From IMG/VR virus record IMGVR_UViG_3300037067_022526, positions 1-64,000 of that record: a stretch of DNA of 64,000 nt. One strand, given 5' to 3'. This stretch comes from a virus. Lineage: Duplodnaviria; Caudoviricetes. The position numbers and the translations under genes are program-made. Numbering within the stretch: position 1 is the first letter of the stretch; each line of letters starts with the position of its first letter. This document shows positions 1 to 64,000 of this stretch, one piece after another. The notes below the pieces were generated by a model. The model saw only the letters and a program-made list of their open reading frames with translations. It ran no database searches and was not told the origin of the DNA.

Positions 1-3000
1 GCTCGTGAATAATAATAAGCACCACTGGTACTTCCAGTGGGAAGTCCAGGACCTAGAATATGATTAGGACGACCATACGTGTCATAGCCATAACTGGTAG
101 TGTAATAAGTATTATTCGGATCACTGACTTGCGCGCCTGCAAAACGACCATCGATAGCACCATTAAAATCCCTATTAATAACCCAATTAGGGAACATAGA
201 CGATGAACCGAATGTTTCTTTGACTAAACGATATTCATTGGGGTCATTGGCATCGGCTATGCTAAAAGTTCTCGTCCCAACGGCATCGGTAATTTGTGAT
301 ACCTGTCCAATTCTGTCATATTGAACACTGATAGTTGGGGTTATATTTGGATCGCTATATGTTATACTTGTTAAATTAAGGATATTATTTGGATCATATC
401 CGAAAGTTGATATTTCATTTCTGTCCCACGTTCTAGTATGAATCCGGCCATCTGGGGTATAAGCATAATTAATTTCTGAGTTATCATTATAAGTTTTTTT
501 GTTTAATAATCCTGAGTACTCATCGAATTCCCATTCTGTGACATCTGCAGTGCCATTACTGTCCCGATATTTGCTCAATGATATTTTTTGCCCATAGTCG
601 TCATATTCAATTTCAAATTTGTACTGAGGATTTCCGTAGACGCTTGTCTTGTGCCCATGAGTGTCATATCCAAATAGAACAGACCTGCTTAGCGGGTCGG
701 TGATTGATTCTAACTTACTAGAATAAGCACCGTTGCCAGTTTCGCCCGGATCGTAATATGAATAGATTGTTTCCTCGTCGTTATCAGATGTAATACAATC
801 TATCCTACCGGCATTATCGTAAGAAATAGCGGTTTCGATTCCTCGCTCATCTGTGAAGCTAGATTTTCGGCCGAATGAATCATAAGTATAAATTGTTGTC
901 GTTCCAGATTTGTCGGTGAATTGCATAATTCGGTTGCCATGCAATATAGCCGAAAGATTTGTTGTACTATCCGGATAATCAACTGTAATAGTTGATAGTG
1001 ATTGCGATGGGTCAACCGAAACAGAAATATCTGTCGTTAAGTTGTGAACTTCATCGGTAACTCTTACCTCGCTAACCAATCCGATGGAAAACCCGGACAT
1101 CCTAAGTGCTATTGTTTTAATGGGAACTTCAGTGCTACTATCGGTTGGATATGTACTAGATTCAATGATTTTCCACCAATTATTAGAACCGTCCTTTTCG
1201 AATTTTGTCCCTGTATCTACAACATAATCTGTGCTAGACAAATCTAAAGCACCATTGTTTCCAATATCAGTACCACGTCGATTTATTTTTCCCATCGCAT
1301 CGTATTCATATCTGGTCGAAGGGAGAGTCACAGAAGAAGTTGATTTTGAAATTGAAGACAGTAATCCTGTTACATTATCATAATTATAAGTATTAGTTAT
1401 AGCATCATTAGGGTCATTCCATGCTGGTCTTTTAACCGATGAAATCTTTCCTAACATATTGTAGGTTTTTTCGGTGTATCGCACTGAATTAGAGTCATCA
1501 TATTTCATTTCTGTTATAGTGCCAGCTCCAGAACTATATTCGAATTCACGATATTTGGGCAAGGCGCCGCTAACTGATTTAACTCTGCCATCGCGATAAT
1601 ACGATATAACTCGATCTCTTAGCCCGGCGGTTCCCGAAGTTGCGCTGCTGGCATAATCAAAATATGTCAATATCTCTCGGTTGGTTGTATCATACTCATA
1701 CATTGTTTTGAGTGTAGCGACGCTGCCAGAATGACTATTTTTTGTTACTGCGATCAACCTTCCGGCCAGATCATATTCTTCAATTATTTGTTTTGATAGA
1801 GATCCGGAATTGCCCGTAATTATTGTTTGTAACGGTGTATCATAATTATAGCTTGTTATAATATCATCCTGAGTATAAGATCCACCAGATGGAACGCTTG
1901 CGGTTATCTCTGATATCCTATTCAACAAATCTAGTTCATATGTGGTTGAGATACCCGTAACGTCGGTAATAGTTTGACTGCAACAACTTCCATATTCGAT
2001 ATTATAATGTTGTCCGGTATTATAATACACATCGCCTAGTCTGGTTTGTCTATCACTTGAGTCATAAATATAATTAGCCCAGAAAATTGTATTAGTAGCG
2101 GCAGGGAGAGTAGATGTATCGGTGTTTATGTAAACCGCTGTGAATTCATAAACAAGTCTGCCTCTAGAATCTATTATGGCCACATCTACAGTAGATTTAT
2201 ATGGTAATGCTACAAAATTAGCCCCATCCACATATCCGTGTATTACCTGTCTATACCTATAACCATGCCCATCATCTCCATTGAGACTCCACGTTGGTTG
2301 TTCGGTAGATGGAGAATTTGTTGGCGTGAAACTAATTACATCATCATATGAATAAAGATCTTTGTGCCCATCGGGATATTGAATTGAAATTACGTCTTCA
2401 TGTGAACTGTCTCTATAGGTTATAACAGATGTCAATCCGGTGGAACCGCTCGGATTAGTCCTTGTATATTTCGTCGTAATATTGGGGTCATTCGAGTCAT
2501 AACTGTAATCAATATATTTGGTGTAATCACCATCTGTTCTGCTAACCAGAGACGCAAGACGATAATCTGATGCTGCATTGTATGTCATCTCTATCGACTT
2601 AACGCCAGAATCGTCTGCGTCCGGGCAGGTACTGGGATACGTAGTATCGCCCCAGCCGGTTATTATGGTTTCTGTCAAATTATTACCGTTTTTAGCAGAT
2701 TTATACCATGCCCACGAACCACCAGGATACTGTTCGCTTGTTAAAACAATTCCATTTGTGAGATCATAAGTCCAATTCGTGATAAGTGCATCATTCGCGT
2801 CGTTGGGATCTACAGGATAAATTGTTTTTTGAATCGGGTATGGATAAGTGCCATAAAAATTACATAGCACTTCTTCGTGATATACTTCAGTTGTGCCTAA
2901 ATGGCTAATGGTATGAGTGTATGTTGTTTCGCTTGGCTCATTGGGATCGGAATTCCATGTGAGTGCTTCGCTTTGCAACGTGGTAGTGTCATCAAGATAT

Positions 3001-3965
3001 GTTAAATCCCAATCTAAATCTGATACGCTTCCCGTGTACATAAATTTAATACGAGGAGTAGAGCTATTGTTCTCGACATATTCGGCTATTCGAAGTCTAT
3101 TATAGCTTGACGATGTATCGGGATTATCAACGACCCACTTTTTAAAGAATCCTTCTCCAGTTTGGTCGTAAATTCCATTATCTAAATCACCTATATCATT
3201 GCTTCCATAAAAAGCAATTGAATAAGAGTATTCATTAATATCAACAATATCAACAAGCAAAAACGGAGCTGATGATGGACCAACAAGGATTTGTCTTAGA
3301 ACCGATGAATTATTGGGATCATAAATAACATCAATGTCCGATTCATTTGTGTCTGCAAGAGTATATATTAAATTTGTTGGTTCCGACAAGTCTTCGGTTG
3401 GTTGTTGGGCAGATATTTCCAAATAGCCAGCTGGATCTCCATCGGACCGAGTTCCCAGATTGAATCTAGCATGCATTCCATTAATATCTAAAAATGTGTG
3501 GAAATTAGGGCATGTGATACAGCTATTTTCAGCGTAATTATTAGCATAGTTATTATAGTTATCTCCGACTACATAGAATGACATTTCAAGTTCCAGGGGG
3601 GTATCATCGCTTTCTTTTCCGCCGCATGGAATGGCCATATCATCTACGGTTACAAACATTTTATAAAATCCCACTTCATCTGCGGTGAAAGTGGATATTT
3701 GTGTTGAGCTAAGTTGGGTATACAGGCCACATGGTTTGCATATCCAAATTTTGCTGATATAAACCTCATCTATGTCACCGCCGCCAGTGTCCATATCACG
3801 AAAACAACTCGCTGTTATCGGAATCTGGCTGCCCAATTGGACTAAAAAGACTGGTGGTTGAATCATTTCAATTGGCGGATCAGCCCAGCAAGTCGCATGC
3901 ACTTTTGGTGCAACTAGGCACATTGCCATGAAACATAGCGAAAGGATTAAATTTTTAAAATTCAC
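1..3965 (-). CDS. Rhs/YD-repeat protein with N-terminal signal peptide (3' end runs off the window)
   Basis: Manual translation: GGAG RBS then GTG at 3965, MNFKNLILSLCFMAMCLVAPKVHA (signal-like). The same frame is open at about 10 spot checks down to position 1, with YD motifs (ISYDNAGRI, YGYDTYGRP). Absent from the ORF track because no stop lies in the window. Confidence 0.85.
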   Translation of the reverse strand, partial: MNFKNLILSLCFMAMCLVAPKVHATCWADPPIEMIQPPVFLVQLGSQIPITASCFRDMDTGGGDIDEVYISKIWICKPCGLYTQLSSTQISTFTADEVGFYKMFVTVDDMAIPCGGKESDDTPLELEMSFYVVGDNYNNYANNYAENSCITCPNFHTFLDINGMHARFNLGTRSDGDPAGYLEISAQQPTEDLSEPTNLIYTLADTNESDIDVIYDPNNSSVLRQILVGPSSAPFLLVDIVDINEYSYSIAFYGSNDIGDLDNGIYDQTGEGFFKKWVVDNPDTSSSYNRLRIAEYVENNSSTPRIKFMYTGSVSDLDWDLTYLDDTTTLQSEALTWNSDPNEPSETTYTHTISHLGTTEVYHEEVLCNFYGTYPYPIQKTIYPVDPNDANDALITNWTYDLTNGIVLTSEQYPGGSWAWYKSAKNGNNLTETIITGWGDTTYPSTCPDADDSGVKSIEMTYNAASDYRLASLVSRTDGDYTKYIDYSYDSNDPNITTKYTRTNPSGSTGLTSVITYRDSSHEDVISIQYPDGHKDLYSYDDVISFTPTNSPSTEQPTWSLNGDDGHGYRYRQVIHGYVDGANFVALPYKSTVDVAIIDSRGRLVYEFTAVYINTDTSTLPAATNTIFWANYIYDSSDRQTRLGDVYYNTGQHYNIEYGSCCSQTITDVTGISTTYELDLLNRISEITASVPSGGSYTQDDIITSYNYDTPLQTIITGNSGSLSKQIIEEYDLAGRLIAVTKNSHSGSVATLKTMYEYDTTNREILTYFDYASSATSGTAGLRDRVISYYRDGRVKSVSGALPKYREFEYSSGAGTITEMKYDDSNSVRYTEKTYNMLGKISSVKRPAWNDPNDAITNTYNYDNVTGLLSSISKSTSSVTLPSTRYEYDAMGKINRRGTDIGNNGALDLSSTDYVVDTGTKFEKDGSNNWWKIIESSTYPTDSSTEVPIKTIALRMSGFSIGLVSEVRVTDEVHNLTTDISVSVDPSQSLSTITVDYPDSTTNLSAILHGNRIMQFTDKSGTTTIYTYDSFGRKSSFTDERGIETAISYDNAGRIDCITSDNDEETIYSYYDPGETGNGAYSSKLESITDPLSRSVLFGYDTHGHKTSVYGNPQYKFEIEYDDYGQKISLSKYRDSNGTADVTEWEFDEYSGLLNKKTYNDNSEINYAYTPDGRIHTRTWDRNEISTFGYDPNNILNLTSITYSDPNITPTISVQYDRIGQVSQITDAVGTRTFSIADANDPNEYRLVKETFGSSSMFPNWVINRDFNGAIDGRFAGAQVSDPNNTYYTTSYGYDTYGRPNHILGPGLPTGSTSGAYYYSR

Positions 3966-4162
3966 TGCTTTTCTCCAAGTTGTTTTGATAGCCCTATTGC
4001 TATCATCTGTCGAGTATTATACTCAACGAATTTGCATAAATCCAGAATTAAATCCGCCCAGTCGAAATCATTAAGGTTTCCCTAAGTCATAAAGGATTAA
4101 CAAGTAGAATTTTGTTAATGAATATATGTATATATTTAACCCATTATCACAAGGAGACTACA

Positions 4163-4372
4163 ATGCCTAAAGCATCCTGTCTCGGTAATTGTGAAAAACG
4201 GAAAATTAGAGTCAATGACAATCAATTATGTGATTGGTTTGAGCTTAGAAAAAAGCCCAAAAGATATCATGTTATGTGTGCTCATTGCAAACACTTTACC
4301 AAAATAGATATAAGCAAAGAAAATCCAGGCAAGGAAAATAAAAATCAGGATTCCGATAAAATTGGTGATTGA
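4163..4372 (+). CDS. small Zn-ribbon-like hypothetical protein
   Basis: AAGGAG RBS before ATG 4163; CLGNC and CAHC pairs. Confidence 0.6.
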   Translation: MPKASCLGNCEKRKIRVNDNQLCDWFELRKKPKRYHVMCAHCKHFTKIDISKENPGKENKNQDSDKIGD

Positions 4373-4448
4373 ATCCGTTGTATAATAATTATATAGAGAG
4401 TTCTAACGATATCTGGTTGAGATATTGAAATTTATTTTGGAGATCATC

Positions 4449-4871
4449 ATGAAAGTATATGATGTTTATCTGGCGGGGTATCCCGACATATCGTGGCGAG
4501 AGTCCTTTTTGTCTTTAATTGATGAAAGTATTACGGTTTACGATCCAATTATTGATGAATATAAAAGACTAAATCATGAGGAAAAAGCCGATTTAGTAGC
4601 TAGCGAATTAGAGTTCATTGAGAAAAGCGAGATTATTGTATTTTATTTATGCAAAAAATGGCAAAGCTATTTCAGTATGCTACAATTGGGCGATGCAGTA
4701 GGTAGAGGTAAGCAGGTTGTTATCTGTATCGCAGATACAATTGACTCTGAAGAAAAAATTAGACGATATTGTGAATATCGTGGCATTATTGTCGTGGAGA
4801 GTCTAGACGATTTGGTGTCAACTGTTGAAGAGTATTTGGCAGAAGTAGAACTATGTGCAGTTAATTTGTGA
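4449..4871 (+). CDS. nucleoside 2-deoxyribosyltransferase-like protein
   Basis: VYLAG...WRE...VYDP...ELEFIEKSEIIVFYL...LGDAVGRGK pattern of the NDT-like fold. Confidence 0.65.
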   Translation: MKVYDVYLAGYPDISWRESFLSLIDESITVYDPIIDEYKRLNHEEKADLVASELEFIEKSEIIVFYLCKKWQSYFSMLQLGDAVGRGKQVVICIADTIDSEEKIRRYCEYRGIIVVESLDDLVSTVEEYLAEVELCAVNL

Positions 4872-5917
4872 TTTTAAAACAAGCTTTAAATCCAGAACAA
4901 AAAGTTTTAATTATCTATGATACTCACGCTGGTTTTGTCCAAAAACCAGCAATATTCAAAGAGTATCAGAGTATAATACTGAATAACATTTCGCACAGAA
5001 TCCCAGTTTTTGATTGCAATGGAGTCAAAATTACTGGAACGGAATGTTTTTGGATACCGTTTCAAAAAAATACATCACAAGATGAAATTCGAAGATTACA
5101 ATGTGAATTAGTTCCATTACAAATAAGTGCCATAGAGGCGAGTGCTGAATTGGGATATGAAATACCACGTAAAATTAAAGATGTCGAGGTCAAAAAAATG
5201 GCAGAAGAGAATATCACCAGAACTCAAGCTATCATTAAAAAATTAGGTTTTGATCCACGAGATGAGTCGTGGATTGAAAGCGAAATGGCAATTACAAATA
5301 GAGAGAGGAATTGGTATCGATTCGAGAGAGAAAACGATGCCATTTTTAATAATAGTTGGGATGGGATTGTTTCTACTTTTAACAAACAATACGGCGACAA
5401 TATCAGCTTAAATGAAGCTCAAATTCTATCTAAAAAACGGAACCGATATATCTTGGGGGCGTATATGCTTCGCATGTCCGGTAATGCCAACAAAAGAGAA
5501 TGGGCAAAATCGGCCAAAGAATTTGAGATTAGACATCGCGATATCGAAAAAAGAATGAACGACTGGAGTCAAAAACACATTAATAACTTTCCAACAGTAA
5601 AAACCAAGAAACCGATTGGATTCTTTTTCGGTCCCTACTATAATCAGTGCATAGAGCGTGCCCCGAGATATTTTAGCGATGTCAATTGTAATATGATAAA
5701 AGAAGGCACAACTCTACGGGTGATATCTTTTGATCCTGTATCTAGGTGTATCCGGTTGGATTTTCCGTTAGTTGTCCGAGAAGACATAAAAGGTAAAGAC
5801 GGCAATAATACGCCGTGGATTAAAAATGAACCTGACTATGAATTTTTTGTTAAACCAGATGAAATTGAGGAGTGTTTAGAGATTGTTTCAGGAGATGATT
5901 TGTGGCTAGAAACCTAA
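4868..5917 (+). CDS. hypothetical protein (349 aa)
   Basis: long ORF, GTGA overlap with the upstream stop. Confidence 0.75.
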   Translation: MILKQALNPEQKVLIIYDTHAGFVQKPAIFKEYQSIILNNISHRIPVFDCNGVKITGTECFWIPFQKNTSQDEIRRLQCELVPLQISAIEASAELGYEIPRKIKDVEVKKMAEENITRTQAIIKKLGFDPRDESWIESEMAITNRERNWYRFERENDAIFNNSWDGIVSTFNKQYGDNISLNEAQILSKKRNRYILGAYMLRMSGNANKREWAKSAKEFEIRHRDIEKRMNDWSQKHINNFPTVKTKKPIGFFFGPYYNQCIERAPRYFSDVNCNMIKEGTTLRVISFDPVSRCIRLDFPLVVREDIKGKDGNNTPWIKNEPDYEFFVKPDEIEECLEIVSGDDLWLET

Positions 5918-6111
5918 GAAAAGTAATAAGTCAGGCATGCAAACAGATTACCAAAGAAGTCATATGTTTGTGGCGCGATAGGAAAGATTATTTAGATAAG
6001 GCTGAATTATTAGCCAACAGCAGGCAATTAGAAGATCTATATAACTTTAGACGAGGACAATTCGCGGCGATGAATAAAAACCAAAATAACAGATATATAG
6101 GTTAAAACTTA

Positions 6112-6924
6112 ATGACGATTTCGTGTAAATATATCAACTGCCCAGATACTCATTTTTCTGACAAAAATTTAAATGACAGAATTTTTCCCGATGATTTTAT
6201 TAACCACATTATTTGTGGTGATTGTTCTGTTGTTTTAAAAATTATCCCAAATTCATCTATTAATTTGATTATCACATCTCCGCCGTATTTTGTGAATAAG
6301 AGTTATGAAAACACATGGACTTTTGAAGAATACTCTTTTTTGATGAATTGTGTATTTAAAGAATGCTATCGTATTTTACAACCAGGCGGATATGCTGTTT
6401 TTAATTTCGGCGATTATTTTAATAAGGACCGATTTTATGAAGCAGAAGTGCCAAGTGTTTATCCTGCTTCAATAAATTATTTTCAATGGGGCAGAGATGT
6501 TGGATTTGATTTACAGGCAACTCGTATTTGGCGCAAGCAATTTTCACGCATGTCAATACCGTTTGTATGTAACACTCATCCACGACCAATTTTTGATTAT
6601 GAGCACATTTGGACATTTCGTAAACAAGATGGAACTGGCAAAGAATTTGTAAATGATCGTAAAAAATCTCAAAGAGCCGTTTTAGGAGAAGATTGGACTG
6701 CGCCTGCTAAATTACAAAATCACGAAGCAGCTTTTCCGATTGATTTACCCCTGTGGGCTATCGATGTTTATGCTCGGCCGGATGATATTATTTTAGATCC
6801 ATTCGGGGGCATAGGAACAACAATGTTGGCTGCCATTGAAAAGAAGCATAAATGTATTATAATTGAGAAAAATGAAAGCAACTGCAAGTATGCATATCGT
6901 AGAATTAGAGGGCAGGAGATCTGA
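6112..6924 (+). CDS. DNA methyltransferase, beta class, probably N4-cytosine
   Basis: IITSPPY catalytic motif precedes ILDPFGGIGTT SAM-binding motif; HEAAFP. Confidence 0.9.
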   Translation: MTISCKYINCPDTHFSDKNLNDRIFPDDFINHIICGDCSVVLKIIPNSSINLIITSPPYFVNKSYENTWTFEEYSFLMNCVFKECYRILQPGGYAVFNFGDYFNKDRFYEAEVPSVYPASINYFQWGRDVGFDLQATRIWRKQFSRMSIPFVCNTHPRPIFDYEHIWTFRKQDGTGKEFVNDRKKSQRAVLGEDWTAPAKLQNHEAAFPIDLPLWAIDVYARPDDIILDPFGGIGTTMLAAIEKKHKCIIIEKNESNCKYAYRRIRGQEI

Positions 6925-7394
6925 AATGCGGAGAAATAAGTGAGCAGTCGAGCGTTCCTGTCTGAGAACTGGCATCAATCTCCAGCAGTTATTGTTTTTA
7001 AATGTCAACCCGTGCCGCTTTTGCTCTGCTTTGCACAACTAGGGCATGCAGGAGCGTGGCAGTATGGCATATGTATGCACAAACTACAATCAGAAGCGAT
7101 AGGTCGTTTTTCTTGCCCGAAATGTTCTGCCACGTATACATTACGACAATATCCCGGGTTTTGGCAACTCAAAGCGGACAGTCCCATGAACCCCAAATTG
7201 GAAGATATACAAACATTTTCAGTGAACCAAGAATATAAGAACTGCTTAGTTGATTGAAGGTGAGCCACCGTGGAGTGAAAAATAACCATGCGATAGAAGC
7301 GAAAGAGGACAACCGGAGCCATCTGCCGTAGAACAAAATATGTTACGAGCTATCTCCAAACGATTGATCCCCGGGCATCGCAAATGAGGAAGAT

Positions 7395-9041
7395 ATGAGC
7401 CAGACCGTTCGTACCCGTTTCGCGCCGTCGCCGACCGGCTATTTGCACATCGGCGGAGCGCGGACGGCGTTGTTCAACTACCTGCTGGCCAAGCGGCTGG
7501 GCGGGAAATTCGTGCTGCGCATCGAGGACACCGACCAGACCCGCAACATCGAGGCGGCGGACCAGAAGCTGCTCGAAGACCTGCGCTGGCTCGGACTGCA
7601 GTGGGACGAGGGTCCGGAGGTCGGCGGACCGCACGGGCCCTACCACCAATCGCAGCGCCGCAAGCTGTATGACGAGCACGCCCGCCGGCTGCTCGACGCC
7701 GGCCAGTCCTACTACGCCATGGAGACGCGCGAAGAGCTCGACGCCATGCGGAAGGCCGCCCAGCAGCGCGGCGAGAAGGGCTTTCGCTATCCGCGGCCAA
7801 CGCACTTCCCGTCCGATGCCGAAGCGCAGCAGGCCCGCGACGCCGGCCGGCCGGTGGTCGTCCGCTTCAAGATGCCGCAGCGCGACTTCGTCGTGCCCGA
7901 CCAGATCCTTGGCGACGTGGCGATCGGGGCGGCGGAGCTGAGCGACTTCGTGATCGTGAAGAGCGACGGCTGGCCGACGTACAACTACGCCGTGGTCGTC
8001 GATGACGCGTCGATGCAGATCACCCACGTGCTCCGCGGCCAGGAGCACCTGATGAACACGCCGGGCCAGATCGCCCTCTACGAGGCCTTCGGCTACGCGC
8101 CGCCCGAGTTCGCGCACCTGCCCATCATCTTCAACATGAGCGGCACGAAGATGAGCAAACGCGAGAAAGACAAGGTGGTGCGTGACGCGGCGAAGGCGGC
8201 GCAGCTCGACGATGCGCGCCTCATGACGCTGGCGGGCGTGGACGACGCCGCGCTGGCGTCCTGGCGCAAAGGCGACACGCAACTGCCGGGCGAGGCCCTG
8301 CAACGGTTGGCCCGCGCGCTGCACGTGCGCTTGCCGGAAATCGAGATCCACGATTTCCGCCGGAGCGGGTATTTGCCCGAAGTGCTGGTGAACTTCATCG
8401 CGCTGCTGGGCTGGTCGCCGGGCACGGACCAGGAGAAGTTCACGCTGGCGGAGCTGTGCCAGGAATTCCGCGTGGAGCGCGTCGGCAAGACCAACGCCCG
8501 TTTCGACCGGGACAAGCTGCTGAACTTTAACACGACGGCGCTGGAGGCGGCGCCGGCGGCCCGGAAGCTGGCGGCGTTTCGTGATTTCCTCAGCGTGAAT
8601 GAGCCGGGGCCGTTGACCGGCCTCGACGATGCGCAACTCGCGCACCTGATCGAGCTCTGCCAGGGGTTCCGCACGTTCCCGGACATCGAATACAAGTGCG
8701 GGGCGCTGTTCGTCCCGGACGCGGCCGTGCGCTACGACGACGACGCGCTCAAGAAGCACTTGTTGAAGGGGGAGTCGGCCGGCGTGAAGGTGCTGACGGA
8801 GATGCGGACGCGGTTGGCGGCGCTGGACGACTGGTCGCCGGCGCGGCTCGACGGCCTGATCCGCAGCTATGCCGAGGAGCATGGCCTCGGGCTCGGCAAA
8901 GTGGCACAGCCGCTGCGGGTGGCGGTGACGGGGACGACGGTGAGCCCGCAGATTTTCGACACGCTGGCGGTGCTGGGGCGGGACCGGACGCTGGCCCGCA
9001 TCGCGCGCACACTGGAAATGGTGGCCGGCGCTGCGAAATAG
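7395..9041 (+). CDS. gltX: glutamate--tRNA ligase (GC-rich, foreign composition)
   Basis: RFAPSPTGYLHIGG, LRIEDTD, THVLRGQEH, KMSKR, C-terminal PLRVAVTG...SP; GAGGA RBS. Confidence 0.97.
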   Translation: MSQTVRTRFAPSPTGYLHIGGARTALFNYLLAKRLGGKFVLRIEDTDQTRNIEAADQKLLEDLRWLGLQWDEGPEVGGPHGPYHQSQRRKLYDEHARRLLDAGQSYYAMETREELDAMRKAAQQRGEKGFRYPRPTHFPSDAEAQQARDAGRPVVVRFKMPQRDFVVPDQILGDVAIGAAELSDFVIVKSDGWPTYNYAVVVDDASMQITHVLRGQEHLMNTPGQIALYEAFGYAPPEFAHLPIIFNMSGTKMSKREKDKVVRDAAKAAQLDDARLMTLAGVDDAALASWRKGDTQLPGEALQRLARALHVRLPEIEIHDFRRSGYLPEVLVNFIALLGWSPGTDQEKFTLAELCQEFRVERVGKTNARFDRDKLLNFNTTALEAAPAARKLAAFRDFLSVNEPGPLTGLDDAQLAHLIELCQGFRTFPDIEYKCGALFVPDAAVRYDDDALKKHLLKGESAGVKVLTEMRTRLAALDDWSPARLDGLIRSYAEEHGLGLGKVAQPLRVAVTGTTVSPQIFDTLAVLGRDRTLARIARTLEMVAGAAK

Positions 9042-9094
9042 GCGGTATAATAGGCATAGCGGCGTGGTCCTTTCAACTTGTGGAAATACCCCTC

Positions 9095-9193
9095 ATCAAC
9101 TACCCAATGGCTAAAGACCATTGGGCTTGCTCCAATAACTAGAACGATTCCTCCACGAAACTAAAGATTTCGTGGTTTCCTTCGCTCAATCAT
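9095..9193 (+). mobile_element. 99-bp ends-only IS200/IS605-type miniature element (PATE/MITE-like)
   Basis: ATCAACTAC start; hairpins CCCAATGG-CTAAAGA-CCATTGGG (9103-9125) and CCACGAAA-CTAAAGA-TTTCGTGG (9153-9175); followed by ATGA; end layout matches the IsrB elements at 26810 and 47499. Confidence 0.75.
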
Positions 9194-9280
9194 ATGAATA
9201 AATAGAGGGCAACTGGGTTTATCCCCTGCGAAGTGTCAACCTGGTATATAATCGAGATGAAATATTTTAAAGGAATTTAC

Positions 9281-9308
9281 TTGACTTTTCCCGTATAGGT
9301 GGTATAAT
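9281..9308 (+). promoter_or_regulatory. sigma70-type promoter
   Basis: TTGACT-16 nt-TATAAT with extended -10 TG. Confidence 0.7.
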
Positions 9309-9323
9309 ACTGTCGGAGAACAG

Positions 9324-9464
9324 ATGAAATGACCATAGCCAAGACAAAACGATTTAGCTTTAAGCGAATACCAGAGAAAGTCCTGAGTATGGCATAGATT
9401 TATTTAAGTTTATATATTCTTACCACCCCAGGCAACCAAAAAGAAGCTTGGGGTTTCTTTTTGG
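9324..9464 (+). promoter_or_regulatory. putative leader peptide plus attenuator
   Basis: ATG-AAA-TGA overlapping a 22-aa uORF (9329-9397); two mutually exclusive stems, 9426-33/9446-53 (followed by a U-tract) and 9436-45/9455-64. Confidence 0.45.
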
Positions 9465-9518
9465 GAGTAAAAAATGTCGTAGAAAGTTTCCAAAAACAAG
9501 CTCAGGAGAATCGAGCGA

Positions 9519-9830
9519 ATGAAAATGTATATTTTGGTTCGTAGATCAATACCGCTGGGACATCAGGTTAATTGTGTTGGACACGCAACATTGGCATGCT
9601 ATTTAAAATTCAAGGACCACGCTGATATGCCGGGTTGGTTAGAACATTCTTACAAGAAAGTGACATGCCAAGTAAGTGACGAAGAATTTGAATTAGCCAA
9701 GAACAGTTGTGAGGATTGGGCGATTATAAACGAAAGTGACCTAAACTACGAACCAGTTGCCATTGCATTTAGGCCGAGAGAAAAGTTTCCAGAAATTTTC
9801 AAAACCTTTAAGTTATTTGGAGCAACATGA
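9519..9830 (+). CDS. peptidyl-tRNA hydrolase, Pth2 family
   Basis: KMYILVR...GHATL...KKVTC...AIAFRP...FKLF layout and size of bacterial Pth2. Confidence 0.75.
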   Translation: MKMYILVRRSIPLGHQVNCVGHATLACYLKFKDHADMPGWLEHSYKKVTCQVSDEEFELAKNSCEDWAIINESDLNYEPVAIAFRPREKFPEIFKTFKLFGAT

Positions 9831-9970
9831 TGCAAGATTTTGTCAATTATATAGCAACAGCGGTTGAAGGATCGATTAGATTCGTAATTTGTTCGTTCTT
9901 GCTATTAATCCCGATCATAATTTTAGGAGTTTGGAAGCTAATTGAAATTATAATTTGGATGTTTAATTAG
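9827..9970 (+). CDS. small membrane protein (47 aa)
   Basis: ATGA overlap with pth2; hydrophobic FVICSFLLLIPIIILGVWKLIEIIIW. Confidence 0.55.
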   Translation: MMQDFVNYIATAVEGSIRFVICSFLLLIPIIILGVWKLIEIIIWMFN

Positions 9971-9983
9971 TTGAGGAAATTAG

Positions 9984-10319
9984 ATGCCAGAATCGTTCGG
10001 TAGTTATTTCAAAAAGTGTCGCATTGCTAAGAAGATTACATTGCGATCATTTTGCAAGCAGAACAATTTTAATCCGGTAGATATTAGCAGAATTGAGCGT
10101 GGAATGATCCCACCACCTAAAAACAAAATTATTGAATATGCTGTAGCACTGGGGTTACAACCCGAGCAGAATGAATGGCTAGAATTCATTGGGCGTGCGT
10201 CGGCAGAGTTTGGAGATATTCCCAGAATACTCAGTGACGAAGAGATTGTTAAGAAATTGCCAATTTTTTTAAAAACTAACAAACCCAGTGATTTGATAGA
10301 AAAAATAAGGAGAGCCTAA
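9984..10319 (+). CDS. XRE-family HTH regulator
   Basis: FGSYFKKCR...TLRSF...ISRIERG...PP. Confidence 0.85.
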   Translation: MPESFGSYFKKCRIAKKITLRSFCKQNNFNPVDISRIERGMIPPPKNKIIEYAVALGLQPEQNEWLEFIGRASAEFGDIPRILSDEEIVKKLPIFLKTNKPSDLIEKIRRA

Positions 10320-10325
10320 AATAAC

Positions 10326-10399
10326 CCGAGGGAGCGCATTTGGTAAGTGCGGGCAGTCTTATACACTGCTGTTAATGGGTTCGATTCCCGTCTCTCGGA
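10326..10399 (+). tRNA. tRNA-Ile(UAU)
   Basis: acceptor CCGAGGG/CTCTCGG; anticodon arm GCAGT-CT TAT AC-ACTGC; T-arm ATGGG-TTCGATT-CCCGT; no encoded CCA. Confidence 0.8.
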
Positions 10400-10408
10400 T
10401 CAGATTAT

Positions 10409-10483
10409 GGACCAGTAGCCTAATTGGTTTAGGCAGGAGACTGAAGATCTCTGCATTGTCGGTTCGAATCCGGCCTGTGTCCA
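10409..10483 (+). tRNA. tRNA-Phe(GAA)
   Basis: anticodon arm GGAGA-CT GAA GA-TCTCT; T-arm GTCGG-TTCGAAT-CCGGC; acceptor stem has a 1-nt bulge. Confidence 0.75.
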
Positions 10484-10486
10484 TTA

Positions 10487-10558
10487 GGGAACGTGATGTT
10501 AATGGTAGCATTTTCGACTCTTAATCGAACCGTGCGAGTCCGAATCTCGCCGTTCCCA
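10487..10558 (+). tRNA. tRNA-Lys(CUU)
   Basis: acceptor GGGAACG/CGTTCCC; TTCGA-CT CTT AA-TCGAA; atypical T-loop TCCGAAT. Confidence 0.85.
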
Positions 10559-10560
10559 TC

Positions 10561-10634
10561 GGGAGCGAAGCTGAGCAGGCACAGCACTAGCCTTTTAAGC
10601 TAGGGTTTTGTGGGTTCGAATCCCACTGCTCCCA
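10561..10634 (+). tRNA. tRNA-Lys(UUU)
   Basis: acceptor GGGAGCG/TGCTCCC; CTAGC-CT TTT AA-GCTAG; GTGGG-TTCGAAT-CCCAC. Confidence 0.85.
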
Positions 10635-10730
10635 TATGGTGGCCAGTATCTTGTTTTGGTATGCTGTTTGCTGTATAATACTTGGTATACCAATTTGTTT
10701 TGTATGGTTTCTGTTAACAAGGAGAATAGA

Positions 10731-10883
10731 TTGAACTCGAAAATGAGAAATACTGCGATTAAACACCGCAAAGCCGCCGAGCGTTTACGCACAAAAAGAC
10801 GGCTAATGCTGGAATCCTCGGTCGAGAATCGTAAGTTGCGTCGTAAATCCAGAAAAGAGAAGAGACAAAATCAAGGCGTGTGA
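10731..10883 (+). CDS. small Arg/Lys-rich protein
   Basis: AAGGAG RBS before TTG 10731 (alternative ATG 10743); stop overlaps the NUDIX start. Confidence 0.5.
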   Translation: MNSKMRNTAIKHRKAAERLRTKRRLMLESSVENRKLRRKSRKEKRQNQGV

Positions 10884-11425
10884 TGAAACAAGAATTGGCT
10901 AGTGGAAAGTTTCTCCGGTTGATGAAGATTGAAAACAACTGGGAATCCGTCGAAAGAGTCAACGCTGACAAAGTTGTACTAATTATCGCAATAACTGATG
11001 ATGATAAAATTGTTTTGGTAGAGCAATTTCGATATCCCATAGGTTCTAATTGTATCGAATTGCCAGCAGGGTTAGTTGGCGATGTGAGAAAAGGCGAATC
11101 AACCCTAGACGCAGCAAAAGCGGAATTGCTAGAAGAAACAGGATATGAGGCTGATCATTGGCAATTTATTATGAGCGGAGTATTGTCTCCTGGTATGAGT
11201 AATGAAATAGCGGATGTATATTGTGCAACTGGGTTGAAAAAAGTGCACGATGGTCCAGTTGATGAAAGTGAAAAAATAACCGTGCATGAGGTTGATATAG
11301 ACAGATATTCGTTTGCAGATTGGGAGATAAACGACAAACCTCGCAGATCGATATTGGATACTAAGATATATGCGGGTCTGTATGTTGCTGAATTTTTTGT
11401 GCAGGAACGAGATGAGAGCCACTGA
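10880..11425 (+). CDS. NUDIX hydrolase, ADP-ribose pyrophosphatase-like
   Basis: LVEQFRYP, IELPAGLV...ESTLDAAKAELLEETGY Nudix box, SPG motif. Confidence 0.9.
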   Translation: MMKQELASGKFLRLMKIENNWESVERVNADKVVLIIAITDDDKIVLVEQFRYPIGSNCIELPAGLVGDVRKGESTLDAAKAELLEETGYEADHWQFIMSGVLSPGMSNEIADVYCATGLKKVHDGPVDESEKITVHEVDIDRYSFADWEINDKPRRSILDTKIYAGLYVAEFFVQERDESH

Positions 11426-11624
11426 AGCATTACATTATTATAACAGCGAATCCGCTCCAACTAAGACATGGATGCGGCATCATTATTCACATTTTGACCC
11501 CAACGTTGAGGATCAAAAAGCAAGAGAAAAGTACCAAGAACAGAAAGACAGGAGTAAAAAGAAAATGAAAGTAAAGGACATTTTCGGGTAGATTGACAAC
11601 AAGAAAACAGAAAGGAAGAGCACA

Positions 11625-12257
11625 ATGGAAGTGCTTAACTCACCAGCTTTGGTTCTTAACAAAAATTGGCAAGCCCTTGACACTGTAACGGTTAGAAATG
11701 CCATAATTGATGTTATCGGTGAAAGAGCTAAATTTCTTTGTCCGGATTCATATCAAGTCTATGATATGAATGATTGGATGCAATTAGATCCTGGAAATGA
11801 TTATATTCAGGCGGCTCGACAGAAGATCAAACTGCCTGAAGTAATTATCTTTCCAAATTATAGCCGAATTCAGGAAAGAAAGATGTATTTCTCTCGCAAG
11901 AATTTGTGGAAGAGAGATCACGGGAGATGCCAGTATTGTGGAAGTCAGGATGATATAACAATTGACCACGTACTGCCTCGATCTCGTGGTGGAACATCTA
12001 CATTTACTAACTGTGTTTTGTGTTGCCTAAAGTGTAACACCCGAAAGGGCGGCAGAACACCAGAGGAAGCAAGCATGAAGCTCAGACGATACGCTGTTAA
12101 GGATGGCAAGCCATCCATAGAATACTACACAGCTCCAAAACCACTAAGATGGAGTCCATTATATAGGCTTCCACCTGGAAGTTATCCTAAATCTTGGAAA
12201 CAATTCTTACAAAGCAAGAATGATGAACTTTACTGGAATGTAGAATTAGATCCGTAA
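11625..12257 (+). CDS. HNH endonuclease (McrA-like)
   Basis: RDHGRCQYCG...TIDHVLPRSRGG...NCVLCCLKCNTRKG. Confidence 0.92.
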   Translation: MEVLNSPALVLNKNWQALDTVTVRNAIIDVIGERAKFLCPDSYQVYDMNDWMQLDPGNDYIQAARQKIKLPEVIIFPNYSRIQERKMYFSRKNLWKRDHGRCQYCGSQDDITIDHVLPRSRGGTSTFTNCVLCCLKCNTRKGGRTPEEASMKLRRYAVKDGKPSIEYYTAPKPLRWSPLYRLPPGSYPKSWKQFLQSKNDELYWNVELDP

Positions 12258-12268
12258 CCTCAACAATG

Positions 12269-12299
12269 AGCCCCCTGAATTTCAGGGGGCTTTTCTTTT
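12269..12299 (+). terminator. Rho-independent terminator
   Basis: AGCCCCCTGA/TCAGGGGGCT stem followed by a T-tract. Confidence 0.85.
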
Positions 12300-12311
12300 G
12301 GAGAATTTAAT

Positions 12312-12521
12312 ATGTTTCTAGATATTTTGCAATTCTTAACTACTAATAAATTGGCAATAGTAGGTGCAGCGGCAACCATTGGTGAATTGGTTGTAATAGC
12401 AGTTAATACAATGCGCAAATGTAAAGCGCAAAAAGTGCAAATCATGAGCAATCAACAGGTTAAGACTAAATCGTTTTTATGGTCTGCAAACCCCATAAAT
12501 TTATTCCGTAAAGTTGATTGA
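12312..12521 (+). CDS. small membrane protein
   Basis: GGAG RBS; one hydrophobic segment and a basic tail. Confidence 0.55.
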   Translation: MFLDILQFLTTNKLAIVGAAATIGELVVIAVNTMRKCKAQKVQIMSNQQVKTKSFLWSANPINLFRKVD

Positions 12522-12546
12522 TTGTCTGCTTGCTAATTGGTATAAT
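12518..12546 (+). promoter_or_regulatory. sigma70-type promoter
   Basis: TTGATT-17 nt-TATAAT. Confidence 0.6.
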
Positions 12547-12571
12547 GCATGCTGAAACTGAAAGGGAAGCC

Positions 12572-12946
12572 ATGAAAACTCGAATCGGATTTGTGTCCAA
12601 TAGCAGCTCGTCATCTTTTGTGGTAATAACGACTAAGTCGTCACACGAAAAAGCATTATCTCAACTTAAGGCATCCTCAAAATTTAAGGATGCTGTTGAG
12701 ATAATCAACCGATGGTCTGTATCAAAAACAATTGGAAAAGAAGAATTGATTTTAACCGCTGGACACCGATATGAAGATGGTTTGTATAGTTATTCACACG
12801 AATTTACAGGTCTAGAAACAAAACGTGAAGATGTTAGTTATGAAGACTACGATGAGATAGATAACGTGTCCAGTGTTTTGTATGAGTATGAAAAAATTAT
12901 TATTCAGGATTGTGAGAATACTACAACTTTGCACATGAATTGCTAA
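12572..12946 (+). CDS. conserved phage hypothetical protein (MKxRxGFVSNSSSSSF N-terminus)
   Basis: characteristic N-terminal motif at ATG 12572, just downstream of a promoter. Confidence 0.7.
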   Translation: MKTRIGFVSNSSSSSFVVITTKSSHEKALSQLKASSKFKDAVEIINRWSVSKTIGKEELILTAGHRYEDGLYSYSHEFTGLETKREDVSYEDYDEIDNVSSVLYEYEKIIIQDCENTTTLHMNC

Positions 12947-12960
12947 ACCGAGGAAACGAA

Positions 12961-13674
12961 ATGAATGACGAAAAATGTGAAATCATTACTGACGCGTCCG
13001 CGCTGCGGCAGGTATCAGCTCCTGTAGATTTGAATTCAGATTATCTCCCAAAAATAAATAAATTATTGCAATCATTTCCCGCTCAGCATTTAGGATTGGC
13101 TGCACCACAAATTGGTATATTCGAGAGATTTTTTGTTGCCAACTTGTCGATCGGTCGATTCGTATTTGTAAATCCACAATTAAAACTTCAACCCTCAACA
13201 ATCGCGTCCACGGAAGGATGTTTGTCCGTGCCAAATGTGCAAAAGACCATTCTCCGTCATGAATTTATTTCTATCAATGCGGACAAAATATTTAAGGTTG
13301 TAGGCGGATCTGTTGTAACTCCATCAGTTTGTACATTCGGATCAGAAGAGTCCAAATTGGACACCAAACTTTGTGGATTAGATGCCTGCGTTATTCAACA
13401 CGAATATGATCATTTGGAAGGCGTATTAATCATAGATCATGGGGATGTGCTAAACCCTGGTGAGCAAAGAAAGCGTCGGGAAGAAAAAAAGTTACAGAAG
13501 AAAATAGAGAAGAAGAAACTCAAGAGAAATCAGAAATCTCAACAAACCACCATAAAAATTAGTGACAATCAATTAAAAGAATTAGATAGAAAATTCAAAC
13601 TATCTGAAAAGCGAAATAAGAAGCGTGTCGAGATACAAGAACGACAACGAGCAATTCGGGAAGAGTCAATATAA
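12961..13674 (+). CDS. def: peptide deformylase with long basic C-terminal tail
   Basis: GLAAPQIG, EGCLS, QHEYDHLEG. Confidence 0.95.
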   Translation: MNDEKCEIITDASALRQVSAPVDLNSDYLPKINKLLQSFPAQHLGLAAPQIGIFERFFVANLSIGRFVFVNPQLKLQPSTIASTEGCLSVPNVQKTILRHEFISINADKIFKVVGGSVVTPSVCTFGSEESKLDTKLCGLDACVIQHEYDHLEGVLIIDHGDVLNPGEQRKRREEKKLQKKIEKKKLKRNQKSQQTTIKISDNQLKELDRKFKLSEKRNKKRVEIQERQRAIREESI

Positions 13675-13779
13675 ACCATTGATTTCAAGACAGATTCAAC
13701 AAAAAATAAAGTATAGAAGGAATGCTACAATCTGCCACTGAATGTTGCTCTAAAATGATATTTAGAAGGAATAGAAAAT

Positions 13780-16101
13780 ATGGAGCAAAATTTTACTCGC
13801 GAAGATACTTTAAAATTTTTTGGTGGCGATGAATTAGCAACGGACGTATATCTGAAGAAGTATGCGGTAACTAAACCAGATGGCACGATTATAGAATTTT
13901 TACCAACTCAAATGTGGGAAAGGATGGCGGTAGCAGCCGCATCTGTAGAAAAAAATCCCAATAAATGGCAAGAAAAATTTTACGAAGTCCTGTCGGGGTG
14001 GAGAGCAGTTCCACAGGGCAGCATAATGTTTGCTCTTGGCAATCCATATCAAAAATCATCATGCTCAAATTGTTTTACTTTACCAATTAAAGATGACAGT
14101 CTAGAAGCAATATTTGATACCGCCAAAGAAATGTCTCGAACGTATTCTTATCGCGGTGGTGTCGGCGTTGATATCTCTCCATTACGCCCAGCGGGATCAT
14201 TAGTTTCTAATGCTGCACGAACATCTACTGGTGCGTGGTCTTTCATGGATTTCTATAGTTATGTAACCAGATTGATCGGACAACATGGTCGCCGTGGTGC
14301 TTTAATGATAACCATTGAAGATAAGCACCCTGATTTGATTAATTTTATTACGTCAAAAACTAACAAGTCTAAAATAACAGGAGCTAATATTTCTGTAAAA
14401 ATAAGCGATGCATTTATGAAGGCGGTTGAAGATAATTCTATTTGGATTATGGAGTTCAAAACAAAACACGAGATTATACATAAAGAAATGCCAGCAAGGG
14501 AAATTTGGGATCTGCTTGTTAAAACAGCTACAGAAACCGCTGAACCAGGAATATTATTTTGGGATAATATATTAAAAGAATCTCCCGCCGATTGTTATGC
14601 CGATGTCGGATTCAGGACGACTTGTGTAAATCCTTGCGCAGAACTCCCCCTTGCAAATTACGATGCATGCACTCTTCTGTCGCACAATTTAACCACATAC
14701 ACTCGCAATGATTTTACTCAAGATGCATATTTTGATTTTGACCAGCTTGAAAAAGATATACATATATCTACCCGATTTCTGGATAATGTTAAAACAATAG
14801 ATCTTGAACTGATGCCCCTAAAACGACAAAGGGAGGTTGCAGCTAAAGGACGACGAATCGGCATGGGCACTAATGGTTTAGCCGATGCTTTAGCTAATTT
14901 GCGTATCAAATATGATTCAGATGAGGCAATCGAATTTGTTGGCAAATTATACGAATTTTTTGCTAAGACAGTTTATCAAATATCAGTAGAACTAGGCAGA
15001 GAAAAGGGTGTCTTCCCGATATTTGATGCAAAAAAAGAAAAAGGACACCCATTTTTGGAAAGAATTGGATTTGCCGGCAAGGCTCGTCGCAATATGGCCT
15101 GTTTGACATGTGCCCCTACCGGTTCTTTGTCAGCTATTTGTCGAACATCATCAGGTATTGAATCGGTTTTTAAAAATTCATATACCCGGCGGCGCAAGAT
15201 AACTCACAATGAAGCAGTCAATATACCCAAATCACAACTTTATAAAGATGAAATGGGAGATTTGTGGCAAGAATATACGGTGGTTCATCATAATGTTACT
15301 CGGTATTTGTCTCTCAGGGGGTTAGAGAATACGCCTGAGGTAAAGCTTCCCAAGTATTTTGTCGAATCTCATCAGATAAATTGGGACAAGAGAATTAAAA
15401 TACAAGCTACAATGCAGAAATTTATTGACCACAGTATAAGTGCGACTGTAAATCTGCCAGTAGGGACAAGTCCAGATGAAGTTAAAAAAATATATGAAGC
15501 AGCACATAAATATGGATGTAAAGGTTGTACTGTATATGTAGACCAATCCAGAGCCGGTGTACTTGTAACAAATGAAGCACCGACAAAAATCATCAAAACA
15601 GATGCTCCCAAACGTCCGAAAGAAATGAAATGCGATGTTCATCATATTACAGTTAAAGGAGATTTGTATTTCGTAATGGTGGGTATGCTCGAAAATGAAC
15701 CCTACGAAGTCTTTGCTGGTAAAAACGGATTATTCGATAGTAAAGTAAAAACCGGCGTGATAACTAAAGTCAAGAGAGGACAATATCAAGCCACGCTAGA
15801 TGATGGAACCACAATTGACAATATTGGAGAACACATAACCGATGAACAAGCTGCTGTTACGAGATTAATTTCTCTATCATTGAGACATGGAGCGGATATT
15901 AAACATTGTGTTAGTGTGCTAGAAAAAGTACCTGGTGATTTACAAAATTTTGCAAAATGTATTGCCAGGACCCTTAAGAAGTATATACCTGACAACACTA
16001 AGGTGACTGGTTTCACTTGTTTGGGATGTGGATCTAATAACATTGTTCGCACTTTGGGGTGCAAACAATGTCTTGATTGTGGTTGGTCTGCGTGTAATTA
16101 G
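13780..16101 (+). CDS. nrdJ: adenosylcobalamin-dependent (class II) ribonucleotide reductase
   Basis: SNCF, GGVGVDISPLRP, RRGALM, NPCAE, APTGS, C-terminal PKRP domain and Zn ribbon; no beta-subunit gene nearby. Confidence 0.9.
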   Translation: MEQNFTREDTLKFFGGDELATDVYLKKYAVTKPDGTIIEFLPTQMWERMAVAAASVEKNPNKWQEKFYEVLSGWRAVPQGSIMFALGNPYQKSSCSNCFTLPIKDDSLEAIFDTAKEMSRTYSYRGGVGVDISPLRPAGSLVSNAARTSTGAWSFMDFYSYVTRLIGQHGRRGALMITIEDKHPDLINFITSKTNKSKITGANISVKISDAFMKAVEDNSIWIMEFKTKHEIIHKEMPAREIWDLLVKTATETAEPGILFWDNILKESPADCYADVGFRTTCVNPCAELPLANYDACTLLSHNLTTYTRNDFTQDAYFDFDQLEKDIHISTRFLDNVKTIDLELMPLKRQREVAAKGRRIGMGTNGLADALANLRIKYDSDEAIEFVGKLYEFFAKTVYQISVELGREKGVFPIFDAKKEKGHPFLERIGFAGKARRNMACLTCAPTGSLSAICRTSSGIESVFKNSYTRRRKITHNEAVNIPKSQLYKDEMGDLWQEYTVVHHNVTRYLSLRGLENTPEVKLPKYFVESHQINWDKRIKIQATMQKFIDHSISATVNLPVGTSPDEVKKIYEAAHKYGCKGCTVYVDQSRAGVLVTNEAPTKIIKTDAPKRPKEMKCDVHHITVKGDLYFVMVGMLENEPYEVFAGKNGLFDSKVKTGVITKVKRGQYQATLDDGTTIDNIGEHITDEQAAVTRLISLSLRHGADIKHCVSVLEKVPGDLQNFAKCIARTLKKYIPDNTKVTGFTCLGCGSNNIVRTLGCKQCLDCGWSACN

Positions 16102-16112
16102 GAGACTAGAAA

Positions 16113-16652
16113 TTGGAAATTAAGGTGAAAAAGCTGCACCCCGACGCAGTGTTGCCTAAATGTGCGAACGAAACTGATGCTGGTTATGATTTAGTCGCAA
16201 TTGATGAGGGAGAAATTGTTAGTGAAGGTCTTGATATTATGTACATACAATATAGGACTGGTATAGCAATAGCACCACCCGAAGGATACCATACCGAGAT
16301 ATTTCCAAGATCAAGCATTAGCAAGAAACAATTGTTTCTTGCTAATTCCGTTGGATTAGTCGATTGTGTTCCAAGAGACACTCTAATTTCAACACCAAAC
16401 GGAAATATTGTAGTGCAAGATTTATTCGAGAAAAATGACAAATCATTGATATGCTCATTTAATGAAACTGATTTTTTGATTGAAGAAGACACCGTTTCGG
16501 ATATGTGGATAGTTGATAATATTGAATTATATCAAATACAAACGGATGAAGGTGATATTTTAGAGATTCCAGCCAATAAGCTAGTATATACAGATAATGG
16601 ATGGAAAAAGGCATGCGAATTAAAAGAAAATGATAATATTTTAAAATTTTAG
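16113..16652 (+). CDS. dut: dUTPase N-terminal half (84 aa) plus N-intein (95 aa, from 16365)
   Basis: DAGYDL, PRSS, NSVGLVD followed by CVPRDTLISTPNG...GWKKACELKENDNIL. Confidence 0.92.
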   Translation: MEIKVKKLHPDAVLPKCANETDAGYDLVAIDEGEIVSEGLDIMYIQYRTGIAIAPPEGYHTEIFPRSSISKKQLFLANSVGLVDCVPRDTLISTPNGNIVVQDLFEKNDKSLICSFNETDFLIEEDTVSDMWIVDNIELYQIQTDEGDILEIPANKLVYTDNGWKKACELKENDNILKF

Positions 16653-16708
16653 ATTTTACCAAAGGAAAATGTCTCCTCTATAGATAATTGATTATAGAGG
16701 AGATGTTT

Positions 16709-17659
16709 ATGATAAAAACAAAAATATGTGTAGAGTGCAAAGAGGAATTTATACCAAACAAGTATCGACAAGACGTGCAAAAATTATGCTCAAATAAATG
16801 CGCCATAAAATACAGGGGCAGAAAAAGACGTAAACGAGTCGATATAGCGTGCATAATGTGCGGAAAAATTTTTACTGTTGTTAAATCTAGATCTGATGCA
16901 AAATTATGTTCCAGAAAATGCCAAAGAAAATATTATTTAAGTGATCAGAATCCAGGCCGGAGACGAAAAAAAATAATCTGCAAAATTTGTAAAAAAGAGT
17001 TTGAATGTTCAAACTATGAAAATCGGATATTTTGCTCATTGAAATGTTTTGGAAAAAGTATTGAGGGAGTATCCCGCAAGAACGAAAAATCCCAGATATC
17101 TTTACATTGTCTAAATTGTAACAAAGTTTTTACAGTTTGGAATTATAGAAAAGATGCCTTGTTTTGCTCAAAAAACTGCAAAAATCAATCCAACAGAACA
17201 TCAAAAATATGTCAGAGTTGCGGAAAGTCCTTTACTGTTCCTGTTTATTTAAGTTGCAGAATATTTTGTGGGCAAGAATGTGCCGCGCGCGGAGTCGGCA
17301 AACGAATATCGATGTTTTCCAAAGAAATCACTCAGTTTCTGGATGATAATAAGATTGTTTACAAAACAGAACGACCAATCAAAGGCGATAACTTTAAATA
17401 TTTTGTTGACATATTAATTGATAATATTGTAATCGAATGTTTCGGTGATTATTGGCATTGTACACCTGATAAATACGGTCCTGATTATTATCACTCTCAA
17501 ATTAAATTAAGTGCGAAAGAAATTTGGGACAGAGACGCCTTGAGAATAGATCGTATTCGAAATAAAGGATTTCGAACAATGATAATCTGGGAGGGCAAAT
17601 TCAATCAAAACAAGAACAAAGTACAAAAGGAGATTTTAAATGAAATTTGTAAAAATTAA
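16709..17659 (+). CDS. free-standing Vsr/DUF559-like homing endonuclease with Zn-finger repeats
   Basis: repeated CxxC...F/LCSxxC units; VDILID...IECFGDYWH...RD...GFRTMIIWE. Confidence 0.85.
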
Positions 17660-17954
17660 ATCAATAAACAAAAGCAGAGTTGCTCCGATATATCATTTAA
17701 CCGTTGAAAAAAATCACAATTTTTTTGCTAATAGATTATGCGTACACAATTGTGGGTATCGCAATGAAGTTCTTGTGCGTTTCAAGTATGTTGGGCATCA
17801 TAGCTTTTCGGCGGATACATCTAAGATATATTGTAAAGGCGACAAAATCGCTCAGCTTGTAATTCGAAAAACTGAGAAAATGGATTTTAAATTTGTAGAT
17901 GAATTAGATGCAACTGAAAGAAATCTGGGAGGATTTGGGTCTACGGGTAATTAG
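17640..17954 (+). CDS. dut: C-intein (37 aa) plus dUTPase C-terminal half (67 aa, from 17751)
   Basis: MKFVKIKSI...[20 protein letters not shown]|CGYRNEV...GDKIAQL...[10 protein letters not shown]. Confidence 0.92.
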
Positions 17955-20137
17955 TATCTTGCTTGCCAGTTGCTATTTGTAACAATCTGTTCGATTGATT
18001 TATTTTCTAAATCAGACACAAGTCCCCGAGGAGTGCCACCTGTAGTAAGATACCAGTATATAAAAGTTTCTGCCTGTAACGTTGACAATTTATATTGTGA
18101 TTTGACTCGATTTATAAGATTCGCACCAACAGCCTCTTTCTCTAGATGCGCTAACTGAATGACGTTATATCTTCCTTCTCCTAAATCTTGCGGTGTGAGA
18201 AATTCTTTTACCCGTTCGCCTCCCATTTGTTGTGGTATTCTTTCGTATAGATCTCTCGACCTTTCGGGTATTCTTGTCCATTTTTGTTTTTGCATCTCGT
18301 AAGAAGTGATATACAAACTCTTGCCAGCTGCCTTAGCAAGTGTTATAACCATGTCTAACATTACCATAGGCCAATGTCTAAATGTTTTATTCCAAAAAGC
18401 AAGAGCAAGAGCTTCGTCATAAGCTGTATTATCCGGATAACTTAGATTTATAGGTGCTGAATCTTCCTTTCGGTACCATTGTCCGTCTTTCTTGGTAACA
18501 TATCCCTCTTGAATCTCTTTTATTTTTTCCCGTGTATTTTCTGATAGCGCTAAAATATCAGCATCGGTTTGTAGGTTATCAATTATCCAGTTGCCATAGT
18601 CTTCTTCACTAACTCTGCAATAAGCAATATTCCCATAATGGTGTCCTCTGTTGTTGACCAATTTTGTTAACATGTCTCTGGCATATGGGCACATTGCATC
18701 ACCAAAATTTTTCAACAGCGATGAAGGAGACATTGTAAAGGTCATTGATGGAACATCTGGTTCGCCATAGGATTCTTCGATATCAAAGCGACATGGAATC
18801 ATTTTGATATTTTTCAAGCCAGGATATTTGTTGGCGAATTCTTTTTGTGCATTATCGATTCTGGTTAAATAATCAATAATTTGCTGTATATTTTCATGTT
18901 GTTCCAAAAGAAGTTTGATATAGCTTAAATATTCACCCTTTAAATTTCTCTTTTTTGCAAAATCAAGTATTATTTGAGGATGTATTGGAGAATCAGGAAA
19001 TTTTTTCATAGCCGCATCAAAAAACGGGAGATACGTTTTTACTATATCTGCCGAACTAATTGGTAGCATCTCAGAAAGATCTAAATTTTCTTTTGACATT
19101 AAAGCCTGGTAGTCACTATATTCAATTGCTTCTACTGCTTTTTTACAGTCATAACAATATATTCCGTCGTGGATAAATTGGACATATTGCCCGTAGTCAT
19201 CGCCTCCAACTACACATCTGCCACAATTATCACAACAGGTCATTTCCATTCGGTCTTTACACTTATCGCACACCCATCCTTCAAAACCATTAAGTGTCAT
19301 GTCGCTTGTAAAATGCATCGCTTCCTTTTCATTTTCTACTTTCTCAGAACAACTCTCACAGTTGGGCAAATCATCATAGCACTCCTCGCAATATATCTCA
19401 TCAAGTTCATGGATATCATCTCTGCCGGGTATTATTTCGTCACCGCATTTGCTACAGAAAGATATTTCCCATTTTTCACAATCATCACAGATGGGTTTTA
19501 ATTGTTTAACCTTAAATTTACTGAAATTTATTGCTATTAAGTTTGCAGTATTATCCCGCATTCCATCCAGCTCATTTATTCTATCAAAAACGCCTTTATA
19601 AGTAGTATAATACCCTTTAGTTGCAGGCATTAAAGATATATAAATGTGAGAATTTGTATATGGATATAATGGGGATGCAGATAGAGCATTAGATAAATCT
19701 GAATAAAAGTCCCCACATACTTGTTTATTTTGAATTTCACTATCGTCTAAATTTTGTTCTGAATATGTTTGTTCATGCATTTGTTCTAATCTTAATAAAT
19801 AATTATTTAATATCTGTCGATATTCATTCATTAGCTTAGCAATTTCTTCGGAAATTATATTTTGGTCAATGTTAATTCCGATCGATTCGCTAGAAAATAC
19901 ATTGCCTTCTTTGTCGCGGTCAGACCAATAATTCACTCTGACAATATTTTCTACCTCTTCATTGCATAGAGCACATCTCCACCTGCCATCTGCATCGGGG
20001 ACTTTTTGTGCATCATTTTCTAGAAAAGAAGTATAATATGAAATATCATGGTAGGGTAGAACTTGCTGGGTCTGGGCAGTTTTAATGGCAAATTCCCAAT
20101 GTCGGCAAGTTCGTATTTTAGGATAAATCCGAAGCAA
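17951..20137 (-). CDS. hypothetical protein with multiple CxxC motifs (728 aa)
   Basis: long ORF with AGGAG RBS before TTG; about 9 CxxC pairs. Confidence 0.8.
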
Positions 20138-20212
20138 AACAAACTCCTAGAATATATAATTGACCATACGCAAAAAGGTTATTGCAATCCTTTAGTGGTA
20201 TTTTAGATCGAT

Positions 20213-22051
20213 ATGGGTAATACAGGTGATCTCCATTTTCAGCCGGTTTTGCACAATATCACGGCGGACGAGGTAATTTTTTGCTATCGTGCAGGCGATG
20301 CTGATTCGTTGGATGTAGCAGAATATTATAAATCAGCTCGTGGTTTAGATGCAGACCATTTAATTCCACTTCCTTGTGGTTTTGATAATATCATTATAGA
20401 ACAAGAGTACATTGATACCATCGAAACTCCATTGCTACAAAAACTTAACAAATTTACCGAATCTACTAGCGCGTCCTCGGGTAGCCATCGAATTTGGGTT
20501 ATAATTTTGGGATATCATATACCTCATGCCTATTATGTGGACAATGATCCCTACGGAGAAACAATTGCAATTGCCAGCAGATTGCATCGACTAGGAAAAA
20601 ACAAGAGTTATAAATTTCCCAATTTTGTATATGATCGTAAATCTTGGTCATATTTCGACCAAGAGGATGCCTCAGAATTTTATATCACAGCTATCATCGA
20701 TGGTCCATCTGTTCTTGTTGCCAAGAGATTAATAGACAGATCTGTCGATATTGATAATCAATTATTTGTTACTGGCTCTATTTATGTTGATCCTTTTGGA
20801 AAACAGGATACAGAAAGTCAGTTAAAATTTCAATCTGATGTATTGGAATTTGTATCATTCACAATCCCCAATATGGGTATGGATCACAAAATAACGGCAG
20901 AATTGCCAGGTGAAGATCCAATGGTGCACTTTTTTAAGAATGATTCCTTTTATTGGGGATGGTATACGCCTAGATATTCGAGTAATTTGTTTATCAATCA
21001 AAATGAAAGGCGAGTTTTTCTATACAATGCAGATGATGACTCTGCTTCGGATTTATCAAATGATTTGAGTGGGGAAAGTGACCCTTGGTGTAACATTGCA
21101 ATTAATATAGAACCCGGATATGCAGCCTGTGGTGGTGCCGTAAGCGCACCTGGTGAAGATGCGTATCTAAGAGCGCGACCATTTTTTGAATCCCTACAGA
21201 GAGGTGCATCTTTGGGTGAATCATTTTTGTTTGCGTCTCCCTATGTCGATTGGAAAATTGTTTTAATTGGTGATCCATTATTAGTAATTAATTTTCCTGC
21301 GAATCTTCCGCCCGAATTGGACCTGCAAAACACCAAAATTCCAAACAAAGAAGTTATACGTCGGACAAAAAATATACTTGAAGATGCTATTGCGTGGCAA
21401 TACAGGCAACCAGATATCCTGGAAGATTTGATTGAATTTAATTATAAATCCAGCAATGTGTCCGAACAATTGCCACTTATGTATCACTTAAAATCATGGT
21501 ATCAATCAAAATCTATTTCGACTAGAAATCAAATGCTATCACCGATCGTGTCAAAGTGGATAACTTATATACTAAACACCGAAGGAACATCTCTTCAATC
21601 GTGGTTAGAAACTTACCAAGAGAAGGCAAGTTCATACCTTAATAATGTAATTGAAACAGTGTCTAATAAAATACCTGATAATTTAGTGCATCCTTTGGGG
21701 CATTGGGAATATGAATTTGTTTACACTCATCCGCGAAAAGCGTTTGAAGACGTTTTTTTTAATCTTCAAATATCGGACTCGAATACATTTGCAACTATAT
21801 TAGCTAATATTAATAGCTACACTGCAATTGGTGGGTGGAGATACGAAAGTGAACCACATATTTTTGTTCAAATCGGCACCTCGGGAGTGCCATCAAATTA
21901 TAGCGGTCGCCGAATTAAATATACGTCACAAGAGTCAGATTACCTCACATCACTTGGCTTATATTATATTCGATGGAGAGCATGGGATAGTAATGGATCT
22001 CCAATTGGGGATTGGAATATAGATTCTATACAAAAAATCATATCGAGATAG
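20213..22051 (+). CDS. TIGR03790-like protein
   Basis: DSLDVAEYY..AR, WGWY, GAVSAP, GASLGESFLFASP..W..VLIGDPL pattern. Confidence 0.65.
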   Translation: MGNTGDLHFQPVLHNITADEVIFCYRAGDADSLDVAEYYKSARGLDADHLIPLPCGFDNIIIEQEYIDTIETPLLQKLNKFTESTSASSGSHRIWVIILGYHIPHAYYVDNDPYGETIAIASRLHRLGKNKSYKFPNFVYDRKSWSYFDQEDASEFYITAIIDGPSVLVAKRLIDRSVDIDNQLFVTGSIYVDPFGKQDTESQLKFQSDVLEFVSFTIPNMGMDHKITAELPGEDPMVHFFKNDSFYWGWYTPRYSSNLFINQNERRVFLYNADDDSASDLSNDLSGESDPWCNIAINIEPGYAACGGAVSAPGEDAYLRARPFFESLQRGASLGESFLFASPYVDWKIVLIGDPLLVINFPANLPPELDLQNTKIPNKEVIRRTKNILEDAIAWQYRQPDILEDLIEFNYKSSNVSEQLPLMYHLKSWYQSKSISTRNQMLSPIVSKWITYILNTEGTSLQSWLETYQEKASSYLNNVIETVSNKIPDNLVHPLGHWEYEFVYTHPRKAFEDVFFNLQISDSNTFATILANINSYTAIGGWRYESEPHIFVQIGTSGVPSNYSGRRIKYTSQESDYLTSLGLYYIRWRAWDSNGSPIGDWNIDSIQKIISR

Positions 22052-22053
22052 TT

Positions 22054-22458
22054 ATGAATATTAATTTTCAAATGAGTAAAGATAGATTTGAAGAATATGC
22101 CGAGAAAATGGGAAATATTGCCCGGGCAGGGATTAGAAGTGCCCAATCGCTATTTGGTATAATCGCAATAGTAGAAAAAGCAGATTTTTCCACTTTTAAT
22201 TTAAATGATGATACCATGAGGTCGGTTGTGGGGTTCAGAAATTCTGCGGTTGATTCATATCAGATTGTCTATACCGAAGCTTATCAGCTGACTTCTATGA
22301 CAGGAGCGTTTAGGGCGTTAGGCGACCATGTCCAGAATTGGACAGGGAATACGATCAATGACTATTTGACTGATAATGGGATAATTGTAAACAGGACTTT
22401 TGGCACTATTACTCAGAGAGTAATGGGTGTTGCCATTAGTGATTCAAATTTGGAGTAG
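22054..22458 (+). CDS. hypothetical protein
   Basis: ORF tightly packed between its neighbours. Confidence 0.7.
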   Translation: MNINFQMSKDRFEEYAEKMGNIARAGIRSAQSLFGIIAIVEKADFSTFNLNDDTMRSVVGFRNSAVDSYQIVYTEAYQLTSMTGAFRALGDHVQNWTGNTINDYLTDNGIIVNRTFGTITQRVMGVAISDSNLE

Positions 22459-22460
22459 TC

Positions 22461-25400
22461 GTGGAAAAGTTAGATATTGACGTTAATAATATTTTCGGTA
22501 GGATTCGTGATAGAATTGCACTTGAAAGCGAGGCCGACGCAGAAAACTATCTGCCAAATATTATAGAATTTTGTGAGTCAAACAGGTATCTTAATCTCCC
22601 AGATTCTGGAATTCGATTGTTTCCAATGCAACGTGTAATTTTAAAAATTTTCTATCGAGGACAAAAGGGGAATGAACACTTAAAACTCACTGAAGATGAA
22701 TTAAAATTATTAATAGATTATAAAATGGACAAAGTGATCGCAAAGTATCGAAGCGAGCATTTATTTAGAGAGTTAGTATTAGTATTAGGTCGAAGGTGTA
22801 TAAGTGGCGATACTCTGATATTTGATGCAGTAACAGGAGAGAATAGGTCTGTTGAAGATTGGTATAAAGATAGCAAACATCTATCTGTTTGGACATATAA
22901 TGAAGAAAACAAACAATTTGAAATAAATAAAGCAGAGATAATAGAACAAGGTATTCGTGAATGTTTTCGGGTGACAGTTGATAATGGAGATTATGTAGAT
23001 TGTACTGATAATCATCCGTTGTTAACACCGAATGGCTGGAAGCAATTAAACGATTTGAAAGTTGGTGATTTAATAGCTCAGGCAGATGATATACCCAAAA
23101 CAGATGATGGAGAGGGACTAGAAGAACACGAGGCAGCTATACTCGGATATATAATTGGCGATGGAAATTGCACGATGGCGCGAGCATATTTTACTTGTAA
23201 TGATCAACAAGTAATAGAGCATTTACAAGAATGTCTGGATAAGCTTTCTGATAATATGATTGTTCAATACGACAATAATACCTTATCACCATATCAATAC
23301 TCTTTGCGACAAAAAAATATTAAATATAGAACTTATATTAAAAACGGAAAATCTGTTACACATCGATCTGTTTCTGATTTATGTAGATTTTTGATTAAAC
23401 ATGGGCTACAGGGAAAAACAGCCAAACAAAAGAGAGTGCCACAAGCAGTGTTTTCTGCAAGTAGCAGGGTGAAATCTGCATTTTTAAAGGCTTATTTCTC
23501 TTGTGATGGATATATGTCACCAAGAAACAAAAATGGTAATGCCAGGATTGAATTATATTCTGTTAATCAAGGGTTGCTAGAGGATGTTCATGAATTATTG
23601 ATAAGCCTGGGAATTTATTCAAAAGTAAGAGAAAAAAGAACAAAATATATTGAAATTATAGACAATGGCAAGACCTATAGATATCCCAATCATCTTTCGT
23701 ATAGGCTATCTATAGAGCGCAATTATGATGTTTGCCGATTTAGTAAATACATTGGAGCTTTTAAAAATTATGATACTAATGTTGCGCAATTTATAACCGA
23801 AGAACTGCACTTTGTTAAGATCCAAAACATTAGCAGTATCGGCACTAAACAAACATATGATATATGTATATACAATTCTGGCTCCGGATCTCATAATTTC
23901 ATTATTTCTAATGGGCTCCAGATGCATAACAGCGGTAAGGATTTTTTGACATCAATTATAGCCTTATACGAAGCTATGAAACTTCTTGAATGCCCCACGG
24001 GTAGTCCATTTATATATTACGGATTGGCGTCTGGTAACCCAATTTATATTTTAACGATCGCAACATCTGGAGATCAGGCTCACATTTTATTCAATGAAAT
24101 GAAAGCACGAATACATACTTCAGAGTATTTTCGATCTAAAGTTGGAAAGATAGAAATTGACAAGATGTGGCTATTGACTCCAGAAGATCGTAAACACAAT
24201 AAAAAACTTGTTGAATCTGGACAGGATAATATTCAGACACCTGGTAGTGTAGTGATCATGTCCGGTCACTCTAATAGCGAATCGTTGCTTGGCAAGCGAA
24301 TTTTTGCGCTGTTGCTTGACGAAGTTGCATCTTTTAAATCAGCAACAGCGTCATCTTCGTCGGGAGACCGAATCTATTCGGCTTTAGCTCCTGCAACGTC
24401 AGATTTTAAAATTCCAGGCAAAACGTATTTAAACGAGCAAGGAAAAGAGTTACCATTCTACGATTCAAAAATTATCAGCATTTCATCACCCAGATCTGAG
24501 GAAGGTATATTATATAAATTATACCGAGAAGCGCCTGATAGTCCGAGTCGTTTAGCATTTAAATTACCAACATGGAAAGTAAATCTTCAATTCGATGAGG
24601 ACAGCCTGAGATCTGAATTTAAATTTATAAATGACACTGAATTTGCAATGGAGTTCGGTGCAGAGTTTTCTGGAACCGCTGGTGAAAAATTTATTCCTAA
24701 TAAGTACGTGGATGAAGCAGTAGATCTGGGAAGAAAAATGCTGCTAACCCAGAAAATGCACGGATACCCCGGACAGGTGTATTTCGCCCACTTAGATCCC
24801 GCCACCCGATCCCATAATTATGCTTTAGTTATTTTGCATATCGAAGAGAGAATACGAGCAACAGAGCGAAATGGACTTCATGTCAAAGAAAAGATCAAAT
24901 TATTTGTTGTAGACCACTTAAAATTTTGGCAGCCTACGGTCGATGATTCTATTAAAATCAATGATGTAGATCAATATATTATAAGATTGGCTCGATTATT
25001 CCGATTCGCAATGGTTTCGTTTGATGATTTTAATTCCACCGCCAGTATGCAAAAAATTCGAGCTAAGGGAATACCAACTCGAATCACATCTTTTCGTAAA
25101 CAGTATAAAATAAAAATTTATGACACTTTAGAACAACTTTTAATCAATCACCAATTGGTTTTGCCATATAAAGGTGACTGTGCAACTCAACTTACAGGAG
25201 AGTTGAAGTGCCTAAAGCGAATTTATACTCCTATTGGGTTCAAAATTAAACCAGATCCAGAATCTAATTTTCCAACTGACGACATGGTAGATGCACTTGC
25301 AGGTGCAATTGGTTCGAGTTCAGAGTCGGTATATACAGGATATCCCAAAAGCTCTACCGTTAATATGCCGCAATTTCGAGAGGATTTATCTCATAAATGG

Positions 25401-25484
25401 AATATAGGAAGAGGTTCCTATCCTAATAATACGTGGAATGATATTAGTAGAAAATTTGGAAAATTGAATCCGTATGGAGGTTGA
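22461..25484 (+). CDS. terL: terminase large subunit with a LAGLIDADG intein (22797-23930, 378 aa)
   Basis: Walker A GRR|SGKD split by CISGD...MHN; Walker B LLLDE; nuclease motif HLDPA; C-terminal DD..DA. Confidence 0.92.
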   Translation: MEKLDIDVNNIFGRIRDRIALESEADAENYLPNIIEFCESNRYLNLPDSGIRLFPMQRVILKIFYRGQKGNEHLKLTEDELKLLIDYKMDKVIAKYRSEHLFRELVLVLGRRCISGDTLIFDAVTGENRSVEDWYKDSKHLSVWTYNEENKQFEINKAEIIEQGIRECFRVTVDNGDYVDCTDNHPLLTPNGWKQLNDLKVGDLIAQADDIPKTDDGEGLEEHEAAILGYIIGDGNCTMARAYFTCNDQQVIEHLQECLDKLSDNMIVQYDNNTLSPYQYSLRQKNIKYRTYIKNGKSVTHRSVSDLCRFLIKHGLQGKTAKQKRVPQAVFSASSRVKSAFLKAYFSCDGYMSPRNKNGNARIELYSVNQGLLEDVHELLISLGIYSKVREKRTKYIEIIDNGKTYRYPNHLSYRLSIERNYDVCRFSKYIGAFKNYDTNVAQFITEELHFVKIQNISSIGTKQTYDICIYNSGSGSHNFIISNGLQMHNSGKDFLTSIIALYEAMKLLECPTGSPFIYYGLASGNPIYILTIATSGDQAHILFNEMKARIHTSEYFRSKVGKIEIDKMWLLTPEDRKHNKKLVESGQDNIQTPGSVVIMSGHSNSESLLGKRIFALLLDEVASFKSATASSSSGDRIYSALAPATSDFKIPGKTYLNEQGKELPFYDSKIISISSPRSEEGILYKLYREAPDSPSRLAFKLPTWKVNLQFDEDSLRSEFKFINDTEFAMEFGAEFSGTAGEKFIPNKYVDEAVDLGRKMLLTQKMHGYPGQVYFAHLDPATRSHNYALVILHIEERIRATERNGLHVKEKIKLFVVDHLKFWQPTVDDSIKINDVDQYIIRLARLFRFAMVSFDDFNSTASMQKIRAKGIPTRITSFRKQYKIKIYDTLEQLLINHQLVLPYKGDCATQLTGELKCLKRIYTPIGFKIKPDPESNFPTDDMVDALAGAIGSSSESVYTGYPKSSTVNMPQFREDLSHKWNIGRGSYPNNTWNDISRKFGKLNPYGG

Positions 25485-25532
25485 TACGTAGTAATTTTTG
25501 AATAATTAAAGATACTATCTTAAGGAGATATC

Positions 25533-26249
25533 ATGTTTAATTTGAATAAAACCAAGTCGGCACAGATTACAACCGAAGAAAAAATGCTTCGAAAGGATCC
25601 TACTGGGCCAGATATTGATGAAAGGCAACTTGAAAAGAAATTACCACATCGAGATGGTTATGAAAATGTAACCACTGAATCTCAAATGGATAGAAAATCA
25701 AAGAGTGATGTTCAAATTATAGAAAAAGTCCTTAATGATGCCAAGGGATATATAACCCATCGTAGTGATGCTGGTGACCTGCCAATCCCTCCAATCAACG
25801 TGCTAGTCGAAAAGCTGAGGCAGAACCGAATGGACAAAGATTGGGAAGTTATTAAACAAAAACATTGGAGTCAGGCCAATGATCAGGCGCAACAGGGGGA
25901 TTTGCCAAAGTTGAAGGGTAATGCTGCACAGCATGATAAGCCAGTATTAAATAACGATCCACAGCGATTTGCTGGAGAAACAACCATGCCAATTCATACC
26001 GATCAATCTGAAAACGATAAAGGACATGGCAAAAAACAAACCATAAAGCCGCTCGTTGGAGGTATAACAACTGCCGAAATCAGTGCGGTTGCCGACAAAA
26101 TTAAGGTCGGAGAGTCGATTGATTATGACACGGCTATAGTTGCTATACTACATCAATCCGATAAAGAGAAAAGAGAACTAACTGATGTGGAAAGACGTTC
26201 TATAGTTGATTTAAAAATTGCCCGAACCAAAGCATTACTGAGTAAATAA
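25533..26249 (+). CDS. putative internal head protein
   Basis: AAGGAG RBS; MFNL...KSAQ N-terminus; E-x-QL/M repeats shared with 54555. Confidence 0.7.
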   Translation: MFNLNKTKSAQITTEEKMLRKDPTGPDIDERQLEKKLPHRDGYENVTTESQMDRKSKSDVQIIEKVLNDAKGYITHRSDAGDLPIPPINVLVEKLRQNRMDKDWEVIKQKHWSQANDQAQQGDLPKLKGNAAQHDKPVLNNDPQRFAGETTMPIHTDQSENDKGHGKKQTIKPLVGGITTAEISAVADKIKVGESIDYDTAIVAILHQSDKEKRELTDVERRSIVDLKIARTKALLSK

Positions 26250-26252
26250 GAT

Positions 26253-26813
26253 ATGTCGTGGTTATTGAAACTTTATGGTTCTAATGTAAGTATTGATGAC
26301 CGCGCTGTTGAAAAAAAATTAATTATTGCCGATCGGGATAACCCTAGAATTAATGACACAGAATGGGACAGAGTCCAAGAATTGTTAAACGGCGATCATC
26401 CGTTATCGACGTTTAGACATAAGCACGATTCTGGTGCCCCTCGTAAAACCCAGTTGAATTTGGGCCCTGGTATGGGGTCACAAGATAGAGGAAATTCTGC
26501 TGGCGGTATGAACGCGGCTGGCGACGAAATGGAGCGAAACGACCCTCGAACACCTCGGTCATGGTATAATGAAGGGGATGCGCAGGCAGATGATGAGACT
26601 GGACCTGGAAATAAATCCATTATGCCAGCACCAGATGGAAGCCGTAATGATGGATACGCAGCACAGAGAATTTTTTTAGATAATGTTGATGCGTTCAGTC
26701 CTTTTATTGATAGGGATAACTCCCCACAGTCAGTGGTTCAGAAGAAACATTTGAATAGTATTTTAACATCTCGGCCTGTGCCTCCAAAGAGAGTTTTTGT
26801 AGATAGAAAGTAA
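26253..26813 (+). CDS. hypothetical protein; stop codon supplied by the IS end
   Basis: ORF ends AAG-TAA where GTAAACTAC is the element end. Confidence 0.75.
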   Translation: MSWLLKLYGSNVSIDDRAVEKKLIIADRDNPRINDTEWDRVQELLNGDHPLSTFRHKHDSGAPRKTQLNLGPGMGSQDRGNSAGGMNAAGDEMERNDPRTPRSWYNEGDAQADDETGPGNKSIMPAPDGSRNDGYAAQRIFLDNVDAFSPFIDRDNSPQSVVQKKHLNSILTSRPVPPKRVFVDRK

Positions 26814-27075
26814 ACTACTCTATGATAAATTCAAGGAGCTTGTGAGCGATGGAACACAACGTAAGAGTTTACTAGACTAAGAAGAAAGGAGACTATTATT
26901 CTACGTTAAGAGAACTACAATCACCCCGGAACGCCACCCTAATTCCAGGCTCTGAGCTAGAACCATTTAATAGCACGTTATTCTAGTTAATAGCTAAGTT
27001 TTCTTAACATTGTCGAAGGGTAGTATATTAGAGGTTCTCATAGCACCCACTTATCGTAAAGCTATGAAATTTTAG
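26810..27075 (+). ncRNA. omegaRNA scaffold, copy 1 (guide would lie in the upstream flank)
   Basis: non-coding segment upstream of the isrB start; CTACGTTA and AACATTGTCGAAGGG motifs typical of HEARO/omegaRNA. Confidence 0.8.
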
Positions 27076-27083
27076 GAGTTTAT

Positions 27084-27233
27084 ATGTTTTTTGTACCAGT
27101 AGTAGACCAGAACAATAATCCACTAATGCCCACCACTTTGCTAAGGGCTAAGAGATGGGTTAATTCTGGCAAAGCTACTCCATTCTATAAGAAAGGCATA
27201 TTTTGTGTTAAAATATTAAGGCGGAAGAAGTAA
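27084..27233 (+). pseudogene. isrB: truncated isrB (PLMP domain only, 49 aa)
   Basis: first 41 aa identical to the 47772 ORF, then deletion junction and TAA. Confidence 0.85.
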
Positions 27234-27344
27234 AGTTTAAAACTTATTTAAGTGTTAGGAGTAGGGATAATTCCTCTAGCCTAAAGATTGGGAGTTTTCT
27301 TATCCACAATAAAAAGTGAAAAGGAAAGTGAAAAGGAGATTGTA

Positions 27345-28205
27345 ATGGTAATTAATGGAACATCAAAGATTAAAGGCGTAATTGATTTGCCGAGTATAAA
27401 GCAACAACTCAAAAAGGGACAATTATTACATATTAGAAATAATGACTATTGGAATAATGATGTTCAAATGGCAATTAAAATGGGATTCGTTACATCAACA
27501 GACATTCCCAACGATGATAACGATGTTGACTCAGATGATACTCCCGTTCGATGCAAAAACAATTTTCATCGTTCAATTGGGTTGAATCAGAATAAATCAG
27601 AAATCAAACCAGGACAGGAATTTGTCCTGACAAGGAAAGAACTAGAAGAAAAATCCATCAGAGCAGCTCTGTCTAAAGGAATAATTACAATTATTTCTGA
27701 TCCAAATGATAACACAACAAAAGAAACAACTGTCAATATTACTAAAGGTTTGTCTGTTCCTGGCGACGGGATAAATACATCCGAACCAGAACTTACTTTA
27801 GACACAAATGAAGAAATCACTATTCCATCCAAATTAATTGAACCAAAGATAATTAAGGATCAGAAAAAGGTCATTTGGAATGCAAAACCAGGTGAAGAAA
27901 TTGTAGTAAAAAATACTTCAGGTGATGCCGATCCTAAACAACACACTATAATTGCTGGTCGAGATGGCCCCAAAGATGTTGCAATGAAACGTCGGATTGA
28001 CATGGAAGAAGATATATCCTTTGTGGACAAAAAAGAAGATGCTGATAGAATCCAAAAACATCCCATACTCAAGAATAAACCTTTACCACAGAACGAAGAA
28101 GTAAGTCCAATTGTTGAGGACCCGACAGAGACCAGGCGGAAGAATCATCCGGTATTAGGCAAAAAAGAAGGCGATGCGGAAGGCCCGGTATTTGTAAAAT
28201 TATGA
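27345..28205 (+). CDS. hypothetical protein
   Basis: AAGGAG RBS before ATG 27345. Confidence 0.75.
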   Translation: MVINGTSKIKGVIDLPSIKQQLKKGQLLHIRNNDYWNNDVQMAIKMGFVTSTDIPNDDNDVDSDDTPVRCKNNFHRSIGLNQNKSEIKPGQEFVLTRKELEEKSIRAALSKGIITIISDPNDNTTKETTVNITKGLSVPGDGINTSEPELTLDTNEEITIPSKLIEPKIIKDQKKVIWNAKPGEEIVVKNTSGDADPKQHTIIAGRDGPKDVAMKRRIDMEEDISFVDKKEDADRIQKHPILKNKPLPQNEEVSPIVEDPTETRRKNHPVLGKKEGDAEGPVFVKL

Positions 28206-28390
28206 TGAAAAATATAGATTCAACATCTCCTGCTCGATGGATATATTTGTTTTCTGGTATTTCCAGGAAAAATAAGAGGCTTCTAAAACGATACTGGAGC
28301 ACTATATTTCCCAGATCTTTCGTTAATAAATTAGTGTCCGACGTAGAGGAGAGAAATGTTCAATCTAAAAAATCAGAACAACCCAACTGA
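28202..28390 (+). CDS. small protein resembling the C-terminus of ORF 33854
   Basis: ATGA overlap; YWSTIFPRSFVNKLVSD versus FWLTMYPAEYVEQMVKD. Confidence 0.6.
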   Translation: MMKNIDSTSPARWIYLFSGISRKNKRLLKRYWSTIFPRSFVNKLVSDVEERNVQSKKSEQPN

Positions 28391-29105
28391 TTTACTTGAC
28401 CACGAACTCGTTTCGTTTGATATTGTAATTGGTCCTCGTATATCTGTTGGAATCGGAGATGAAATGATTGAGTCTGAGAATTTGGTAGAATGTTCTCGGC
28501 TAATTAATGAAGCCATCTCTGAAATCAAAGAGCATTTGTGGTCCCGTTGGCACGATTTACGTAATTTATCGGAAGTAATATGTAATAGTAGTGGACAAAA
28601 TTTAGGTTCACTTGAGAATTTATTATTTCTTAATGGTGTCAAAAAGATATATTTCTTATCCAAAAGATTTTCGGATTTAAATGACATATCCGAATCTATT
28701 AAAAAATTATTTTATATTGATATTGTCAACATACCGTCTAGCTTAATTATCCAATTCAATCATTTATACTTAAGTATAAAAATACTTCACAACTTGATTA
28801 TGAGAGAAATTTATAGATTATTTTTAATTAAAAGGTACCAAAAAATATCCAAGACCGCCCAAATATCTGGGCCATGGTCGAATTTAGACCTACCAATGGA
28901 AGAGCGAGTCTGGTCCGCCGAAGAAGATGAAGAATATTTTGCAGACAGGGAAAAGGCACGCAAAGATCAAGTAAGATATAATCCAGAGGTTGGGAAACTG
29001 GGATATTTTTATATTTGGCAGGATCTTGCGAGAGGTCCTTATGACTTTAATGATATGGCCATAGATTCGCCCTATAAAAGTAGGTTACTTTTGAGCCGCC
29101 CCTGA
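28356..29105 (+). CDS. putative internal head protein
   Basis: AGGAG RBS; MFNL start; KTAQ motif. Confidence 0.7.
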   Translation: MFNLKNQNNPTDLLDHELVSFDIVIGPRISVGIGDEMIESENLVECSRLINEAISEIKEHLWSRWHDLRNLSEVICNSSGQNLGSLENLLFLNGVKKIYFLSKRFSDLNDISESIKKLFYIDIVNIPSSLIIQFNHLYLSIKILHNLIMREIYRLFLIKRYQKISKTAQISGPWSNLDLPMEERVWSAEEDEEYFADREKARKDQVRYNPEVGKLGYFYIWQDLARGPYDFNDMAIDSPYKSRLLLSRP

Positions 29106-29120
29106 TATCGGGAGTATTAT

Positions 29121-29408
29121 ATGAGAATTCATCCTAATGGTTATGGTAAGATTTCCATCGGTACTACTCTAATTGGATCTGATCCTCCGCCCAAACCAAT
29201 GACAGGATCAGAGTCATTATATGGATTTTGTGGCTGGCTGACAACTCGTAATATTCCTATTACTATGTCAGCAAAACACACCACTTGTGGCGAAGTTGCC
29301 GAGCTGATAGACAGGTTTTGTAAAACTAATGGTTTAGACGACCCAAGAGATGATTGGGATAAAAATTTGACGCATCCCAAGGAAAACGAAGCGATAGAGA
29401 ATCCATAG
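29121..29408 (+). CDS. hypothetical protein
   Basis: GGAG RBS; operon packing. Confidence 0.65.
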   Translation: MRIHPNGYGKISIGTTLIGSDPPPKPMTGSESLYGFCGWLTTRNIPITMSAKHTTCGEVAELIDRFCKTNGLDDPRDDWDKNLTHPKENEAIENP

Positions 29409-30178
29409 TGAATAATACTAAAATTATTAATAATGCAATAACTAAACTATCATATTTTGCAAAAGAATATGGTATCGATTCTTTATTCATAATTGGTAGT
29501 TATTGCAGGAACATGTACTGGGGGCATCCTCAAAACACCGATAATTTAGAAGTTGTCTCAGCATTTAGGAATGAGTCACTGCAATTGGGAGAAATATTTG
29601 CAACAGAAATATTAAATGTTACACCCAAAAAATATCCCGAATATGATTCAATTGTAGCAGGTTTTCAAGATGGAACACAAAATATCGAAATTGAATTTCA
29701 AAGTATTAGTGTTAATCCTTACATGCACAACCAAGAAATAAATAATTGGTTGCAAAAGCAAGGATTTGAAGACATCCCGATAATGAATAATATTTTTGGT
29801 AGAGATTTTACAGTAAACGCCATACTATTTTCATTACAAAATGAACATATGTATGATCCAACCGGAAGGGCAATCCCCGACCTGGAAGACAAAAAAATAT
29901 CATCACTTCTTCCTCCTGAAATGCTTATTAAATATAGCCCAGTATCGGCGTTTCGGGCAATTAGATTATCATTACAATATGATTGTATTATTGATGCTAA
30001 TTTACGAATTGCTATGCAAGAATCTTATCAATCTATATCGAATTCGGTGTCGAAAGATAGGATTATGGAAAATATTGTGCGTATATTAAAAGAACACGGG
30101 ACGAAGGGATTAGAATTATTGAAAAAATACAATTTAACTAAATTTTTGCTAATACCAGAAATTAAAGATTTGATATGA
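29408..30178 (+). CDS. CCA-adding/poly(A) polymerase family protein, degenerate active site
   Basis: LFIIGSYCRN, RDFTVNA, YDPTG, FRAIR; expected DxD appears as NLE. Confidence 0.75.
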   Translation: MNNTKIINNAITKLSYFAKEYGIDSLFIIGSYCRNMYWGHPQNTDNLEVVSAFRNESLQLGEIFATEILNVTPKKYPEYDSIVAGFQDGTQNIEIEFQSISVNPYMHNQEINNWLQKQGFEDIPIMNNIFGRDFTVNAILFSLQNEHMYDPTGRAIPDLEDKKISSLLPPEMLIKYSPVSAFRAIRLSLQYDCIIDANLRIAMQESYQSISNSVSKDRIMENIVRILKEHGTKGLELLKKYNLTKFLLIPEIKDLI

Positions 30179-30567
30179 AAAAAATAGCACAATCTATTTT
30201 AGATTTTTTAAACATATTTCCCAAAGAAATACTGAAAGCTCCACGTACTACATTGTCTAGTAGAGAAGCGGAAACTCTTTTTAGTATTTGGAAAAGCAAT
30301 CGAGACGAGCACGGCCGCCCTATTCTGGTTGGCGCGGATTCATTAATAATCGCTGCCTTAGTCACTAAAGGTATGATAAAAAATAACCCTCCAACGATTT
30401 CTGAAGAAGATGCGATAGAAATTACACCTGCTGGGAGAGAAATAATCAGGAAGATAATATTATCCTCTGAACAATCTAAATTTTCAAATATACAGTCCAA
30501 CAATACTATGGTAAATGGTGATAATAAGAATCGTAAAATAGCGTGGAGTATGAATTATGAAGATTAG
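30175..30567 (+). CDS. hypothetical protein, possible winged helix
   Basis: LVTKGMI...IEITPAGR wing-like motif; KIAQ N-terminus. Confidence 0.6.
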   Translation: MKKIAQSILDFLNIFPKEILKAPRTTLSSREAETLFSIWKSNRDEHGRPILVGADSLIIAALVTKGMIKNNPPTISEEDAIEITPAGREIIRKIILSSEQSKFSNIQSNNTMVNGDNKNRKIAWSMNYED

Positions 30568-30928
30568 ACTAATCGTTCAACCAAAACGAGTAAAACGAAA
30601 GATAGAAAAAGACCATTATTGGTACGATTCAGAAACAAGACAAATGCTTCATGGGTTCGGCGGTAGAGTAGATTTCTTTTATGATACTAACAAAAGAAAA
30701 TCTATTCCGATAATTACAGACCACGAAGAATGGATTAGCGACAACAATTATGATGATATAAAAAAGTGGGTTTATACCCGAAGCTCTCGGTTTGAAGCAG
30801 ATGTGGTAAACATGGCTATGAATCTGTATATAATAATTGATGTTCCGAGATGGCAATTTGACAATGTTCATGATGATCTGCGTAGGCATGGAATTACGTT
30901 TGATTGGGATGAATCAGATGAAGATTAA
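30557..30928 (+). CDS. hypothetical protein
   Basis: GGAG RBS; overlaps both neighbours. Confidence 0.65.
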   Translation: MKIRLIVQPKRVKRKIEKDHYWYDSETRQMLHGFGGRVDFFYDTNKRKSIPIITDHEEWISDNNYDDIKKWVYTRSSRFEADVVNMAMNLYIIIDVPRWQFDNVHDDLRRHGITFDWDESDED

Positions 30929-31274
30929 AGTGGAAATTGCTGATACTCCATCTCTATTAGCCCACGGTCTAATGGGACGAACCAGTCTAGACAAAAGCTC
31001 TGGCATGTTATTTAAGTTCCAATTTCCAATAGAGGCCAGATTTTGGGGGAAAAATACATATTTACCCCTAGACATTGCTTTTATACACAATAACGCGATT
31101 ACATCAATACAGAAAATAGTTCCCATGTCCACAAAATATGTACATAGCGACGGTGCATGTTCAATGGCGATTGAAGCGAATGCTGGGTTTTTTAAAGAAC
31201 ATAATATTGATGTAGGGCACAAAATCAGGCTAGTTAACCACAACAACGAATATCAGGTGATTTTCGAGGATTAG
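30918..31274 (+). CDS. DUF192 family protein
   Basis: VEIADT...GLMGR...GMLF...FWGKNTYLPLDIAF...IEANAG. Confidence 0.9.
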   Translation: MKIKVEIADTPSLLAHGLMGRTSLDKSSGMLFKFQFPIEARFWGKNTYLPLDIAFIHNNAITSIQKIVPMSTKYVHSDGACSMAIEANAGFFKEHNIDVGHKIRLVNHNNEYQVIFED

Positions 31275-31275
31275 T

Positions 31276-31824
31276 ATGCTTAAGATAACTGGGGCGAATT
31301 TGATTAAGCAACAACAATTCCGCCGGAACAATATCGATGAGAACGATGAAACTATTGGCCAGGACGGGCAACAGGGGGCCATAAACGAAACCAACTATAG
31401 AGATTTTTTATCAGATAATCTAGATGATCCGAAATCTGGGTATTCCCCGATACCAGAAGAAAACGTCGGCATTCCAGATTATTTTGACGAAATTCCAACA
31501 TCAAATGAAGAGTTAGGTGTTCCAGAGGACACCAAAGAAATAGTATATGCCGACAGCATTGATTTAATCAACGATGGAATTGATAATACAGAGATTATTG
31601 GATTTGGATATACCAATAGGCATGGAGCTTACGCGGGATGGAGAACCGTAGAGCCTCACTATACCTTTTCAGCCAGAACAACTGGAAATGACGTTTTAGT
31701 GGCCTTCGATTTAGATGTCGCCGATATTCGAGCATTTATAGTAGGAAATGTTCATCCAAATGGCGTAAGATATGAGAATGTTAAATTTGATCCAAGAGAT
31801 GAAATAATGTCAGGAATTTACTAG
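31276..31824 (+). CDS. stand-alone WYL-domain protein with acidic N-terminus
   Basis: F.YTN..G...RTVEPHY...LVAFD...IRAF. Confidence 0.7.
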   Translation: MLKITGANLIKQQQFRRNNIDENDETIGQDGQQGAINETNYRDFLSDNLDDPKSGYSPIPEENVGIPDYFDEIPTSNEELGVPEDTKEIVYADSIDLINDGIDNTEIIGFGYTNRHGAYAGWRTVEPHYTFSARTTGNDVLVAFDLDVADIRAFIVGNVHPNGVRYENVKFDPRDEIMSGIY

Positions 31825-31843
31825 AGAGCCAAGGAGAAGATCG

Positions 31844-33715
31844 ATGGATATTAGTAATCATTTGTTCGAATTGGCCGATCATTTAGACTCGTTGGGACTT
31901 CAAAAGTGTGCAGACTTGGTAGATGATGTAATTAAATCCAAGTCACTTATTAAGGTTGCCCAATACGTCGGAGTTATCGGTTATGTTCTGAAACAAAATA
32001 GGGCAATGTCTAACTGTATACGAAAGAGCCGGGTTTCATCAGATCTTTCTATGCAAGAGATTGTTTTGGGGTGTCTCAAAGAATATCAGGATGGCCAAGA
32101 TTACCAAAATACAGAATGGCATGCTAAATATGCCCAAACTGTCAAGGCAGAACCTTTATTGTTTAATGAAGCACACCTGCTGCTTTTGGCGGAAATCGGT
32201 AAGCAAAATAACATACCGACACACGTAGAAAATATTAGAAGATTATCGGAATCACTACAAGAGAACGAAATAGACGACTCGGTTATTAGTAAAGTTTTGT
32301 CTCATATCGACACTCTTGGGAATTTACTTCAGCAGGAGGTAACTGATACCCGCCCTTTTAAGGTTTCTGCGGCCCTACCAAAAACAGCTAAATGGGATTG
32401 GTTACGTAGGCTCAACCCATTTGGAAAGGGTCGTAGCACGCAACAGACAGAGTCTAGCGAAGTGGAGTCTGATGATAAGAAGGCTTTATCAGAGGTTAAC
32501 TTAATCCTCGATAAAATTACTTCAATTACACAAATTGGATATCAAACTAAGCACACCATCAATAGGTTGAAGTCGGTAAAAGACTATCTGGCTGGTGTTT
32601 CTCAATATAGAAAAAATCAAGGCACTGTATCAGATACAGATAGGATTGTAGCCCGTAGACTATCTAAAGCAATCGGCAATTTGGATCAAAATTCTTGGAC
32701 CAAAAATATCAGAATATTGCAAGAGCTAAAATGGTCTACTGAAAACCAAAAAGTTCAATCACCAGCCATCAAAAAGTATCTTAACATATCCCAAAAACTA
32801 GCTGATGATCTTTTAAATAATATTGATGTTATTTACGATGAATTGGAAAATATTAACGATACCATGCGGTCATTACGTAAAAGAGAGTCTGTTACTGGCC
32901 AGCGTGGATTTGGATATTCGAATCAAGGCGAAGCGACATCGTCTGAAATAGAATCACTTCAGCAAATAGTTGACTATATAAGCCAGAACCCGCTGGACAC
33001 TAGGGCACATACATTAGCGCAGCGGTCCATTGGCAGAATAACCGACCTATTATATGGAGCGGGGGATGAAATTTCTTATCAATCACCCGCGAATATTCGA
33101 GAACAACTTGAAGAGCTTAAGCAAAGCATACAAACGCCGTCGCCCGCACCGGCACCGGCACCGGCCGCATCAGCAACTACACCTGCACCGGCAGCTCAAC
33201 CAAGTGTTTCTGGAGTTCGGGCTCCACCGCCCAAAGTCACCACAGATACTGCCAAGGTAGATATAATTGCAAAACATTTGGCTGGGTTAATATCCGCAAA
33301 AGAGTTTAATGCCGAACAAGTGCAAACAGTTATTATGGCCATTGCTAAGAATTTAGACAAGTCTTCGCCGATTGTGAATATATTAGAACAAGTATCAAAT
33401 AAGTTAGAATCAAGCAGGGAGAAAAATATAACTTCTGTGCAGAAGTCTAAGACAACTGTACCAATTACTACTCCGATTTCAGTTCCTGGACCTAAAAATC
33501 CCACAAGCCCACTTATAGGTCCTGCCGCAGAGATGCCACCTATTGCGCCACCTACAGTTGCTTCTAAAGTCCCGTTTATTATTAGATTGGCCGATGCAAT
33601 TGATCAAGTGGATAGTGAAGTGGCTAATATTATAGATGAATATATCGAAGGACACATTGACGAAATAGACGCTGCAATTAAATTGCCTAATTATAGTGTT
33701 TTAATTAAAGAATAA
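31844..33715 (+). CDS. putative internal head protein (623 aa)
   Basis: AAGGAG RBS; LAD.LD helical motif at both ends; KVAQ and KTAK; PA-rich linker. Confidence 0.7.
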   Translation: MDISNHLFELADHLDSLGLQKCADLVDDVIKSKSLIKVAQYVGVIGYVLKQNRAMSNCIRKSRVSSDLSMQEIVLGCLKEYQDGQDYQNTEWHAKYAQTVKAEPLLFNEAHLLLLAEIGKQNNIPTHVENIRRLSESLQENEIDDSVISKVLSHIDTLGNLLQQEVTDTRPFKVSAALPKTAKWDWLRRLNPFGKGRSTQQTESSEVESDDKKALSEVNLILDKITSITQIGYQTKHTINRLKSVKDYLAGVSQYRKNQGTVSDTDRIVARRLSKAIGNLDQNSWTKNIRILQELKWSTENQKVQSPAIKKYLNISQKLADDLLNNIDVIYDELENINDTMRSLRKRESVTGQRGFGYSNQGEATSSEIESLQQIVDYISQNPLDTRAHTLAQRSIGRITDLLYGAGDEISYQSPANIREQLEELKQSIQTPSPAPAPAPAASATTPAPAAQPSVSGVRAPPPKVTTDTAKVDIIAKHLAGLISAKEFNAEQVQTVIMAIAKNLDKSSPIVNILEQVSNKLESSREKNITSVQKSKTTVPITTPISVPGPKNPTSPLIGPAAEMPPIAPPTVASKVPFIIRLADAIDQVDSEVANIIDEYIEGHIDEIDAAIKLPNYSVLIKE

Positions 33716-33853
33716 AAAGGTTATGTTGAAAATTTATGTCAATATATTAAAGACTAGTAAATGCGAAATGGTGTATTCGCATAAAAAATATGTTTCCCCA
33801 AAGGGCAATTGCTCTCCCTTGAAGGAATTACAATTGGTTAATAGGAGAAAATC

Positions 33854-34555
33854 ATGAAATTTATTAGCAACAGAATTGTCAATCCAGCTGGCAACAGCCC
33901 GTCATTCGACGATTGGGTAAAACAATTCCTAAAAGAAGCCAGCGACAAGACTGCTGGTCGCGAAGCCGCACCTGAACAGGACGGCGATTCTAGAGGGCAG
34001 GGTCGTGGTCAAGTTATCAACACCGAAGGTGAGGAGGATATGACCAATAATCCTGAATGCCCCGAAGAAGAAATAAGTGCCAGAAAAGATACTGGTGGCA
34101 CTACAGACCAGAAAAAGGAAAAGAAAGAAGCCAGCTGTGGCAAAGAAATGGGCGAAAGCGACGATGCGGGCAAGGTAACCGAGGATCACACCGAGGCCAG
34201 TCCTGGCGATGACGCAAATCCAGAACCAAAAGTTCTAATCAACAATGATCCCAATTATCAGAAGGGCGAATCAGTTGATGGCAAAAAGAACAAGAAAGAA
34301 AAGAAGACAGAATCGAATCTCAAAGTTAGATTCCAAAAAATAGCTACTATGGATCGCATTAGCAAGCTGGTTCTTTTCGCATCCTTATCATCCAACAAAG
34401 AATATCTGATTGGCACAACGCCACTTGGATACGTCGAGGCGATGACTGGATTAAAATTTGCCAACATGACTTCTGAGGAAAAAGAGTGGTTCAAAGATTT
34501 TTGGCTTACCATGTATCCCGCAGAATATGTCGAGCAAATGGTCAAAGATCGATAA
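33854..34555 (+). CDS. putative head-associated protein
   Basis: AGGAG RBS; low-complexity charged sequence; KEAS, KTAG, KIAT. Confidence 0.7.
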   Translation: MKFISNRIVNPAGNSPSFDDWVKQFLKEASDKTAGREAAPEQDGDSRGQGRGQVINTEGEEDMTNNPECPEEEISARKDTGGTTDQKKEKKEASCGKEMGESDDAGKVTEDHTEASPGDDANPEPKVLINNDPNYQKGESVDGKKNKKEKKTESNLKVRFQKIATMDRISKLVLFASLSSNKEYLIGTTPLGYVEAMTGLKFANMTSEEKEWFKDFWLTMYPAEYVEQMVKDR

Positions 34556-34573
34556 ATAACGAGGATTAAAATC

Positions 34574-34981
34574 ATGATTATTCCCGCAGGGAAACATAAA
34601 CACCAAGTTAATCAGGGTGGTCGCAAAAATGAGACCATTATGGACAGTGACATATTTAGTAAATTGGCAGCCGAACTTGGAGCTGTCAAAGATCCAATAG
34701 ACAAACCAGAGGTATCCATAGAAAATCCACAACCAGAACGACCTGACCCATCTGGCTCATCTGACCCATCGATACAAAATGCCGTCGAACAAGGCACTTT
34801 GGCACAGAATGCGCCGCCGAAGCCAGCAGAATCACCTAAATTAGACTGGAAAACTGTTGCGGCCCAAGTCGAAGATTTCGTACAAAAAATTTCAAATGGC
34901 ACTCTTGAGGTAAAAGACCAAAAAAGAGGGCCCGATGGCACATGGACTATAACATTCGGACCAATAGGAGTGGCAAGATAA
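34574..34981 (+). CDS. hypothetical protein
   Basis: GAGG RBS; operon packing. Confidence 0.65.
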   Translation: MIIPAGKHKHQVNQGGRKNETIMDSDIFSKLAAELGAVKDPIDKPEVSIENPQPERPDPSGSSDPSIQNAVEQGTLAQNAPPKPAESPKLDWKTVAAQVEDFVQKISNGTLEVKDQKRGPDGTWTITFGPIGVAR

Positions 34982-35979
34982 TGAAGCTGTCAGGACATTC
35001 ATATAGCAATGACGTATTCGACAGTCTTATGGATAACATTCAAAGTGACGTTATTTATAAAACAAATAAAGTGAGTTCATCAGATTCCCCAATCTCAAGC
35101 ATGGACGTATTTTCTTCCATTACTGAGAACGATTTGCAAGAGATACGGGAAGATATGCGAGGGGATATTATAAACGAACTGCAATTTGCTGCAGATAAAG
35201 CAAACGTTGTCATAGCAAAAGATGATGTCGTTAGGTTTGCAAAAGATGCAGAAAAAGATGGACTAAGAGGCAAAGAGCTTGAACGTGCAGCCCAAAAATT
35301 CTGTAATAAGATTTCCAGCGCAATTGCTCCACCACAAAGTTCATCCCGCAATTCGTCTGAATTACTGCTTACTGCTAATAACTCAGCAGTTATACCTGCC
35401 GGTTACAATCCAGAGCACGGACCCAGTGATTCTAAAACTGGCGGTTATATGGGTATGTCTCAGAATCCTAATACAATTTGGGACTCTGACGCATTAGATA
35501 TTCTTGCACAGAAACAAGCAGGCGATGAACAAATAAAAGAGTCCAAGAAAAATATGGAAGAATTTAAGAAATCTCAGAAAGAGCAGTATTGGGATGAAAT
35601 TCAAAAGCAGGGATCCGATGCTAATGTACTAAAAGAAAAAGTAGCGTCGGTTGCTAATGTTTCAACGTCCGAATCCAGCGCTGGGAACCAGAATCTTCCG
35701 TCCAATTCTATGAGTATTTTTAGTAATGATAGGGATTTTTCCAATATACCAGATTCTACAACGGGTGAATCGATCAAGAAGTCAGCACAGGAAAGAGCCA
35801 ACAAAAAAGAGGCATCTAAATCTGAATGGAATAAAGTTGAACCTGCCAAAAAGGTTGACAATCTCGGCATATTAGATACTCCAGAATCAAAGAATACTAT
35901 TAAAAAGAACAGCCATAGAGAATCTGTTGACCAACTTTTTGAGGGGCTTCTTGAAGCCGGATTCAATCCAGAGAGCTAA
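34981..35979 (+). CDS. hypothetical protein
   Basis: AGGAG RBS; TAATG coupling at 34981. Confidence 0.7.
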   Translation: MKLSGHSYSNDVFDSLMDNIQSDVIYKTNKVSSSDSPISSMDVFSSITENDLQEIREDMRGDIINELQFAADKANVVIAKDDVVRFAKDAEKDGLRGKELERAAQKFCNKISSAIAPPQSSSRNSSELLLTANNSAVIPAGYNPEHGPSDSKTGGYMGMSQNPNTIWDSDALDILAQKQAGDEQIKESKKNMEEFKKSQKEQYWDEIQKQGSDANVLKEKVASVANVSTSESSAGNQNLPSNSMSIFSNDRDFSNIPDSTTGESIKKSAQERANKKEASKSEWNKVEPAKKVDNLGILDTPESKNTIKKNSHRESVDQLFEGLLEAGFNPES

Positions 35980-35983
35980 ACGT

Positions 35984-38233
35984 GTGTTTAATTTGGCAAA
36001 AATTTCAGCTGTCACTCCTGACAATGCTGCCAGAGAAGTAAGAGATGCATTAGACGATACTGAAGATACGCTTAGAAATCAGCAGAATGCCGAAAATGCC
36101 GCAAGTACCAATGATATTGAAAATTCAATTGGTCCCGAAGAACGAGCCACTTTAGATCAATATAGAATTTCTAATTTAGTCAAATCAATTCAACAAATTC
36201 TCTCAGACGATAAATACAGAACAATATCTGCTGCTGTGTATGCAAGGCCAGAGATACAATCTCTTATTGAGTACCAAAATCCCACGGTATTATTGGATAA
36301 AATTAAATCTATGGGGTTGGAAGGTGCAGCAGCAACTCTTGATGCAAGATCTAACGCCCTTGTGCAGCCCCAATTATTGAAAGCTTATTTTGATAGAATG
36401 GCCAGAATACTTGAACGACAAAATCGCAATTTACCTCCGGGCACCATGACTGGGTCTCCCACAGTACAGGGTCTGCCCGCACGAGCATTTAATGCAAAAG
36501 AAATAAGGAGGGGGCAGGTGGAGGCCCCAGATCCGGTGAATGAATTAGACAAGGGAATGTTTATTACGAAGTACCTCCCGATTTTGATTGCCTATAATGC
36601 TAATGATGCAAATAGTCAAGAAAGTATTTTATCAAATGAGGCAAAAAAGGAAATTTTAAGAAAGGTCAGTCGTGGGCTGGAAAATGATGCAAACGATGCA
36701 ATTGAAGCCGTACAACAAATGGACCCAATTAATGACGCTGAAAAGGCCAGAAATCGATTAGAAATATTATATGAAGTATTTATCGCACCGGCCGCTTTTG
36801 ACCCATCAAATACTATGGAGCCTGTAATGAGCACAAAAAATCCAAAAGGTATCATAGCTTTTAACCTTTCAGAATACATTCTGAATAACAAAGCAGAGAC
36901 AAGAGAAACGATGGTAAAAACTGCCGCTGATCAATTCGGGCAGCAATATTTGCTATATGGCCCAACAGAAAAACGTGTTTGTCCCAAGCTTAGAGGCAAA
37001 GGTGGTGGTCAACCTGGAAGCGGTGATGTTGTTTCAGAATATGTCTGTAGACATCACTGTTTAGATGGTATAGTTATTGATGACAATAAAACTATTTGTG
37101 GTGAAGCTCTTTGGCGCGCTAATGTGATGGACAAATATTCCCGCGAATATGTGGACAAGGATGGCAATATAGTTGGCGGATACTTGAATAAGAGATTTGA
37201 AATCAATCGCAATGTACCGGAAGAAAACAAAATGCGATTAAAGCCCGGCGAGATAAGAAAACCGCGTCCACCAGAGATGGGCAACTTGGAATCTCGTATG
37301 CAGGCAATGCGTGCAGCCGAAGGTAAAAAGCGTGGGTATCGTCCAGACACAAACACTGGAGACCCCTTCCGATGGGACACCGATGTAGACCAGAACAATG
37401 TCGAACAAACCCAAGCAGAAAGAGACCGAAGAGAAGAAGCCAGCGGACATAAAACAGTTCAATATACTGATAAGAATAAAATAGAAAATAATCCCAAGAA
37501 AGCGTTTAATCTAAAATCCGTTAAAACTGCCCAAACATTTGAAGATATCAAGTATGATTTTACATCTGGGCAAGAGAAAGCTCGGCAAATGAGTACTGAA
37601 GAATTGCATTTTGCTCTGAAAGATTTAAGAGAAGTAATTAAAATACAAGAAGACGCTCGTCGTGCGGGACATCATGTGCCTAAATTGGGGTATTATTGGG
37701 ACGAACTTCATACTTATGCTCAAGAATTAAAAAACAGACAAAATGCCAATAAATCAAAACAACCTTTAGTGGAACGAACTCCAGAACAAGATGAGTTTGA
37801 ATCGATGTTTGAACCTGAATCTAAATCTAAATCTAAATCAATGCCAACCGACGTAGTTCCCGGTTCTGGTGAAAAACCTAAACCAATGCCATATGGCGGC
37901 GAGCCATATACTGATGAAGAAATGGGACTAGACCAATATACTAAAGACCCATTTGGATATGAACTTTGGGAATGTCCTCGATGTGGAAATACAATAAGCG
38001 AAAAAGATACTAATAAGCACGGGAAAATATTTGATGAGGAGATAGATCTCCATAAATCAAATTGTGGTGATTACGAAGGCCCAATTAACGAACAAGACAG
38101 ATTTAATTTAAGACCAGATTTATATGAACAGCACGAATCGTCTAATAAAACTCCGGTCAAAACTTCTTTTAATCTCAAAGAAGCCAAATCCACCAAGATG
38201 GATAAATTATTAAATATTAAAAAAAAAATTTAG
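35984..38233 (+). CDS. putative internal head protein; possible -1 frameshift extension to 38469
   Basis: likely GTG start giving MFNLAK; repeated FNL and KTA motifs; ends in an A10 run. Confidence 0.75.
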   Translation: MFNLAKISAVTPDNAAREVRDALDDTEDTLRNQQNAENAASTNDIENSIGPEERATLDQYRISNLVKSIQQILSDDKYRTISAAVYARPEIQSLIEYQNPTVLLDKIKSMGLEGAAATLDARSNALVQPQLLKAYFDRMARILERQNRNLPPGTMTGSPTVQGLPARAFNAKEIRRGQVEAPDPVNELDKGMFITKYLPILIAYNANDANSQESILSNEAKKEILRKVSRGLENDANDAIEAVQQMDPINDAEKARNRLEILYEVFIAPAAFDPSNTMEPVMSTKNPKGIIAFNLSEYILNNKAETRETMVKTAADQFGQQYLLYGPTEKRVCPKLRGKGGGQPGSGDVVSEYVCRHHCLDGIVIDDNKTICGEALWRANVMDKYSREYVDKDGNIVGGYLNKRFEINRNVPEENKMRLKPGEIRKPRPPEMGNLESRMQAMRAAEGKKRGYRPDTNTGDPFRWDTDVDQNNVEQTQAERDRREEASGHKTVQYTDKNKIENNPKKAFNLKSVKTAQTFEDIKYDFTSGQEKARQMSTEELHFALKDLREVIKIQEDARRAGHHVPKLGYYWDELHTYAQELKNRQNANKSKQPLVERTPEQDEFESMFEPESKSKSKSMPTDVVPGSGEKPKPMPYGGEPYTDEEMGLDQYTKDPFGYELWECPRCGNTISEKDTNKHGKIFDEEIDLHKSNCGDYEGPINEQDRFNLRPDLYEQHESSNKTPVKTSFNLKEAKSTKMDKLLNIKKKI

Positions 38234-38490
38234 TAAGTAGTCGAGTCAATTCTCTCAAAAATAGCACAATAAAAATTGCTGCTAGTTCTAATTTATTAGC
38301 TTTGTTCAATGGCGACGAAGAAGCACTCGAAGATTTTATTGAGTGCCTAAATCCTAAAGAATTAAGTATAATACAGAGGATTCAAGATGGAGACGCAGAT
38401 CAGCTACGCGTATTCGTAATGCAAATTCAACAAGATGTTGATGAGACTGCTAAATCGTTAGCTATGTAATAAATTGAAAATGAGGTAAAA

Positions 38491-41400
38491 ATGGGAAATA
38501 TTATACTGCCCGATGACCCAAACTGGAAGCAACCATTAATTATGGGAGACCCATTCGAACAAGGTCTCACTCCTAAATCGGCCCAAGAAAAAAGAAATAA
38601 AGAATTTGATAAACAGCGTGAATCTGAGGGAAATGTTTTTAAGTATGCGAATAGTGCAGTAGCACATCATCCTGAACCCTGGTTGAAAAATGCCCAAGTA
38701 ACTGGCGTGTCAAATATGATGACGAACCCAATGTGGTTCTCACCACTGCATACACCTCAGAATTGGCAAATAGCGAGCAAGAGACGTGAAATTTACCAAT
38801 GGAGCTACGTGACCAGTGACAAAAACCCTTGTTATTTGGTTAATTATGGGGATTTTTCCTTAGACGACATAAAAAATGTATATACAAAATGGCAGAATAA
38901 TTTTGCGGATAGAGGTAAAATGTATATACAAAATGACAAAGGCAAGAAGGCGAAGCCCGACATTTGCACTAAGCGATATGTTGAGAAAAAAGCCAATCGT
39001 ATAAAAGTATTAGGCAATCCTCATCCCATCGAAGTAACTCATGACCATAAATGTATAGTTATTAAACGAGAGGATGTAAAATGCCCAAAGGGCATTAGCA
39101 GATCCAAAAATTGTATTTTTCAAGCATGTTCTCCGACCTGCGAAAGAGTCAAATGCAAAGACTACGAGAATAAAAACTATAATATCTCTACCATTAATGC
39201 CGAGGATGTCAAGAAAGGCGACTATGTATTATGTCCATTTCCAACCGAAGTTAAAGAAAGCATTATAAAAACTAAAGAACAAGCTCGATTTGCTGGACAT
39301 TTAGCATCAGACGGATGGATATCTCAAAATAATTTTCCGATAACCAATGTTTGTATGCATCCGGATGAAACTGAATACGTTTTGTCATCTGTATCTCCAG
39401 TTTTTGAGTCTTTTGGTGCTGTTGTAAAACAAGAGTCTTTTGGAAATAATAAAGTAGTAGTTGTCAGAAGCGGGAAAAAATCCTTGCATGAATATAGCAG
39501 TAAATTAGTTAAAGGCAAAAACACGGATAAACATTTTACTGAAGAAGTAATGCTTTTAAACCCAGAACTACAAAAACACGTTTTAGGGGCTTATATACAA
39601 TCAGACGGATCATTTAATAAAACAATAGAACAAATAGAAATAACAACTGTTTCTAAACATTTGGCATATCAATTGCAGATAATGTGCTATCGTAATAAAA
39701 TCCTGGCATTTTGTAGTAAACAACCACGTAGACAAGGAAAAGGGTCGTTTAAAACAACAAATCTGGAATATTATATAGTTAGCATTCCCAAGACATTTGT
39801 ATATACATTACAAGATTATGTTCCAGGTAAAATTCCGGAACGTATATACAAACCTCAGCAAAAGTTAGGTGGTAGTTCGGGTGTTAATTTTATCAAAAAT
39901 GGGAAAAATATCAGTAGAATCTATAATAGATTCTTTTGGAAAAATTATGTCGTAACCCCTGTGGTATCAAACACTTCATTTGACTATAAAGGTGATGTAT
40001 ATGATATAAGGGTACCACCTACTCACGCAATAACCGCCAACGGCATAGCTATTCATCAATGTAGGTTTTTCTACGATTGTTTCACTCCGGATAATTTAGT
40101 TTTAATGGCAAATGGAACCGAAAAATCGATTAGCCAAATTGTTCCAGGAGATATGATCGTAGCCGGTGACGGAAGCATACAGCAAGTAAATAATGTTTTC
40201 AGAAGATGGACTAAAGAAAAAGTTCTTAGTATTCATGTTGCCGGGTCGAATATTCCAATTAAATGTACGACTAATCATAGAATTCCACGAGTATCTAAAG
40301 AATCATGGCAACAAAGTTGTGAAACAACCCCATCCGAGCGAAGAAAACGAGAAAGAAAAGAATCATTTGGAGAAACATCGCTAGAAGAAACATTCGATTC
40401 AGCCGACACTTTGTCCACAAGTTCGTATCTTTTTACTCCGCAATCTTCAATTGGAACTGGAATGGGTTGGGATTTACGAAAATGCTATCTATTAGGTGCT
40501 TTCACTGCAGAAGGAAGTTATTTTTATTACAATTATAAACCTACAAATAAACACACTCCAAAAGGTGTAAGATTTTCCATAAATTCAAATGAGATAGGTG
40601 ATGAAAATAAATTTGGAAATAGAATACAAAATTATTTATCAATCTTCCAAAATCATAAAGTTAGTACAACATATAACGGAAATTGTGCCGAAATAAGAGC
40701 TACTGATAAAAATCTAGCAAATGAAATAATGGAGTTTTGTGGGCATGGAGCAACCCAAAAAAGCATAACTGGTCAATTCATATCACAAGCAAACAAGGAA
40801 GAACTGCTTTCATTTTTAGCTGGATTTATTGATGGAGATGGTTGTTATAGTACTACTATGGGATGTCAGATCATTACTCATAGTGATGATCTGGCATCAC
40901 AAATTGCTTTTATCTGTGAGAAATTGGGTATTACATTTTCGACAACAACCACTAACAATATTAGAAAAAATAATAACTTTAAGGGACACAATATACGTAT
41001 TTCTCGATTCGCATGTGAAATCTTAAAGCCTTATTCGGTTAAAATTAATAATTTAGACACAAATCATACTAAATTTAGAGAATATCTGTTTATCAATAAC
41101 AAGTTGTATCGAAAAGTTAATAAGATATCTGAGTCAACCTATGAGGGGTGGGTATATGATTTGGAAATTGATAAAGTCCATAGTTATTGCGTAAACAGAT
41201 GTGTTGTTCATAATTCGGAGCCGAAGGTCGCTGCTGCAATAGACTTCTACTGCTTTACTCCTGATACTCAAATACTAATGTCCGATGGAACTCAAAAGTC
41301 TATTTCTTCTATTATGCCTGGTGAAATAGTGCGATCACATACTGGAAAAGCGAATAAAGTATTGAGAACTTTTAGCAGGCAATCCAGTGAAGATATTTTA

Positions 41401-44400
41401 AAAATTACTTATGCCGGTGTATTGTGTGGGAAGTTGAAACTTACACTTGGACATAAGGTCTTAACAGAAAAGAATGGTGAAATTAAATACGTTCAAGCTC
41501 AGGAATTACAAGTGGGTGATTATCTTCTTACTCCTTGTGGTTATGATGCTGAAGGTGAATGGGAAAATGGATTAGTTGATGATTTTGCATATCTTGTAGG
41601 TGTATACGCAGCAGAAGGCTGTGGTATGCCGTATGAACACATATCAAATAGAGGAAGAATTATAAGTTATTATAAGGGCGTTAAATTTGCCATATCACAA
41701 GAAGAACAGAGTTTTTGTGATACCATTGTGGAAAAAATAAAGATACTTTATGGTGATTGTAAGATTTCTTTAGTACCGGATAAAAATTCTAAAAAATTAG
41801 AAATTCGAGTATATGGCAGATCAATTGCAGATGATTTAATAGGTATTTGTCCAGGCACATCGAGTGATGGCACAAAAAGAATAATTCCACACATTATAAA
41901 AAACTGGAATGCCCGTCAAATGGCATCTTTCGTTTCTGGATTTTATGATGGCGATGGCTGTTATCAAAATAATGCTCCCACAGTTGGACTGGGTGTTTGC
42001 AAGCGATTACTTGAACAAGTAGCTAATATACTTGACAGGTTAGGCATAGAATATACATTTGCGAAAAGAAGACCGACTGGATTGGGAAGACAACAAGTTT
42101 ATATTGTGAGTATTCCTCGACGAGAAATGCCAAAGTTTACACACTTGTCAGCCAAAAAGATCATCTGGAACTCATATAATCAGCATTTCCGCCGCAATTG
42201 GTCAATATTCAAAAAAGGCAAGTATGTATATAGAGCGATAATAAAAATAGAGCAATCTCCATATGATGGTGCTCTGTATGATATGGAAGTTGAGAATGAC
42301 CACTCATATGTGGTAAACAGGATAAGCGTATCCAATAGTCGCTTTCCCATGAATGGCTTCAAACTTGAATGTAAAGATCCTAAAATACTCAAGTTTTTCG
42401 AGCATAAAGCAGCTAAGCGCCTAAGCCTTAACGAAAACTGCAAAATGATATCCAGTGAATGTCACATGCTGGGCGATGTATTCATACACATGGACGTTGA
42501 ATGTCCAGTGTGCCAAGGTATTGGGGTTAACCCAGATTCCGGTGAAATTTGCAACCATCCCGGAGGTAACTTTAAAAAGATGCGCATACTCAATCCAGAT
42601 TGGATTGAAGTGCAACAAAACATTATGGCAGATGAGCCAAGTATAGTTTTCGTACCCGACGAAGAGCTTAAACGTATAGTATTCTATAAACAACCTAAAA
42701 ACATATATGACAGAATACCTAATGCAATTAAATCTCTGGTGTTACAAAACAAACCTATCCCATTAAGCAACAGAACAACATCGCATTTGAAATATATGCC
42801 TGTGCCTTATGGCACTTATGGCACATCACTGATCAGAAGATTGTTCACTACTCTAGCTTATAAGACTAAAATTATGACTGCTAACTGGATAGTCGCCGAG
42901 CGATTGATTCTGCCAGTTCGTGTTGTGCAAATAGGTAGCGATGATAGACCAGCAACAAGTGCTGACATAGCCGATGTCCAGCAGCAATTAGCTGCAACTG
43001 CTAATGACCCTAATTTAACCATTGTGACCCACCATAACTTCAAGTACGAGTGGTACGGCGCTTGTCATGATGATCAGACAGAAGTTCTAACTGATACTGG
43101 ATTCAAGACTTATGACCAAGTTGATATCACAAAAGACAAGATTTGTATATACAATCTAGAAGAAAATAAGACAGAATGTATATACGCCACAGATAAATAT
43201 GTCTACGACTATGATGGTGAGATGATCCATTTCCACAATAGAAGACTAGATATATTAGTTACTCCAAATCATAAAATGCTATATCGATGGAGTAATAAAG
43301 ATTCATGGAAAACTGAGGAAGCATCTGAACTAAAATGTTCTACCAGATTGCTTGGAGCAGCAAAATTTGAGGGGTTTATTAAATCTGGTGGATCTATTTA
43401 TGCAAAAGAGGATAAGTATTACGTAAGAATAGGTGACAGCAGTATTGAATTGAGCAAATTCTGTAAATTTATTGGATATTACCTGTCAGAAGGAACATTG
43501 AATAACAAAAAGAGTAATTATCATGTAGCAATTTACCAGAATACCTCTAAAGAGTGCTTCTCTGATATCGAAGACACTATGAGTGATATGGGGTTCCATG
43601 TTACTGAGTATGCGGATAATCGAAATCCTGATGATTGCAGATTTATTATATCAAATAAGGAATTGGTAACATTTATTAATGAGCATTTTAAACATGGTTC
43701 ATTGAATAAAACCATTCCTAATTGGATTAAAAATTTGCCGCGGAATTATTTAAAGTTGATATTTAATTCTATGATTAATGGTGATGGATATAGGCATCCA
43801 ACTGTTAATACTGAGAGCTTTACTTATACGACTGTTTCTAAGTCTTTGGCTGATGATATACAAGAAATTGCTTTTAAGTGCGGTTATTCTACCTGCATTC
43901 GTAAAGCAAAGAAACCTGATTATAAATCATTCGGTAAAAATACAATATACAGAGTCCACATAAGCATGGGTAAATTCTCTAATGGCAGTTATCCAATTGT
44001 ACGAGAAAAAGATATTACCAGAGTTCCATATAAAGGTAAAGTATGGTGTTTCACAGTTCCTACTGGATTCTTTGTGACTCGCCGTAATGGTAAAATCACT
44101 ATCCAGGGTAACAGCGGCAAAATATTGCAAATAACTCAGGAAATGGAGTATATAGGTAAAGAAATACTCGACGGATTTATGCTAAACCAGTCACTACTGA
44201 ATGGGGAGATGTGTATTCCCGAAACTGACAAGATGTTAACAAAATCTGGATTAAAAAATCTTAATCAAATAGACAAAGATGATGAGATTGCGACATTCAA
44301 TAAAGAAACAGGGATGTTGGAATATCAAAAACCAACCGAGATTCATGTATACGACTGGAATGATGATCTGATTCATTTCCGGACCGATCGTATTGATTTT

Positions 44401-47400
44401 GCTTGTACGCCAAATCATCGAATGTTATATCAAAAAAGAGACAGCGATAAGTGGATTGTGGATACTGCAGATAAAGTATCTGATCGTGTCAAATTCCGAA
44501 AACGAGTTAATTGGTTGGGAGGTGAAGTCCCAGAAAATGTCATTGTTGGTGACAATGAGATTTCCGTAGATCAATATGTTGCCCTCATGGCATATTATGT
44601 AACCGAAGGATATACTCGCAAAGAGAGCAGAACCGCTCGCAAGACTTATAAACAGCCGATATCATTATGCGTATATCAATCTGTAAAAGGCAAGGGATAT
44701 AATGATGTTTGTGAGTTATTCGAATCTCTGCCATACAAATATTCTCATGACGAAAAACACGATTCATTTGCAATTCATAACAAAACATTAGCTATGTATC
44801 TACAAATGGAATGTGGAGATGGCAGTTATAATAAACACTTGCCGGATTGGGTAAAAGAATTGCCAAGACCGTATCTGCAGAAATTATTGCGACACATGAT
44901 TAATGGAGATGGTTCAATTAGAACAAGAGATCGAGGTGAGCCAAAACAATATTATGTGTATTATACTCGTAGTAGGCAATTAAATGCAGACATTCTAGAA
45001 GTTGCGTTAAAGTGTGGATATTGGCCGCGTTATCGATATAGCGAGAAGCGTGGGTATGAACTCGCATTTTCGGATTATGATCTTAACAAAGAAACTTTGC
45101 CGCTTGAATCCAAAAAGTATAAGACCATAACTCGTCTTCCATATAAAGGTAAAGTTTGGTGTGTTACTGTTCCTAATGGATTTATAATCACTGAACGAAA
45201 TGGTAAATTAAGCATCCATTCGAATTCGGGCTACCAAAGTGCTCAGGTTGGTGTTGAAACACTTATTCGACGTATTGAGTCCTGGAGACACACCCTAGCC
45301 GAATGGATACAAGAACGTATATTTAAACCCATAGCTGAAATGCAGGGATTTATTGATAACGAAGAGAGCGAAGAAATAGGAGAATTATCCTTTATATATC
45401 CTGAAATCAAATGGAATGATTTGAATCTAAAAGATAAAACTCAATACTTCCAATTGCTTAACCAATTGCATGACAAACAACTTATTTCTTCTCAAACCTT
45501 ATTAGAAGAGATGGATTTCAAATGGGATCAGGAAGTCAAGCGTATGCGATACGAGCAAGCACAAGCTGGTCCTATGGGTATGGGTGCGGGGCTGGGAGGC
45601 GCAGCCGGTGGTGCCGGTGGTATGCCTTTGGGCGGAGGCGGTGGAGGTGCTGGTGGTCCTCCAATGCCAGGCGAAGGTGCTCCAGGTATGGCAGGTGGCG
45701 TAGGTGGTATGGATATGGGCATGGGTGGTGGAGGTATGCCAGGTGCAATGCCTGCCACAGCAGGAGCTGGTGGCAAAATAATGAAGCCTGGCAAAGAGAA
45801 AAAATTTGAACAGCAGAAAACAGATGGACAAATGATGAATGCCATGCCTGTTAAACTAACAAGTATCGAGCAGAAGGTGGCCGATACCTTAGTTGGTTTA
45901 AGCCAGATGTATCGCATAAACCCGCAGAAAATAAGAGTTCAATTTCCAGTACAAAATCCTCACGGAGGCCCGCCTTATCAGCTAGATTTTGCATTGCCTG
46001 ATTTAAAACTTAATGTCGAGTGCTTATTACCTGGTGCTGTAATAGAAACAGATAATGGATACAAAAAAGTTGAGGATGTTTTATCATCAGATAAATTATT
46101 TGACAAATATGGCAAACATACTAAAATTGTGCATAAATTTGTTCAAGAATATGATGGGGAAGTTGCCAAAATTTGCGCTATAGGAATGTTTAATCTGGAT
46201 GTAACTTCATCGCACAAGTTGTGGATTTCTAAGCCCAAGAAAACCAGAGTAGTTCGCGATGAGCCCCGGATAACACGAACAAGAGAATATTTGCAACCGG
46301 ATATACCACAATTTATATGCGTTAAAGAAGCAGAAGTTGGTGACTATGTAATAATTCCTAAGCGAAAGACCAATAGCACTTCTCGCATTATAAACTTACA
46401 ACAATATATAACTAATAATTGTAAAAAGATTCCAGAGCAAATAAATCTTGATATTAAAACATCTAGATTGCTAGGGATCTATGTTGCTGAGGGATGTGCA
46501 TCTGATAGCGGCTCAATTGTATTTTCGTTTTCAGAAAATGAAAAGGATTACATTAATGAGACAGAAACATTGATGGATGAAATTTTTGGAATTAAATTAG
46601 GAAAGATTTATTTTGGAAAGGGAGCAGCGCGGGTATATTTTCAGAGCACTCCATTATCTAAGTTCTTCAATGAAGTATGTGGTAAGTATGCTAGAAATAA
46701 AAAAGTTCCTAGTATGATGTTTAATACCAGTGAAGAAAACATTAAATCCTTTATTCAAGGAGTGATGGATGGAGACGGGTGCATGCGGAATGAGTCGGAA
46801 TGGCGTATTCAGACATCTTCAAAATCATTAGCTTTGGGTATACAGCAACTTTGTGCTACTATTGGAATCTGGGCACCTATTGTTATTAGTAGGATTGATG
46901 GGACATATAATATTCGAGGGCGAAGTGGTATTCAACATTCGCTTTTTGAAATTACAATAAATTGGAATCCACGAAAGAGAAGATATCGCGAAGATGATGA
47001 TTATTTCTATATTCCAATTAGAAAAATAATATTTTCGTCATACAGTGGAATTAGATATAATTTCGAAACAGAAGACCATTCTTATTGTGTAAATAACATG
47101 GTTTCAAAAAATTGCGATGGTGACATATGGCACAGTAATCCTGAGCAGGCGTCCGATGATCAGAAACGAGATAATACTTTAGCCCAACGCGGATGGACTG
47201 TTTTACGGTTTGATGATAAGGCAATTGAAGAGACCCCACAAGCAGTGAGAAATACTATCGGTAAATTTATTAACGCGATTCTAGAAAGCAAAAAATCGAA
47301 AACTGCATCTACCGATGAATTTGGTGCTGCAAAGTTATATACTGCTAAATCAGGAGAGATCTATGATTTAAGGGACGAATATAATAAATTCGTTAAAACG

Positions 47401-47502
47401 AAATTTTCCGGGGAATCCTTCGGAGGCGATGCTCAACAACAAGAATCGTCGTTTTCTAAAGCTAAATATACCTCAGTTAAAAGTGAGGAGTTTAAACAGT
47501 AA
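38491..47502 (+). CDS. portal protein with six inteins and a C-terminal DUF559-like domain (791 aa after splicing)
   Basis: located between terL and the protease; exteins join to EIYQW-CRFFYD-SEPKVAAAIDFY-SRFP...GDVF...LNPDWI...YGTSLIRR; six Hint domains with LAGLIDADG motifs. Confidence 0.85.
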   Translation: MGNIILPDDPNWKQPLIMGDPFEQGLTPKSAQEKRNKEFDKQRESEGNVFKYANSAVAHHPEPWLKNAQVTGVSNMMTNPMWFSPLHTPQNWQIASKRREIYQWSYVTSDKNPCYLVNYGDFSLDDIKNVYTKWQNNFADRGKMYIQNDKGKKAKPDICTKRYVEKKANRIKVLGNPHPIEVTHDHKCIVIKREDVKCPKGISRSKNCIFQACSPTCERVKCKDYENKNYNISTINAEDVKKGDYVLCPFPTEVKESIIKTKEQARFAGHLASDGWISQNNFPITNVCMHPDETEYVLSSVSPVFESFGAVVKQESFGNNKVVVVRSGKKSLHEYSSKLVKGKNTDKHFTEEVMLLNPELQKHVLGAYIQSDGSFNKTIEQIEITTVSKHLAYQLQIMCYRNKILAFCSKQPRRQGKGSFKTTNLEYYIVSIPKTFVYTLQDYVPGKIPERIYKPQQKLGGSSGVNFIKNGKNISRIYNRFFWKNYVVTPVVSNTSFDYKGDVYDIRVPPTHAITANGIAIHQCRFFYDCFTPDNLVLMANGTEKSISQIVPGDMIVAGDGSIQQVNNVFRRWTKEKVLSIHVAGSNIPIKCTTNHRIPRVSKESWQQSCETTPSERRKRERKESFGETSLEETFDSADTLSTSSYLFTPQSSIGTGMGWDLRKCYLLGAFTAEGSYFYYNYKPTNKHTPKGVRFSINSNEIGDENKFGNRIQNYLSIFQNHKVSTTYNGNCAEIRATDKNLANEIMEFCGHGATQKSITGQFISQANKEELLSFLAGFIDGDGCYSTTMGCQIITHSDDLASQIAFICEKLGITFSTTTTNNIRKNNNFKGHNIRISRFACEILKPYSVKINNLDTNHTKFREYLFINNKLYRKVNKISESTYEGWVYDLEIDKVHSYCVNRCVVHNSEPKVAAAIDFYCFTPDTQILMSDGTQKSISSIMPGEIVRSHTGKANKVLRTFSRQSSEDILKITYAGVLCGKLKLTLGHKVLTEKNGEIKYVQAQELQVGDYLLTPCGYDAEGEWENGLVDDFAYLVGVYAAEGCGMPYEHISNRGRIISYYKGVKFAISQEEQSFCDTIVEKIKILYGDCKISLVPDKNSKKLEIRVYGRSIADDLIGICPGTSSDGTKRIIPHIIKNWNARQMASFVSGFYDGDGCYQNNAPTVGLGVCKRLLEQVANILDRLGIEYTFAKRRPTGLGRQQVYIVSIPRREMPKFTHLSAKKIIWNSYNQHFRRNWSIFKKGKYVYRAIIKIEQSPYDGALYDMEVENDHSYVVNRISVSNSRFPMNGFKLECKDPKILKFFEHKAAKRLSLNENCKMISSECHMLGDVFIHMDVECPVCQGIGVNPDSGEICNHPGGNFKKMRILNPDWIEVQQNIMADEPSIVFVPDEELKRIVFYKQPKNIYDRIPNAIKSLVLQNKPIPLSNRTTSHLKYMPVPYGTYGTSLIRRLFTTLAYKTKIMTANWIVAERLILPVRVVQIGSDDRPATSADIADVQQQLAATANDPNLTIVTHHNFKYEWYGACHDDQTEVLTDTGFKTYDQVDITKDKICIYNLEENKTECIYATDKYVYDYDGEMIHFHNRRLDILVTPNHKMLYRWSNKDSWKTEEASELKCSTRLLGAAKFEGFIKSGGSIYAKEDKYYVRIGDSSIELSKFCKFIGYYLSEGTLNNKKSNYHVAIYQNTSKECFSDIEDTMSDMGFHVTEYADNRNPDDCRFIISNKELVTFINEHFKHGSLNKTIPNWIKNLPRNYLKLIFNSMINGDGYRHPTVNTESFTYTTVSKSLADDIQEIAFKCGYSTCIRKAKKPDYKSFGKNTIYRVHISMGKFSNGSYPIVREKDITRVPYKGKVWCFTVPTGFFVTRRNGKITIQGNSGKILQITQEMEYIGKEILDGFMLNQSLLNGEMCIPETDKMLTKSGLKNLNQIDKDDEIATFNKETGMLEYQKPTEIHVYDWNDDLIHFRTDRIDFACTPNHRMLYQKRDSDKWIVDTADKVSDRVKFRKRVNWLGGEVPENVIVGDNEISVDQYVALMAYYVTEGYTRKESRTARKTYKQPISLCVYQSVKGKGYNDVCELFESLPYKYSHDEKHDSFAIHNKTLAMYLQMECGDGSYNKHLPDWVKELPRPYLQKLLRHMINGDGSIRTRDRGEPKQYYVYYTRSRQLNADILEVALKCGYWPRYRYSEKRGYELAFSDYDLNKETLPLESKKYKTITRLPYKGKVWCVTVPNGFIITERNGKLSIHSNSGYQSAQVGVETLIRRIESWRHTLAEWIQERIFKPIAEMQGFIDNEESEEIGELSFIYPEIKWNDLNLKDKTQYFQLLNQLHDKQLISSQTLLEEMDFKWDQEVKRMRYEQAQAGPMGMGAGLGGAAGGAGGMPLGGGGGGAGGPPMPGEGAPGMAGGVGGMDMGMGGGGMPGAMPATAGAGGKIMKPGKEKKFEQQKTDGQMMNAMPVKLTSIEQKVADTLVGLSQMYRINPQKIRVQFPVQNPHGGPPYQLDFALPDLKLNVECLLPGAVIETDNGYKKVEDVLSSDKLFDKYGKHTKIVHKFVQEYDGEVAKICAIGMFNLDVTSSHKLWISKPKKTRVVRDEPRITRTREYLQPDIPQFICVKEAEVGDYVIIPKRKTNSTSRIINLQQYITNNCKKIPEQINLDIKTSRLLGIYVAEGCASDSGSIVFSFSENEKDYINETETLMDEIFGIKLGKIYFGKGAARVYFQSTPLSKFFNEVCGKYARNKKVPSMMFNTSEENIKSFIQGVMDGDGCMRNESEWRIQTSSKSLALGIQQLCATIGIWAPIVISRIDGTYNIRGRSGIQHSLFEITINWNPRKRRYREDDDYFYIPIRKIIFSSYSGIRYNFETEDHSYCVNNMVSKNCDGDIWHSNPEQASDDQKRDNTLAQRGWTVLRFDDKAIEETPQAVRNTIGKFINAILESKKSKTASTDEFGAAKLYTAKSGEIYDLRDEYNKFVKTKFSGESFGGDAQQQESSFSKAKYTSVKSEEFKQ

Positions 47503-47765
47503 ACTACTCCAGTCTAAAGACCGGGAGCTTGTGAGTGATGGAACACAACGTAAGAGTTTACTAGACTAAGAAGAAAGGAGACTATTATTCTACGTTAAGA
47601 GAACTACAATCACCCCGGAACGCCACCCTAATTCCAGGCTCTGAGCTAGAACCATTTAATAGCACGTTATTCTAGTTAATAGCTAAGTTTTCTTAACATT
47701 GTCGAAGGGTAGTATATTAGAGGTTTTCATAGCACCCACTTATCGTAAAGCTATGAAATTTTGGA
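47499..47765 (+). ncRNA. omegaRNA scaffold, copy 2
   Basis: about 270-nt non-coding region before isrB, near-identical to copy 1. Confidence 0.8.
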
Positions 47766-47771
47766 GTTTAT

Positions 47772-48806
47772 ATGTTTTTCGTACCAGTAGTAGATCAGAA
47801 CAATAATCCACTAATGCCTACAACTTTATTAAGAGCTAAGAGATGGGTTAATTCTGGCAAAGCTACTCCATTCTATAAGAAAGGTATATTTTGTGCTAGA
47901 CTCAACGTAAAGACACCAAACACTCATAAACAAGAAATTGTGGTAGGCATCGATCCTGGCTCTAAACGAGAAGCCTACACAATTAAATCAGAAGCTCACA
48001 CTTATCTAAATATTCTAACAGAAACGCCTGACTGGGTTAAAGATGCTGTAGAGCGACGTAGGAACATGCGTAGAGCTAGAAGATTCAGAAACACACGTTA
48101 TCGTGAAGCCAGGTTTGATAACAGAAAATCAAAGAAATTAGCCCCTAGCACAAAAGCCAGATGGCAACTCAAATTAAATATATGTAAGTGGCTAGAGAAA
48201 ATTTTCCCAATAACACACTATGTAGTAGAAGATATTAAAGCTAAGACTTGGAAGAATGCCAAGAAATGGAATGTAAGTTTCTCTCCATTAGAAGTAGGCA
48301 AACAGTGGTTCTATGAAGAAATAAAACAACTAGGCATCTTAGAAACCAAGCAGGGATATGAAACCAAAGAATTAAGAGATAATGCTGGTTTGAAAAAAAG
48401 TAGTTCTAAGCTAGACGATAAATTTGAGTGCCACAATGTAGATAGTTGGGTATTGGCTAACTGGTTAGTAGGTGGGCACGTAAAACCAGATAACACTTCT
48501 ATTATTAAGCTAGTACCTCTTAGGTTTCATAGAAGACAATTGCACGCTTTGCAACCTTCGACTGGTGGAGCAAGGAAACCTTATGGTAGTACTAGGAGTT
48601 TGGGGTTAAAACGAGGTAGTTTAGTTAAACATAAAAAGTATGGTTTGTGCTACGTTGGTGGTACAATGAACGACAGGATTAGCGTGCATTCATTGAACGG
48701 TGGTAAGAGGCTGGCTCAGAATGTGAGGGTGGAAGATTGTGAATTTAGAACTTATTTAAGCGAAAGGAGAAGTCGTCTTCCCTCTACGGGGGTTAAATCT
48801 CTGTAG
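47772..48806 (+). CDS. isrB: IsrB RNA-guided nickase
   Basis: PLMP, RuvC-I GIDPG, bridge helix RRNMRRARR, RuvC-II VVEDI, RuvC-III HNVDS; 344 aa with no HNH. Confidence 0.88.
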   Translation: MFFVPVVDQNNNPLMPTTLLRAKRWVNSGKATPFYKKGIFCARLNVKTPNTHKQEIVVGIDPGSKREAYTIKSEAHTYLNILTETPDWVKDAVERRRNMRRARRFRNTRYREARFDNRKSKKLAPSTKARWQLKLNICKWLEKIFPITHYVVEDIKAKTWKNAKKWNVSFSPLEVGKQWFYEEIKQLGILETKQGYETKELRDNAGLKKSSSKLDDKFECHNVDSWVLANWLVGGHVKPDNTSIIKLVPLRFHRRQLHALQPSTGGARKPYGSTRSLGLKRGSLVKHKKYGLCYVGGTMNDRISVHSLNGGKRLAQNVRVEDCEFRTYLSERRSRLPSTGVKSL

Positions 48807-48825
48807 TTTCTAGACGGCGATTTTT

Positions 48826-49233
48826 ATGATTATAATTGAAGCCGGGCGCAGACGAATTAAAGATAAAGGAATTAAGTGGAGTGAAGACTACGGCGAAAAA
48901 TCCGAAGAAGTAAAAAAGCGGTTCGAGAAAATTTTGCCTGGATCTTATTTTAGGTGGGTCGGCAAGGACTATGAAGATGCCTGCATGAGATATGTTGTGG
49001 TTGGACCCGCTATTTCAAAACGCGAAGGCAAAGCATTTTTTGCTGGCAATAAGAAGATGCCTAATAATCCCAAGAAGAAAGCATTCAGCCCGTCGGGAAA
49101 GTATTTTCCTACTCTTGGTTCTGCCCTGAGATATGCAAATGATATGTGGGGAGTTTCAATGCCCAAAAATGCTGGTAAATATACTCGTATAGATTTACAA
49201 GGTATTGATATACCAAAACACGTTAAGGGATAA
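48826..49233 (+). CDS. hypothetical basic protein
   Basis: ATG directly after the IS end; its original RBS (GAGGAG) lies left of the IS. Confidence 0.75.
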   Translation: MIIIEAGRRRIKDKGIKWSEDYGEKSEEVKKRFEKILPGSYFRWVGKDYEDACMRYVVVGPAISKREGKAFFAGNKKMPNNPKKKAFSPSGKYFPTLGSALRYANDMWGVSMPKNAGKYTRIDLQGIDIPKHVKG

Positions 49234-49269
49234 GCAGGATTTGACAGTATTTGTTAGGTATAGAATATC

Positions 49270-52200
49270 ATGGCTCAACAGAATGAAAATTTCAAAAAAT
49301 ATTTAATTAATGAGGGAATGTCTCGCATATCATCCAAGATGCGAAAGATAGCATCCAAGTTAAAAAATGCAGATGTTAAGTCTATCTTATTAAAGGAAGC
49401 AGACGATCGGCTTAGCAAATTGTCGGCCCTTTCCAAAGAAAGTATGGCGTGGAATACCGGATACACCGGACTTGATTCTGCAACCGTAAATCTTGAATGG
49501 CAAATGCCTAACTTGGGCGATAAGGCACAAAAGATTAAAGCAGCCATTGAAGAAAAATTTATGCCTTACATGAAAGCAGATTTGATTGGGGCGTCCGGTA
49601 AAAAGCGACAACATAAAGTCCAGGGCGGATTTGTAGTTGAAAATTTAGACCCTGAAACTGGAAATATAGTTCCAGAGTTTAATCCTACTTTAGTGATGCG
49701 GTTTTTGTATCGCAGAAATATAGTTCCAATGCAAAAAGAAGATGCTGAATCAAATAATCGAGCCACAGAGGCCATTTCAACTGTCGATCAGTTTTTACAG
49801 CAATCCGGGGTATCGGACTACTCGCTGATGGACTTTATTCGAACACTTGAAAACGAAGATGTCGGATTAACTGCATATTTTCACACCTCACAAGGGAGCG
49901 CTGAGAAAGGTCTTAATTTTTCTCATTCTGAATTGAGGGCCTTTTTTGATGACCAGAAAAATAAATCGTCGCAGTATGGCATGTTGCCTGGAAACATAAA
50001 TTCAAGGTATTTCTTTGCTCAACATGCTGAGAGAAATCGAGTTTATGAATCAGATAGTACTAACCCTTCCGGCTCTATATTTTTATCTAGAACGAAAGAA
50101 TATAGAAGACGATTTCCGATAGAGTCAGTAGACCAAATCAAATTGCCCAGTGATTTAATGCGGGCTATTGCTCGTAAAGTTCGAGATGGATTCGCATTAA
50201 ATGCCAATACTCTTTGGCGTGATATTCAAACAACTCAAAGTAAATATATTGAAAAAATGGGGATTCAAGATCCTACTGCTATGCAATCTCATTATCGACA
50301 AATGTTTGACCGTATTAACAAAACATTTTATGATGGTATGAGAGAGCAAAAAGCACAGAAAGGGGATCCTGCTGTTGAGGATGATTTTACATGGGGAAAA
50401 ACACCACATGGTTATCGACAAGGGTTAGTGGCTACTAGAACTGGCAAGGCATATAAGTCCGAGCTTACAGTAGAAGAACTGCGATTAATGTTAAAAAATT
50501 GTACGTCGGATATGCTTGACTATTATAAATCAGTTACACAGCCCCAAAATACGGATCAAGTAGAGTCACAATTTTCATCTGAATATGCTCCGTTTCTTGG
50601 GGTCAAAGATCCACAACAACGGGATGAGATTAGAAACTCTTTTACGGTGCCAAAACACAAAATGAATTATTCTAGTAATGGCATGGATACAGACCCAACA
50701 ACTGCGGCCGGGGTTAGGACTTTGGCTATTCCTGCATTAAGGAAACTACCACCAACCAATTTTAACGATGGAACAATTATTTTTGACAGAGACAATGGGA
50801 ATTTGGGCCGTCAACAAATAACCAAAAACTGGATAAATCCCAGCGGTGGTGGATTATCGCGGATAGTCATAGAATTCGGTCCTTGGGCCACAAAAGTATT
50901 GCAATCATTATCTCAACAAACAGATTTCTTTAAAAACAAACCATATACTGCTGGTGCTGCAAGGGCTATTTCGATATTCAATCGGACCAATGCGGAATCA
51001 GTGTTTGATGTAATCAGAGAATACCAAAATGATTGGAATAGATTTAAATCTGAATATCTCGGACAGTCTTTTGTTAATGAATTGAGACTTTACTATAAAT
51101 ATTTGTCGTCTAAAGATCCAAATCCAGTAAAGGATGCTATTTCGCAGTATCAAAAAACCGGTGATTGGAATGAATTTTCCAGAGCAGTCCGACATTTAAT
51201 TCCAACCAAAGATACCGATGTATCAACCACAATGGACGAGAATGGATTCAGGACATTTTGTCAATATGGATATCAAATTGCCAAATTAATGGATTATGTA
51301 TCATGCTTAATGAATGCTGCATGTTTAGAACAGCTCGAAAGCAGATTAGATAAAAAGAAAAAGGATCCATCTCCGGTAGCAGAACAAATATTTGGGCGAA
51401 AATATTCATCGAGTTCAGGAAAAGGTAATGGCGGTCAGGTGATGATAGGCATTCGGTATGCCTATAATGCCCCAGAAGTTGTAGATGAAAATGAAATAAA
51501 TCCAGATGGTTTCGAATATGGCAAGCATGTAATGAATCTAATCAAAATAGAAAGAAAAAGAAGGCACGATGCCTATCGCATCAAAGGTCCGACTTACAGA
51601 CAAACATCTCACTGGGAAAATCTTGGACAGAAGTCAATTGATACAGGTGAGACCACGGTTCCTGTGGGCGAACACTTGCCATTACCAGGGCAAACCCAAG
51701 AAATGCAAGTTAATCCTATGATAGAACCCACCACAAAAGTAATCAAAGTAGTTGAGAACCTTGAGTATTTCATTGGTGAGGCCGGCAGTGCCGAGGGCAT
51801 GTTGAGGGATCTTGAGAGAGGTACCGACTGGAATAAAGTGCTAGATAGTTTTCTTCGTCGATATCCTAATCTTGAAAGCAGTATTAATGTTTTAATTTCG
51901 CCCATCAACGCCAGATTTGATCTTCTAGAAGTTGCCGCCAAGAAAGCCATAGATAATGTCAGAAAACAGTTGGAGAAGGAAATTGAAACGTCTGGGCAGC
52001 AAGTTGCTGTTGAGGTAATCGTTCATCACGATGATGGCCGAGAGGAAGTTTTATCAACTGATAAAATTGATTCTGATGTCCAACAACTACAATCGCAGGA
52101 CATTGAAATTCCTCAAGGATTCGATGAAACAACAGAGATTCCTGCTGCACCCGTTGAGGATACTGGGAAATATGAAACAGGCATACCAAGCGAAGTTACA

Positions 52201-52491
52201 TCGACACCAGCAGCTCAGCCACCAGTTCCATCTCCACAAGAACCAGCGGAAATGCTTCCTACTCCCATACAGCAACCCCAATCTCCAATACCGGGGTCAG
52301 GCGGAAAGGTTAAAAAACCAGATGGTAGGCAGTTAAAGAAACCAAATGTCAATAGAGGTTTTGGTCCTACGGGTTCTGTATTTCAACGGATGAGTAAAAT
52401 AGCATCCGAGCTAGACCGCAGAGGACTAGATGTATTAGCAGATAAAATTGACTTCATCAATTCCGAGTTGCAGAGAATCGCGAGGAAATAA
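49270..52491 (+). CDS. putative internal head protein (1073 aa)
   Basis: long ORF in the head module; C-terminal KIASELDRRGLDVLADKID motif. Confidence 0.7.
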   Translation: MAQQNENFKKYLINEGMSRISSKMRKIASKLKNADVKSILLKEADDRLSKLSALSKESMAWNTGYTGLDSATVNLEWQMPNLGDKAQKIKAAIEEKFMPYMKADLIGASGKKRQHKVQGGFVVENLDPETGNIVPEFNPTLVMRFLYRRNIVPMQKEDAESNNRATEAISTVDQFLQQSGVSDYSLMDFIRTLENEDVGLTAYFHTSQGSAEKGLNFSHSELRAFFDDQKNKSSQYGMLPGNINSRYFFAQHAERNRVYESDSTNPSGSIFLSRTKEYRRRFPIESVDQIKLPSDLMRAIARKVRDGFALNANTLWRDIQTTQSKYIEKMGIQDPTAMQSHYRQMFDRINKTFYDGMREQKAQKGDPAVEDDFTWGKTPHGYRQGLVATRTGKAYKSELTVEELRLMLKNCTSDMLDYYKSVTQPQNTDQVESQFSSEYAPFLGVKDPQQRDEIRNSFTVPKHKMNYSSNGMDTDPTTAAGVRTLAIPALRKLPPTNFNDGTIIFDRDNGNLGRQQITKNWINPSGGGLSRIVIEFGPWATKVLQSLSQQTDFFKNKPYTAGAARAISIFNRTNAESVFDVIREYQNDWNRFKSEYLGQSFVNELRLYYKYLSSKDPNPVKDAISQYQKTGDWNEFSRAVRHLIPTKDTDVSTTMDENGFRTFCQYGYQIAKLMDYVSCLMNAACLEQLESRLDKKKKDPSPVAEQIFGRKYSSSSGKGNGGQVMIGIRYAYNAPEVVDENEINPDGFEYGKHVMNLIKIERKRRHDAYRIKGPTYRQTSHWENLGQKSIDTGETTVPVGEHLPLPGQTQEMQVNPMIEPTTKVIKVVENLEYFIGEAGSAEGMLRDLERGTDWNKVLDSFLRRYPNLESSINVLISPINARFDLLEVAAKKAIDNVRKQLEKEIETSGQQVAVEVIVHHDDGREEVLSTDKIDSDVQQLQSQDIEIPQGFDETTEIPAAPVEDTGKYETGIPSEVTSTPAAQPPVPSPQEPAEMLPTPIQQPQSPIPGSGGKVKKPDGRQLKKPNVNRGFGPTGSVFQRMSKIASELDRRGLDVLADKIDFINSELQRIARK

Positions 52492-54390
52492 ATGTTTGAG
52501 AAAAAAGCAACATTTAGTTTAATAGAGATTGAAGCTCTTAACGTTCCAAAATTCAACGATGGATTATTTGTTGACCAAAACCTATCTTTAACTCCGGGTA
52601 TACTGGAATCTACGGTTAAAAAAATCAAAACCGCATCCAAACAGGCTAATTTTACTGTTGATGGCGATAATACAGAATTCGATTTAGAAGCAGAGATCAA
52701 ATCACATCCAAGTTCTCTATACGTTAAATGCTTTGCGATCAAAGCAGATGAGCCGAATGATAATGGCGATTATTTCAGTGAAGAAGAATTAAAGAAATCA
52801 TACGGAACTTTTGTTGGAGTGCCTGTATTTACAAACCACAACAATACAGATGCAGAGCAAGCAAGAGGAAAGGTAGTTCATTCTTGGTGGGATAACGATC
52901 GGAATGGTATCATGATCATTGCCAGAGTGGATTCAGAAGCCTATCCGCAATTAGCTCGCGGCATCAAAGAAAACTATATTATGTCTACAAGTATGGGAGC
53001 ATCTCGTGGACATGATTTGGTCAGTATGGCAGATGGATCTAAAAAACGAGTCGATGAATTGCAGGTTCATGATTTAGTTATAACTCATACTGGTAAAACC
53101 GAGGCAGTCTTTGCAATATGCAGAACACACCTACACGATAAACTTTATCATATCAAATGGGTAGGGAATCCTACAGGATTGGCACTTAGCCACGAGCATC
53201 CGGTTTTAATACTAAAAAAGAATCTTGTCAATACCGATCCTCACAGAAAATCCGGAGATAAAGATTCCATACCTGCTGAATTCGTTGAGGCGTCAAAAAT
53301 TGAAGGAGGTGATTACGTTCTGGAATTCATTAGTAATCACCAAAAGTCTGAAAAATTAAAATTCGATTCATTCTATTACAAAAAGTATATAGCACATAGG
53401 GTCGAAGAAGTTATTTGCATTAACAATGAGGAGCTGACTTATTATGTTCAAATAGGCGAGAATGATGACGAGAACAGCGATCATAGCTATATATTGAATG
53501 ATATAGCGACCCACAATTGCCAGGTTTTGTATAGTCTTTGTTCTATTTGCCACCAAAAAGCCGAGACACCTGAAAATTACTGCAGCCACATCAAGGACAG
53601 AAAGACTCGGAAAATTTCTGCGAAGAAAGTTACATGTCAATATCATAAAAGTGGTGGCGATGGACCGTGCCCAATTTGTGGTTGTGAAGAAGATGATCCG
53701 TCAAAATTTGAAGTCACCGATAAACAGGCATTCGAATATAACTATGGCATCAAATTTATAGAAAATTCATTTGTAGTTAACCCTGCTTGTCATGAATGCG
53801 GTGTAACAGAAGTTATCGATCCGCAAGTCTTTTTATCAAAGGCTGCTGACATACAACGCAGACTGCCAATTCTTTTAAAGTCGGCATCTCAAACGGAAAT
53901 AATGTGCTCAGATCGGGGATGTATTAAATTAGCTGGGCAAAAAGAGCTAGATAGCCTAGGACAAGCCCTTGACCTAATAACATCTGTGTCTCAGTCAATG
54001 TTGAGCCAAAAAGATATGCTCGATTTGGAATTTTTGAGTGATTTAGTTAAAGTTTTGGCTGATCTACAAGAAGTTATTGACGTTTTAACACAGCAAGGAT
54101 ATGGAAGGTTGGGTGAAAATTCCACATCTACGACAGAGACAGGAGAAAAAGTCCAAAATGCAGTTCAAACCCCTTCGACTCCTTCTCCGACACCCGGTAG
54201 GGTGTCTACGGGGCCAGCAGGCGAGGCCGGCACGGTAACATCACCTCTGGCATCTAAAAGACTAGATATGTCTAAAATATCTGGTTCGGTTTTGTTTCCG
54301 ACTAAAACACCAGAAATTGAAAACAAAATTGCACAAAATACAAAAAATCTTCTAAATTTGGCATTTAAAATTTCCAAAAAATCCAAATAG
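52492..54390 (+). CDS. prohead protease with Ala-start mini-intein (52999-53517)
   Basis: NDNGDYF, VFTNH, RGKV, TSMG|...HN|CQV..SLCSIC, FIENSFVVNPA; position upstream of scaffold and MCP. Confidence 0.8.
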   Translation: MFEKKATFSLIEIEALNVPKFNDGLFVDQNLSLTPGILESTVKKIKTASKQANFTVDGDNTEFDLEAEIKSHPSSLYVKCFAIKADEPNDNGDYFSEEELKKSYGTFVGVPVFTNHNNTDAEQARGKVVHSWWDNDRNGIMIIARVDSEAYPQLARGIKENYIMSTSMGASRGHDLVSMADGSKKRVDELQVHDLVITHTGKTEAVFAICRTHLHDKLYHIKWVGNPTGLALSHEHPVLILKKNLVNTDPHRKSGDKDSIPAEFVEASKIEGGDYVLEFISNHQKSEKLKFDSFYYKKYIAHRVEEVICINNEELTYYVQIGENDDENSDHSYILNDIATHNCQVLYSLCSICHQKAETPENYCSHIKDRKTRKISAKKVTCQYHKSGGDGPCPICGCEEDDPSKFEVTDKQAFEYNYGIKFIENSFVVNPACHECGVTEVIDPQVFLSKAADIQRRLPILLKSASQTEIMCSDRGCIKLAGQKELDSLGQALDLITSVSQSMLSQKDMLDLEFLSDLVKVLADLQEVIDVLTQQGYGRLGENSTSTTETGEKVQNAVQTPSTPSPTPGRVSTGPAGEAGTVTSPLASKRLDMSKISGSVLFPTKTPEIENKIAQNTKNLLNLAFKISKKSK

Positions 54391-54554
54391 TCATCCCTTC
54401 ACGTCGGATTACACACATTTTATTAGAGGAATATTCCTTTGTTTTTTCGAATAGGAGAAACATATTGGAATATACTTCGACATACCATGTGACGAACATC
54501 TTACAGCAATTAGGTTGCTGCTTAAATTACAGTACATTTACAAGGAGATAGCAA

Positions 54555-57500
54555 ATGCTGGATGCCAAAACTAGACAAGCTCTTGCTGAAAAACTTCAGG
54601 GGCACATCAAGAAGGCGAGTTCGAATGTCTCTACAAAAGTAGAAGCCGAAAGAGGTGATTATAAGATAGTTTTAACTGCTGACAAAATTACCCAACTATA
54701 TAAAGGACAAACAGTTGGGACTATACGAGTTGCCGAACTAGATGAAGACACAATTGGATACATTAACTCCAATCCCGATGAATCAGCAAGAACAATGTTG
54801 GATGGTTTCCGAGAGAATTTTGATATTGATGAATTTGAGAAAACAGCAGCACATTCCACGCAAAACGAAGATACATATCAAAAGGTAACCCAAAAACAGC
54901 TCGATGACCAAAAAATTACTCTGCACCCACGAACTGATGAACATTACAAAAACATAACCCAAAAACAGATTCCAGAACATGGTCAGCGTCCAGGAACGTA
55001 TGAATATACCACAGAAGCACAATTAAGGGAAGAGCGCGAAACTTTTTATGGAGCTTCCAGAACCAGTGGTGATTGGAAACAGGAAGACCGGAACGTTGTA
55101 ACCGAAGGGCAGTTCGATGAAGGTGTGAATACTTATAGTGATATCGGGGAGACCAACAGAGGTGAAATAGGCGCGAATTATGACGGTGGCTTAGATAAGC
55201 AGTGGAAGCAAATTGGCGAAAAACAGCTCATGGAGTTGCTTAAGAGCCATGAATGGACTGAACCATTAACAATCACAGAAGGCAAAGACCAGCTAAGCAA
55301 GCAGGATGGCGAATTAGCGCGGCTTACGGCTGAAGTAGCAAATAATATTGTTAAGGAATCTTTAAATACTTTAGGCAAGACAGTTCTGGCGGCAGGGATT
55401 ACACCCAAAGAGTTGGCCGGAATTGTTCAAAGGCTTATTTCGCATGAAAGTAAATACAGCGTTTTGGCAAATGTTATCGCCAATTATAAACCATCCGATG
55501 TGGCAGCGATTAATCGCAAAGTTGCCAAAGCACAAGTATTTGGCAAGACCGCAAATACTGGTGCCGATTGGTCACCATACTTGGCTGCGGATGTTTTGAT
55601 TCGGCAGCTGTCAAAACTAGCATATGCTCCACAGTATATCGTGGACGGGCTAGTAGCACTATCAGAACAGGACCTTGAAGGAAAGATATCAGAGGCGTGC
55701 GAGCATTGTTTAAACGCCAAAGAAGAGGACAAGAAGGCAAATTCAAGTGTTGATATATTTCGCAAGGTTATCGCAGAGCCAGTAAAACCCACCAAAGATG
55801 TTACAGTTGGCGACGATTCCGACGGTATGTATGCCTATAAAGGGCTAATTTCAGAAGTGTCCGCAAGCACAAGTGATCGGAAGAAGTTTGCAGATGCAGC
55901 AGCCACATTGGCCAAAGCCAAAGTTGCAGAAACCACTGGAAAAGAGTTAGAGTTGATTCCGCAGTCTATTGATGTCAATGAAGATGACGGACATTTTGAG
56001 GTCATCCTGATTGACGCGAAGAAAAACGAAGAAACCCTAAAAGTACGAGCCGAGAAGCGACGTACTATGGTTAAGGAAGCCCAGATGGGAGGAGCTGGCG
56101 GAATGCCTCCGGCTGCTGGCCCAGAAATGGGAAATCCAGCCGCGCCTCCGGGCGGCGGTGATATGGGTATGCCACCTCCTGGTGAAGCTTTGTCACAGGC
56201 TCCTCCTGCTGAAACACCAGATGTAGAAGAGACCACAGGCGAGCCGCAACCTCCGGGTTCTGTTTGTCCGGTTTGTGGGTCGAATGATGTTGACGTAGAT
56301 AATGGTGAATTTCGATGCAATAATTGCGGCGGTGAAGGCAATATCTCTGTCCGCATGGAAGTTTCCAAGTGGCCAGAGACCATACAGGAAACCGAAGAAC
56401 AAGGCGATGAGGGATTCGGACTCGGGGCAGAAGAAGAATCTTCTGCCGCAGCCAGTGAAGAGGGGCTTGGTGGTGAAGGTGGTCCAATGGGTGGCGAAGG
56501 TGAAGGAGCCACATTACCCAATGTCCCCGTTGGGGCGTCTGTTAAGGTTCGAGACATTTTGAAGAAAACGGCTCAATCCAATTTAAATCCATATTTAGCC
56601 TCTGTCGTGAGAATTACACCTGTAGTTTTGGAGAAGATTAAAGCCGAAAATATTAAGATTGGTAGCGTTTGTCCCAATTGTGGTGGACATAATACCGATC
56701 TATTAAAGTCAGAATTTCGCAAAGGTCAGGATGGCATTTGTTGGGATTGCTTGCAGGAATATAACATGCAAGTTCGTTCTGCGAAGAACCAGAAACATAG
56801 AGTTTATGCTCAGTATGTCTGGAAGCCAAACAAGATAGCAGAGTCAGAGTGTGATGGGTGCAACCGGTTAAAGGCTGCATTTATCCAGTCTTTGGAAAAC
56901 TATGGAATTAATTGGAATAAATTTGCTAATACACGAACAGTAAAAGAACAGGGCGATATTATTCTTAAGATGGCAAAAGCCGGTGCTCTCGATTTGTCTG
57001 ATGGCCTCAAAGCCACATTGCCACTAGAGAAAGTCGCAGCCAGCCCACGGTGGAAGGGATATGACAAACTTGACAAATTCCCATCCTCTTCGTGCTTGGA
57101 GCGAATATCTCGTAGATTTGGCGAAAATGCCACATCCATGAGTGGTCCATGCCAGGGCAAACCACTGGCAGAGTGTGTATGTGGACAATTGGAACAGCTA
57201 AAAATTTATTCCGATGGTCTTGCTGCCAAAGTGGCATCAACATATATGAGCAACGATCCTATGATTCATAGTCCAGTTAAAACGTGTATTGCTATGTTTG
57301 TAAAGGATGATTACAACTTTGATGATGCCTGCACAATCTGTGAAGGTCTGCGGGCAGCTCATGCAAGCATAGAAGATTTGGTGATAGAAGCAATTGCTCA
57401 AATTGGTCCATCGCCAAGACTCAAAATGCCTAAACCAATGGCTCCCAAGCCAATGGCTCCTAAACCAATGGATATGAGCACTCCGACAGCAAAGCCGATG

Positions 57501-59945
57501 GGTATGCCAGGTGGTAATGCTGCACCAGTAGGGCCAAAGCCAATGCCCGCACCAACCAAACCGATGGGTATGGATGGCGGATCGCCAATGTCTCCCAAGC
57601 CAATGGATTTGGAAAATGATATTCCCGATCCAATGGACGAGCCTGTAAGTGAAGACCCAATGATCGAGAGTGACCCAACAGGTGGTGCGTCTCCAATTGA
57701 AGATGCAACAAGTATTGGAGATGACTTATCGGGCGGGGAGGAATTTTCCGATGATTTCGGAACCGATGATATCGATCTAGGATTCGGTGGCGCAGGCGAA
57801 GGCGACATGGGAATGGGAGAAACAGTAACCCTCGAAATACCCGCCGAAGCAGTCGATGCTATTCAAACCTTATTTGATGCATTGCAGGGTCAAATAGGTG
57901 CCGTAGACACAACTGGTGACTTAGATATGGGAGAAGTAGGCGACATCGGAGAGCCAGATTTGGGTCTTGAAAACGGTGGCGACGAAATTCCAGGGATCGA
58001 GGAAACTGAAGATTCTGGAATTCCAGGATTAATGGAAGATCAGGGCGAGGAAATACCGGGTGTTGAGGATGATTCAGTTGAACACGAAGAGTCCGAAACT
58101 CCCGCAGAAGAGATAGAAGAGCATTTGCCAGGCGGCGAAGAATCTGGTGATACCGAATCAGAGACAGAAGCAGATGAAGGTTCTGATAAACCAGATTTCC
58201 TCAAAGGCGATGATGATACCGATGACGATGGTGACGATGATGGACCAGATGGTGGTGGTGGTAAGCCAGTTATCAAGAAGCACACCGAGGATAAGGGATG
58301 TGCAGCACCAATGTGTCAGAAATCCGAAAGCGAAGAAGGACAGGAAAAGGTTGCTTCTCTGGACAGATTCCTAAGTGGAATGAAAACCGGAACCATGAAG
58401 CGGACTCAAGATGCTCTTGACAGCCTTTTTGATGGGATTATACGACAAGCAGAACTTGGCAAAGAAGCCAAAGAAGCAGATGATGTCAAAAAGGTAGAAT
58501 ATAAGGAAAATAAGGAGGGTGATAAAGTTAAGGTTAAACCCGCCCAGGATGCCGAAGGCATTGGTAAAATACAAGATAAAGGCAAAATAGGGCACGAAGA
58601 AAAATTCGATGCCAAAAAGCCAGATGTGCCCCGTGAAAAGCAATTGCTTGGAGACGAGGGTAAAGATATGGGAGTTAGTGAGTCGGAGGATTTGCCAACA
58701 GTGCCTCATGGCGGTTCCCTAATGGACGGGGAAGAACACTACAAGCCAGAACAAGGCAACGTACTTGATGGGAATCAAGGTGGCAAGAAAGCGTCTTCGA
58801 AGTCTAATGTTAAAATAGCAGCCGCATCATGTAAATGCGGAAATCCAGTTTGCAAATGCAAATGCAAAGAAGGCGGGGAATGCACCTGCAAGCCAAACAA
58901 GGAAGCAAAGAAGCAGAAAGGTGTAACTTACGAAGGCAAGCATTATGATACAAATCCTTGGGCCGTTTGCCATACTACCGTGGACAAAAAGGAAGATCCA
59001 GATAAGTATGAGCGGTGTGTCCAAGATGTCAAAGAAAAATCCGCAGATATGCCCAAAAAGGAGAAAGATATGGCTCAAGCAGAGAGCAACAAAAATGTAA
59101 AAACTGCCAAGGTTTGGACGATAGCCGAAGGGCACAAACACTATAGTGCTCTCTCGAAGAAAGCCGCATCTGGACAGACCACAGTTAAGCTACAGGACGG
59201 AATAACATACTCGTTAATGCGAGATCAAAATCAGAATTTTATACTGATTGCACAAAATTCTGATGAAATAATAAAGGAATCACAGACAGTTACGGTGAAT
59301 AGAGTAAAAAGTCTAGAAGATGATCCTGATATTAACCAATCTTCTGGGCCAGGAAAAGGCAAGGTTAAAGGTAACCAAACGCACAGCCTTGCAGTTGATG
59401 AAAAGAAGCCGAGCGAAGGAATGAGTGAACCATCGATACCGGAAGCACCTGATGGTGGACAATTAAAACGAGAACACACTTACGACAATAAACTCGATAT
59501 GCCAGAGATTCCAGCAGGTGGTGGAATGAATTCCGAATACGACAAGAATGAGAAGAATACCCCTGAAAAACAGGATCAAATGCTAGGAAAGAATAACGAA
59601 ACATACGCAACAGATGACAGTGAGGCCATTAAATTAGCATCAAGATTAGCAAAAGCAAACTTGATCACACTTGACGAAATACCCGATAAGGTTGCAATGT
59701 TCAGACGCTTTACACCAGAACAAATGAAAGACTACGAAGATCTTTTGAAGAAAGCAAGTACGAGCAAGGGAATGCAAAAGGAAGCGTCAGTACCAGATAC
59801 TGAAGTTCCAAATATGACCAAGAGCCCCACTGAGAGTGAACCAACTCTTCAAGAAGGCATCCAGTCATTGTTTAAACTAGAACAAAGAAACAAAGATTAT
59901 GAGCGCTATTCTAGTGAAAGAGGCGATCATCGATTGTTTCACTAA
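54555..59945 (+). CDS. giant scaffold/core-like protein (1796 aa)
   Basis: between protease and capsid genes; acidic and low-complexity tracts, CxxC ribbons, many K-x-A motifs. Confidence 0.65.
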   Translation: MLDAKTRQALAEKLQGHIKKASSNVSTKVEAERGDYKIVLTADKITQLYKGQTVGTIRVAELDEDTIGYINSNPDESARTMLDGFRENFDIDEFEKTAAHSTQNEDTYQKVTQKQLDDQKITLHPRTDEHYKNITQKQIPEHGQRPGTYEYTTEAQLREERETFYGASRTSGDWKQEDRNVVTEGQFDEGVNTYSDIGETNRGEIGANYDGGLDKQWKQIGEKQLMELLKSHEWTEPLTITEGKDQLSKQDGELARLTAEVANNIVKESLNTLGKTVLAAGITPKELAGIVQRLISHESKYSVLANVIANYKPSDVAAINRKVAKAQVFGKTANTGADWSPYLAADVLIRQLSKLAYAPQYIVDGLVALSEQDLEGKISEACEHCLNAKEEDKKANSSVDIFRKVIAEPVKPTKDVTVGDDSDGMYAYKGLISEVSASTSDRKKFADAAATLAKAKVAETTGKELELIPQSIDVNEDDGHFEVILIDAKKNEETLKVRAEKRRTMVKEAQMGGAGGMPPAAGPEMGNPAAPPGGGDMGMPPPGEALSQAPPAETPDVEETTGEPQPPGSVCPVCGSNDVDVDNGEFRCNNCGGEGNISVRMEVSKWPETIQETEEQGDEGFGLGAEEESSAAASEEGLGGEGGPMGGEGEGATLPNVPVGASVKVRDILKKTAQSNLNPYLASVVRITPVVLEKIKAENIKIGSVCPNCGGHNTDLLKSEFRKGQDGICWDCLQEYNMQVRSAKNQKHRVYAQYVWKPNKIAESECDGCNRLKAAFIQSLENYGINWNKFANTRTVKEQGDIILKMAKAGALDLSDGLKATLPLEKVAASPRWKGYDKLDKFPSSSCLERISRRFGENATSMSGPCQGKPLAECVCGQLEQLKIYSDGLAAKVASTYMSNDPMIHSPVKTCIAMFVKDDYNFDDACTICEGLRAAHASIEDLVIEAIAQIGPSPRLKMPKPMAPKPMAPKPMDMSTPTAKPMGMPGGNAAPVGPKPMPAPTKPMGMDGGSPMSPKPMDLENDIPDPMDEPVSEDPMIESDPTGGASPIEDATSIGDDLSGGEEFSDDFGTDDIDLGFGGAGEGDMGMGETVTLEIPAEAVDAIQTLFDALQGQIGAVDTTGDLDMGEVGDIGEPDLGLENGGDEIPGIEETEDSGIPGLMEDQGEEIPGVEDDSVEHEESETPAEEIEEHLPGGEESGDTESETEADEGSDKPDFLKGDDDTDDDGDDDGPDGGGGKPVIKKHTEDKGCAAPMCQKSESEEGQEKVASLDRFLSGMKTGTMKRTQDALDSLFDGIIRQAELGKEAKEADDVKKVEYKENKEGDKVKVKPAQDAEGIGKIQDKGKIGHEEKFDAKKPDVPREKQLLGDEGKDMGVSESEDLPTVPHGGSLMDGEEHYKPEQGNVLDGNQGGKKASSKSNVKIAAASCKCGNPVCKCKCKEGGECTCKPNKEAKKQKGVTYEGKHYDTNPWAVCHTTVDKKEDPDKYERCVQDVKEKSADMPKKEKDMAQAESNKNVKTAKVWTIAEGHKHYSALSKKAASGQTTVKLQDGITYSLMRDQNQNFILIAQNSDEIIKESQTVTVNRVKSLEDDPDINQSSGPGKGKVKGNQTHSLAVDEKKPSEGMSEPSIPEAPDGGQLKREHTYDNKLDMPEIPAGGGMNSEYDKNEKNTPEKQDQMLGKNNETYATDDSEAIKLASRLAKANLITLDEIPDKVAMFRRFTPEQMKDYEDLLKKASTSKGMQKEASVPDTEVPNMTKSPTESEPTLQEGIQSLFKLEQRNKDYERYSSERGDHRLFH
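57429..57473 (+). repeat. 3x 15-bp tandem repeat encoding PKPMA/D
   Basis: CCTAAACCAATGGCT CCCAAGCCAATGGCT CCTAAACCAATGGAT. Confidence 0.7.
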
Positions 59946-60020
59946 TAGTTTCTCGTAGTTAGAGACTATATGCCTTCCCCCAAAAAGGGAAGTGAATCAT
60001 AATAAACAAGGAGATAATAA

Positions 60021-60701
60021 ATGGCTCTTATAGAAGTATACCATGTTGTAGCGTCTAATCTTCCAATAGATCCAGATGTAACAACAGACATACCACAAGG
60101 TAGTATTATTGGTTTGAATCACGATGCCAATGTGGTTTTTGCCGATGCGGCTGCTGCCGTTAATGTACTACCTATCGGTATCGCCGGCGATTCTCGTTCG
60201 ACCGGAACCTCTTATACTCCTGAGTCTGGCTCTTCTCTGACTCGTGTGCCTGCGGTTCAAACCGATGGTGCCTTAATTATGGGTGCTTATGGTGCTGCAA
60301 GCAGACGCACACAAAACAGAGTAGCCGATCAGGGCAACGAGGTTCTTGCTAGTTGCAAGATGACTTGTTATCACTCAGGCGGTGAGTTCTGGACAGATCA
60401 GTATGAATTAGTCCAGGCCAATGCACACGACCTATGCGAGTATGTTCCGGGCGAACTACTGTACTGCTCGGCATCCGATGAGACCGTTGGCGCCGAAGAA
60501 GCCGCAGCTGGCGAAACAGCAGCTCGCGCAGGACGATTTACCGATAACCCTGTCACCAACTTTATTGTTGGTATGACAGTTCAAACACCGACTGCGTATC
60601 CAAGCGGTGTTCCAGGAACAGATGTAGGATTTACCGCTTTGCCAGAGGGTGGAAACTCTTTGTCCTACGGCACATTTCTACATGCCAAACTAACCCTATA
60701 A
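60021..60701 (+). CDS. capsid decoration/cement protein (putative)
   Basis: directly upstream of the MCP; strong RBS; G.AGD, GEFWTDQY, GELLY pattern. Confidence 0.65.
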   Translation: MALIEVYHVVASNLPIDPDVTTDIPQGSIIGLNHDANVVFADAAAAVNVLPIGIAGDSRSTGTSYTPESGSSLTRVPAVQTDGALIMGAYGAASRRTQNRVADQGNEVLASCKMTCYHSGGEFWTDQYELVQANAHDLCEYVPGELLYCSASDETVGAEEAAAGETAARAGRFTDNPVTNFIVGMTVQTPTAYPSGVPGTDVGFTALPEGGNSLSYGTFLHAKLTL

Positions 60702-60776
60702 GGTTAGTCGATAGAAATAGTAATTGGTCTATTATATATCTTTAGATTCTAATAGACAGATAAAGGAGTTAATTAA

Positions 60777-61646
60777 ATGTTAGACAAGACAAAACTTACT
60801 AATGCCCAGAAAGAGGCAATCATAGCCCAGGCATTGAACACTGACGAGGGTAGAGTTGCTCTAGCGCAAGCTATGGTCGAGCCTATTCGTCGGTCCCTGG
60901 AATACCAGGCGGTAGGACGCAAGCTCCTGTTGGTAGACGAGCTACCCCAGGGTGCTTTGGCCCGTTACGAGCGCGACGTGAGCGCAATTGGCCATATAGT
61001 TGCTCGCCGTGGTGCTGTGCCCGATCAGATTCAGGAAGGTGAAGAAATTCTCGTTCCGACATTCGAAATCGCTGCAAATCCACAGGTTCGTTTGTCTGAG
61101 ATTAAGGCTCGCCGGTTTTACATTGTAGACAGAGCCCAGATCAAAGCCAAAGAAGCAATCCAGAAAGAGGAAGATGCGAACATCTTCTCGGCTCTAATTG
61201 CTGCTGTGGATACCCGTGGTGATCAGATTGTGACCAACTTTGGTTCGCTATCTCCTGCTTCACTTAATACTGCTTTCCGCTTTATTGAGCAGCACGACCT
61301 AGTTGCAACCAAGATCGTCGTTCATGCCAACCAGTATGCGGGTATCCGTGTATTTGGCAAGGACTTCTATGACGAAGCAAGCACTCGCGAGATTCTCACC
61401 AGTGGTTTGTTCGGTCACTTGTGGACGGCAGATATCCACGTTTCAAGCAAAATGGATCCTGATGTAGTGTTGGTAGTAGCATCTCCTGACACAGTCGGGG
61501 CTTTTCCAATTCGCCAGGATATAACAGTTTTGCCTGCAGACGATCCAAAGAAATTGCGGCTCGGCTGGGTTATTTATGAGGAAGTAGGAATTGTGGTAGT
61601 CAACGACTACGCAGTGAGCAAGATCGAAGTTGGTCTAGCTACCTAA
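60777..61646 (+). CDS. major capsid protein (short HK97 fold)
   Basis: ALAQAMVEPIRRSLEYQAVGRKLLLVDELPQGA...PTFEIAANP...GWVIYEEVG; strong RBS; followed by a terminator. Confidence 0.85.
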   Translation: MLDKTKLTNAQKEAIIAQALNTDEGRVALAQAMVEPIRRSLEYQAVGRKLLLVDELPQGALARYERDVSAIGHIVARRGAVPDQIQEGEEILVPTFEIAANPQVRLSEIKARRFYIVDRAQIKAKEAIQKEEDANIFSALIAAVDTRGDQIVTNFGSLSPASLNTAFRFIEQHDLVATKIVVHANQYAGIRVFGKDFYDEASTREILTSGLFGHLWTADIHVSSKMDPDVVLVVASPDTVGAFPIRQDITVLPADDPKKLRLGWVIYEEVGIVVVNDYAVSKIEVGLAT

Positions 61647-61681
61647 TCCTAACCTAACGTAGTCAGTAATAAGTAGTTATG

Positions 61682-61724
61682 AAGGGTGTAGCATTTTAAA
61701 GGGTGCTACACCCTTTTATTTTTT
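61682..61724 (+). terminator. Rho-independent terminator
   Basis: AAGGGTGTAGCA/TGCTACACCCTT stem and T-tract. Confidence 0.9.
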
Positions 61725-61834
61725 CAAAATTATTTCTTCATAGATGATATTACCTTGTATAATGTATTATGAAGCAGTGCTAAAATGTATATACATTGGC
61801 ATTTGCTGGTATTGTATATACAATTGGAGATAGT

Positions 61835-63700
61835 ATGGCGGAAAGAAAAATATTTAATTTCAAATCAGAGATGCTCGTAGACCTGACTATTAAAAATGAG
61901 GGATATCATCCTGATACATTTGGCAGGACTTCGAATAAGTTTATATGGGCTACTTGTAGATTTTGCGGAGAACCATCTCGTATACGCAAGGGGCATTTTA
62001 TTAAGAAAGGTTCAGCTTGCCATAAAGAATGCCGATTCAAAGAACAAAGCATTTCAGGATCACCCTTTGCCGATCCAGAAGTCAAAGAAAAAACTCGACA
62101 AACCAACCTTGCTAGATATGGTGTGGAACATGCCAGCCAGAATAAAGAAATAGCCAAGAGGATATCTCAAAGCCGTATGACTGAAGAAAGTAAAGCCAAA
62201 TCTGCAAACACTAATTTGGATAGATATGGTGTTGTGAATCCCTTTCAATCAGAAGAAATCAAAGAAAAATGCAAACAAACCAACCTAGAGAAATATGGCA
62301 CAGAGCATGCCATGCAAAGCGATGAGATCAAAAAGAAAACCATTGAAACTCTGAAATCTAAGTATGGTGTTGACAATTTAGCCAGTATTCCGGGAGCGAA
62401 AGATAAAAAAATACTAACCAATATGGAACGATATGGTTGTGAAAACCCGATGCAGAGTGAAGAGATAAAGAGCAAAACAAAAGATACAAATATTAGCAAA
62501 TACGGTGTATCGAATCCAATGCAAAATGAATCAATACGACAGAAAGCCTACGAGACCAATATTGAAAAATACGGATATCCACATGCTCTACAAAACAAAG
62601 ACATTATGGCATCTGCGACCGCGTCATTCAAAAAATCAGTCATTGCAAACGAAAGCGGAAAATTTAATCTATCTAATGCTCTTCGAGGCAATAAATTCTG
62701 GGAAGCCATGAAAGAAGGAAAATCCATAAAACAACTATGCGAAGAATTTGATTTACAAGCCAATAGTTTAGGTGCTCGGCTTCTTAATCCTGAATTTGCT
62801 CAGCTTTATTATAACACTTATACCTTTCCCAAAAATCAAATGCAACGAGATGTGATGAATGAAATTCAGAAATATCCGATTACTATTATTTTTAATGATC
62901 ATAGAACAATTAAACCATTTGAGTTAGATATTTATTTTCCAGATAATAATTTTGCAATAGAATTTAATGGTAATTTCTGGCATTCTGAAGCATATCTATC
63001 ACAAGATAAAGCGAAAACTAAACATATAAATAAAACCAGACTATGTCAGGAAAAAGGCGTTCGTCTTTTTCATATTTTTGAACATCAATGGATTAAACGT
63101 AGATTTCAAATACTTAATTTCATTAAAACTATTTTAGGTGTTAATTCTATTAAAATAGCAGCTCGTAAATGTACTATAACAGAAGATATGTGCAAGAAAT
63201 TTTATGACGATAATCACATACAAAGTTGGGGTAAAAGAACTATCAAATGTTTTAACCTTGTTTATAATAATGAGATAGTTGCAAGTATGTCTGCTGCCTC
63301 TCATCATCGTCAGAATGTTGATAAGAATGCCATAGTTCTTAATAGGTTATGTTTTAAAGACGGCGTTAATGTTCAGGGTGGATCAACTAAACTATTTAAA
63401 CATTTCATTGACTGGGCCAAATCTGAGGGCTATAATAAAATTATTTCATGGTCTGACAACTGCTGGACCGATGGTGGTATATATAAAGTTCTGGGATTTA
63501 CGTTAGAAGAAGAATATGGTCCCGATTACTTTTATTGGGATAATAAAAACAGAATTACCAGATCTAAACAGAGTCAACAGAAGAAGAAAACCGGTTGTCC
63601 AGAAGATATGACCGAACGAGAATGGTGCATCCAAAATAATTTATATCGCGTTTGGAACTGCGGTAAAAAGAAATGGATCTTTAATCTTGTGGAGAAATGA
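61835..63700 (+). CDS. homing-endonuclease-like protein: TN...KYG repeats, PD-(D/E)xK domain, GNAT-like C-terminus
   Basis: about 7 T.L.[KR]YG..N..Q repeats; ELDIYFP...IEFNGNFWHS; GGSTKL...IISWSD...G.IY..LGF. Confidence 0.75.
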   Translation: MAERKIFNFKSEMLVDLTIKNEGYHPDTFGRTSNKFIWATCRFCGEPSRIRKGHFIKKGSACHKECRFKEQSISGSPFADPEVKEKTRQTNLARYGVEHASQNKEIAKRISQSRMTEESKAKSANTNLDRYGVVNPFQSEEIKEKCKQTNLEKYGTEHAMQSDEIKKKTIETLKSKYGVDNLASIPGAKDKKILTNMERYGCENPMQSEEIKSKTKDTNISKYGVSNPMQNESIRQKAYETNIEKYGYPHALQNKDIMASATASFKKSVIANESGKFNLSNALRGNKFWEAMKEGKSIKQLCEEFDLQANSLGARLLNPEFAQLYYNTYTFPKNQMQRDVMNEIQKYPITIIFNDHRTIKPFELDIYFPDNNFAIEFNGNFWHSEAYLSQDKAKTKHINKTRLCQEKGVRLFHIFEHQWIKRRFQILNFIKTILGVNSIKIAARKCTITEDMCKKFYDDNHIQSWGKRTIKCFNLVYNNEIVASMSAASHHRQNVDKNAIVLNRLCFKDGVNVQGGSTKLFKHFIDWAKSEGYNKIISWSDNCWTDGGIYKVLGFTLEEEYGPDYFYWDNKNRITRSKQSQQKKKTGCPEDMTEREWCIQNNLYRVWNCGKKKWIFNLVEK

Positions 63701-64000
63701 TGCGAAAAAATTCATCAATAATTTTAAGAATTAGCCAAGAAGATAACTTGCTATTAGATGTTAAATCTAAAATACTTAAAACTAATAAGTCCCAACTGTT
63801 GTTAAATGGGGCATTTAATTATTGGAATGGTAGCGATAAAGAGTGGTCAGATAAGTTGCTTAAACTATACCAAGAGAGTGATACAAATAAATCCCACATA
63901 GTTAATATGGTATTCGCATACTATCGCAGAACAGGGTATCCTCACCGCAAATTATCTAATCAGGATATGATTAAAATTATGCACACTTTATCTTCCACTA
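63697..64000 (+). CDS. partial ORF, possible N-terminal ribbon-helix-helix domain
   Basis: GGAG RBS, ATGA overlap; IILRISQED...NKSQLL; open to the window end. Confidence 0.55.
   Translation, partial: MMRKNSSIILRISQEDNLLLDVKSKILKTNKSQLLLNGAFNYWNGSDKEWSDKLLKLYQESDTNKSHIVNMVFAYYRRTGYPHRKLSNQDMIKIMHTLSST

Follow-up and report, generated by a model that had tools for sequence, protein, structure and literature searches.

How does an intact, GC-rich bacterial gene for glutamate-tRNA ligase come to lie within the genome of an AT-rich phage? This question is raised by gltX in the window analysed here, which is the first 64 kb (64,000 nucleotides) of the 137,762-bp IMG/VR virus record IMGVR_UViG_3300037067_022526 (Duplodnaviria; Caudoviricetes). 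Two answers were offered by the original prediction: a very recent capture from a high-GC host, with Planctomycetota suspected as the source, or a chimera made during assembly. The composition and limits of the gltX region, the relatives of the gene and the records of related phage sequences all bear on the choice between them.

The GC-rich island and its phage surroundings

The genome that flanks gltX is that of a phage, and phage DNA is present on both sides of the gene. Among the PHROG matches are the large terminase, ribonucleotide reductase (RNR) and a DNA methylase. The tetranucleotide usage of the 7.36 kb on the left correlates with that of the 128 kb on the right at r = 0.957, where the mean between chunks within the phage is 0.950. 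The contig is free of Ns. It also has one assembler artefact, an 'ITR' of exactly 127 bp.

Between these flanks, the sliding GC profile exhibits a block of 0.64-0.71 at about 7350-9100, against 0.30-0.44 around it. The GC content of positions 7379-9064 is 67.5%, compared with 38.2% for the rest of the 137,762-bp genome; over the whole genome, the 1-kb windows outside the island have a mean of 0.382 (sd 0.033) and a maximum of 0.500. GC3 is 0.909 in gltX, which equals that of the bacterial orthologues, versus 0.27-0.37 in nine long phage ORFs. The predicted content of about two-thirds GC, with GC-ending codons in an AT-rich phage, is thus borne out by these values. The island is also negatively correlated with the phage in tetranucleotide usage (r = -0.45), but strongly and positively with the regions flanking gltX in its closest full-length relative, the metagenome contig L081 described below (r = +0.95).

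The shift in composition was predicted to hug a single full-length gene, and this is what was found, since bacterial homology is confined to about 7365-9064 and holds one intact ORF (Table 1). The homology starts some 30 nt ahead of the gltX start codon (ATG), at about 7365, so that the ribosome-binding site is included, and stops at 9064, 23 nt past the stop codon. The GC-rich segment had been placed at 7260-9070; the end at 9070 was right, whereas the start at 7260 lay about 100 nt too far to the left. The 440-nt spacer upstream of the island contains three ORFs, none of which has been recorded as a called gene, and a search for structured RNA in the 470 nt upstream of gltX gave no Rfam match at E <= 1.

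The gene encodes a complete bacterial-type enzyme. Its product scores 466.9 bits against TIGR00464 (gltX_bact equivalog), for which the cut-off is 289.95, and contains the catalytic domain PF00749 (E = 5e-95) as well as the anticodon-binding domain PF19269 (E = 9e-31) in 548 codons without a stop. The class I motifs HIGG (residues 17-20) and KMSKR (residues 252-256) are aligned to HVGT and KISKR of the Thermus thermophilus structure 1j09_A, respectively. The long insertion noticed after KMSKR is real: its 62 residues have no counterpart in the T. thermophilus GluRS. The close relatives are likewise about 545-560 aa long and, judging from them, the insertion is a trait of the whole Phycisphaerales/Planctomycetota lineage of the gene and no novelty of the phage. 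Compared with the bacterial GluRS of TIGR00464, of which T. thermophilus (1j09/1n78) provides a solved example, the phage GltX has the common full domain set with HIGH-type and KMSKS-type motifs, and differs by this insertion, common to the Planctomycetota relatives, and by its location on a phage.

Two other ideas about the gene were considered and rejected. A non-discriminating GluRS would point to a donor that lacks GlnRS and relies on GatCAB, but glnS is present above the cut-off in all three donor-clade MAGs (G001-G003; 618-659 bits). In some lineages gltX is followed by its tRNA substrates; a downstream tRNA was found at none of the eight bacterial loci.

As listed in Table 1, the first phage gene downstream of the island encodes a peptidyl-tRNA hydrolase of the PTH2 type, and further downstream are genes for an HTH protein, four tRNAs and a NUDIX hydrolase. 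With PTH2 and the tRNAs downstream, gltX heads a translation-related block, a coherent functional setting that speaks for a real capture. Between the promoter-like site at 6836-6863 and position 9153, no terminator-like site was found.

Position 9153 lies within a small element that starts 53 nt after the stop codon of gltX and 30 nt after the island. A miniature IS605 element had been predicted about 50 bp downstream, and it is real, with ends matching the IsrB copies of the phage itself. Two perfect 8-bp hairpins (9103-9125 and 9153-9175) have the same CTAAAGA loop and a fold z of -4.1; the second is followed by TTTCCTT and is terminator-like, and an ATGA flank is located at 9194-9197. Alignment with the two larger elements of the phage, at 26810 and 47499, covers the left end (xTxAACTAC, hairpin, GCTTG) as well as the right end (hairpin, TTTyCTT). 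Both of these larger copies match the HEARO RNA, and one of them carries an RRXRR (IsrB) protein. The miniature has no ORF. It has subterminal hairpins, its ends are homologous to those of an autonomous copy elsewhere in the phage (HEARO, 94 bits; RRXRR, E = 1e-38), and as to mobility it is present as a single copy in the 137.8-kb genome, with no multiple copies.

Table 1. Features of the gltX locus (positions counted from the first letter of the window).
Feature	Position	Strand	Evidence or remark
N6/N4 DNA methylase gene	6112-6924		Upstream of island
Promoter-like site TTGAAA-16-TATAAT (11/12) in 3' end of methylase gene; candidate phage promoter into gltX	6836..6863	+	
Phage-side spacer upstream of island, GC 0.44-0.47, three ORFs	6925..7364	.	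Single copy in genome
Island of Phycisphaerales origin (by sequence comparison), 1.70 kb, 67.5% GC	7365..9064	+	blastn 89.4% to L081, boundary runs, tetranucleotides
GAGGA ribosome-binding site, brought in with gltX	7386..7390	+	Conserved in L081
gltX, glutamate-tRNA ligase, 548 aa, intact	7395..9041	+	TIGR00464, PF00749 + PF19269, PDB GluRS E = 2e-97
KMSKR motif (residues 252-256)	8148..8162	+	Alignment to T. thermophilus GluRS
62-aa lineage-specific insertion (residues 259-320)	8169..8354	+	Gap between two HMMER domains versus 1j09_A
Bacterial 3' flank with TATAAT box (9046-9051)	9042..9064	+	Same TATAAT box follows gltX in L081 and L083
30 nt between island and mini-element	9065..9094	.	Similarity to L081 no higher than shuffles
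99-bp ends-only derivative of the phage's IsrB (IS200/IS605-superfamily) elements	9095..9193	+	End alignments, fold
PTH2-type peptidyl-tRNA hydrolase, first downstream phage gene	9519..9830	+	PF01981 E = 3.9e-7
tRNA cluster Ile(UAU), Phe(GAA), Lys(CUU), Lys(UUU)	10326..10634	+	

Source and probable recency of gltX

Among 5.8 billion protein clusters, the close relatives of GltX that bear a taxonomic name belong to Phycisphaerae or Planctomycetota, and the scans of genomes and metagenomes agree with this assignment. The best full-length relative is located on L081, a 7,164-bp metagenome contig of uniformly about 67% GC, and shares 94% of amino acids with the phage protein and 89.4% of nucleotides over 7379-9064 (blastn). 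In a maximum-likelihood tree of 71 rows, the phage GltX is sister to that of L081 with an SH-aLRT of 100; the pair then joins two Phycisphaerales MAGs, inside Planctomycetota sets of 8 and 15 rows (98 and 99, respectively). Based on these comparisons, an origin of gltX in Phycisphaerales is a firm assignment, by which the suspected Planctomycetota source is upheld and narrowed to a Phycisphaerales-like clade. A near-identical bacterial gltX was also to be expected after a recent capture, and here the outcome is divided. The best full-length match stays at 94% (amino acids) and 89% (nucleotides), while a partial protein of 301 aa, which is 100% identical to residues 248-548 of GltX, is present on a separate 26,966-bp JGI contig, which may be either the bacterial donor or a second assembly of the phage.

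The time of arrival can be judged from the substitutions. The differences between the phage and L081 genes were polarised with six outgroups, and the two branches proved to be very similar: each has 21 GC>AT and 1 AT>GC changes, and the synonymous and non-synonymous changes number 24 and 8 on the phage branch, and 25 and 5 on the L081 branch. The terminal branch of the phage GltX (0.028) is no longer than that of L081 (0.036), and the pairwise dN/dS is 0.08. Read in this way, gltX shows no sign of evolution in a genome with a GC3 of about 0.3, that is, no AT-ward drift. The lack of drift on the phage branch implies that gltX either arrived very recently or never was in the phage.

The records of related sequences are consistent with the first of these. 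A sister phage, with 88-94% amino acid identity in five proteins, has the methylase, PTH2, RNR and a 612-aa protein on one contig of 28,420 bp. Since the left and right neighbours of gltX lie together on this contig, the flanks of the island are true neighbours. Despite the presence of both neighbour genes, no protein of the gltX cluster is on record for the contig, as judged by protein records. For ten other proteins of the phage, identical copies are also found in Logan and ENA; the exact phage GltX is on record only in JGI/IMG and only on this contig, and is not among the records of the Logan and ENA assemblies that hold the identical flanking proteins. The predicted very recent capture is accordingly supported by the absence of amelioration, by a terminal branch no longer than that of the bacterial relative, and by the lack of any such gltX on record for the contig of the sister phage and for the flank-identical assemblies.

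Competing explanations for gltX in the phage

We are fairly confident that the capture is real and very recent, possibly still polymorphic. The fuller reading, that is, a real and very recent horizontal transfer of a Phycisphaerales gltX into the phage, with the host as the most likely donor, is the best explanation of the locus and reasonably probable. A 1.70-kb piece of a Phycisphaerales chromosome, carrying gltX together with its ribosome-binding site and the 23 nt that follow its stop codon, would have entered an intergenic phage site between the DNA methylase gene and the translation block (PTH2 and the four tRNA genes), and the donor would most likely have been a bacterium infected by the phage.

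It is plausible that the donor was the host, because a capture requires donor and phage DNA to be present in the same cell and because a GluRS is useful only with a matching tRNA-Glu. The gene was, however, first presented as a strong host marker, and this was overstated. The CRISPR repeat of the phage was not found in 401 sampled Phycisphaerae genomes; the relatives of its Cas3 are on large contigs and, distantly, in Clostridia and Synergistaceae, with no Planctomycetota signal; and the GC gap of 29 points between phage and host would be extreme. Consequently, one has to ask whether the capture is real and the donor was not a productive host. The phage may have entered the donor abortively or occasionally, or donor DNA may have reached a low-GC host via a mobile element or transformation, in which case gltX would be no host marker. 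The absent repeat, the Clostridia and Synergistaceae as distant cellular homologues of Cas3, the contrast of 38% with 67% GC and the fact that no other tested phage gene points to Planctomycetota all favour this view. Against it, recombination needs both DNAs in one cell, for which infection is the simplest route, and a GluRS needs a matching tRNA-Glu, which the phage lacks: none of its nine tRNAs is for Glu or Gln. Among the codons read by these tRNAs are AAA and CTA, as well as TTA and ATA, the two whose use in the phage exceeds that in donor-lineage genes most strongly (44x for TTA and 42x for ATA). Such a set fits an AT-rich phage that compensates for the tRNA pool of a GC-rich host, although it would be unsurprising with an AT-rich host too. 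In addition, marked differences in GC from the host have been described for virulent phages rich in tRNAs, whose GC content tends to be considerably lower than that of the host (PMC13015707). On balance, a donor other than the productive host seems unlikely.

Then, could the join between phage and island be an artefact? In this case the phage would have no gltX, and that of a co-occurring bacterium would have been spliced in by the assembler or by chimeric library molecules. Several observations agree with this. With neither amelioration nor a longer branch, gltX is indistinguishable from a bacterial allele; GltX is missing from the Logan and ENA assemblies with identical flanking proteins; the identical 301-aa partial belongs to a different JGI contig, possibly a bacterial one; and the contig already carries the assembler-made 127-bp 'ITR'. 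The anatomy of the locus, however, speaks against it. Since both flanks have one phage signature, a chimera would need two independent mis-joins at one phage position, each of them within 30 nt of a gene end. The phage sequence continues on both sides, as indicated by the tetranucleotide signature (r = 0.957) and by the synteny with the sister phage. De Bruijn mis-joins require k-mers common to both genomes, which are unlikely to exist at both ends when the phage has 38% GC and the bacterium 67%; the contig also lacks Ns. The chimera proposed as the alternative at the outset is made quite improbable by the need for two joins at one coordinate.

Further searches bear on the same point. If the 26,966-bp JGI contig belonged to the phage, its edge would be expected to cut the gene at about 35,100, and the truncated product predicted from this is not on record. 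The result is uninformative if the gene starts at 35029, which is the start given by the caller on the main contig and would leave 24 aa; the full gene is present on a 20,782-bp contig, with a different start. No fragment of the phage-allele GltX was found among shorter proteins. Scans of viral contigs with GltX (IMG/VR), with a neighbouring protein of 349 aa and with RNR gave no relatives, while that with PTH2 gave only three unrelated phages without synteny. The left flank had no match in INPHARED (blastn), and the exact 30-mer to the left of the junction had none in viral contigs, a set from which near-identical records may be missing.

How the island entered the phage may be connected with its small neighbour. 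With three such elements in 138 kb, only about 0.1-1% of random placements would bring one this near to the island (a rough estimate), and this closeness is at most suggestive of a shared permissive or break-prone site. In the most elaborate scenario, a virulent phage of 38% GC infects Phycisphaerales of 67% GC, makes up for the difference in codon usage with tRNAs that it encodes itself and is caught, within a population, in the act of acquiring the gltX of its host, the insertion being seeded by a DNA break at an IsrB (OMEGA) target site, since the island lies 30 nt from the guide-side end of the mini-IsrB. The scenario as a whole is very unlikely; if true, it would tie RNA-guided transposon nickases to the capture of host genes by phages. 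The island was also considered as cargo of an IS element, which was rejected: there is no second end upstream, there are no flanking direct repeats, and no transposase is located nearby.

Finally, that gltX is a long-resident phage gene with a high GC content kept by selection or gene conversion would suit the observation that phage aminoacyl-tRNA synthetase (aaRS) genes have in many cases long been carried by whole lineages (PMC7162821), but is effectively refuted by a GC3 (0.91) equal to that of bacterial orthologues, by 89% nucleotide identity to a bacterial contig with homology reaching into the non-coding flanks, and by the records, with no GltX relative found in IMG/VR and none on the contig of the sister phage.

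Possible role and relation to known systems

If the gene was captured as preferred above, what could it do for the phage? The intact gltX is predicted to make an ordinary GluRS that would charge the tRNA-Glu of the host. Transcription would probably occur by read-through from the candidate phage promoter at 6836 and end at the hairpin in the mini-IsrB element. By analogy, the most likely role is to provide extra GluRS during infection, beside the phage tRNAs and PTH2, and so to sustain phage translation; such a role in keeping phage translation running has been proposed for the aaRS genes of huge phages (PMC7162821). The gene may equally be a neutral passenger that is yet to be lost. A role in counter-defence was considered as well, since kinases of the HipA type inactivate GltX (PMC7029023), and was rejected, no HipA_C having been found in the three donor-clade MAGs.

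Phage-borne aaRS genes, GluRS included, have been documented, and the closest precedent is provided by the huge phages (Al-Shayeb et al. 2020, PMC7162821; GluRS subtree in Extended Data Fig. 7a). In both cases, an aaRS of a host lineage is found in a large phage that also carries tRNAs, translation-related genes and its own CRISPR-Cas, and the gene nests with bacterial sequences. However, the present genome is 138 kb rather than over 200 kb and has a single aaRS, and the published GluRS nests with Bacteroidetes, whereas the present one nests with Phycisphaerales (PMC7162821). The published phage aaRS are 'distinct from but related to' the host genes (PMC7162821), while here the gene is compositionally untouched and its product is 94% identical to a bacterial protein. 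What sets the island apart is this untouched composition, 29 GC points away from the rest of the genome, together with its trimming to the gene and its possible polymorphism.

If the join is real, the locus would show in clear form how large phages begin to assemble their sets of translation genes: a complete host gene is taken up together with its ribosome-binding site, beside genes for tRNAs and a tRNA hydrolase, and before any codon adaptation. It would also link an uncultured AT-rich phage to Phycisphaerales, with an extreme mismatch in GC between phage and host. To our knowledge, very few phages of Phycisphaerales, or of planctomycetes in general, are known. As it stands, the locus is one more case of a documented phage habit, and the link to the host comes from gltX as the single gene behind it.

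As for the element next to the island, it can be compared with the IsrB/IscB (OMEGA, ISC) elements of the IS200/IS605 superfamily and their ends-only miniatures. It is single-copy and without the omega-RNA scaffold, and is a neighbour of the island rather than its vehicle, since gltX lies outside it and is not bracketed by a second end; nevertheless, it has the left-end motif, the subterminal hairpins with the CTAAAGA loop and the ATGA flank in common with the two larger copies of the phage.

Contig ends and a second assembly

The record is called complete by IMG/VR and CheckV on the basis of a 127-bp "inverted terminal repeat", in which window 1-127 matches genome 137636-137762 over exactly 127 bp and the similarity is lost immediately beyond. 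This repeat looks like an artefact of an assembler run at k=127, and therefore the phage genome may be incomplete. Moreover, an ORF on the minus strand (3-3965) runs past the contig end, with base 1 lying inside it. The gene at window 34942-35979 has two recorded lengths: the 137,762-bp contig gives it 316 aa, with the start at 35029, whereas a 20,782-bp contig present in JGI, Logan and ENA gives it 332 aa, with the start at 34981. This phage has therefore been assembled a second time, in fragments.

Sequences downstream of gltX and translation genes

The box GGTATAAT is located immediately 3' of the gltX stop codon in the window (9042-9064) and in two bacterial contigs of Phycisphaerales type, L081 (6240-6262) and L083 (about 1755-1775). 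It is conserved between these Phycisphaerales contigs and was carried into the phage along with gltX. In the bacterium, the box probably acts as the -10 element for the downstream gene, and no tRNA was found after it.

Between the mini-element and the peptidyl-tRNA hydrolase gene (PTH2), a near-consensus promoter is followed by a stem and T-run, as listed in the table, with no ORF between them. Window 9281-9462 could encode a small RNA.

PTH2-like genes (44-50% amino acid identity) are also present in L161, L162 and L163, otherwise unrelated viral contigs with GC contents of 39%, 50% and 67%, respectively; PTH2 is therefore a predicted translation-rescue gene that is widespread in phages. The tRNAs named in the table read the codons that the phage over-uses most compared with high-GC Phycisphaerales genes.

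Coordinates of the features identified in the phage
Feature	Position	Details
CRISPR array 1	genome 64942-65240	L164 (phage stretch) 942-1240
CRISPR array 2	genome 67867-68160	L164 3867-4160
Near-consensus promoter	window 9281-9308	TTGACT-16-TATAAT with TG
GC stem and T-run	window about 9425-9462	~150 nt past the promoter
tRNA genes (n=9)	window 10326-10634 and genome 98542-99528	including Ile(UAU), Leu(UAA), Lys(UUU), Leu(UAG)
HEARO (IscB/IsrB omega-RNA) match 1	window 26810-27028	91 bits
HEARO match 2	window 47499-48806	94 bits

HEARO elements, CRISPR arrays and Cas3

An IsrB-like RRXRR protein of 344 aa is encoded after the second HEARO match, and the 305-aa ORF after the first one has no RRXRR match. 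Both CRISPR arrays share the repeat GTTGCAATTCACTCCCC(T/C)TTTC(A/G)GGGGAGAAACAC, and the GC content of several spacers, judged by eye, is markedly above that of the phage. The nearest relatives of the phage Cas3 are 36-44% identical, and some are encoded on contigs of 141-272 kb, which are probably other large phages.

Follow-up and report, generated by a model that had tools for sequence, protein, structure and literature searches.

[quoted passage not shown]

Introduction

Among inteins, those most widely used as protein-ligation tools include the split inteins of fractured phage genes (gp41-1, NrdJ-1, IMPDH-1). Such genes were described by Dassa, London, Stoddard, Schueler-Furman and Pietrokovski in 2009 for gp41-1, NrdJ-1, IMPDH-1, NrdA-2 and others, and the eight host types of that study, with gp41, IMPDH, DnaE, NrdA, NrdJ, DNA ligase and terminase among them, do not include dUTPase (PMC2677866). 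I-Bth0305I (PDB identifier 3R3P), the prototype of the EDxHD homing endonuclease family, is encoded within recA, by a group I intron, and uses two NUMOD/HTH motifs (PMC3239194). Among the residues of the intein itself, the His of block B is the most conserved and is essential in most inteins (PMC4031507, PMC10663303); it is known to be missing only from the orthologues of the Tko CDC21-1 intein and from one pseudogene, and position F:4 is occupied, in order of frequency, by Asp, Cys and Trp (PMC4031507; PMC6333167; PMC10663303).

We describe here the dUTPase gene of a 138-kb phage, which consists of two half-genes, each carrying one half of an intein, with a nuclease gene between them. The locus resembles the genes of Dassa et al. 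(PMC2677866) in that the gene of a phage DNA-metabolism enzyme is broken by a split intein into two ORFs on the same strand, a free-standing gene for a Vsr-like endonuclease lies between the halves and overlaps the ORF of the C-terminal intein half (IntC), the halves are of similar size, and the intein is of the Cys1/Cys+1 type. It differs from them in its host, dUTPase, in a block B that reads PxxK rather than TxxH, in a His at F:4, and in an endonuclease whose N-terminus consists of zinc modules, whereas the endonucleases described there carry NUMOD motifs. An earlier note, made from the sequence of this DNA, had likened the layout to that of fractured genes with Vsr-like endonucleases, a comparison that the published account bears out, and had suspected that the dUTPase case was new. 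A full-text search of the literature found no report of a dUTPase intein, split or otherwise, and in this respect the suspicion stands; dozens of clusters of the same kind are nevertheless present in public metagenomes. The fractured-gene layout is of a known kind and the dUTPase host is new with respect to papers only.

Anatomy of the locus

The window, by which we mean the whole stretch of DNA that was analysed (64,000 nt; positions 1 to 64,000 of IMG/VR record IMGVR_UViG_3300037067_022526), holds three plus-strand ORFs at 16113-17954, with coordinates that agree with those of the earlier note exactly to the codon. The first ORF (16113-16652, + strand) begins with a TTG behind AGGAG, encodes 179 residues and ends with a TAG at 16650-16652. 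Its first 84 codons (16113..16364) are the N-extein of dUTPase with motifs I-III, the last residues being GLVD, and the remaining 95 codons with the TAG (16365..16652) are the N-terminal intein half (IntN), which opens with Cys1 in C-V-P-R-D-T, has P-A-N-K as its block B and contains no His. The nuclease gene (16709..17659, + strand) follows with its own ribosome-binding site and stop; its frame is open from 16688, and a ribosome-binding site, GAGGAG, points to ATG 16709 as the likely start. Counted from that ATG, it has 316 codons and a TAA at 17657-17659, which accounts for the 317 codons of the earlier description. The third ORF (17640-17954, + strand, 104 aa) overlaps the end of the nuclease gene by 20 nt and starts with an ATG behind AAGGAG. 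Its first 37 codons (17640..17750) are IntC, with the block F sequence I-Y-H-L-T-V, in which F:4 is His, and a C-terminal HN; the other 67 codons and the stop (17751..17954) are the C-extein, which begins with the +1 Cys (17751-17753), continues with GYRNE and contains motifs IV-V. The ORF coordinates thus bear out, to the codon, the sizes that had been given for the halves (84 + 95 aa and 37 + 67 aa). Two same-strand ORFs are collinear with an intact homologue, the N-intein ends the first, the C-intein begins the second, and the endonuclease ORF stands between them, as is expected of a fractured gene.

Both extein halves are recognizable as dUTPase on their own, with Pfam dUTPase (PF00692) scores of 27.8 bits for the N-half and 28.0 bits for the C-half, both above the curated cut-off of 22. 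Residues 1-91 of the N-half align with solved dUTPases (E 2.8e-10), and the family profile of the C-half matches solved dUTPases (E 5.9e-17) starting at the residue after the motif III Asp. All five dUTPase motifs are found across the joined halves, viz., AGYDL, PRSS, GLVD-CGYRNE, GDKIAQL and GGFGSTG. Residues 3-37 of IntC match positions 120-155 of the 155 positions of the Pfam Intein_splicing profile (E 6.6e-7), and this match stays below the cut-off because only the C-terminal 35 positions exist in IntC. The C-half was further aligned with 24 other IntC-dutC proteins.

Positions 17627-17659, the final codons of the nuclease gene, also contain the ribosome-binding site for IntC and, in another frame, its first seven codons. 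As the C-terminus of the nuclease and the N-terminus of IntC (M-K-F/Y-x-K-I-K) are each conserved in the family, this short segment is under a double coding constraint. Downstream, a 728-aa ORF on the minus strand (17951-20137) converges on the C-terminal half-gene, with the 3' ends overlapping by four bases; it has many CxxC pairs and a 719-aa orthologue in a sister contig, and no Pfam or PHROG family matched it. A promoter scan gave a number of sites not above that in shuffled sequence. Terminator-like sites number 4 as against 1.2 in shuffles, with none on the plus strand within the cassette.

The cassette as an insertion into an intact gene

A sister contig from NCBI (L016) encodes an intact 151-aa dUTPase (P0002), and its dut gene has the same flanks as that of the window, viz., a 773-aa ribonucleotide reductase (RNR) gene and a reverse-strand gene of about 720 aa. 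By BLASTN, positions 13001-16364 of the window match positions 1916-5252 of this contig at 85% identity and positions 17754-21000 match positions 5256-8475 at 79% identity. Since collinearity breaks at 16364 and resumes at 17754, the window has 1386 extra nucleotides (16365-17750) after the codon of Asp84. The codon that follows the motif III Asp is TGT (Cys) in the window versus GGC (Gly) in the sister contig, where the empty site reads …GTCGAT/GGCGGATAC…, the slash marking the site. The claim that joining the halves restores motif III as GLVD-CGYRNE in an enzyme of 151 aa is upheld by this allele, with which the joined exteins align over 151 residues with 132 identities and zero gaps. Two IMG/VR contigs (L001 and L002) likewise carry intact dUTPase alleles, of 152 aa, behind the same RNR gene.

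We searched for traces of the transfer itself. A co-conversion tract beside the insertion was not found, the identity per 30 nt between the window and the sister contig being flat. A close donor of the cassette was not found either, the nearest dutN-IntN protein being 53% identical, and a search of GenBank phage DNA returned no relatives of the cassette and only weak matches (68-73%) within the RNR gene. Other genes of these phages also show signs of inteins. In L001 the syntenic ribonucleotide reductase (31-3903) has 1290 aa with, by eye, an apparent inserted intein sequence, an insertion not seen in the reductases of the window (13780-16101, 773 aa) and of L016. In L016 a gene at 9936-10456, which lies downstream of the intact dut by about 4.5 kb, matches the Pfam families Intein_splicing and MJ0330_N, so that this phage is intein-rich as well, though its dut is uninterrupted.

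We propose that the 1386-nt stretch in dUTPase motif III is, very probably, a mobile cassette, composed of IntN, the gene of a free-standing EDxHD-type homing endonuclease and IntC, which would have inserted directly after the codon of the catalytic Asp. The dUTPase gene would now be expressed as two polypeptides, whose 95-aa IntN and 37-aa IntC are expected to associate into one HINT domain and to trans-splice, joining Asp84 to Cys+1 and thereby yielding a 151-aa dUTPase with motif III as GLVD-CGYRNE. The endonuclease, in turn, would cut intein-free dut alleles of co-infecting relatives, upon which repair would copy the whole cassette into the cut allele, and translation of the endonuclease is probably limited by a hairpin over the ribosome-binding site of its gene. 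The intein belongs to a clade that is specific to dUTPase and has an unusual active site (P-x-x-K in block B and His at F:4). In what follows we take up the anatomy of the halves, the polymorphism of the insertion, the conservation of the element across its family and the fold of its nuclease, all of which the analysis shows, whereas splicing, homing and control by the hairpin are inferred.

The intein halves and their contiguous relatives

The IntN sequences of 11 loci were combined into a profile. It matches the intein of Ssp DnaB (PDB identifier 1MI8) with an E-value of 5e-7, and further matches are the NrdJ-1, DnaX and Npu DnaB inteins; the Ssp and Npu DnaB mini-inteins and gp41-1 (PDB identifiers 1MI8, 4O1R, 6QAZ) are the closest solved HINT domains. 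Two relatives, P0190 (284 aa) and P0132 (293 aa), are dUTPases with a contiguous mini-intein at the same site as in the window. A third, P0170 (499 aa), has a larger contiguous intein with T-E-D-H as block B, situated one residue downstream (GIIDS/C…HN/CYRGE), and in it an apparent HNH motif was seen by eye. When the halves of the window are aligned onto P0190, the break falls in the loop that normally accommodates a nested endonuclease. The contiguous P0190, which stands in for the two chains of the window, was modelled with a pLDDT of 84-97 over the intein, and the model superimposes on the DnaB, gp41-1 and NrdJ-1 inteins with TM scores of 0.81-0.88 (0.86-0.88, with an RMSD of 1.5-2.0 Å, for Ssp DnaB, Npu DnaB and gp41-1). 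By way of this contiguous relative, the model indicates a HINT fold for the dUTPase intein. Unlike it, the DnaB and gp41-1 inteins have a canonical TxxH in block B, Asp at F:4 and other host proteins.

A non-canonical active site

N- and C-halves on the same contig were paired by a BLAST-based procedure, which gave 33 non-identical loci. The junction residues of a class 1 intein are present in the window (C1, HN, C+1) and in 33/33 of these loci, with Cys1, a terminal His-Asn and a Cys at +1, which is Ser in some TxxT loci. At -1 stands the Asp of motif III, the invariant extein residue that serves dUTPase as its catalytic Asp, or, where the register is displaced by one codon, Asn.

The interior of the active site departs from this class, a point that the earlier note had missed. 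In place of the T-x-x-H of block B the window has P-A-N-K, with no His throughout IntN, and F:4, usually Asp, is His. In the profile alignment P69 of IntN falls on Thr70 and K72 on His73 of Ssp DnaB, and both are invariant in the 11-member IntN alignment. Positions B:7 and B:10 were surveyed in dUTPase N-halves with IntN, represented by 69 clusters (50% identity); the survey found P/K in 36 clusters, S/K or A/K in 4, T/T in 15, T/Q in 7, T/S in 2 and T/E in 2. The canonical T/H occurs in one, that of the contiguous P0170, and there are two other single cases, plus one misaligned row (P0132). Among the paired loci, PxxK is combined with His at F:4 in 25, with Tyr in one and with Phe in one; one locus has SxxN with His, and five have TxxT with Asp. 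Sister subclades have TxxT or TxxQ in block B and keep the Asp at F:4, and related inteins in other host genes, taken from the same contig set with both halves paired, have TxxH with Asp. An account in which the His moved from block B to F:4 is weakened by the two PxxK loci with Tyr or Phe at F:4.

With PxxK in block B and His at F:4, the first splicing step, the N-S acyl shift, needs non-standard help, and since IntN is without any His, a residue usually essential, the activity of the intein in the window hinges on a putative compensating mechanism. In the literature accessible to us we found no description of the PxxK/His combination. As far as the work of Tori et al. (2012) is related in PMC4031507 and PMC6333167, the nearest parallel is the Tko CDC21-1 intein, which is likewise a natural class-1-type intein with Cys1 but without a His at B:10, and for which a compensating lysine has been proposed. 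In those accounts the proposed compensating residue, Lys58, is not part of any conserved block, whereas the window has Lys at B:10 itself, Pro at B:7 and His at F:4; moreover, unlike the small Tko CDC21-1 group as it is related there, the dUTPase inteins are naturally split, phage-borne and form a large family. We put at about even chances the wider proposition that the dUTPase split inteins are an active and widespread lineage whose first step proceeds free of the block B His, with Pro at B:7, Lys at B:10, His at F:4 and the extein Asp at -1 possibly helping in the subclade of the window.

The same residues bear on the question of whether the halves are ligated at all. The nuclease-split NrdA of phage Aeh1 has been described as docking without covalent ligation (PMC3045599), and the intein halves might similarly do no more than hold the two dUTPase pieces together, the enzyme being a non-covalent assembly. 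The missing block B His and, in the subclade of the window, the missing Asp at F:4 make it conceivable that catalysis was lost and binding kept. Pure docking domains, however, would have no need of Cys1, the His-Asn and the +1 Cys or Ser that all 33 loci retain, P69 and K72 would hardly be expected to be invariant, and the enzyme would probably not tolerate a break left unjoined inside motif III, beside the catalytic Asp. We therefore consider such docking improbable and trans-splicing the better reading of the halves.

The nuclease gene and its hairpin

The earlier note had described the product of the middle gene as a zinc-finger and Vsr-like nuclease, and both parts of this description hold. 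The C-terminal domain (aa 197-316, the last 120 residues) was modelled by AF2 with a pLDDT of 92, and Foldseek searches initiated with it returned I-Bth0305I (3r3p) first, with TM scores of 0.74-0.77 and an E-value of 5e-4, and Vsr (1cw0) next. Residues D38, E47, G50, D51, H54 and D80 of the domain are invariant in 12 homologues and correspond to the EDxHD signature (PMC3239194), as expected of an EDxHD/Vsr-like catalytic site. Compared with solved structures by sequence alone, the nuclease gave no significant match (E 0.05-0.7; 0.2-0.6 for I-Bth0305I), so the EDxHD/Vsr-like identification rests on the fold search; Pfam gave MTES_1575/DUF559, below cut-off only. The gene is present in a single copy in the genome.

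The region preceding this domain (aa 7-190) is made up of five CxxC…CSxxC zinc modules, of which relatives have 3-6. They may resemble zinc ribbons of the FCS/TRASH type. Pfam gave no NUMOD family, the N-terminal 190 residues being zinc modules. The nuclease thus shares with I-Bth0305I, its best structural match, the fold of the catalytic domain and the conserved acidic and His catalytic residues, and differs from it in being free-standing between intein halves and in having five C4 zinc modules.

The nuclease gene has its ribosome-binding site, GAGGAG, covered by a 17-bp hairpin (16667..16708, + strand) whose end lies one base ahead of ATG 16709. The 91-nt segment that contains this hairpin has a folding energy of -20.9 kcal/mol (z -4.14), and 0/200 shuffles fold as well. 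Several related loci have hairpins of unrelated sequence in this position, most clearly L019/L024 and L033, and the position of a hairpin upstream of the endonuclease start agrees with the description by Dassa et al. (PMC2677866).

Spread, selection and mobility of the family

In metagenomes the dutN-IntN proteins form at least 69 clusters (50% identity), and among the related loci there are empty sites as well as contiguous mini-inteins, nuclease genes in decay and loci from which the nuclease gene has been lost. Decay takes the form of a remnant in L021/L022 and of a frameshift in L028, and all junction residues persist in the halves of these loci. In L112 (2404-3297) and L120 (2336-3306) the nuclease gene is absent and the halves are separate ORFs about 65-70 nt apart, with the splice residues intact. 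These two loci look like an end state after the loss of the homing endonuclease gene, and halves that outlive the nuclease gene would be expected if splicing remained necessary to the host once the selfish gene was dead.

The ratios of dN/dS speak to the same point. Distant intein pairs are saturated and were left out, and the three close pairs that were used gave values of 0.077, 0.147 and 0.083 for IntN, one of these pairs being L017, with a full nuclease gene, and L021, with only the last ~57 nuclease codons. By these ratios IntN is under purifying selection. For the exteins, compared with the intact allele of L016, the value is 0.05, close to the 0.035 of the neighbouring RNR gene; the low value of the exteins may in part be older than the insertion.

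dUTPase is dispensable in many phages, and one could imagine that a selfish insertion has turned the gene into a pseudogene with functionless halves, the phage relying on the Dut of its host. The non-canonical active site of the intein would fit such a loss. Both halves have, however, kept the five dUTPase motifs and their own start codons and ribosome-binding sites, the dN/dS is low in the exteins as well as in IntN (0.08-0.15), and the arrangement has been retained over dozens of diverged lineages, even after loss of the nuclease gene. We hold this explanation to be improbable as well, and return to the mobile, trans-splicing cassette as the preferred one.

Several observations support homing of this cassette. 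The intein is more conserved than the exteins (mean identity 51% versus 39%, with the intein higher in 68/78 pairs), it occurs in clearly different dUTPase lineages, in some of which motif III continues as D-Y-Y-x-N, and it is present in one sister phage and absent from another. In L036/L037, P0104, P0120 and P0130 the PxxK intein lies one codon further into motif III (…VDN/C…HN/CYRG…), so the PxxK clade uses two insertion registers. A TxxT subclade (L034:2582-3481, L038:859-1788, L129:1773-2852 and L140:2073-2972) has Asp at F:4 and an IntN that begins with C-F-S. Between its halves lies a free-standing nuclease gene of another kind, whose product has a small zinc finger at the N-terminus and a PD-(D/E)xK domain with Pfam matches to TnsA-like N-terminal and Phage endonuclease I.

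It may also be asked whether the break lies in RNA rather than in protein, i.e., whether the nuclease gene sits in a self-splicing intron within the gene of a contiguous mini-intein, which would be translated as one precursor and spliced in cis. EDxHD nucleases are indeed known from group I introns too (PMC2677866, PMC3239194). The Rfam intron families, however, gave no match over 15900-18200 at E-values up to 1, on which ground a group I or group II intron was rejected. Moreover, the stop of IntN always lies within a few residues of the same position, IntC always begins with Met-Lys behind a ribosome-binding site, and the ~65 nt between the separate ORFs of L112 and L120 leave no room for an intron. 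We give this explanation very little credence. An artefact of assembly or sequencing is scarcely credible, for nothing specific favours it beyond the origin of the window in a metagenome-derived virus record, and the same three-gene layout with the same split point recurs in independent assemblies from JGI, ENA, NCBI and Logan.

Implications

The locus in the window leads to a large natural family in which every stage in the life cycle of such an element is represented, viz., the empty site, the contiguous mini-intein, the split intein with a nuclease gene, the decayed nuclease gene and the loss of the nuclease gene. Sister phages with and without the cassette define the homing target exactly. 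If the dUTPase inteins splice, they would allow catalysis of the N-S acyl shift without the block B His to be tested directly on a natural system, and clear mutational predictions follow for the Lys at B:10, the His at F:4 and the Asp at -1. A first step free of this His, if it proves true, would amount to a new way of catalysing protein splicing, and split-intein tools would gain a new scaffold.

What the first reader, a model, noticed from the sequence alone, without database searches (positions are those of the whole stretch)
38491..47502. Portal gene with six inteins, three separated by only 6 and 12 extein residues
Seen: inteins at 38803-40059, 40078-41214, 41251-42336, 43063-44112, 44212-45225 and 46021-47112, totalling 2212 of 3003 aa. 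Exteins CRFFYD (6 aa), SEPKVAAAIDFY (12 aa) and a 33-aa piece lie between them. Neighbours look paralogous: 2 and 3 both start CFTPD; 4 and 5 both end ITR.PYKGKVWC.TVP.GF. Portal is not a classic intein host. Inference: local spread of inteins, overlapping homing sites, and possible ordered or alternative (extein-skipping) protein splicing.
Basis: partly seen in the sequence, partly recalled or inferred. Interest (0 to 1): 0.85.

Follow-up and report, generated by a model that had tools for sequence, protein, structure and literature searches.

The report
Phage portal gene with six inteins
The only portal (DNA-entry ring) gene of a 138-kb uncultured phage is three-quarters self-splicing inteins: six complete ones, three of them only 6 and 12 residues apart. 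It belongs to a portal family that is an intein hotspot, so it is a natural system for studying how crowded inteins splice and spread.

Summary
Observation confirmed. Removing them gives a 791-aa protein that aligns with the Bacillus phage G portal (E 2e-80) without a gap at junctions 1-5. The sixth intein splits the catalytic motif of a C-terminal DUF559/Vsr-like nuclease domain that intein-free relatives carry intact.

All six keep a Cys/Ser at residue 1, TxxH, a terminal Asn/Gln, a +1 Cys/Ser and both LAGLIDADG motifs. Inteins 1 and 6 are under purifying selection (dN/dS about 0.09).

Among the 150 best cluster representatives of this portal family I mapped 201 inteins at 15 sites in 100 proteins. 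One relative has seven. Exteins of 0, 2, 4, 5, 6, 7, 12 and 13 aa between inteins recur in independent contigs.

Each intein is 45-87% identical to same-site inteins of other phages but only 28-32% identical to its in-gene paralogue, and AU tests reject the sister pairings. Site hopping did occur elsewhere in the family. Extein skipping has no support.

The published maximum I found is five inteins per protein. This scan had already noted DUF559-fused portals and back-to-back portal inteins on other DNA.

The parts
38491..47502 (+). Portal precursor ORF, 3003 aa: 791 aa of extein plus 2212 aa of intein
38491..38802 (+). Extein 1 (104 aa), portal N-terminus, ends ...REIYQW
38803..40059 (+). Intein 1, site a (419 aa). 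Ser1, THDH block B, ends His-Gln with +1 Cys, two LAGLIDADG motifs. Ser1...HQ lineage.
   Evidence: 86% identical to P0002_a; dN/dS 0.084
40060..40077 (+). Extein 2 (6 aa, CRFFYD)
40078..41214 (+). Intein 2, site b (379 aa). Cys1, TTNH, ends HN with +1 Ser, LAGLIDADG endonuclease.
   Evidence: (Intein_splicing 37.2 bits, above cut-off)
41215..41250 (+). Extein 3 (12 aa, SEPKVAAAIDFY)
41251..42336 (+). Intein 3, site c (362 aa). Cys1, TLGH, ends SN with +1 Ser, LAGLIDADG endonuclease.
   Evidence: (Intein_splicing 45.3 bits)
42337..43062 (+). Extein 4 (242 aa), portal core
43063..44112 (+). Intein 4, site e (350 aa). Cys1, TPNH, block-F Cys, ends GN with +1 Ser, LAGLIDADG endonuclease.
   Evidence: (LAGLIDADG_3 44.3 bits)
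44113..44211 (+). Extein 5 (33 aa), a long helix in the fold of the intein-free homologue
44212..45225 (+). Intein 5, site f1 (338 aa). Cys1, TPNH, block-F Cys, ends SN with +1 Ser, LAGLIDADG endonuclease.
   Evidence: (AceL NrdHF intein, E 2e-7)
45226..46020 (+). Extein 6 (265 aa): end of the portal core, a Gly/Met/Ala-rich linker, and the N-terminal half of the DUF559/Vsr-like domain, ending ...LKLNVE
46021..47112 (+). Intein 6, site g (364 aa). Cys1, TSSH, ends KN with +1 Cys, LAGLIDADG endonuclease. Inserted in the vE|(C)DG..WH motif of the nuclease domain.
   Evidence: PI-PkoII, E 9e-11; 87% identical to P0002_g; dN/dS 0.089
47113..47502 (+). Extein 7 (129 aa plus stop): C-terminal half of the DUF559/MTES_1575 domain and the tail
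   Evidence: (DUF559 25.8 bits, above the 20.6 cut-off)

Best explanation
The ORF encodes the phage's only portal protein: a phage-G-type portal core, a glycine-rich linker and a C-terminal DUF559/Vsr-like nuclease domain. It is made as a 3003-aa precursor interrupted by six independent, full-length inteins, each a HINT splicing domain with a LAGLIDADG homing endonuclease.

Each intein sits in a highly conserved motif. Each is an allele of a site-specific intein lineage that circulates among related phages by endonuclease-driven homing during co-infection.

Maturation needs six autocatalytic protein-splicing reactions, which I infer to be independent. Each intein's own fold brings its residue 1, its terminal Asn or Gln and the +1 Cys or Ser together. 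A 6- or 12-residue extein can therefore be the C-extein of one intein and the N-extein of the next.

The crowding is an accumulation of selfish elements in a portal family that is an intein hotspot. Related inteins have repeatedly shifted to neighbouring positions over evolutionary time. It is not a duplication within this genome.

Shown here: boundaries, colinearity, motifs, purifying selection, family-wide recurrence and phylogeny. Inferred: actual splicing, endonuclease activity and independence of the six reactions.
For: Portal identity:
- The spliced 791 aa aligns to phage G portal gp14 at E 2e-80, 32% identity, with no gap at junctions 1-5.
- PHROG portal families match the exteins, and tblastn hits annotated portals.
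- The intein-free homologue P0049 passes Pfam Portal_Mu (26.3 bits against a 23.9 cut-off). Its AlphaFold model matches solved portals only (probability 1.0, best E 6e-10).
- No second portal core exists in the 137,762-bp genome.

Intein identity:
- Pfam Intein_splicing, Hint, LAGLIDADG_3 and Hom_end match.
- PDB sequence hits to V-ATPase inteins, PI-PkoII and the AceL NrdHF intein.
- Family HMMs find each intein at E 1e-114 to 1e-163.
- The catalytic positions are conserved across the lineages.
- Against the orthologous contig L002, dN/dS is 0.084 for intein 1 and 0.089 for intein 6.

Recurrence:
- 201 inteins at 15 sites in 100 of 150 representatives.
- Sites a, b and c are all occupied, with the same 6/12-aa (or 5/13-aa) exteins, in P0015, P0018 and P0048.
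- Shorter inter-intein exteins (0, 2, 4, 5 aa) occur in other representatives.

Other:
- The +1 nucleophile tracks occupancy. At site b, empty alleles mostly carry N and occupied ones all carry S. At site g, empty alleles mostly carry A or V and occupied ones all carry C.
- Site-specific clades and the AU tests.
- A second assembly is identical.
Against: - No protein-level evidence exists that any of the six splices. No virion proteome or expression data are available.
- Pfam Intein_splicing scores for inteins 1, 4, 5 and 6 are below the curated cut-off. Their assignment rests on LAGLIDADG hits, paralogy, motifs and colinearity.
- Four inteins lack the usual penultimate His, and intein 1 ends in Gln. 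Both could slow splicing.
- The portal fold was tested on a natural intein-free homologue (58% identical over extein 4), not on the spliced product itself. That model is of moderate quality (pLDDT 66.7).
- The second assembly may derive from the same reads.
Confidence: 0.85

Rival explanations
1. Local spread within this gene: inteins 2/3 and 4/5 arose by duplication or ectopic homing of a resident intein into the neighbouring site in this phage's recent ancestry.
For: Inteins 2 and 3 and inteins 4 and 5 are full-length paralogues. Site switching does happen in the family. P0105 carries a b-type intein at site c, and P0007 carries an e-type intein at site f1.
Against: Each intein is far closer to same-site inteins in other phages (45-87% identity) than to its in-gene paralogue (28-32%). 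The site-specific clades are well supported. AU tests reject the sister pairings: p 6e-52 with a log-likelihood difference of 200, and p 3e-9 with a difference of 223.
Confidence: 0.04
2. The intein load is functional. Ordered, conditional or alternative (extein-skipping) splicing acts as a timer or checkpoint for portal maturation, or produces portal isoforms.
For: Portal maturation must wait for the slowest of six reactions. Intein 1 ends in Gln. Intein 6 has a Cys1/Cys+1 pair, and inteins 4 and 5 have Cys1 plus an invariant block-F Cys, which could form redox traps. Conditional protein splicing is known for other inteins (PMC7360933, listed).
Against: - 50 of the 150 representatives have no mapped intein (some of these are fragments), and occupancy is highly variable. 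Essential regulation would not vary like this.
- The mini-exteins are invariant portal residues, so skipped products would lack core sequence.
- All six keep endonuclease motifs, as expected of selfish homing elements.
Confidence: 0.08
3. One or more inteins are splicing-dead, so this is a defective portal gene in a decaying or non-viable phage genome.
For: Non-canonical penultimate residues (S, G, S, K) and a C-terminal Gln. No experimental evidence of splicing.
Against: - The frame is open for 9 kb at about 36% G+C.
- All nucleophiles and TxxH motifs are intact.
- The same non-canonical residues are conserved across dozens of lineage members: Gln in 20 a-site inteins and penultimate Gly in 73 of 81 e/f-site inteins.
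- Purifying selection acts on inteins and exteins.
- The genome has terminal repeats and is rated complete.
Confidence: 0.04
4. Assembly chimera: inteins from different strain variants were merged into one contig.
For: Strain variants with different intein content exist (P0002 against P0001), and the data are short-read metagenomes.
Against: - The inteins share no repeat longer than about 80 nt, at 78% identity.
- A MEGAHIT contig is identical over 10.2 kb.
- The a+b+c arrangement recurs in three other, divergent representatives.
- The nearest variant is about 16% divergent in DNA, too far to be merged.
Confidence: 0.02

Closest known systems
Multi-intein genes: Trichodesmium erythraeum ribonucleotide reductase (4 inteins), archaeal MCM (4), Anaeramoeba Prp8 (5; PMC10710043)
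   Same: Several independent inteins, each at a conserved motif of one essential protein, and each a site-specific allele.
   Different: This gene has six full-length inteins, and a relative (P0010) has seven. Inteins make up 74% of the ORF. Exteins between inteins are as short as 6 and 12 aa here, and 0-5 aa in relatives. The host is a phage structural protein, not a replication or splicing enzyme. The 2023 paper gives 4 as the previous maximum and 5 as its new one.
Haloarchaeal MCM-a to MCM-d neighbouring inteins (PMC10643990)
   Same: Several insertion sites close together in one gene. The +1 residue must be co-converted (Pro to Ser there; N to S, A/V to C and P to S here). Neighbouring inteins are expected to interfere with each other's homing.
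   Different: There are 15 sites here, against 4. Sites are 1-18 codons apart, and up to three or four adjacent sites are occupied together.
Known phage portal inteins (SPP1 Gp6-like prophage portals, PMC4760082; actinobacteriophage portals, PMC5050341 and 10.1101/2025.01.02.630785)
   Same: LAGLIDADG inteins in portal genes, with polyphyletic intein groups.
   Different: The most intein-rich actinobacteriophage genome has seven inteins in the whole genome. Here six lie in one gene. This portal family is the phage-G type with a fused DUF559 nuclease.
Class 3 inteins (block-F Cys as branch nucleophile; my own knowledge of Tori and Perler's work)
   Same: Inteins 4 and 5 and their whole e/f lineage have an invariant Cys at the block-F position that is normally Asp (81 of 81).
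   Different: They also keep Cys1 (80 of 81). They lack the class 3 Trp two residues after the block-B His and the Thr before the penultimate residue, as read. I do not file them as class 3.

Membership tests
Intein (class 1 type, HINT + LAGLIDADG) | In-frame insertion absent from homologues, with colinear flanks | tested here: met
   No gap at junctions 1-5 against the phage G portal. Empty and occupied alleles exist at all six sites in relatives. Junction 6 is contiguous in the DUF559 domains of intein-free homologues.
Intein (class 1 type, HINT + LAGLIDADG) | Residue 1 Cys or Ser; block B TxxH; C-terminal Asn or Gln followed by Cys, Ser or Thr | tested here: met
   Residue 1 is S, C, C, C, C, C. 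Block B is THDH, TTNH, TLGH, TPNH, TPNH, TSSH. The ends are Q|C, N|S, N|S, N|S, N|S, N|C. These positions are conserved across the lineages.
Intein (class 1 type, HINT + LAGLIDADG) | HINT splicing-domain profile match | tested here: met
   Pfam Intein_splicing is above the cut-off for inteins 2 and 3 and below it for 1, 4, 5 and 6. Those four are supported by PDB intein hits for 1, 5 and 6, by intein 4 being 32% identical to intein 5 (E 1e-57), and by family HMMs.
Intein (class 1 type, HINT + LAGLIDADG) | Two LAGLIDADG motifs, each with an acidic residue | tested here: met
   LAGLIDADG_3 is above the cut-off for inteins 1, 2, 3, 4 and 6. Intein 5 scores 19.9 bits against 22.5. Both motifs, each with D or E, are readable in all six.
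Intein (class 1 type, HINT + LAGLIDADG) | Protein splicing and homing-endonuclease activity | not testable with these tools
   Only indirect support: purifying selection on inteins 1 and 6, and this being the sole, essential portal gene.
Tailed-phage portal protein | Sequence homology to annotated portals | tested here: met
   Portal_Mu is above the cut-off in the intein-free homologue.
Tailed-phage portal protein | Portal fold | tested here: met
   Tested by proxy. The model of the natural intein-free homologue P0049 (pLDDT 66.7) gives only portal structures as top Foldseek PDB hits, at probability 1.0. The spliced product itself could not be submitted.
Tailed-phage portal protein | Position in the head-morphogenesis module | tested here: inconclusive
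   A prohead-protease-like ORF lies 5 kb downstream. The adjacent large ORFs have no family hits.
DUF559 / Vsr-like (PD-(D/E)xK) nuclease domain | Profile match, contiguous when the intein is removed | tested here: met
   The C-terminal half matches in the window (25.8 bits against 20.6). The full domain matches in the intein-free homologues P0022 (profile positions 13-108 of 109) and P0049. The N-terminal half alone is not detected in the window.
Class 3 intein | No N-terminal nucleophile; Trp/Cys/Thr triplet with a block-F Cys | tested here: not met
   Block-F Cys is present in 81 of 81, but Cys1 is also present in 80 of 81. The Trp and Thr positions are not matched (read).

The most novel reading that the evidence does not exclude
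The crowded inteins do not act independently. The 6- and 12-aa exteins would force an obligatory order or cooperation among inteins 1-3. The slow or redox-sensitive members (the Gln-ending intein 1, the Cys1/Cys+1 intein 6, and the Cys1/block-F-Cys inteins 4 and 5) would make portal maturation, and so the start of head assembly, a conditional, timed step.
Probability: 0.1. Interest if true: 0.85.

Novelty: new variant of a known kind. Interest (0 to 1): 0.7.

Why it matters
The library I could search gives five as the largest number of inteins in one protein. It contains almost nothing on inteins separated by only a few residues.

This gene has six complete inteins, and its family has 15 sites, one member with seven inteins, and inter-intein exteins of 0-13 aa. 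Together they form a natural series for questions that so far rest on one experimental system, haloarchaeal MCM:
- How short can an extein be and still serve two splicing reactions?
- Do neighbouring homing endonucleases with overlapping targets block or help each other?
- How do inteins acquire new insertion sites?

The family is also a source of compact, mutually orthogonal inteins that tolerate minimal extein context. In addition, automated annotation gives a 3003-aa "hypothetical protein" for what is an ordinary 791-aa portal.

Tried and rejected
- Pfam and PHROGs on the neighbouring large ORFs (35927-38233, 49270-52491, 54555-59945) gave nothing useful for context.
- phmmer of the intein-free homologue against PDB sequences found no portal. 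Only the fold search did.
- phmmer of intein 4 alone against PDB gave nothing significant.
- Pfam on extein 6 alone did not detect the N-terminal half of DUF559. Intein-free homologues settled that point.
- My first anchor-mapping script timed out. A first pass also missed sites e0, e0b and f0 and several occupied sites, so the census numbers are lower bounds.
- I considered intein 1 starting at Cys114 instead of Ser105. I rejected this because phage G shows no 9-aa insertion and 24 a-site inteins begin with Ser directly after the conserved Trp.
- I considered a second portal gene. The only other hit is a 16-residue shared motif in an unrelated 340-aa ORF.
- I did not fold the three-intein cassette. 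The tool returns no coordinates, so active-site geometry could not have been read.
- dS for inteins 1 and 6 (0.66-0.90) is lower than for the exteins (1.1-1.6). This might mean later intein exchange, but dS is near saturation and I draw no conclusion from it.


Full report
**What is there.** The window is bases 1-64000 of a 137,762-bp virus record with inverted terminal repeats, rated complete. ORF 38491..47502 (+) is a single open frame of 3003 codons.
- intein 1: S...HQ|C
- intein 2: C...HN|S
- intein 3: C...SN|S
- intein 4: C...GN|S
- intein 5: C...SN|S
- intein 6: C...KN|C

The exteins are 104, 6, 12, 242, 33, 265 and 129 aa. The inteins total 2212 aa, 74% of the ORF.

**The host protein is a portal.**
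- Joining the exteins in a script gives 791 aa. This aligns with the annotated portal gp14 of Bacillus phage G at E 2e-80 and 32% identity. The alignment passes through junctions 1-5 without a gap, for example …EIYQW|CRFFYD|SEPKVAAAIDFY|SRFP… against …RNEWCRHFYRTEPIIATSLDLHTEFP….
- PHROG portal families match exteins 4 and 6.
- A natural intein-free homologue, P0049 (781 aa), passes Pfam Portal_Mu and DUF559. Folded with 16 other intein-free relatives, it gives a model (pLDDT 66.7) whose top PDB matches are all portal proteins at probability 1.0.
- The genome has no second portal core.

**Intein 6 lies in a nuclease domain.** Intein 6 is not in the portal core. It splits the vE|(C)DG..WH motif of a C-terminal DUF559/MTES_1575 (Vsr-like) nuclease domain, which is joined to the portal by a Gly/Met/Ala-rich linker. 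Intein-free relatives have this domain contiguous.

**The six inserts are inteins.**
- Pfam finds Intein_splicing, Hint or Hom_end_hint plus LAGLIDADG_3 or Hom_end in them. Scores are above the cut-offs for some and below for others.
- PDB sequence hits are V-ATPase inteins for intein 1, the AceL NrdHF intein and PI-PkoII for intein 5, and PI-PkoII and V-ATPase inteins for intein 6.
- Intein 4 is tied in by 32% full-length identity to intein 5.
- All six show TxxH in block B and two LAGLIDADG motifs, each with an acidic residue.
- Against the orthologous contig L002 (about 84% DNA identity), dN/dS is 0.084 for intein 1 and 0.089 for intein 6. Exteins give 0.01-0.03. The inteins, endonuclease domains included, are therefore maintained by selection.
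- Ser1 and the terminal Gln of intein 1 are lineage traits: 24 a-site inteins begin with Ser and 20 end in Gln.

**The family is an intein hotspot.** A search with extein 4 against 1.8 billion cluster representatives gave 143 hits below 1e-30, most of them 1100-2600 aa long. I mapped insertions in the best 150.
- There are at least 201 inteins in 100 proteins, at 15 sites. In spliced coordinates these are a 104, b-1 109, b 110, c 122, d 180, e0 358, e0b 360, e-1 363, e 364, f0 395, f1 397, f3 398, f2y 400, f2 401 and g 662.
- Counts per protein are 1 (45 proteins), 2 (26), 3 (19), 4 (6), 5 (2), 6 (1, the window) and 7 (1).
- The seven-intein protein is P0010, at L004:3001-10809, with sites a, c, d, e0, e, f1 and f2 occupied. 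Three of its inteins (c, e0, e) are mini-inteins of 142-160 aa.
- The window's gene is the longest and has six full-size inteins.
- Short inter-intein exteins recur: 0 aa (P0026, two abutting inteins at site a), 2 (P0092), 4 (SGYQ, three proteins), 5, 6, 7, 12 and 13 aa.
- Sites a, b and c are all occupied, with the same spacing, in P0015, P0018 and P0048.
- Hence the tight spacing is compatible with a working portal, and it is not an assembly accident. An ENA MEGAHIT contig is also identical over the whole ORF.

**Where the sites lie.** On the P0049 model, sites a, b and c fall in the two N-terminal helices (residues 78-107). The e sites fall at the start of the long helix 344-365. The f sites fall in the loop 373-382 between two long helices. 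By analogy with solved portals this loop is the tunnel-loop position; that is inference. All sites lie in the best conserved sequence blocks.

**Origin of the crowding.**
- A tree of 178 family inteins groups them by site, not by genome: 20 label changes against 110.7 expected for shuffled labels.
- Each window intein has its nearest relatives at the same site in other phages, at 45-87% identity, against 28-32% to its in-gene paralogue.
- AU tests reject intein 2 + intein 3 (p 6e-52) and intein 4 + intein 5 (p 3e-9) as sister pairs.
- So the b and c lineages, and the e and f lineages, diverged long ago within this portal family.
- Real site hops are visible elsewhere. P0105 has a b-type intein at site c, and P0007 has an e-type intein at site f1.
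- Extein residues track occupancy. Empty b sites mostly read N at +1, while occupied ones read S. Empty g sites mostly read A or V, while occupied ones read C. Occupied f1 sites read M|S, while many empty ones read G|P.
- P0002 lacks intein b yet keeps the rare Ser at the b site. This fits precise loss of the intein, or a pre-adapted allele.

**How it most likely works.** The precursor folds into portal segments interspersed with six HINT-endonuclease modules. Each intein performs the standard four-step splicing reaction on its own junctions. I infer that the reactions can occur in any order, because an intein mainly senses its immediately flanking residues. The 18 residues between inteins 1 and 3 are invariant portal sequence, so only the fully spliced product should be functional. 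At the DNA level the sites are 18 and 36 bp apart. LAGLIDADG targets of about 20 bp or more (my own knowledge) must therefore overlap or abut, so occupancy of one site should alter homing at the next, as was shown for MCM inteins (PMC10643990). None of this could be tested here.

**Comparison and novelty.**
- Portal inteins are known.
- The largest published number of inteins per protein that I found is five, in Anaeramoeba Prp8; the earlier maximum was four.
- The richest actinobacteriophage has seven inteins in its whole genome.
- CrAss-like phages described as having an unprecedented density have up to three inteins per genome.
- Full-text searches for tandem, adjacent or neighbouring inteins returned essentially only the MCM study.
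- The elements are ordinary inteins. Their number, their density and the minimal exteins are new. I rate this a new variant of a known kind.
- Earlier notes of this scan on other genomes had already flagged DUF559-fused portals and back-to-back portal inteins. I confirmed the DUF559-fused portals here and found a back-to-back pair (P0026) in the homologue set.

Noticed in passing
window 47499-48806 and 26810-28205: Two HEARO (IscB omega-RNA) matches (94.2 and 90.7 bits) at 47499-47717 and 26810-27028. The first starts at the portal stop codon and is followed by an RRXRR/HNH ORF at 47772-48806. In the relative L002 the gene after the portal follows directly, with no such element.
   Followed up: partly
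window 52492-54390: The prohead-protease-like ORF (PHROG head maturation protease) appears to contain a mini-intein at about aa 176-342. The Pfam Hint match is weak, but the family intein HMMs score E 5e-12.
   Followed up: partly
window 22461-25484: A 1007-aa ORF carries another LAGLIDADG intein at about aa 190-490 (Intein_splicing 40.7 bits). I did not identify the host protein.
   Followed up: no
window 16113-17954: Intein N- and C-terminal halves lie on separate ORFs (16110-16649 and 17640-17951). This is consistent with the split intein in dUTPase noted earlier in the scan.
   Followed up: partly
genome G000:C1:110199-111218 (minus strand, outside the window): A 340-aa ORF shares an identical 16-residue stretch (NPMWFSPLHTPQNWQI) with the portal N-terminus but has no portal core. 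It may be a copied interaction motif.
   Followed up: partly
P0026 (homologue, aa 89-865): Two different inteins abut at site a with no extein between them (...SAYQ|CLFEN...VKN|SRFYYE). The +1 Cys of the first is residue 1 of the second.
   Followed up: partly
L004:3001-10809 (P0010): A related portal ORF of 2602 aa has seven inteins (sites a, c, d, e0, e, f1, f2), with 7-aa (SYEWYGA) and 4-aa (SGYQ) exteins between pairs.
   Followed up: yes
window 43063-45225 and 81 homologous e/f-site inteins: This lineage has both Cys1 (80 of 81) and an invariant Cys at the block-F position that is normally Asp (81 of 81), with a penultimate Gly (73 of 81). This is a class-3-like trait in inteins that otherwise look like class 1.
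   Followed up: partly
site a of homologues (e.g. P0004, P0011, P0022, P0034, P0045): At least three unrelated intein types use the same W|C site. One type begins with L, M, N, I or T, with no N-terminal nucleophile. These are candidates for non-class-1 splicing.
   Followed up: no
window 45226-47499: The portal carries a conserved C-terminal DUF559/Vsr-like nuclease domain on a Gly-rich linker, and most family members have it. Its role in a portal ring is unknown.
   Followed up: partly

What the first reader, a model, noticed from the sequence alone, without database searches (positions are those of the whole stretch)
47480..48835. OMEGA element inserts at NTGA stop codons and brings its own replacement stop
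Seen: removing 47499-48825 gives GAGGAG TTT AAA CA|A TGA, the portal's Gln-stop overlapping the next gene's ATG with its RBS correctly spaced. With the element it reads CAG TAA, the same protein. Removing 26810-27315 gives AGA AAG TGA versus AGA AAG TAA. The 3' flanks of the three copies are ATGA, GTGA and ATGA. Known: the characterised IsrB TAM is NTGA. Inference: the GTAA end rescues the stop codon and destroys the TAM (self-protection), letting the element colonise essential operons and draw guides from conserved gene ends.
Basis: partly seen in the sequence, partly recalled or inferred. Interest (0 to 1): 0.8.

Follow-up and report, generated by a model that had tools for sequence, protein, structure and literature searches.

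The report
IsrB transposon parked on gene junction
A small mobile element carrying the RNA-guided nickase IsrB sits exactly on the four-letter ATGA where a phage's portal gene stops and the next gene starts, and its unusual first letters (GTAA) give the portal gene back its stop codon; the element type and its ATGA target were already known, but this gene-junction parking and the stop-restoring end do not appear in the papers I could search.

Summary
The core observation holds. Bases 47499-48825 are an intact, non-autonomous IsrB/omegaRNA element (ISC1 type, IS200/IS605 superfamily) in a 137.8-kb phage. A second, gene-less copy (26810-27315) also ends its upstream ORF with the element's TAA. 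The genome holds two copies, not three.

The interpretation needs changing.
- **Target:** N|ATGA with a 5'-GTCA end has been published since 2016.
- **Survey:** of 114 relatives with both ends placed, 107 abut ATGA. The ATG is the downstream gene's start in about 70% (21% in controls). The TGA is an upstream stop in 30% of phage copies and only 6% of cellular ones.
- **Conclusion:** the family parks on start codons, and stop/start overlaps are the phage subset.
- **Usual end:** GTCA gives the host protein a 5-residue tail.
- **GTAA:** rare, found only in viral or metagenome contigs, arose several times, and restores the exact protein in three lineages. Its link to stop sites is only suggestive.
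- **"TAM destruction":** generic to these elements.

Earlier notes of this scan saw start-codon parking on other DNA. This is a new variant of a known kind, of moderate interest.

The parts
38491..47502 (+). Host gene: portal-like ORF (3003 aa) with several inteins. Its stop codon TAA (47500-47502) lies inside the element.
   Evidence: ORF list; PHROG portal hit phrog_16240 and intein/LAGLIDADG/Hint Pfam hits.
47483..47498 (+). Last 16 nt of the portal gene. This is the expected guide segment of the omegaRNA and its target in an empty allele. It contains the former ribosome-binding site GAGGAG (47485-47490) of the downstream gene.
   Evidence: Sequence. Guide position is inferred from IscB/IsrB biology (PMC9581776; Meers 2023).
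47499..48825 (+). Element copy 1: complete non-autonomous IsrB (ISC1) element, 1327 bp.
   Evidence: Left end is HEARO model position 1 and covariance model R1. The right end precedes ATGA. Empty sites in L005-L008. Family element lengths are 1256-1347 bp.
47499..47502 (+). Left-end tetranucleotide GTAA (family norm GTCA). The G completes the last host codon (CAG) and the TAA is the host stop.
47499..47771 (+). omegaRNA scaffold (HEARO RF02033 match 47499-47717, 94.2 bits against a gathering score of 83). The first stem GUAAACU/AGUUUAC carries a compensated C3-to-A change.
47772..48806 (+). isrB, 344 aa: PLMP/RRXRR N-terminus, split RuvC, no HNH hit. D61, E153, H221 and D224 sit in invariant columns of the alignment of 25 homologues.
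   Evidence: Pfam PF14239 E 1.2e-38. Best solved relative is DtIsrB 8DMB, E 1.9e-35, or 5e-48 with a profile. Alignment A1.
48782..48825 (+). Right end: weak subterminal hairpin (CTAC...GTAG), then GTTTCT plus 14 nt. No Shine-Dalgarno-like motif.
   Evidence: Comparison with family right ends; folds not better than shuffles; SD count.
48826..48829 (+). ATGA: target site / TAM. The ATG is the start of ORF 48826-49233. In the empty allele the TGA is the portal stop.
48826..49233 (+). Downstream host gene (135 aa, no family hit), now separated from its former ribosome-binding site by the element.
26253..26813 (+). Host ORF (186 aa) whose stop TAA (26811-26813) lies in the left end of copy 2.
26810..27315 (+). 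Element copy 2: deletion derivative of 506 bp. It has an omegaRNA (26810-27028, 90.7 bits), the first ~45 codons of isrB (27086-27210), then a divergent right end with hairpin, GTTTTC and 16 nt.
27316..27319 (+). GTGA flank of copy 2 (NTGA). The TGA would be the stop of ORF 26253 in an empty site. The next gene starts at 27345.
   Evidence: The empty site is not verified.

Best explanation
Copy 1 is an intact, non-autonomous IsrB/omegaRNA insertion sequence (ISC1, IS200/IS605 superfamily). It was inserted by a Y1 transposase supplied in trans, immediately 5' of an ATGA, and then kept or spread by IsrB-guided nicking of empty alleles.

In this phage that ATGA was the 4-nt overlap between the portal gene's TGA stop and the next gene's ATG. 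The element lies in the sense orientation, so read-through transcription from the portal gene would make an omegaRNA whose guide is the last ~16 nt of that gene.

Insertion replaces N|ATGA by N|GTAA on the left. The G keeps the last codon synonymous and the TAA stops the portal protein at its native end. The ATG of the downstream gene stays intact at the right end.

Copy 2 is a gene-less derivative with a 95-96% identical omegaRNA scaffold. It lies at a GTGA stop and could be served in trans by the IsrB of copy 1.

Family-wide, these elements survive where ATGA is a gene boundary, because only there does an insertion leave both reading frames whole. The usual GTCA end costs the upstream protein a 5-residue tail (Ser-Thr-Thr-Pro-x). 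GTAA is a rarer variant that removes this cost.

Shown here: the anatomy, the empty sites for copy 1, and the family statistics. Inferred: the transposase in trans, nicking and homing, read-through transcription, and any selective advantage of GTAA.
For: **Identity of the element**
- RRXRR E 1.2e-38.
- HEARO 94.2 and 90.7 bits.
- DtIsrB is the best solved relative.
- No Y1 transposase in the complete genome.

**Empty sites**
- Four related phages have ...A|ATGA... with the upstream TGA overlapping the downstream ATG.

**Survey of 114 non-redundant relatives with both ends placed**
- 107 abut ATGA.
- The ATG opens a long ORF in 29/40 viral and 47/67 cellular loci, against 21% of control ATGAs in the same flanks (p 2e-11 and 2e-16).
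- The TGA closes an ORF of 80 codons or more in 12/40 viral loci against 3% of controls (p 4e-8).

**Left ends**
- GTCA in 129 of 139 and GTAA in 5.
- GTCA elements at stop sites give tails STTPL, STTLG, STTLS, SITPP and STTPP.
- GTAA elements W1, W2, L021 and L083 all end a 134-667-codon host ORF exactly at the TAA, with a synonymous last codon.
- GTAA lineages are scattered among GTCA neighbours on the IsrB tree.
- In this phage the C3-to-A change is compensated in the first stem.

**Transcription and literature**
- No plus-strand terminator-like site in the element.
- N|ATGA target and GTCA terminus (PMC4810608).
- NTGA/NTG TAMs (PMC9581776).
- Sense-orientation bias relative to the upstream gene (Meers 2023).
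Against: - No empty allele of this very phage was found. Contigs of two other studies carry the occupied form.
- The empty site of copy 2 is unverified.
- The link between GTAA and stop sites is weak statistically: about 4 of 5 evaluable GTAA lineages against about one third of viral GTCA elements (my estimate, p about 0.06). Two GTAA ends (L033, L070) do not use the TAA. Other position-3 variants (GTTA, GTGA) also occur.
- The right-end hairpin of copy 1 is degenerate and folds no better than shuffles, so the copy may no longer be mobile.
- The downstream gene has lost its GAGGAG and gets no Shine-Dalgarno motif from the element. Its expression is unexplained.
- Eleven viral loci have the upstream ORF in the third frame, overlapping the downstream start by 8-89 nt. 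Not all insertions are scarless.
- Right ends of relatives were placed by similarity, not by empty sites.
Confidence: 0.7

Rival explanations
1. GTAA is a neutral or slightly harmful variant of the left end. The in-frame TAA is incidental, because any element at an ATGA overlap gets a stop within 5 codons from the conserved hairpin loop, and such tails are tolerated.
For: - GTCA elements sit at 12 of 40 phage ATGA stop sites with 5-residue tails.
- Position 3 also varies to T or G.
- L033 and L070 carry GTAA without using it.
- In L021 and L083 the change is uncompensated in the stem.
- The association is not significant.
Against: - GTAA was found only in viral or metagenome contigs (0 of 78 cellular), where stop/start overlaps are common.
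- Three independent lineages combine GTAA with an exact, synonymous restoration of the host C-terminus.
- In this phage the variant is compensated in the stem and present in both copies, so it predates at least one transposition.
Confidence: 0.35
2. The gene-junction pattern owes nothing to the element. Insertion is random among ATGA sites, and purifying selection in compact genomes removes everything except boundary insertions.
For: - The target is only 4 nt.
- This genome has 1631 ATGA sites, of which 22 are stops of long ORFs.
- Stop-site use tracks gene packing: 30% in phages against 6% in cyanobacteria.
Against: This is largely compatible with the best explanation rather than a true alternative. 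Some element features look fitted to boundaries:
- an in-frame stop in the first hairpin loop or at GTAA;
- Shine-Dalgarno-like right ends in 40% of cyanobacterial copies against 8% at random;
- isrB running to the target's TGA in 8 of 44 phage copies.
Confidence: 0.3
3. The phage uses the element as a weapon. The IsrB-omegaRNA nicks the portal/next-gene junction of co-infecting relatives that lack the element, giving gene conversion or exclusion, as free-standing homing endonucleases do in phages.
For: - The guide would match a conserved late-operon junction.
- Related phages have empty ATGA junctions.
- The phage is already full of homing elements, with several inteins in the same gene.
- isrB is intact.
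Against: - The 16 nt upstream of the junction are not conserved in the four relatives, so the present guide would not match them.
- IsrB is a nickase.
- No empty allele was seen in the metagenomes.
- No expression data.
Confidence: 0.15

Closest known systems
ISC1 transposons such as ISC1-1_MA of Microcystis aeruginosa (Kapitonov, Makarova and Koonin 2016, PMC4810608)
   Same: - Encodes only an HNH-less IscB (IsrB).
- About 1.3 kb.
- Left terminus begins GT.
- Inserted at N|ATGA without target duplication.
- Non-autonomous and dependent on a Y1 transposase elsewhere.
   Different: - Left end GTAA instead of GTCA.
- Resident in a phage.
- That paper does not relate the ATGA to start or stop codons ('start codon' and 'stop codon' each occur 0 times in it).
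DtIsrB-omegaRNA of Desulfovirgula thermocuniculi (PDB 8DMB; Hirano et al. 2022, PMC9581776)
   Same: - Best solved relative (E 1.9e-35 over residues 4-297).
- omegaRNA encoded upstream of the gene.
- NTGA TAM, matching the ATGA and GTGA flanks here.
   Different: - The last ~45 residues, which hold the TAM-reading Arg323 and Gln326 of DtIsrB, do not align by sequence. TAM reading is therefore inferred from the flanks only.
- Nothing here was tested biochemically.
IscB and omegaRNA-only IS605-family elements of Geobacillus stearothermophilus (Meers et al. 2023, bioRxiv 10.1101/2023.03.14.532601)
   Same: - The transposase and the nuclease read the same flanking motif.
- The guide is taken from the flank, and the nuclease cuts the empty donor joint.
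- Elements lie in the same orientation as the upstream gene.
- ORF-less omegaRNA copies exist, like copy 2.
   Different: - Those are IscB (with HNH) in a bacterial chromosome that has its own TnpA.
- Placement on start or stop codons and replacement stops were not described there.
Inteins, group I introns and IStrons (works like, not a member)
   Same: Selfish elements that live inside essential or conserved genes by leaving the gene product intact. The same portal gene carries several inteins.
   Different: There is no splicing here. Harmlessness comes from landing on the stop/start boundary and from the element's own stop codon.

Membership tests
IsrB / ISC1 OMEGA element (IS200/IS605 superfamily) | Protein with a PLMP/RRXRR N-terminus and split RuvC, without an HNH insert | tested here: met
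   - PF14239 E 1.2e-38, no HNH family hit, 344 aa.
- Best PDB match is DtIsrB 8DMB.
- D61, E153, H221 and D224 are in invariant columns of A1.
IsrB / ISC1 OMEGA element (IS200/IS605 superfamily) | Structured omegaRNA (HEARO) directly upstream of the gene on the same strand, starting at the element's end | tested here: met
   RF02033 full-length matches of 94.2 and 90.7 bits, above the gathering score of 83.
IsrB / ISC1 OMEGA element (IS200/IS605 superfamily) | Insertion 5' of a 4-nt target (N|ATGA or NTGA) without target-site duplication | tested here: met
   - Copy 1: four element-free relatives have a single ATGA at the junction.
- Copy 2: GTGA flank, empty site not verified.
- 107 of 114 relatives abut ATGA.
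IsrB / ISC1 OMEGA element (IS200/IS605 superfamily) | Subterminal imperfect hairpins for the Y1 transposase | tested here: inconclusive
   Relatives share a hairpin, then GTTTCC, then 13-17 nt before ATGA. The hairpin of copy 1 is degenerate, with a fold z-score of 0.25.
IsrB / ISC1 OMEGA element (IS200/IS605 superfamily) | Y1 (TnpA) transposase available for mobilisation | tested here: not met
   No PF01797 match in the complete 137.8-kb phage genome. This is usual for ISC elements, which are non-autonomous. The host genome is unknown.
IsrB / ISC1 OMEGA element (IS200/IS605 superfamily) | omegaRNA-guided, TAM-dependent nicking of the non-target strand | not testable with these tools
   Needs biochemistry. 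The TAM-reading residues of DtIsrB could not be aligned.
Rfam HEARO (RF02033) | Score at or above the curated gathering score over the full model | tested here: met
   Both copies match model positions 1-211. Most IsrB relatives score below the cut-off, with 3 of 49 records above it.

The most novel reading that the evidence does not exclude
Phage-borne IsrB elements have evolved into translationally 'transparent' cassettes for ATGA stop/start junctions of tightly packed, essential operons. Three features would serve this:
- a left end that stops the upstream protein, either at once (GTAA, arisen repeatedly) or after 5 codons (the hairpin-loop stop of GTCA elements);
- an isrB frame that in many phage copies runs to the target's own TGA, so that the ATGA coupling to the downstream gene is rebuilt;
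- a guide drawn from the conserved gene end, so that the element homes into element-free relatives during co-infection.

On this reading GTAA is an adaptation, not drift.
Probability: 0.3. Interest if true: 0.7.

Novelty: new variant of a known kind. Interest (0 to 1): 0.5.

Why it matters
OMEGA nucleases (IscB, IsrB, TnpB) are the ancestors of Cas9 and Cas12, and it is still debated how their non-autonomous elements persist.

The 4-nt target read by both transposase and nuclease (ATGA) is also the commonest stop/start overlap and a very common start context (ATG followed by A). If so, the elements have a ready supply of safe landing sites in compact genomes. That would explain the published sense-orientation bias, and it would put their guides on gene ends.

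The replacement stop, at GTAA or in the hairpin loop, shows how an insertion can sit inside an essential phage operon without changing the proteins.

Practically, it gives a rule for finding element boundaries, guides and TAMs of uncharacterised IsrB systems from sequence alone.

Tried and rejected
- **Third copy.** None found in the genome by Rfam at E up to 0.1, by the IsrB protein, by blastn with word size 7, by Pfam RRXRR, or by my model R1.
- **nhmmer.** A search with the window's omegaRNA found only 4 of 160 relatives. The Rfam HEARO model matched only 29 of 49 viral records. I therefore built a 5'-domain covariance model.
- **IMG/VR pattern scan for more GTAA ends.** It returned almost only chance matches: 1 of 80 loci was confirmed by the model, and that one was already known.
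- **Empty sites.** None found for copy 2, for the GTCA element L030 or for the GTAA element L021. Only the occupied contigs came back.
- **Phage GenBank collection.** No DNA match to the region.
- **Public runs.** Contigs of a landfill and a groundwater study carry the occupied allele at both junctions, and no contig skips the element. Contigs drop rare variants, so this says nothing about rare empty alleles.
- **TAM-reading residues.** Mapping those of DtIsrB failed because the C-terminal 45-84 residues do not align by sequence.
- **My first right-end heuristic.** It misplaced several ends (TTGG calls) and was replaced.
- **The variable 14 nt after GTAAACTACTC.** I considered that it might be an internal guide and rejected this. 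It is the first omegaRNA hairpin, with compensatory changes between the two copies.


Full report
**What is there**

The window is the first 64 kb of a complete 137,762-bp virus record with inverted terminal repeats.
- At 47772-48806 lies a 344-aa ORF with a strong RRXRR match (PF14239, E 1.2e-38) and no HNH hit. Its best solved relative is the OMEGA nickase DtIsrB (8DMB; E 1.9e-35, or 5e-48 with a profile).
- Directly upstream, 47499-47717 matches Rfam HEARO, the IscB/IsrB omegaRNA, over the whole model at 94.2 bits (gathering score 83).
- A second full match lies at 26810-27028, at 90.7 bits.
- The two copies share 270 nt at 96% and a further 143 nt at 92%. Copy 2 then loses the isrB frame after about 45 codons and jumps to a divergent right end. 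It is a gene-less omegaRNA derivative.
- The genome has no Y1 transposase, so both copies are non-autonomous.
- Only two copies exist.

**The junctions**

*Copy 1*
- The left end starts GTAAAC at 47499. The 3003-aa ORF 38491-47502 ends CAG TAA, with the G and the TAA supplied by the element.
- That ORF is portal-like (phrog_16240) and carries several inteins.
- The right flank is ATGA at 48826, whose ATG opens a 135-aa ORF.
- Removing 47499-48825 gives GAGGAG, 8 nt, then ATGA, with CAA TGA. This is a classic 4-nt stop/start overlap.

*Empty sites*

This reconstruction is borne out by four related IMG/VR phages. The homologue of the 135-aa gene (73-78% identity) starts at an ATGA. The TGA of that ATGA closes a long upstream ORF homologous to the C-terminal part of the portal-like ORF. 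No element lies between them.

*Copy 2*
- ORF 26253-26813 ends AAG TAA in the element.
- The right flank is GTGA, and deletion gives AAG TGA.
- The only relatives found (37-39% aa identity) keep the gene order without an element but stop with TAG 10 nt before the next ATG. The exact empty site is therefore unverified.

*Chance*

About 1.6% of the TGA trinucleotides in this genome close an ORF of 80 aa or more.

**What was already known**

- Kapitonov, Makarova and Koonin (2016) defined ISC1 elements, which are IsrB elements. They showed by empty sites that the elements begin 5'-GT(CA) and insert at N|ATGA without duplication. The paper does not mention start or stop codons (PMC4810608).
- DtIsrB needs an NTGA TAM, and other IsrBs need NTG (PMC9581776).
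- Meers et al. showed that transposase and nuclease read the same flanking motif, and that IscB elements lie in the orientation of the upstream gene.
- So the target, the terminus and 'the element separates the guide target from the TAM' are not new. Any left end destroys the TAM, not only GTAA.

**Family survey**

*Method*
- I fetched 80 viral and 80 cellular (mostly cyanobacterial) IsrB loci.
- Left ends were placed with a covariance model of the omegaRNA 5' domain.
- Right ends were placed by similarity to the conserved end, which is a hairpin, then GTTTCC, then 13-17 nt.

*Flanks*

| Measure | Viral | Cellular | Control ATGAs in same flanks |
|---|---|---|---|
| Flank is ATGA | 40 of 45 | 67 of 69 | n/a |
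| ATG opens an ORF of 80 codons or more | 72% | 70% | 21% (p 2e-11; 2e-16) |
| TGA closes an ORF of 80 codons or more | 30% (p 4e-8) | 6% (not significant) | 3%; 2% |

All figures are, on 114 non-redundant loci with both ends placed, 107 of which abut ATGA. The family therefore sits on start codons, and stop/start overlaps are the subset typical of tightly packed phage genomes.

*Earlier notes*

Earlier notes of this scan reached the start-codon conclusion on other genomes. My counts are independent of them and agree.

*Shine-Dalgarno motifs*

I checked their 'replacement Shine-Dalgarno' idea. It holds for 40% of cyanobacterial copies (8% at random) but only 10% of phage copies, and not for copy 1.

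**The replacement stop**

- The left end is GTCA in 129 of 139 loci and GTAA in 5.
- When a GTCA element sits on a TGA stop, the host frame reads G|TCA ACT ACC CCN NNC and stops at the conserved TAA or TGA of the first hairpin loop. This adds Ser-Thr-Thr-Pro-x.
- With GTAA the stop is immediate and the last codon stays synonymous:
  - CAA to CAG here;
  - AAA to AAG in L021;
  - TCA to TCG in L083.
- Where the host stop overlapped the ATG by one base (TAATG), the element's first G restores TAG. This occurs in L039, L058 and L318.
- GTAA lineages (this phage, L021, L083, L070, L318, and L033 by a deletion) are scattered among GTCA neighbours on the IsrB tree. All come from viral or metagenome contigs.
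- In this phage the C-to-A change is compensated in the first omegaRNA stem (GUAAACU pairs with AGUUUAC). It is present in both copies, so it predates a transposition.
- In L021 and L083 the change is uncompensated.
- The association of GTAA with stop sites is only suggestive: about 4 of 5 evaluable lineages against about a third of viral GTCA elements. Position 3 also varies to T or G.
- I therefore treat 'GTAA restores the stop' as shown, and 'GTAA is an adaptation' as possible.

**Mechanism proposed**

1. A Y1 transposase from the host inserts the element 5' of ATGA.
2. Only insertions at gene boundaries survive.
3. Read-through transcription from the upstream gene yields an omegaRNA whose guide is the gene's last ~16 nt. 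The scan found neither a terminator-like nor a sigma-70 promoter-like site on the element's plus strand.
4. IsrB nicks empty alleles next to ATGA and recombination reinstalls the element.

These steps are inferred from the cited work, not shown here.

**Open points**

- The downstream gene has lost its GAGGAG, and isrB stops 19 nt before its ATG. How that gene is translated is unknown.
- In 8 of 44 phage relatives isrB instead runs to the TGA of the target itself, which would rebuild the coupling.
- The right-end hairpin of copy 1 is degenerate, so the copy may be stranded.
- Public contigs from a landfill and a groundwater study show the occupied allele at both junctions. No contig skips the element.

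**Verdict**

- The 'TAM equals stop codon' idea is half right. The target is the known N|ATGA, and its main biological meaning is the start codon.
- The stop-codon aspect applies to phage ATGA overlaps.
- The GTAA end is a genuine, recurrent, stop-restoring variant whose adaptive value is unproven.
- It is a new variant of a known kind, of moderate interest.

Noticed in passing
window 38491-47502: The portal-like gene is a 3003-aa ORF with several inteins: four LAGLIDADG_3 stretches, Intein_splicing and Hom_end/Hint hits, and an internal 82-nt repeat at 44024 and 45137. It ends in a DUF559/MTES_1575 endonuclease-like domain that the related phages L005-L008 also carry at the end of their homologues.
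   Followed up: partly
window 10326-10634: A cluster of four tRNA genes on the plus strand.
   Followed up: no
metagenome contigs laid on window 47504-47553: In the landfill run, and by its loose end in the groundwater run too, a further omegaRNA copy has a GTCA-type end and a different left flank. It lies on a 61-kb contig of the same depth as the phage, and its flank is absent from the window. Either a second replicon or a co-occurring relative carries a sister element.
   Followed up: partly
L022, L029, L038, L055, L079, L084, L086, L089 (right ends): In 8 of 44 phage-borne relatives the isrB frame runs to the very end of the element and uses the TGA of the flanking ATGA as its own stop, so isrB and the downstream host gene overlap by ATGA. 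Only 2 of 69 cellular copies do this.
   Followed up: partly
L083 around 1774 and its right end; L296 around 447 and its right end: Nine to ten bases of the left flank recur at the right end of the element (GGTGATTTC; TGCAAACA). This is unexpected for elements that make no target duplication, and it is unexplained. It also makes the right boundary of L296 ambiguous.
   Followed up: no
L093-L172 (cyanobacterial copies), last 17 nt of the element: A Shine-Dalgarno-like GGAG/GAGG/AGGA motif lies 4-17 nt before the flanking ATG in 40% of copies whose ATG opens a long ORF, against 8% of random 14-mers. Phage copies show 10%, and the copy in this window has none.
   Followed up: yes
L023 1711-1848; L073 1502 and 1802; L020 68 and 2427; L171 376 and 1781: Some relatives carry a tandemly duplicated left end or two omegaRNA 5' domains close together on one contig.
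   Followed up: no
window 62077-62450: Four copies of a 59-nt unit (61-75% identical to the reference copy) at irregular spacing inside ORF 61796-63700. This is probably a repeated protein motif.
   Followed up: no
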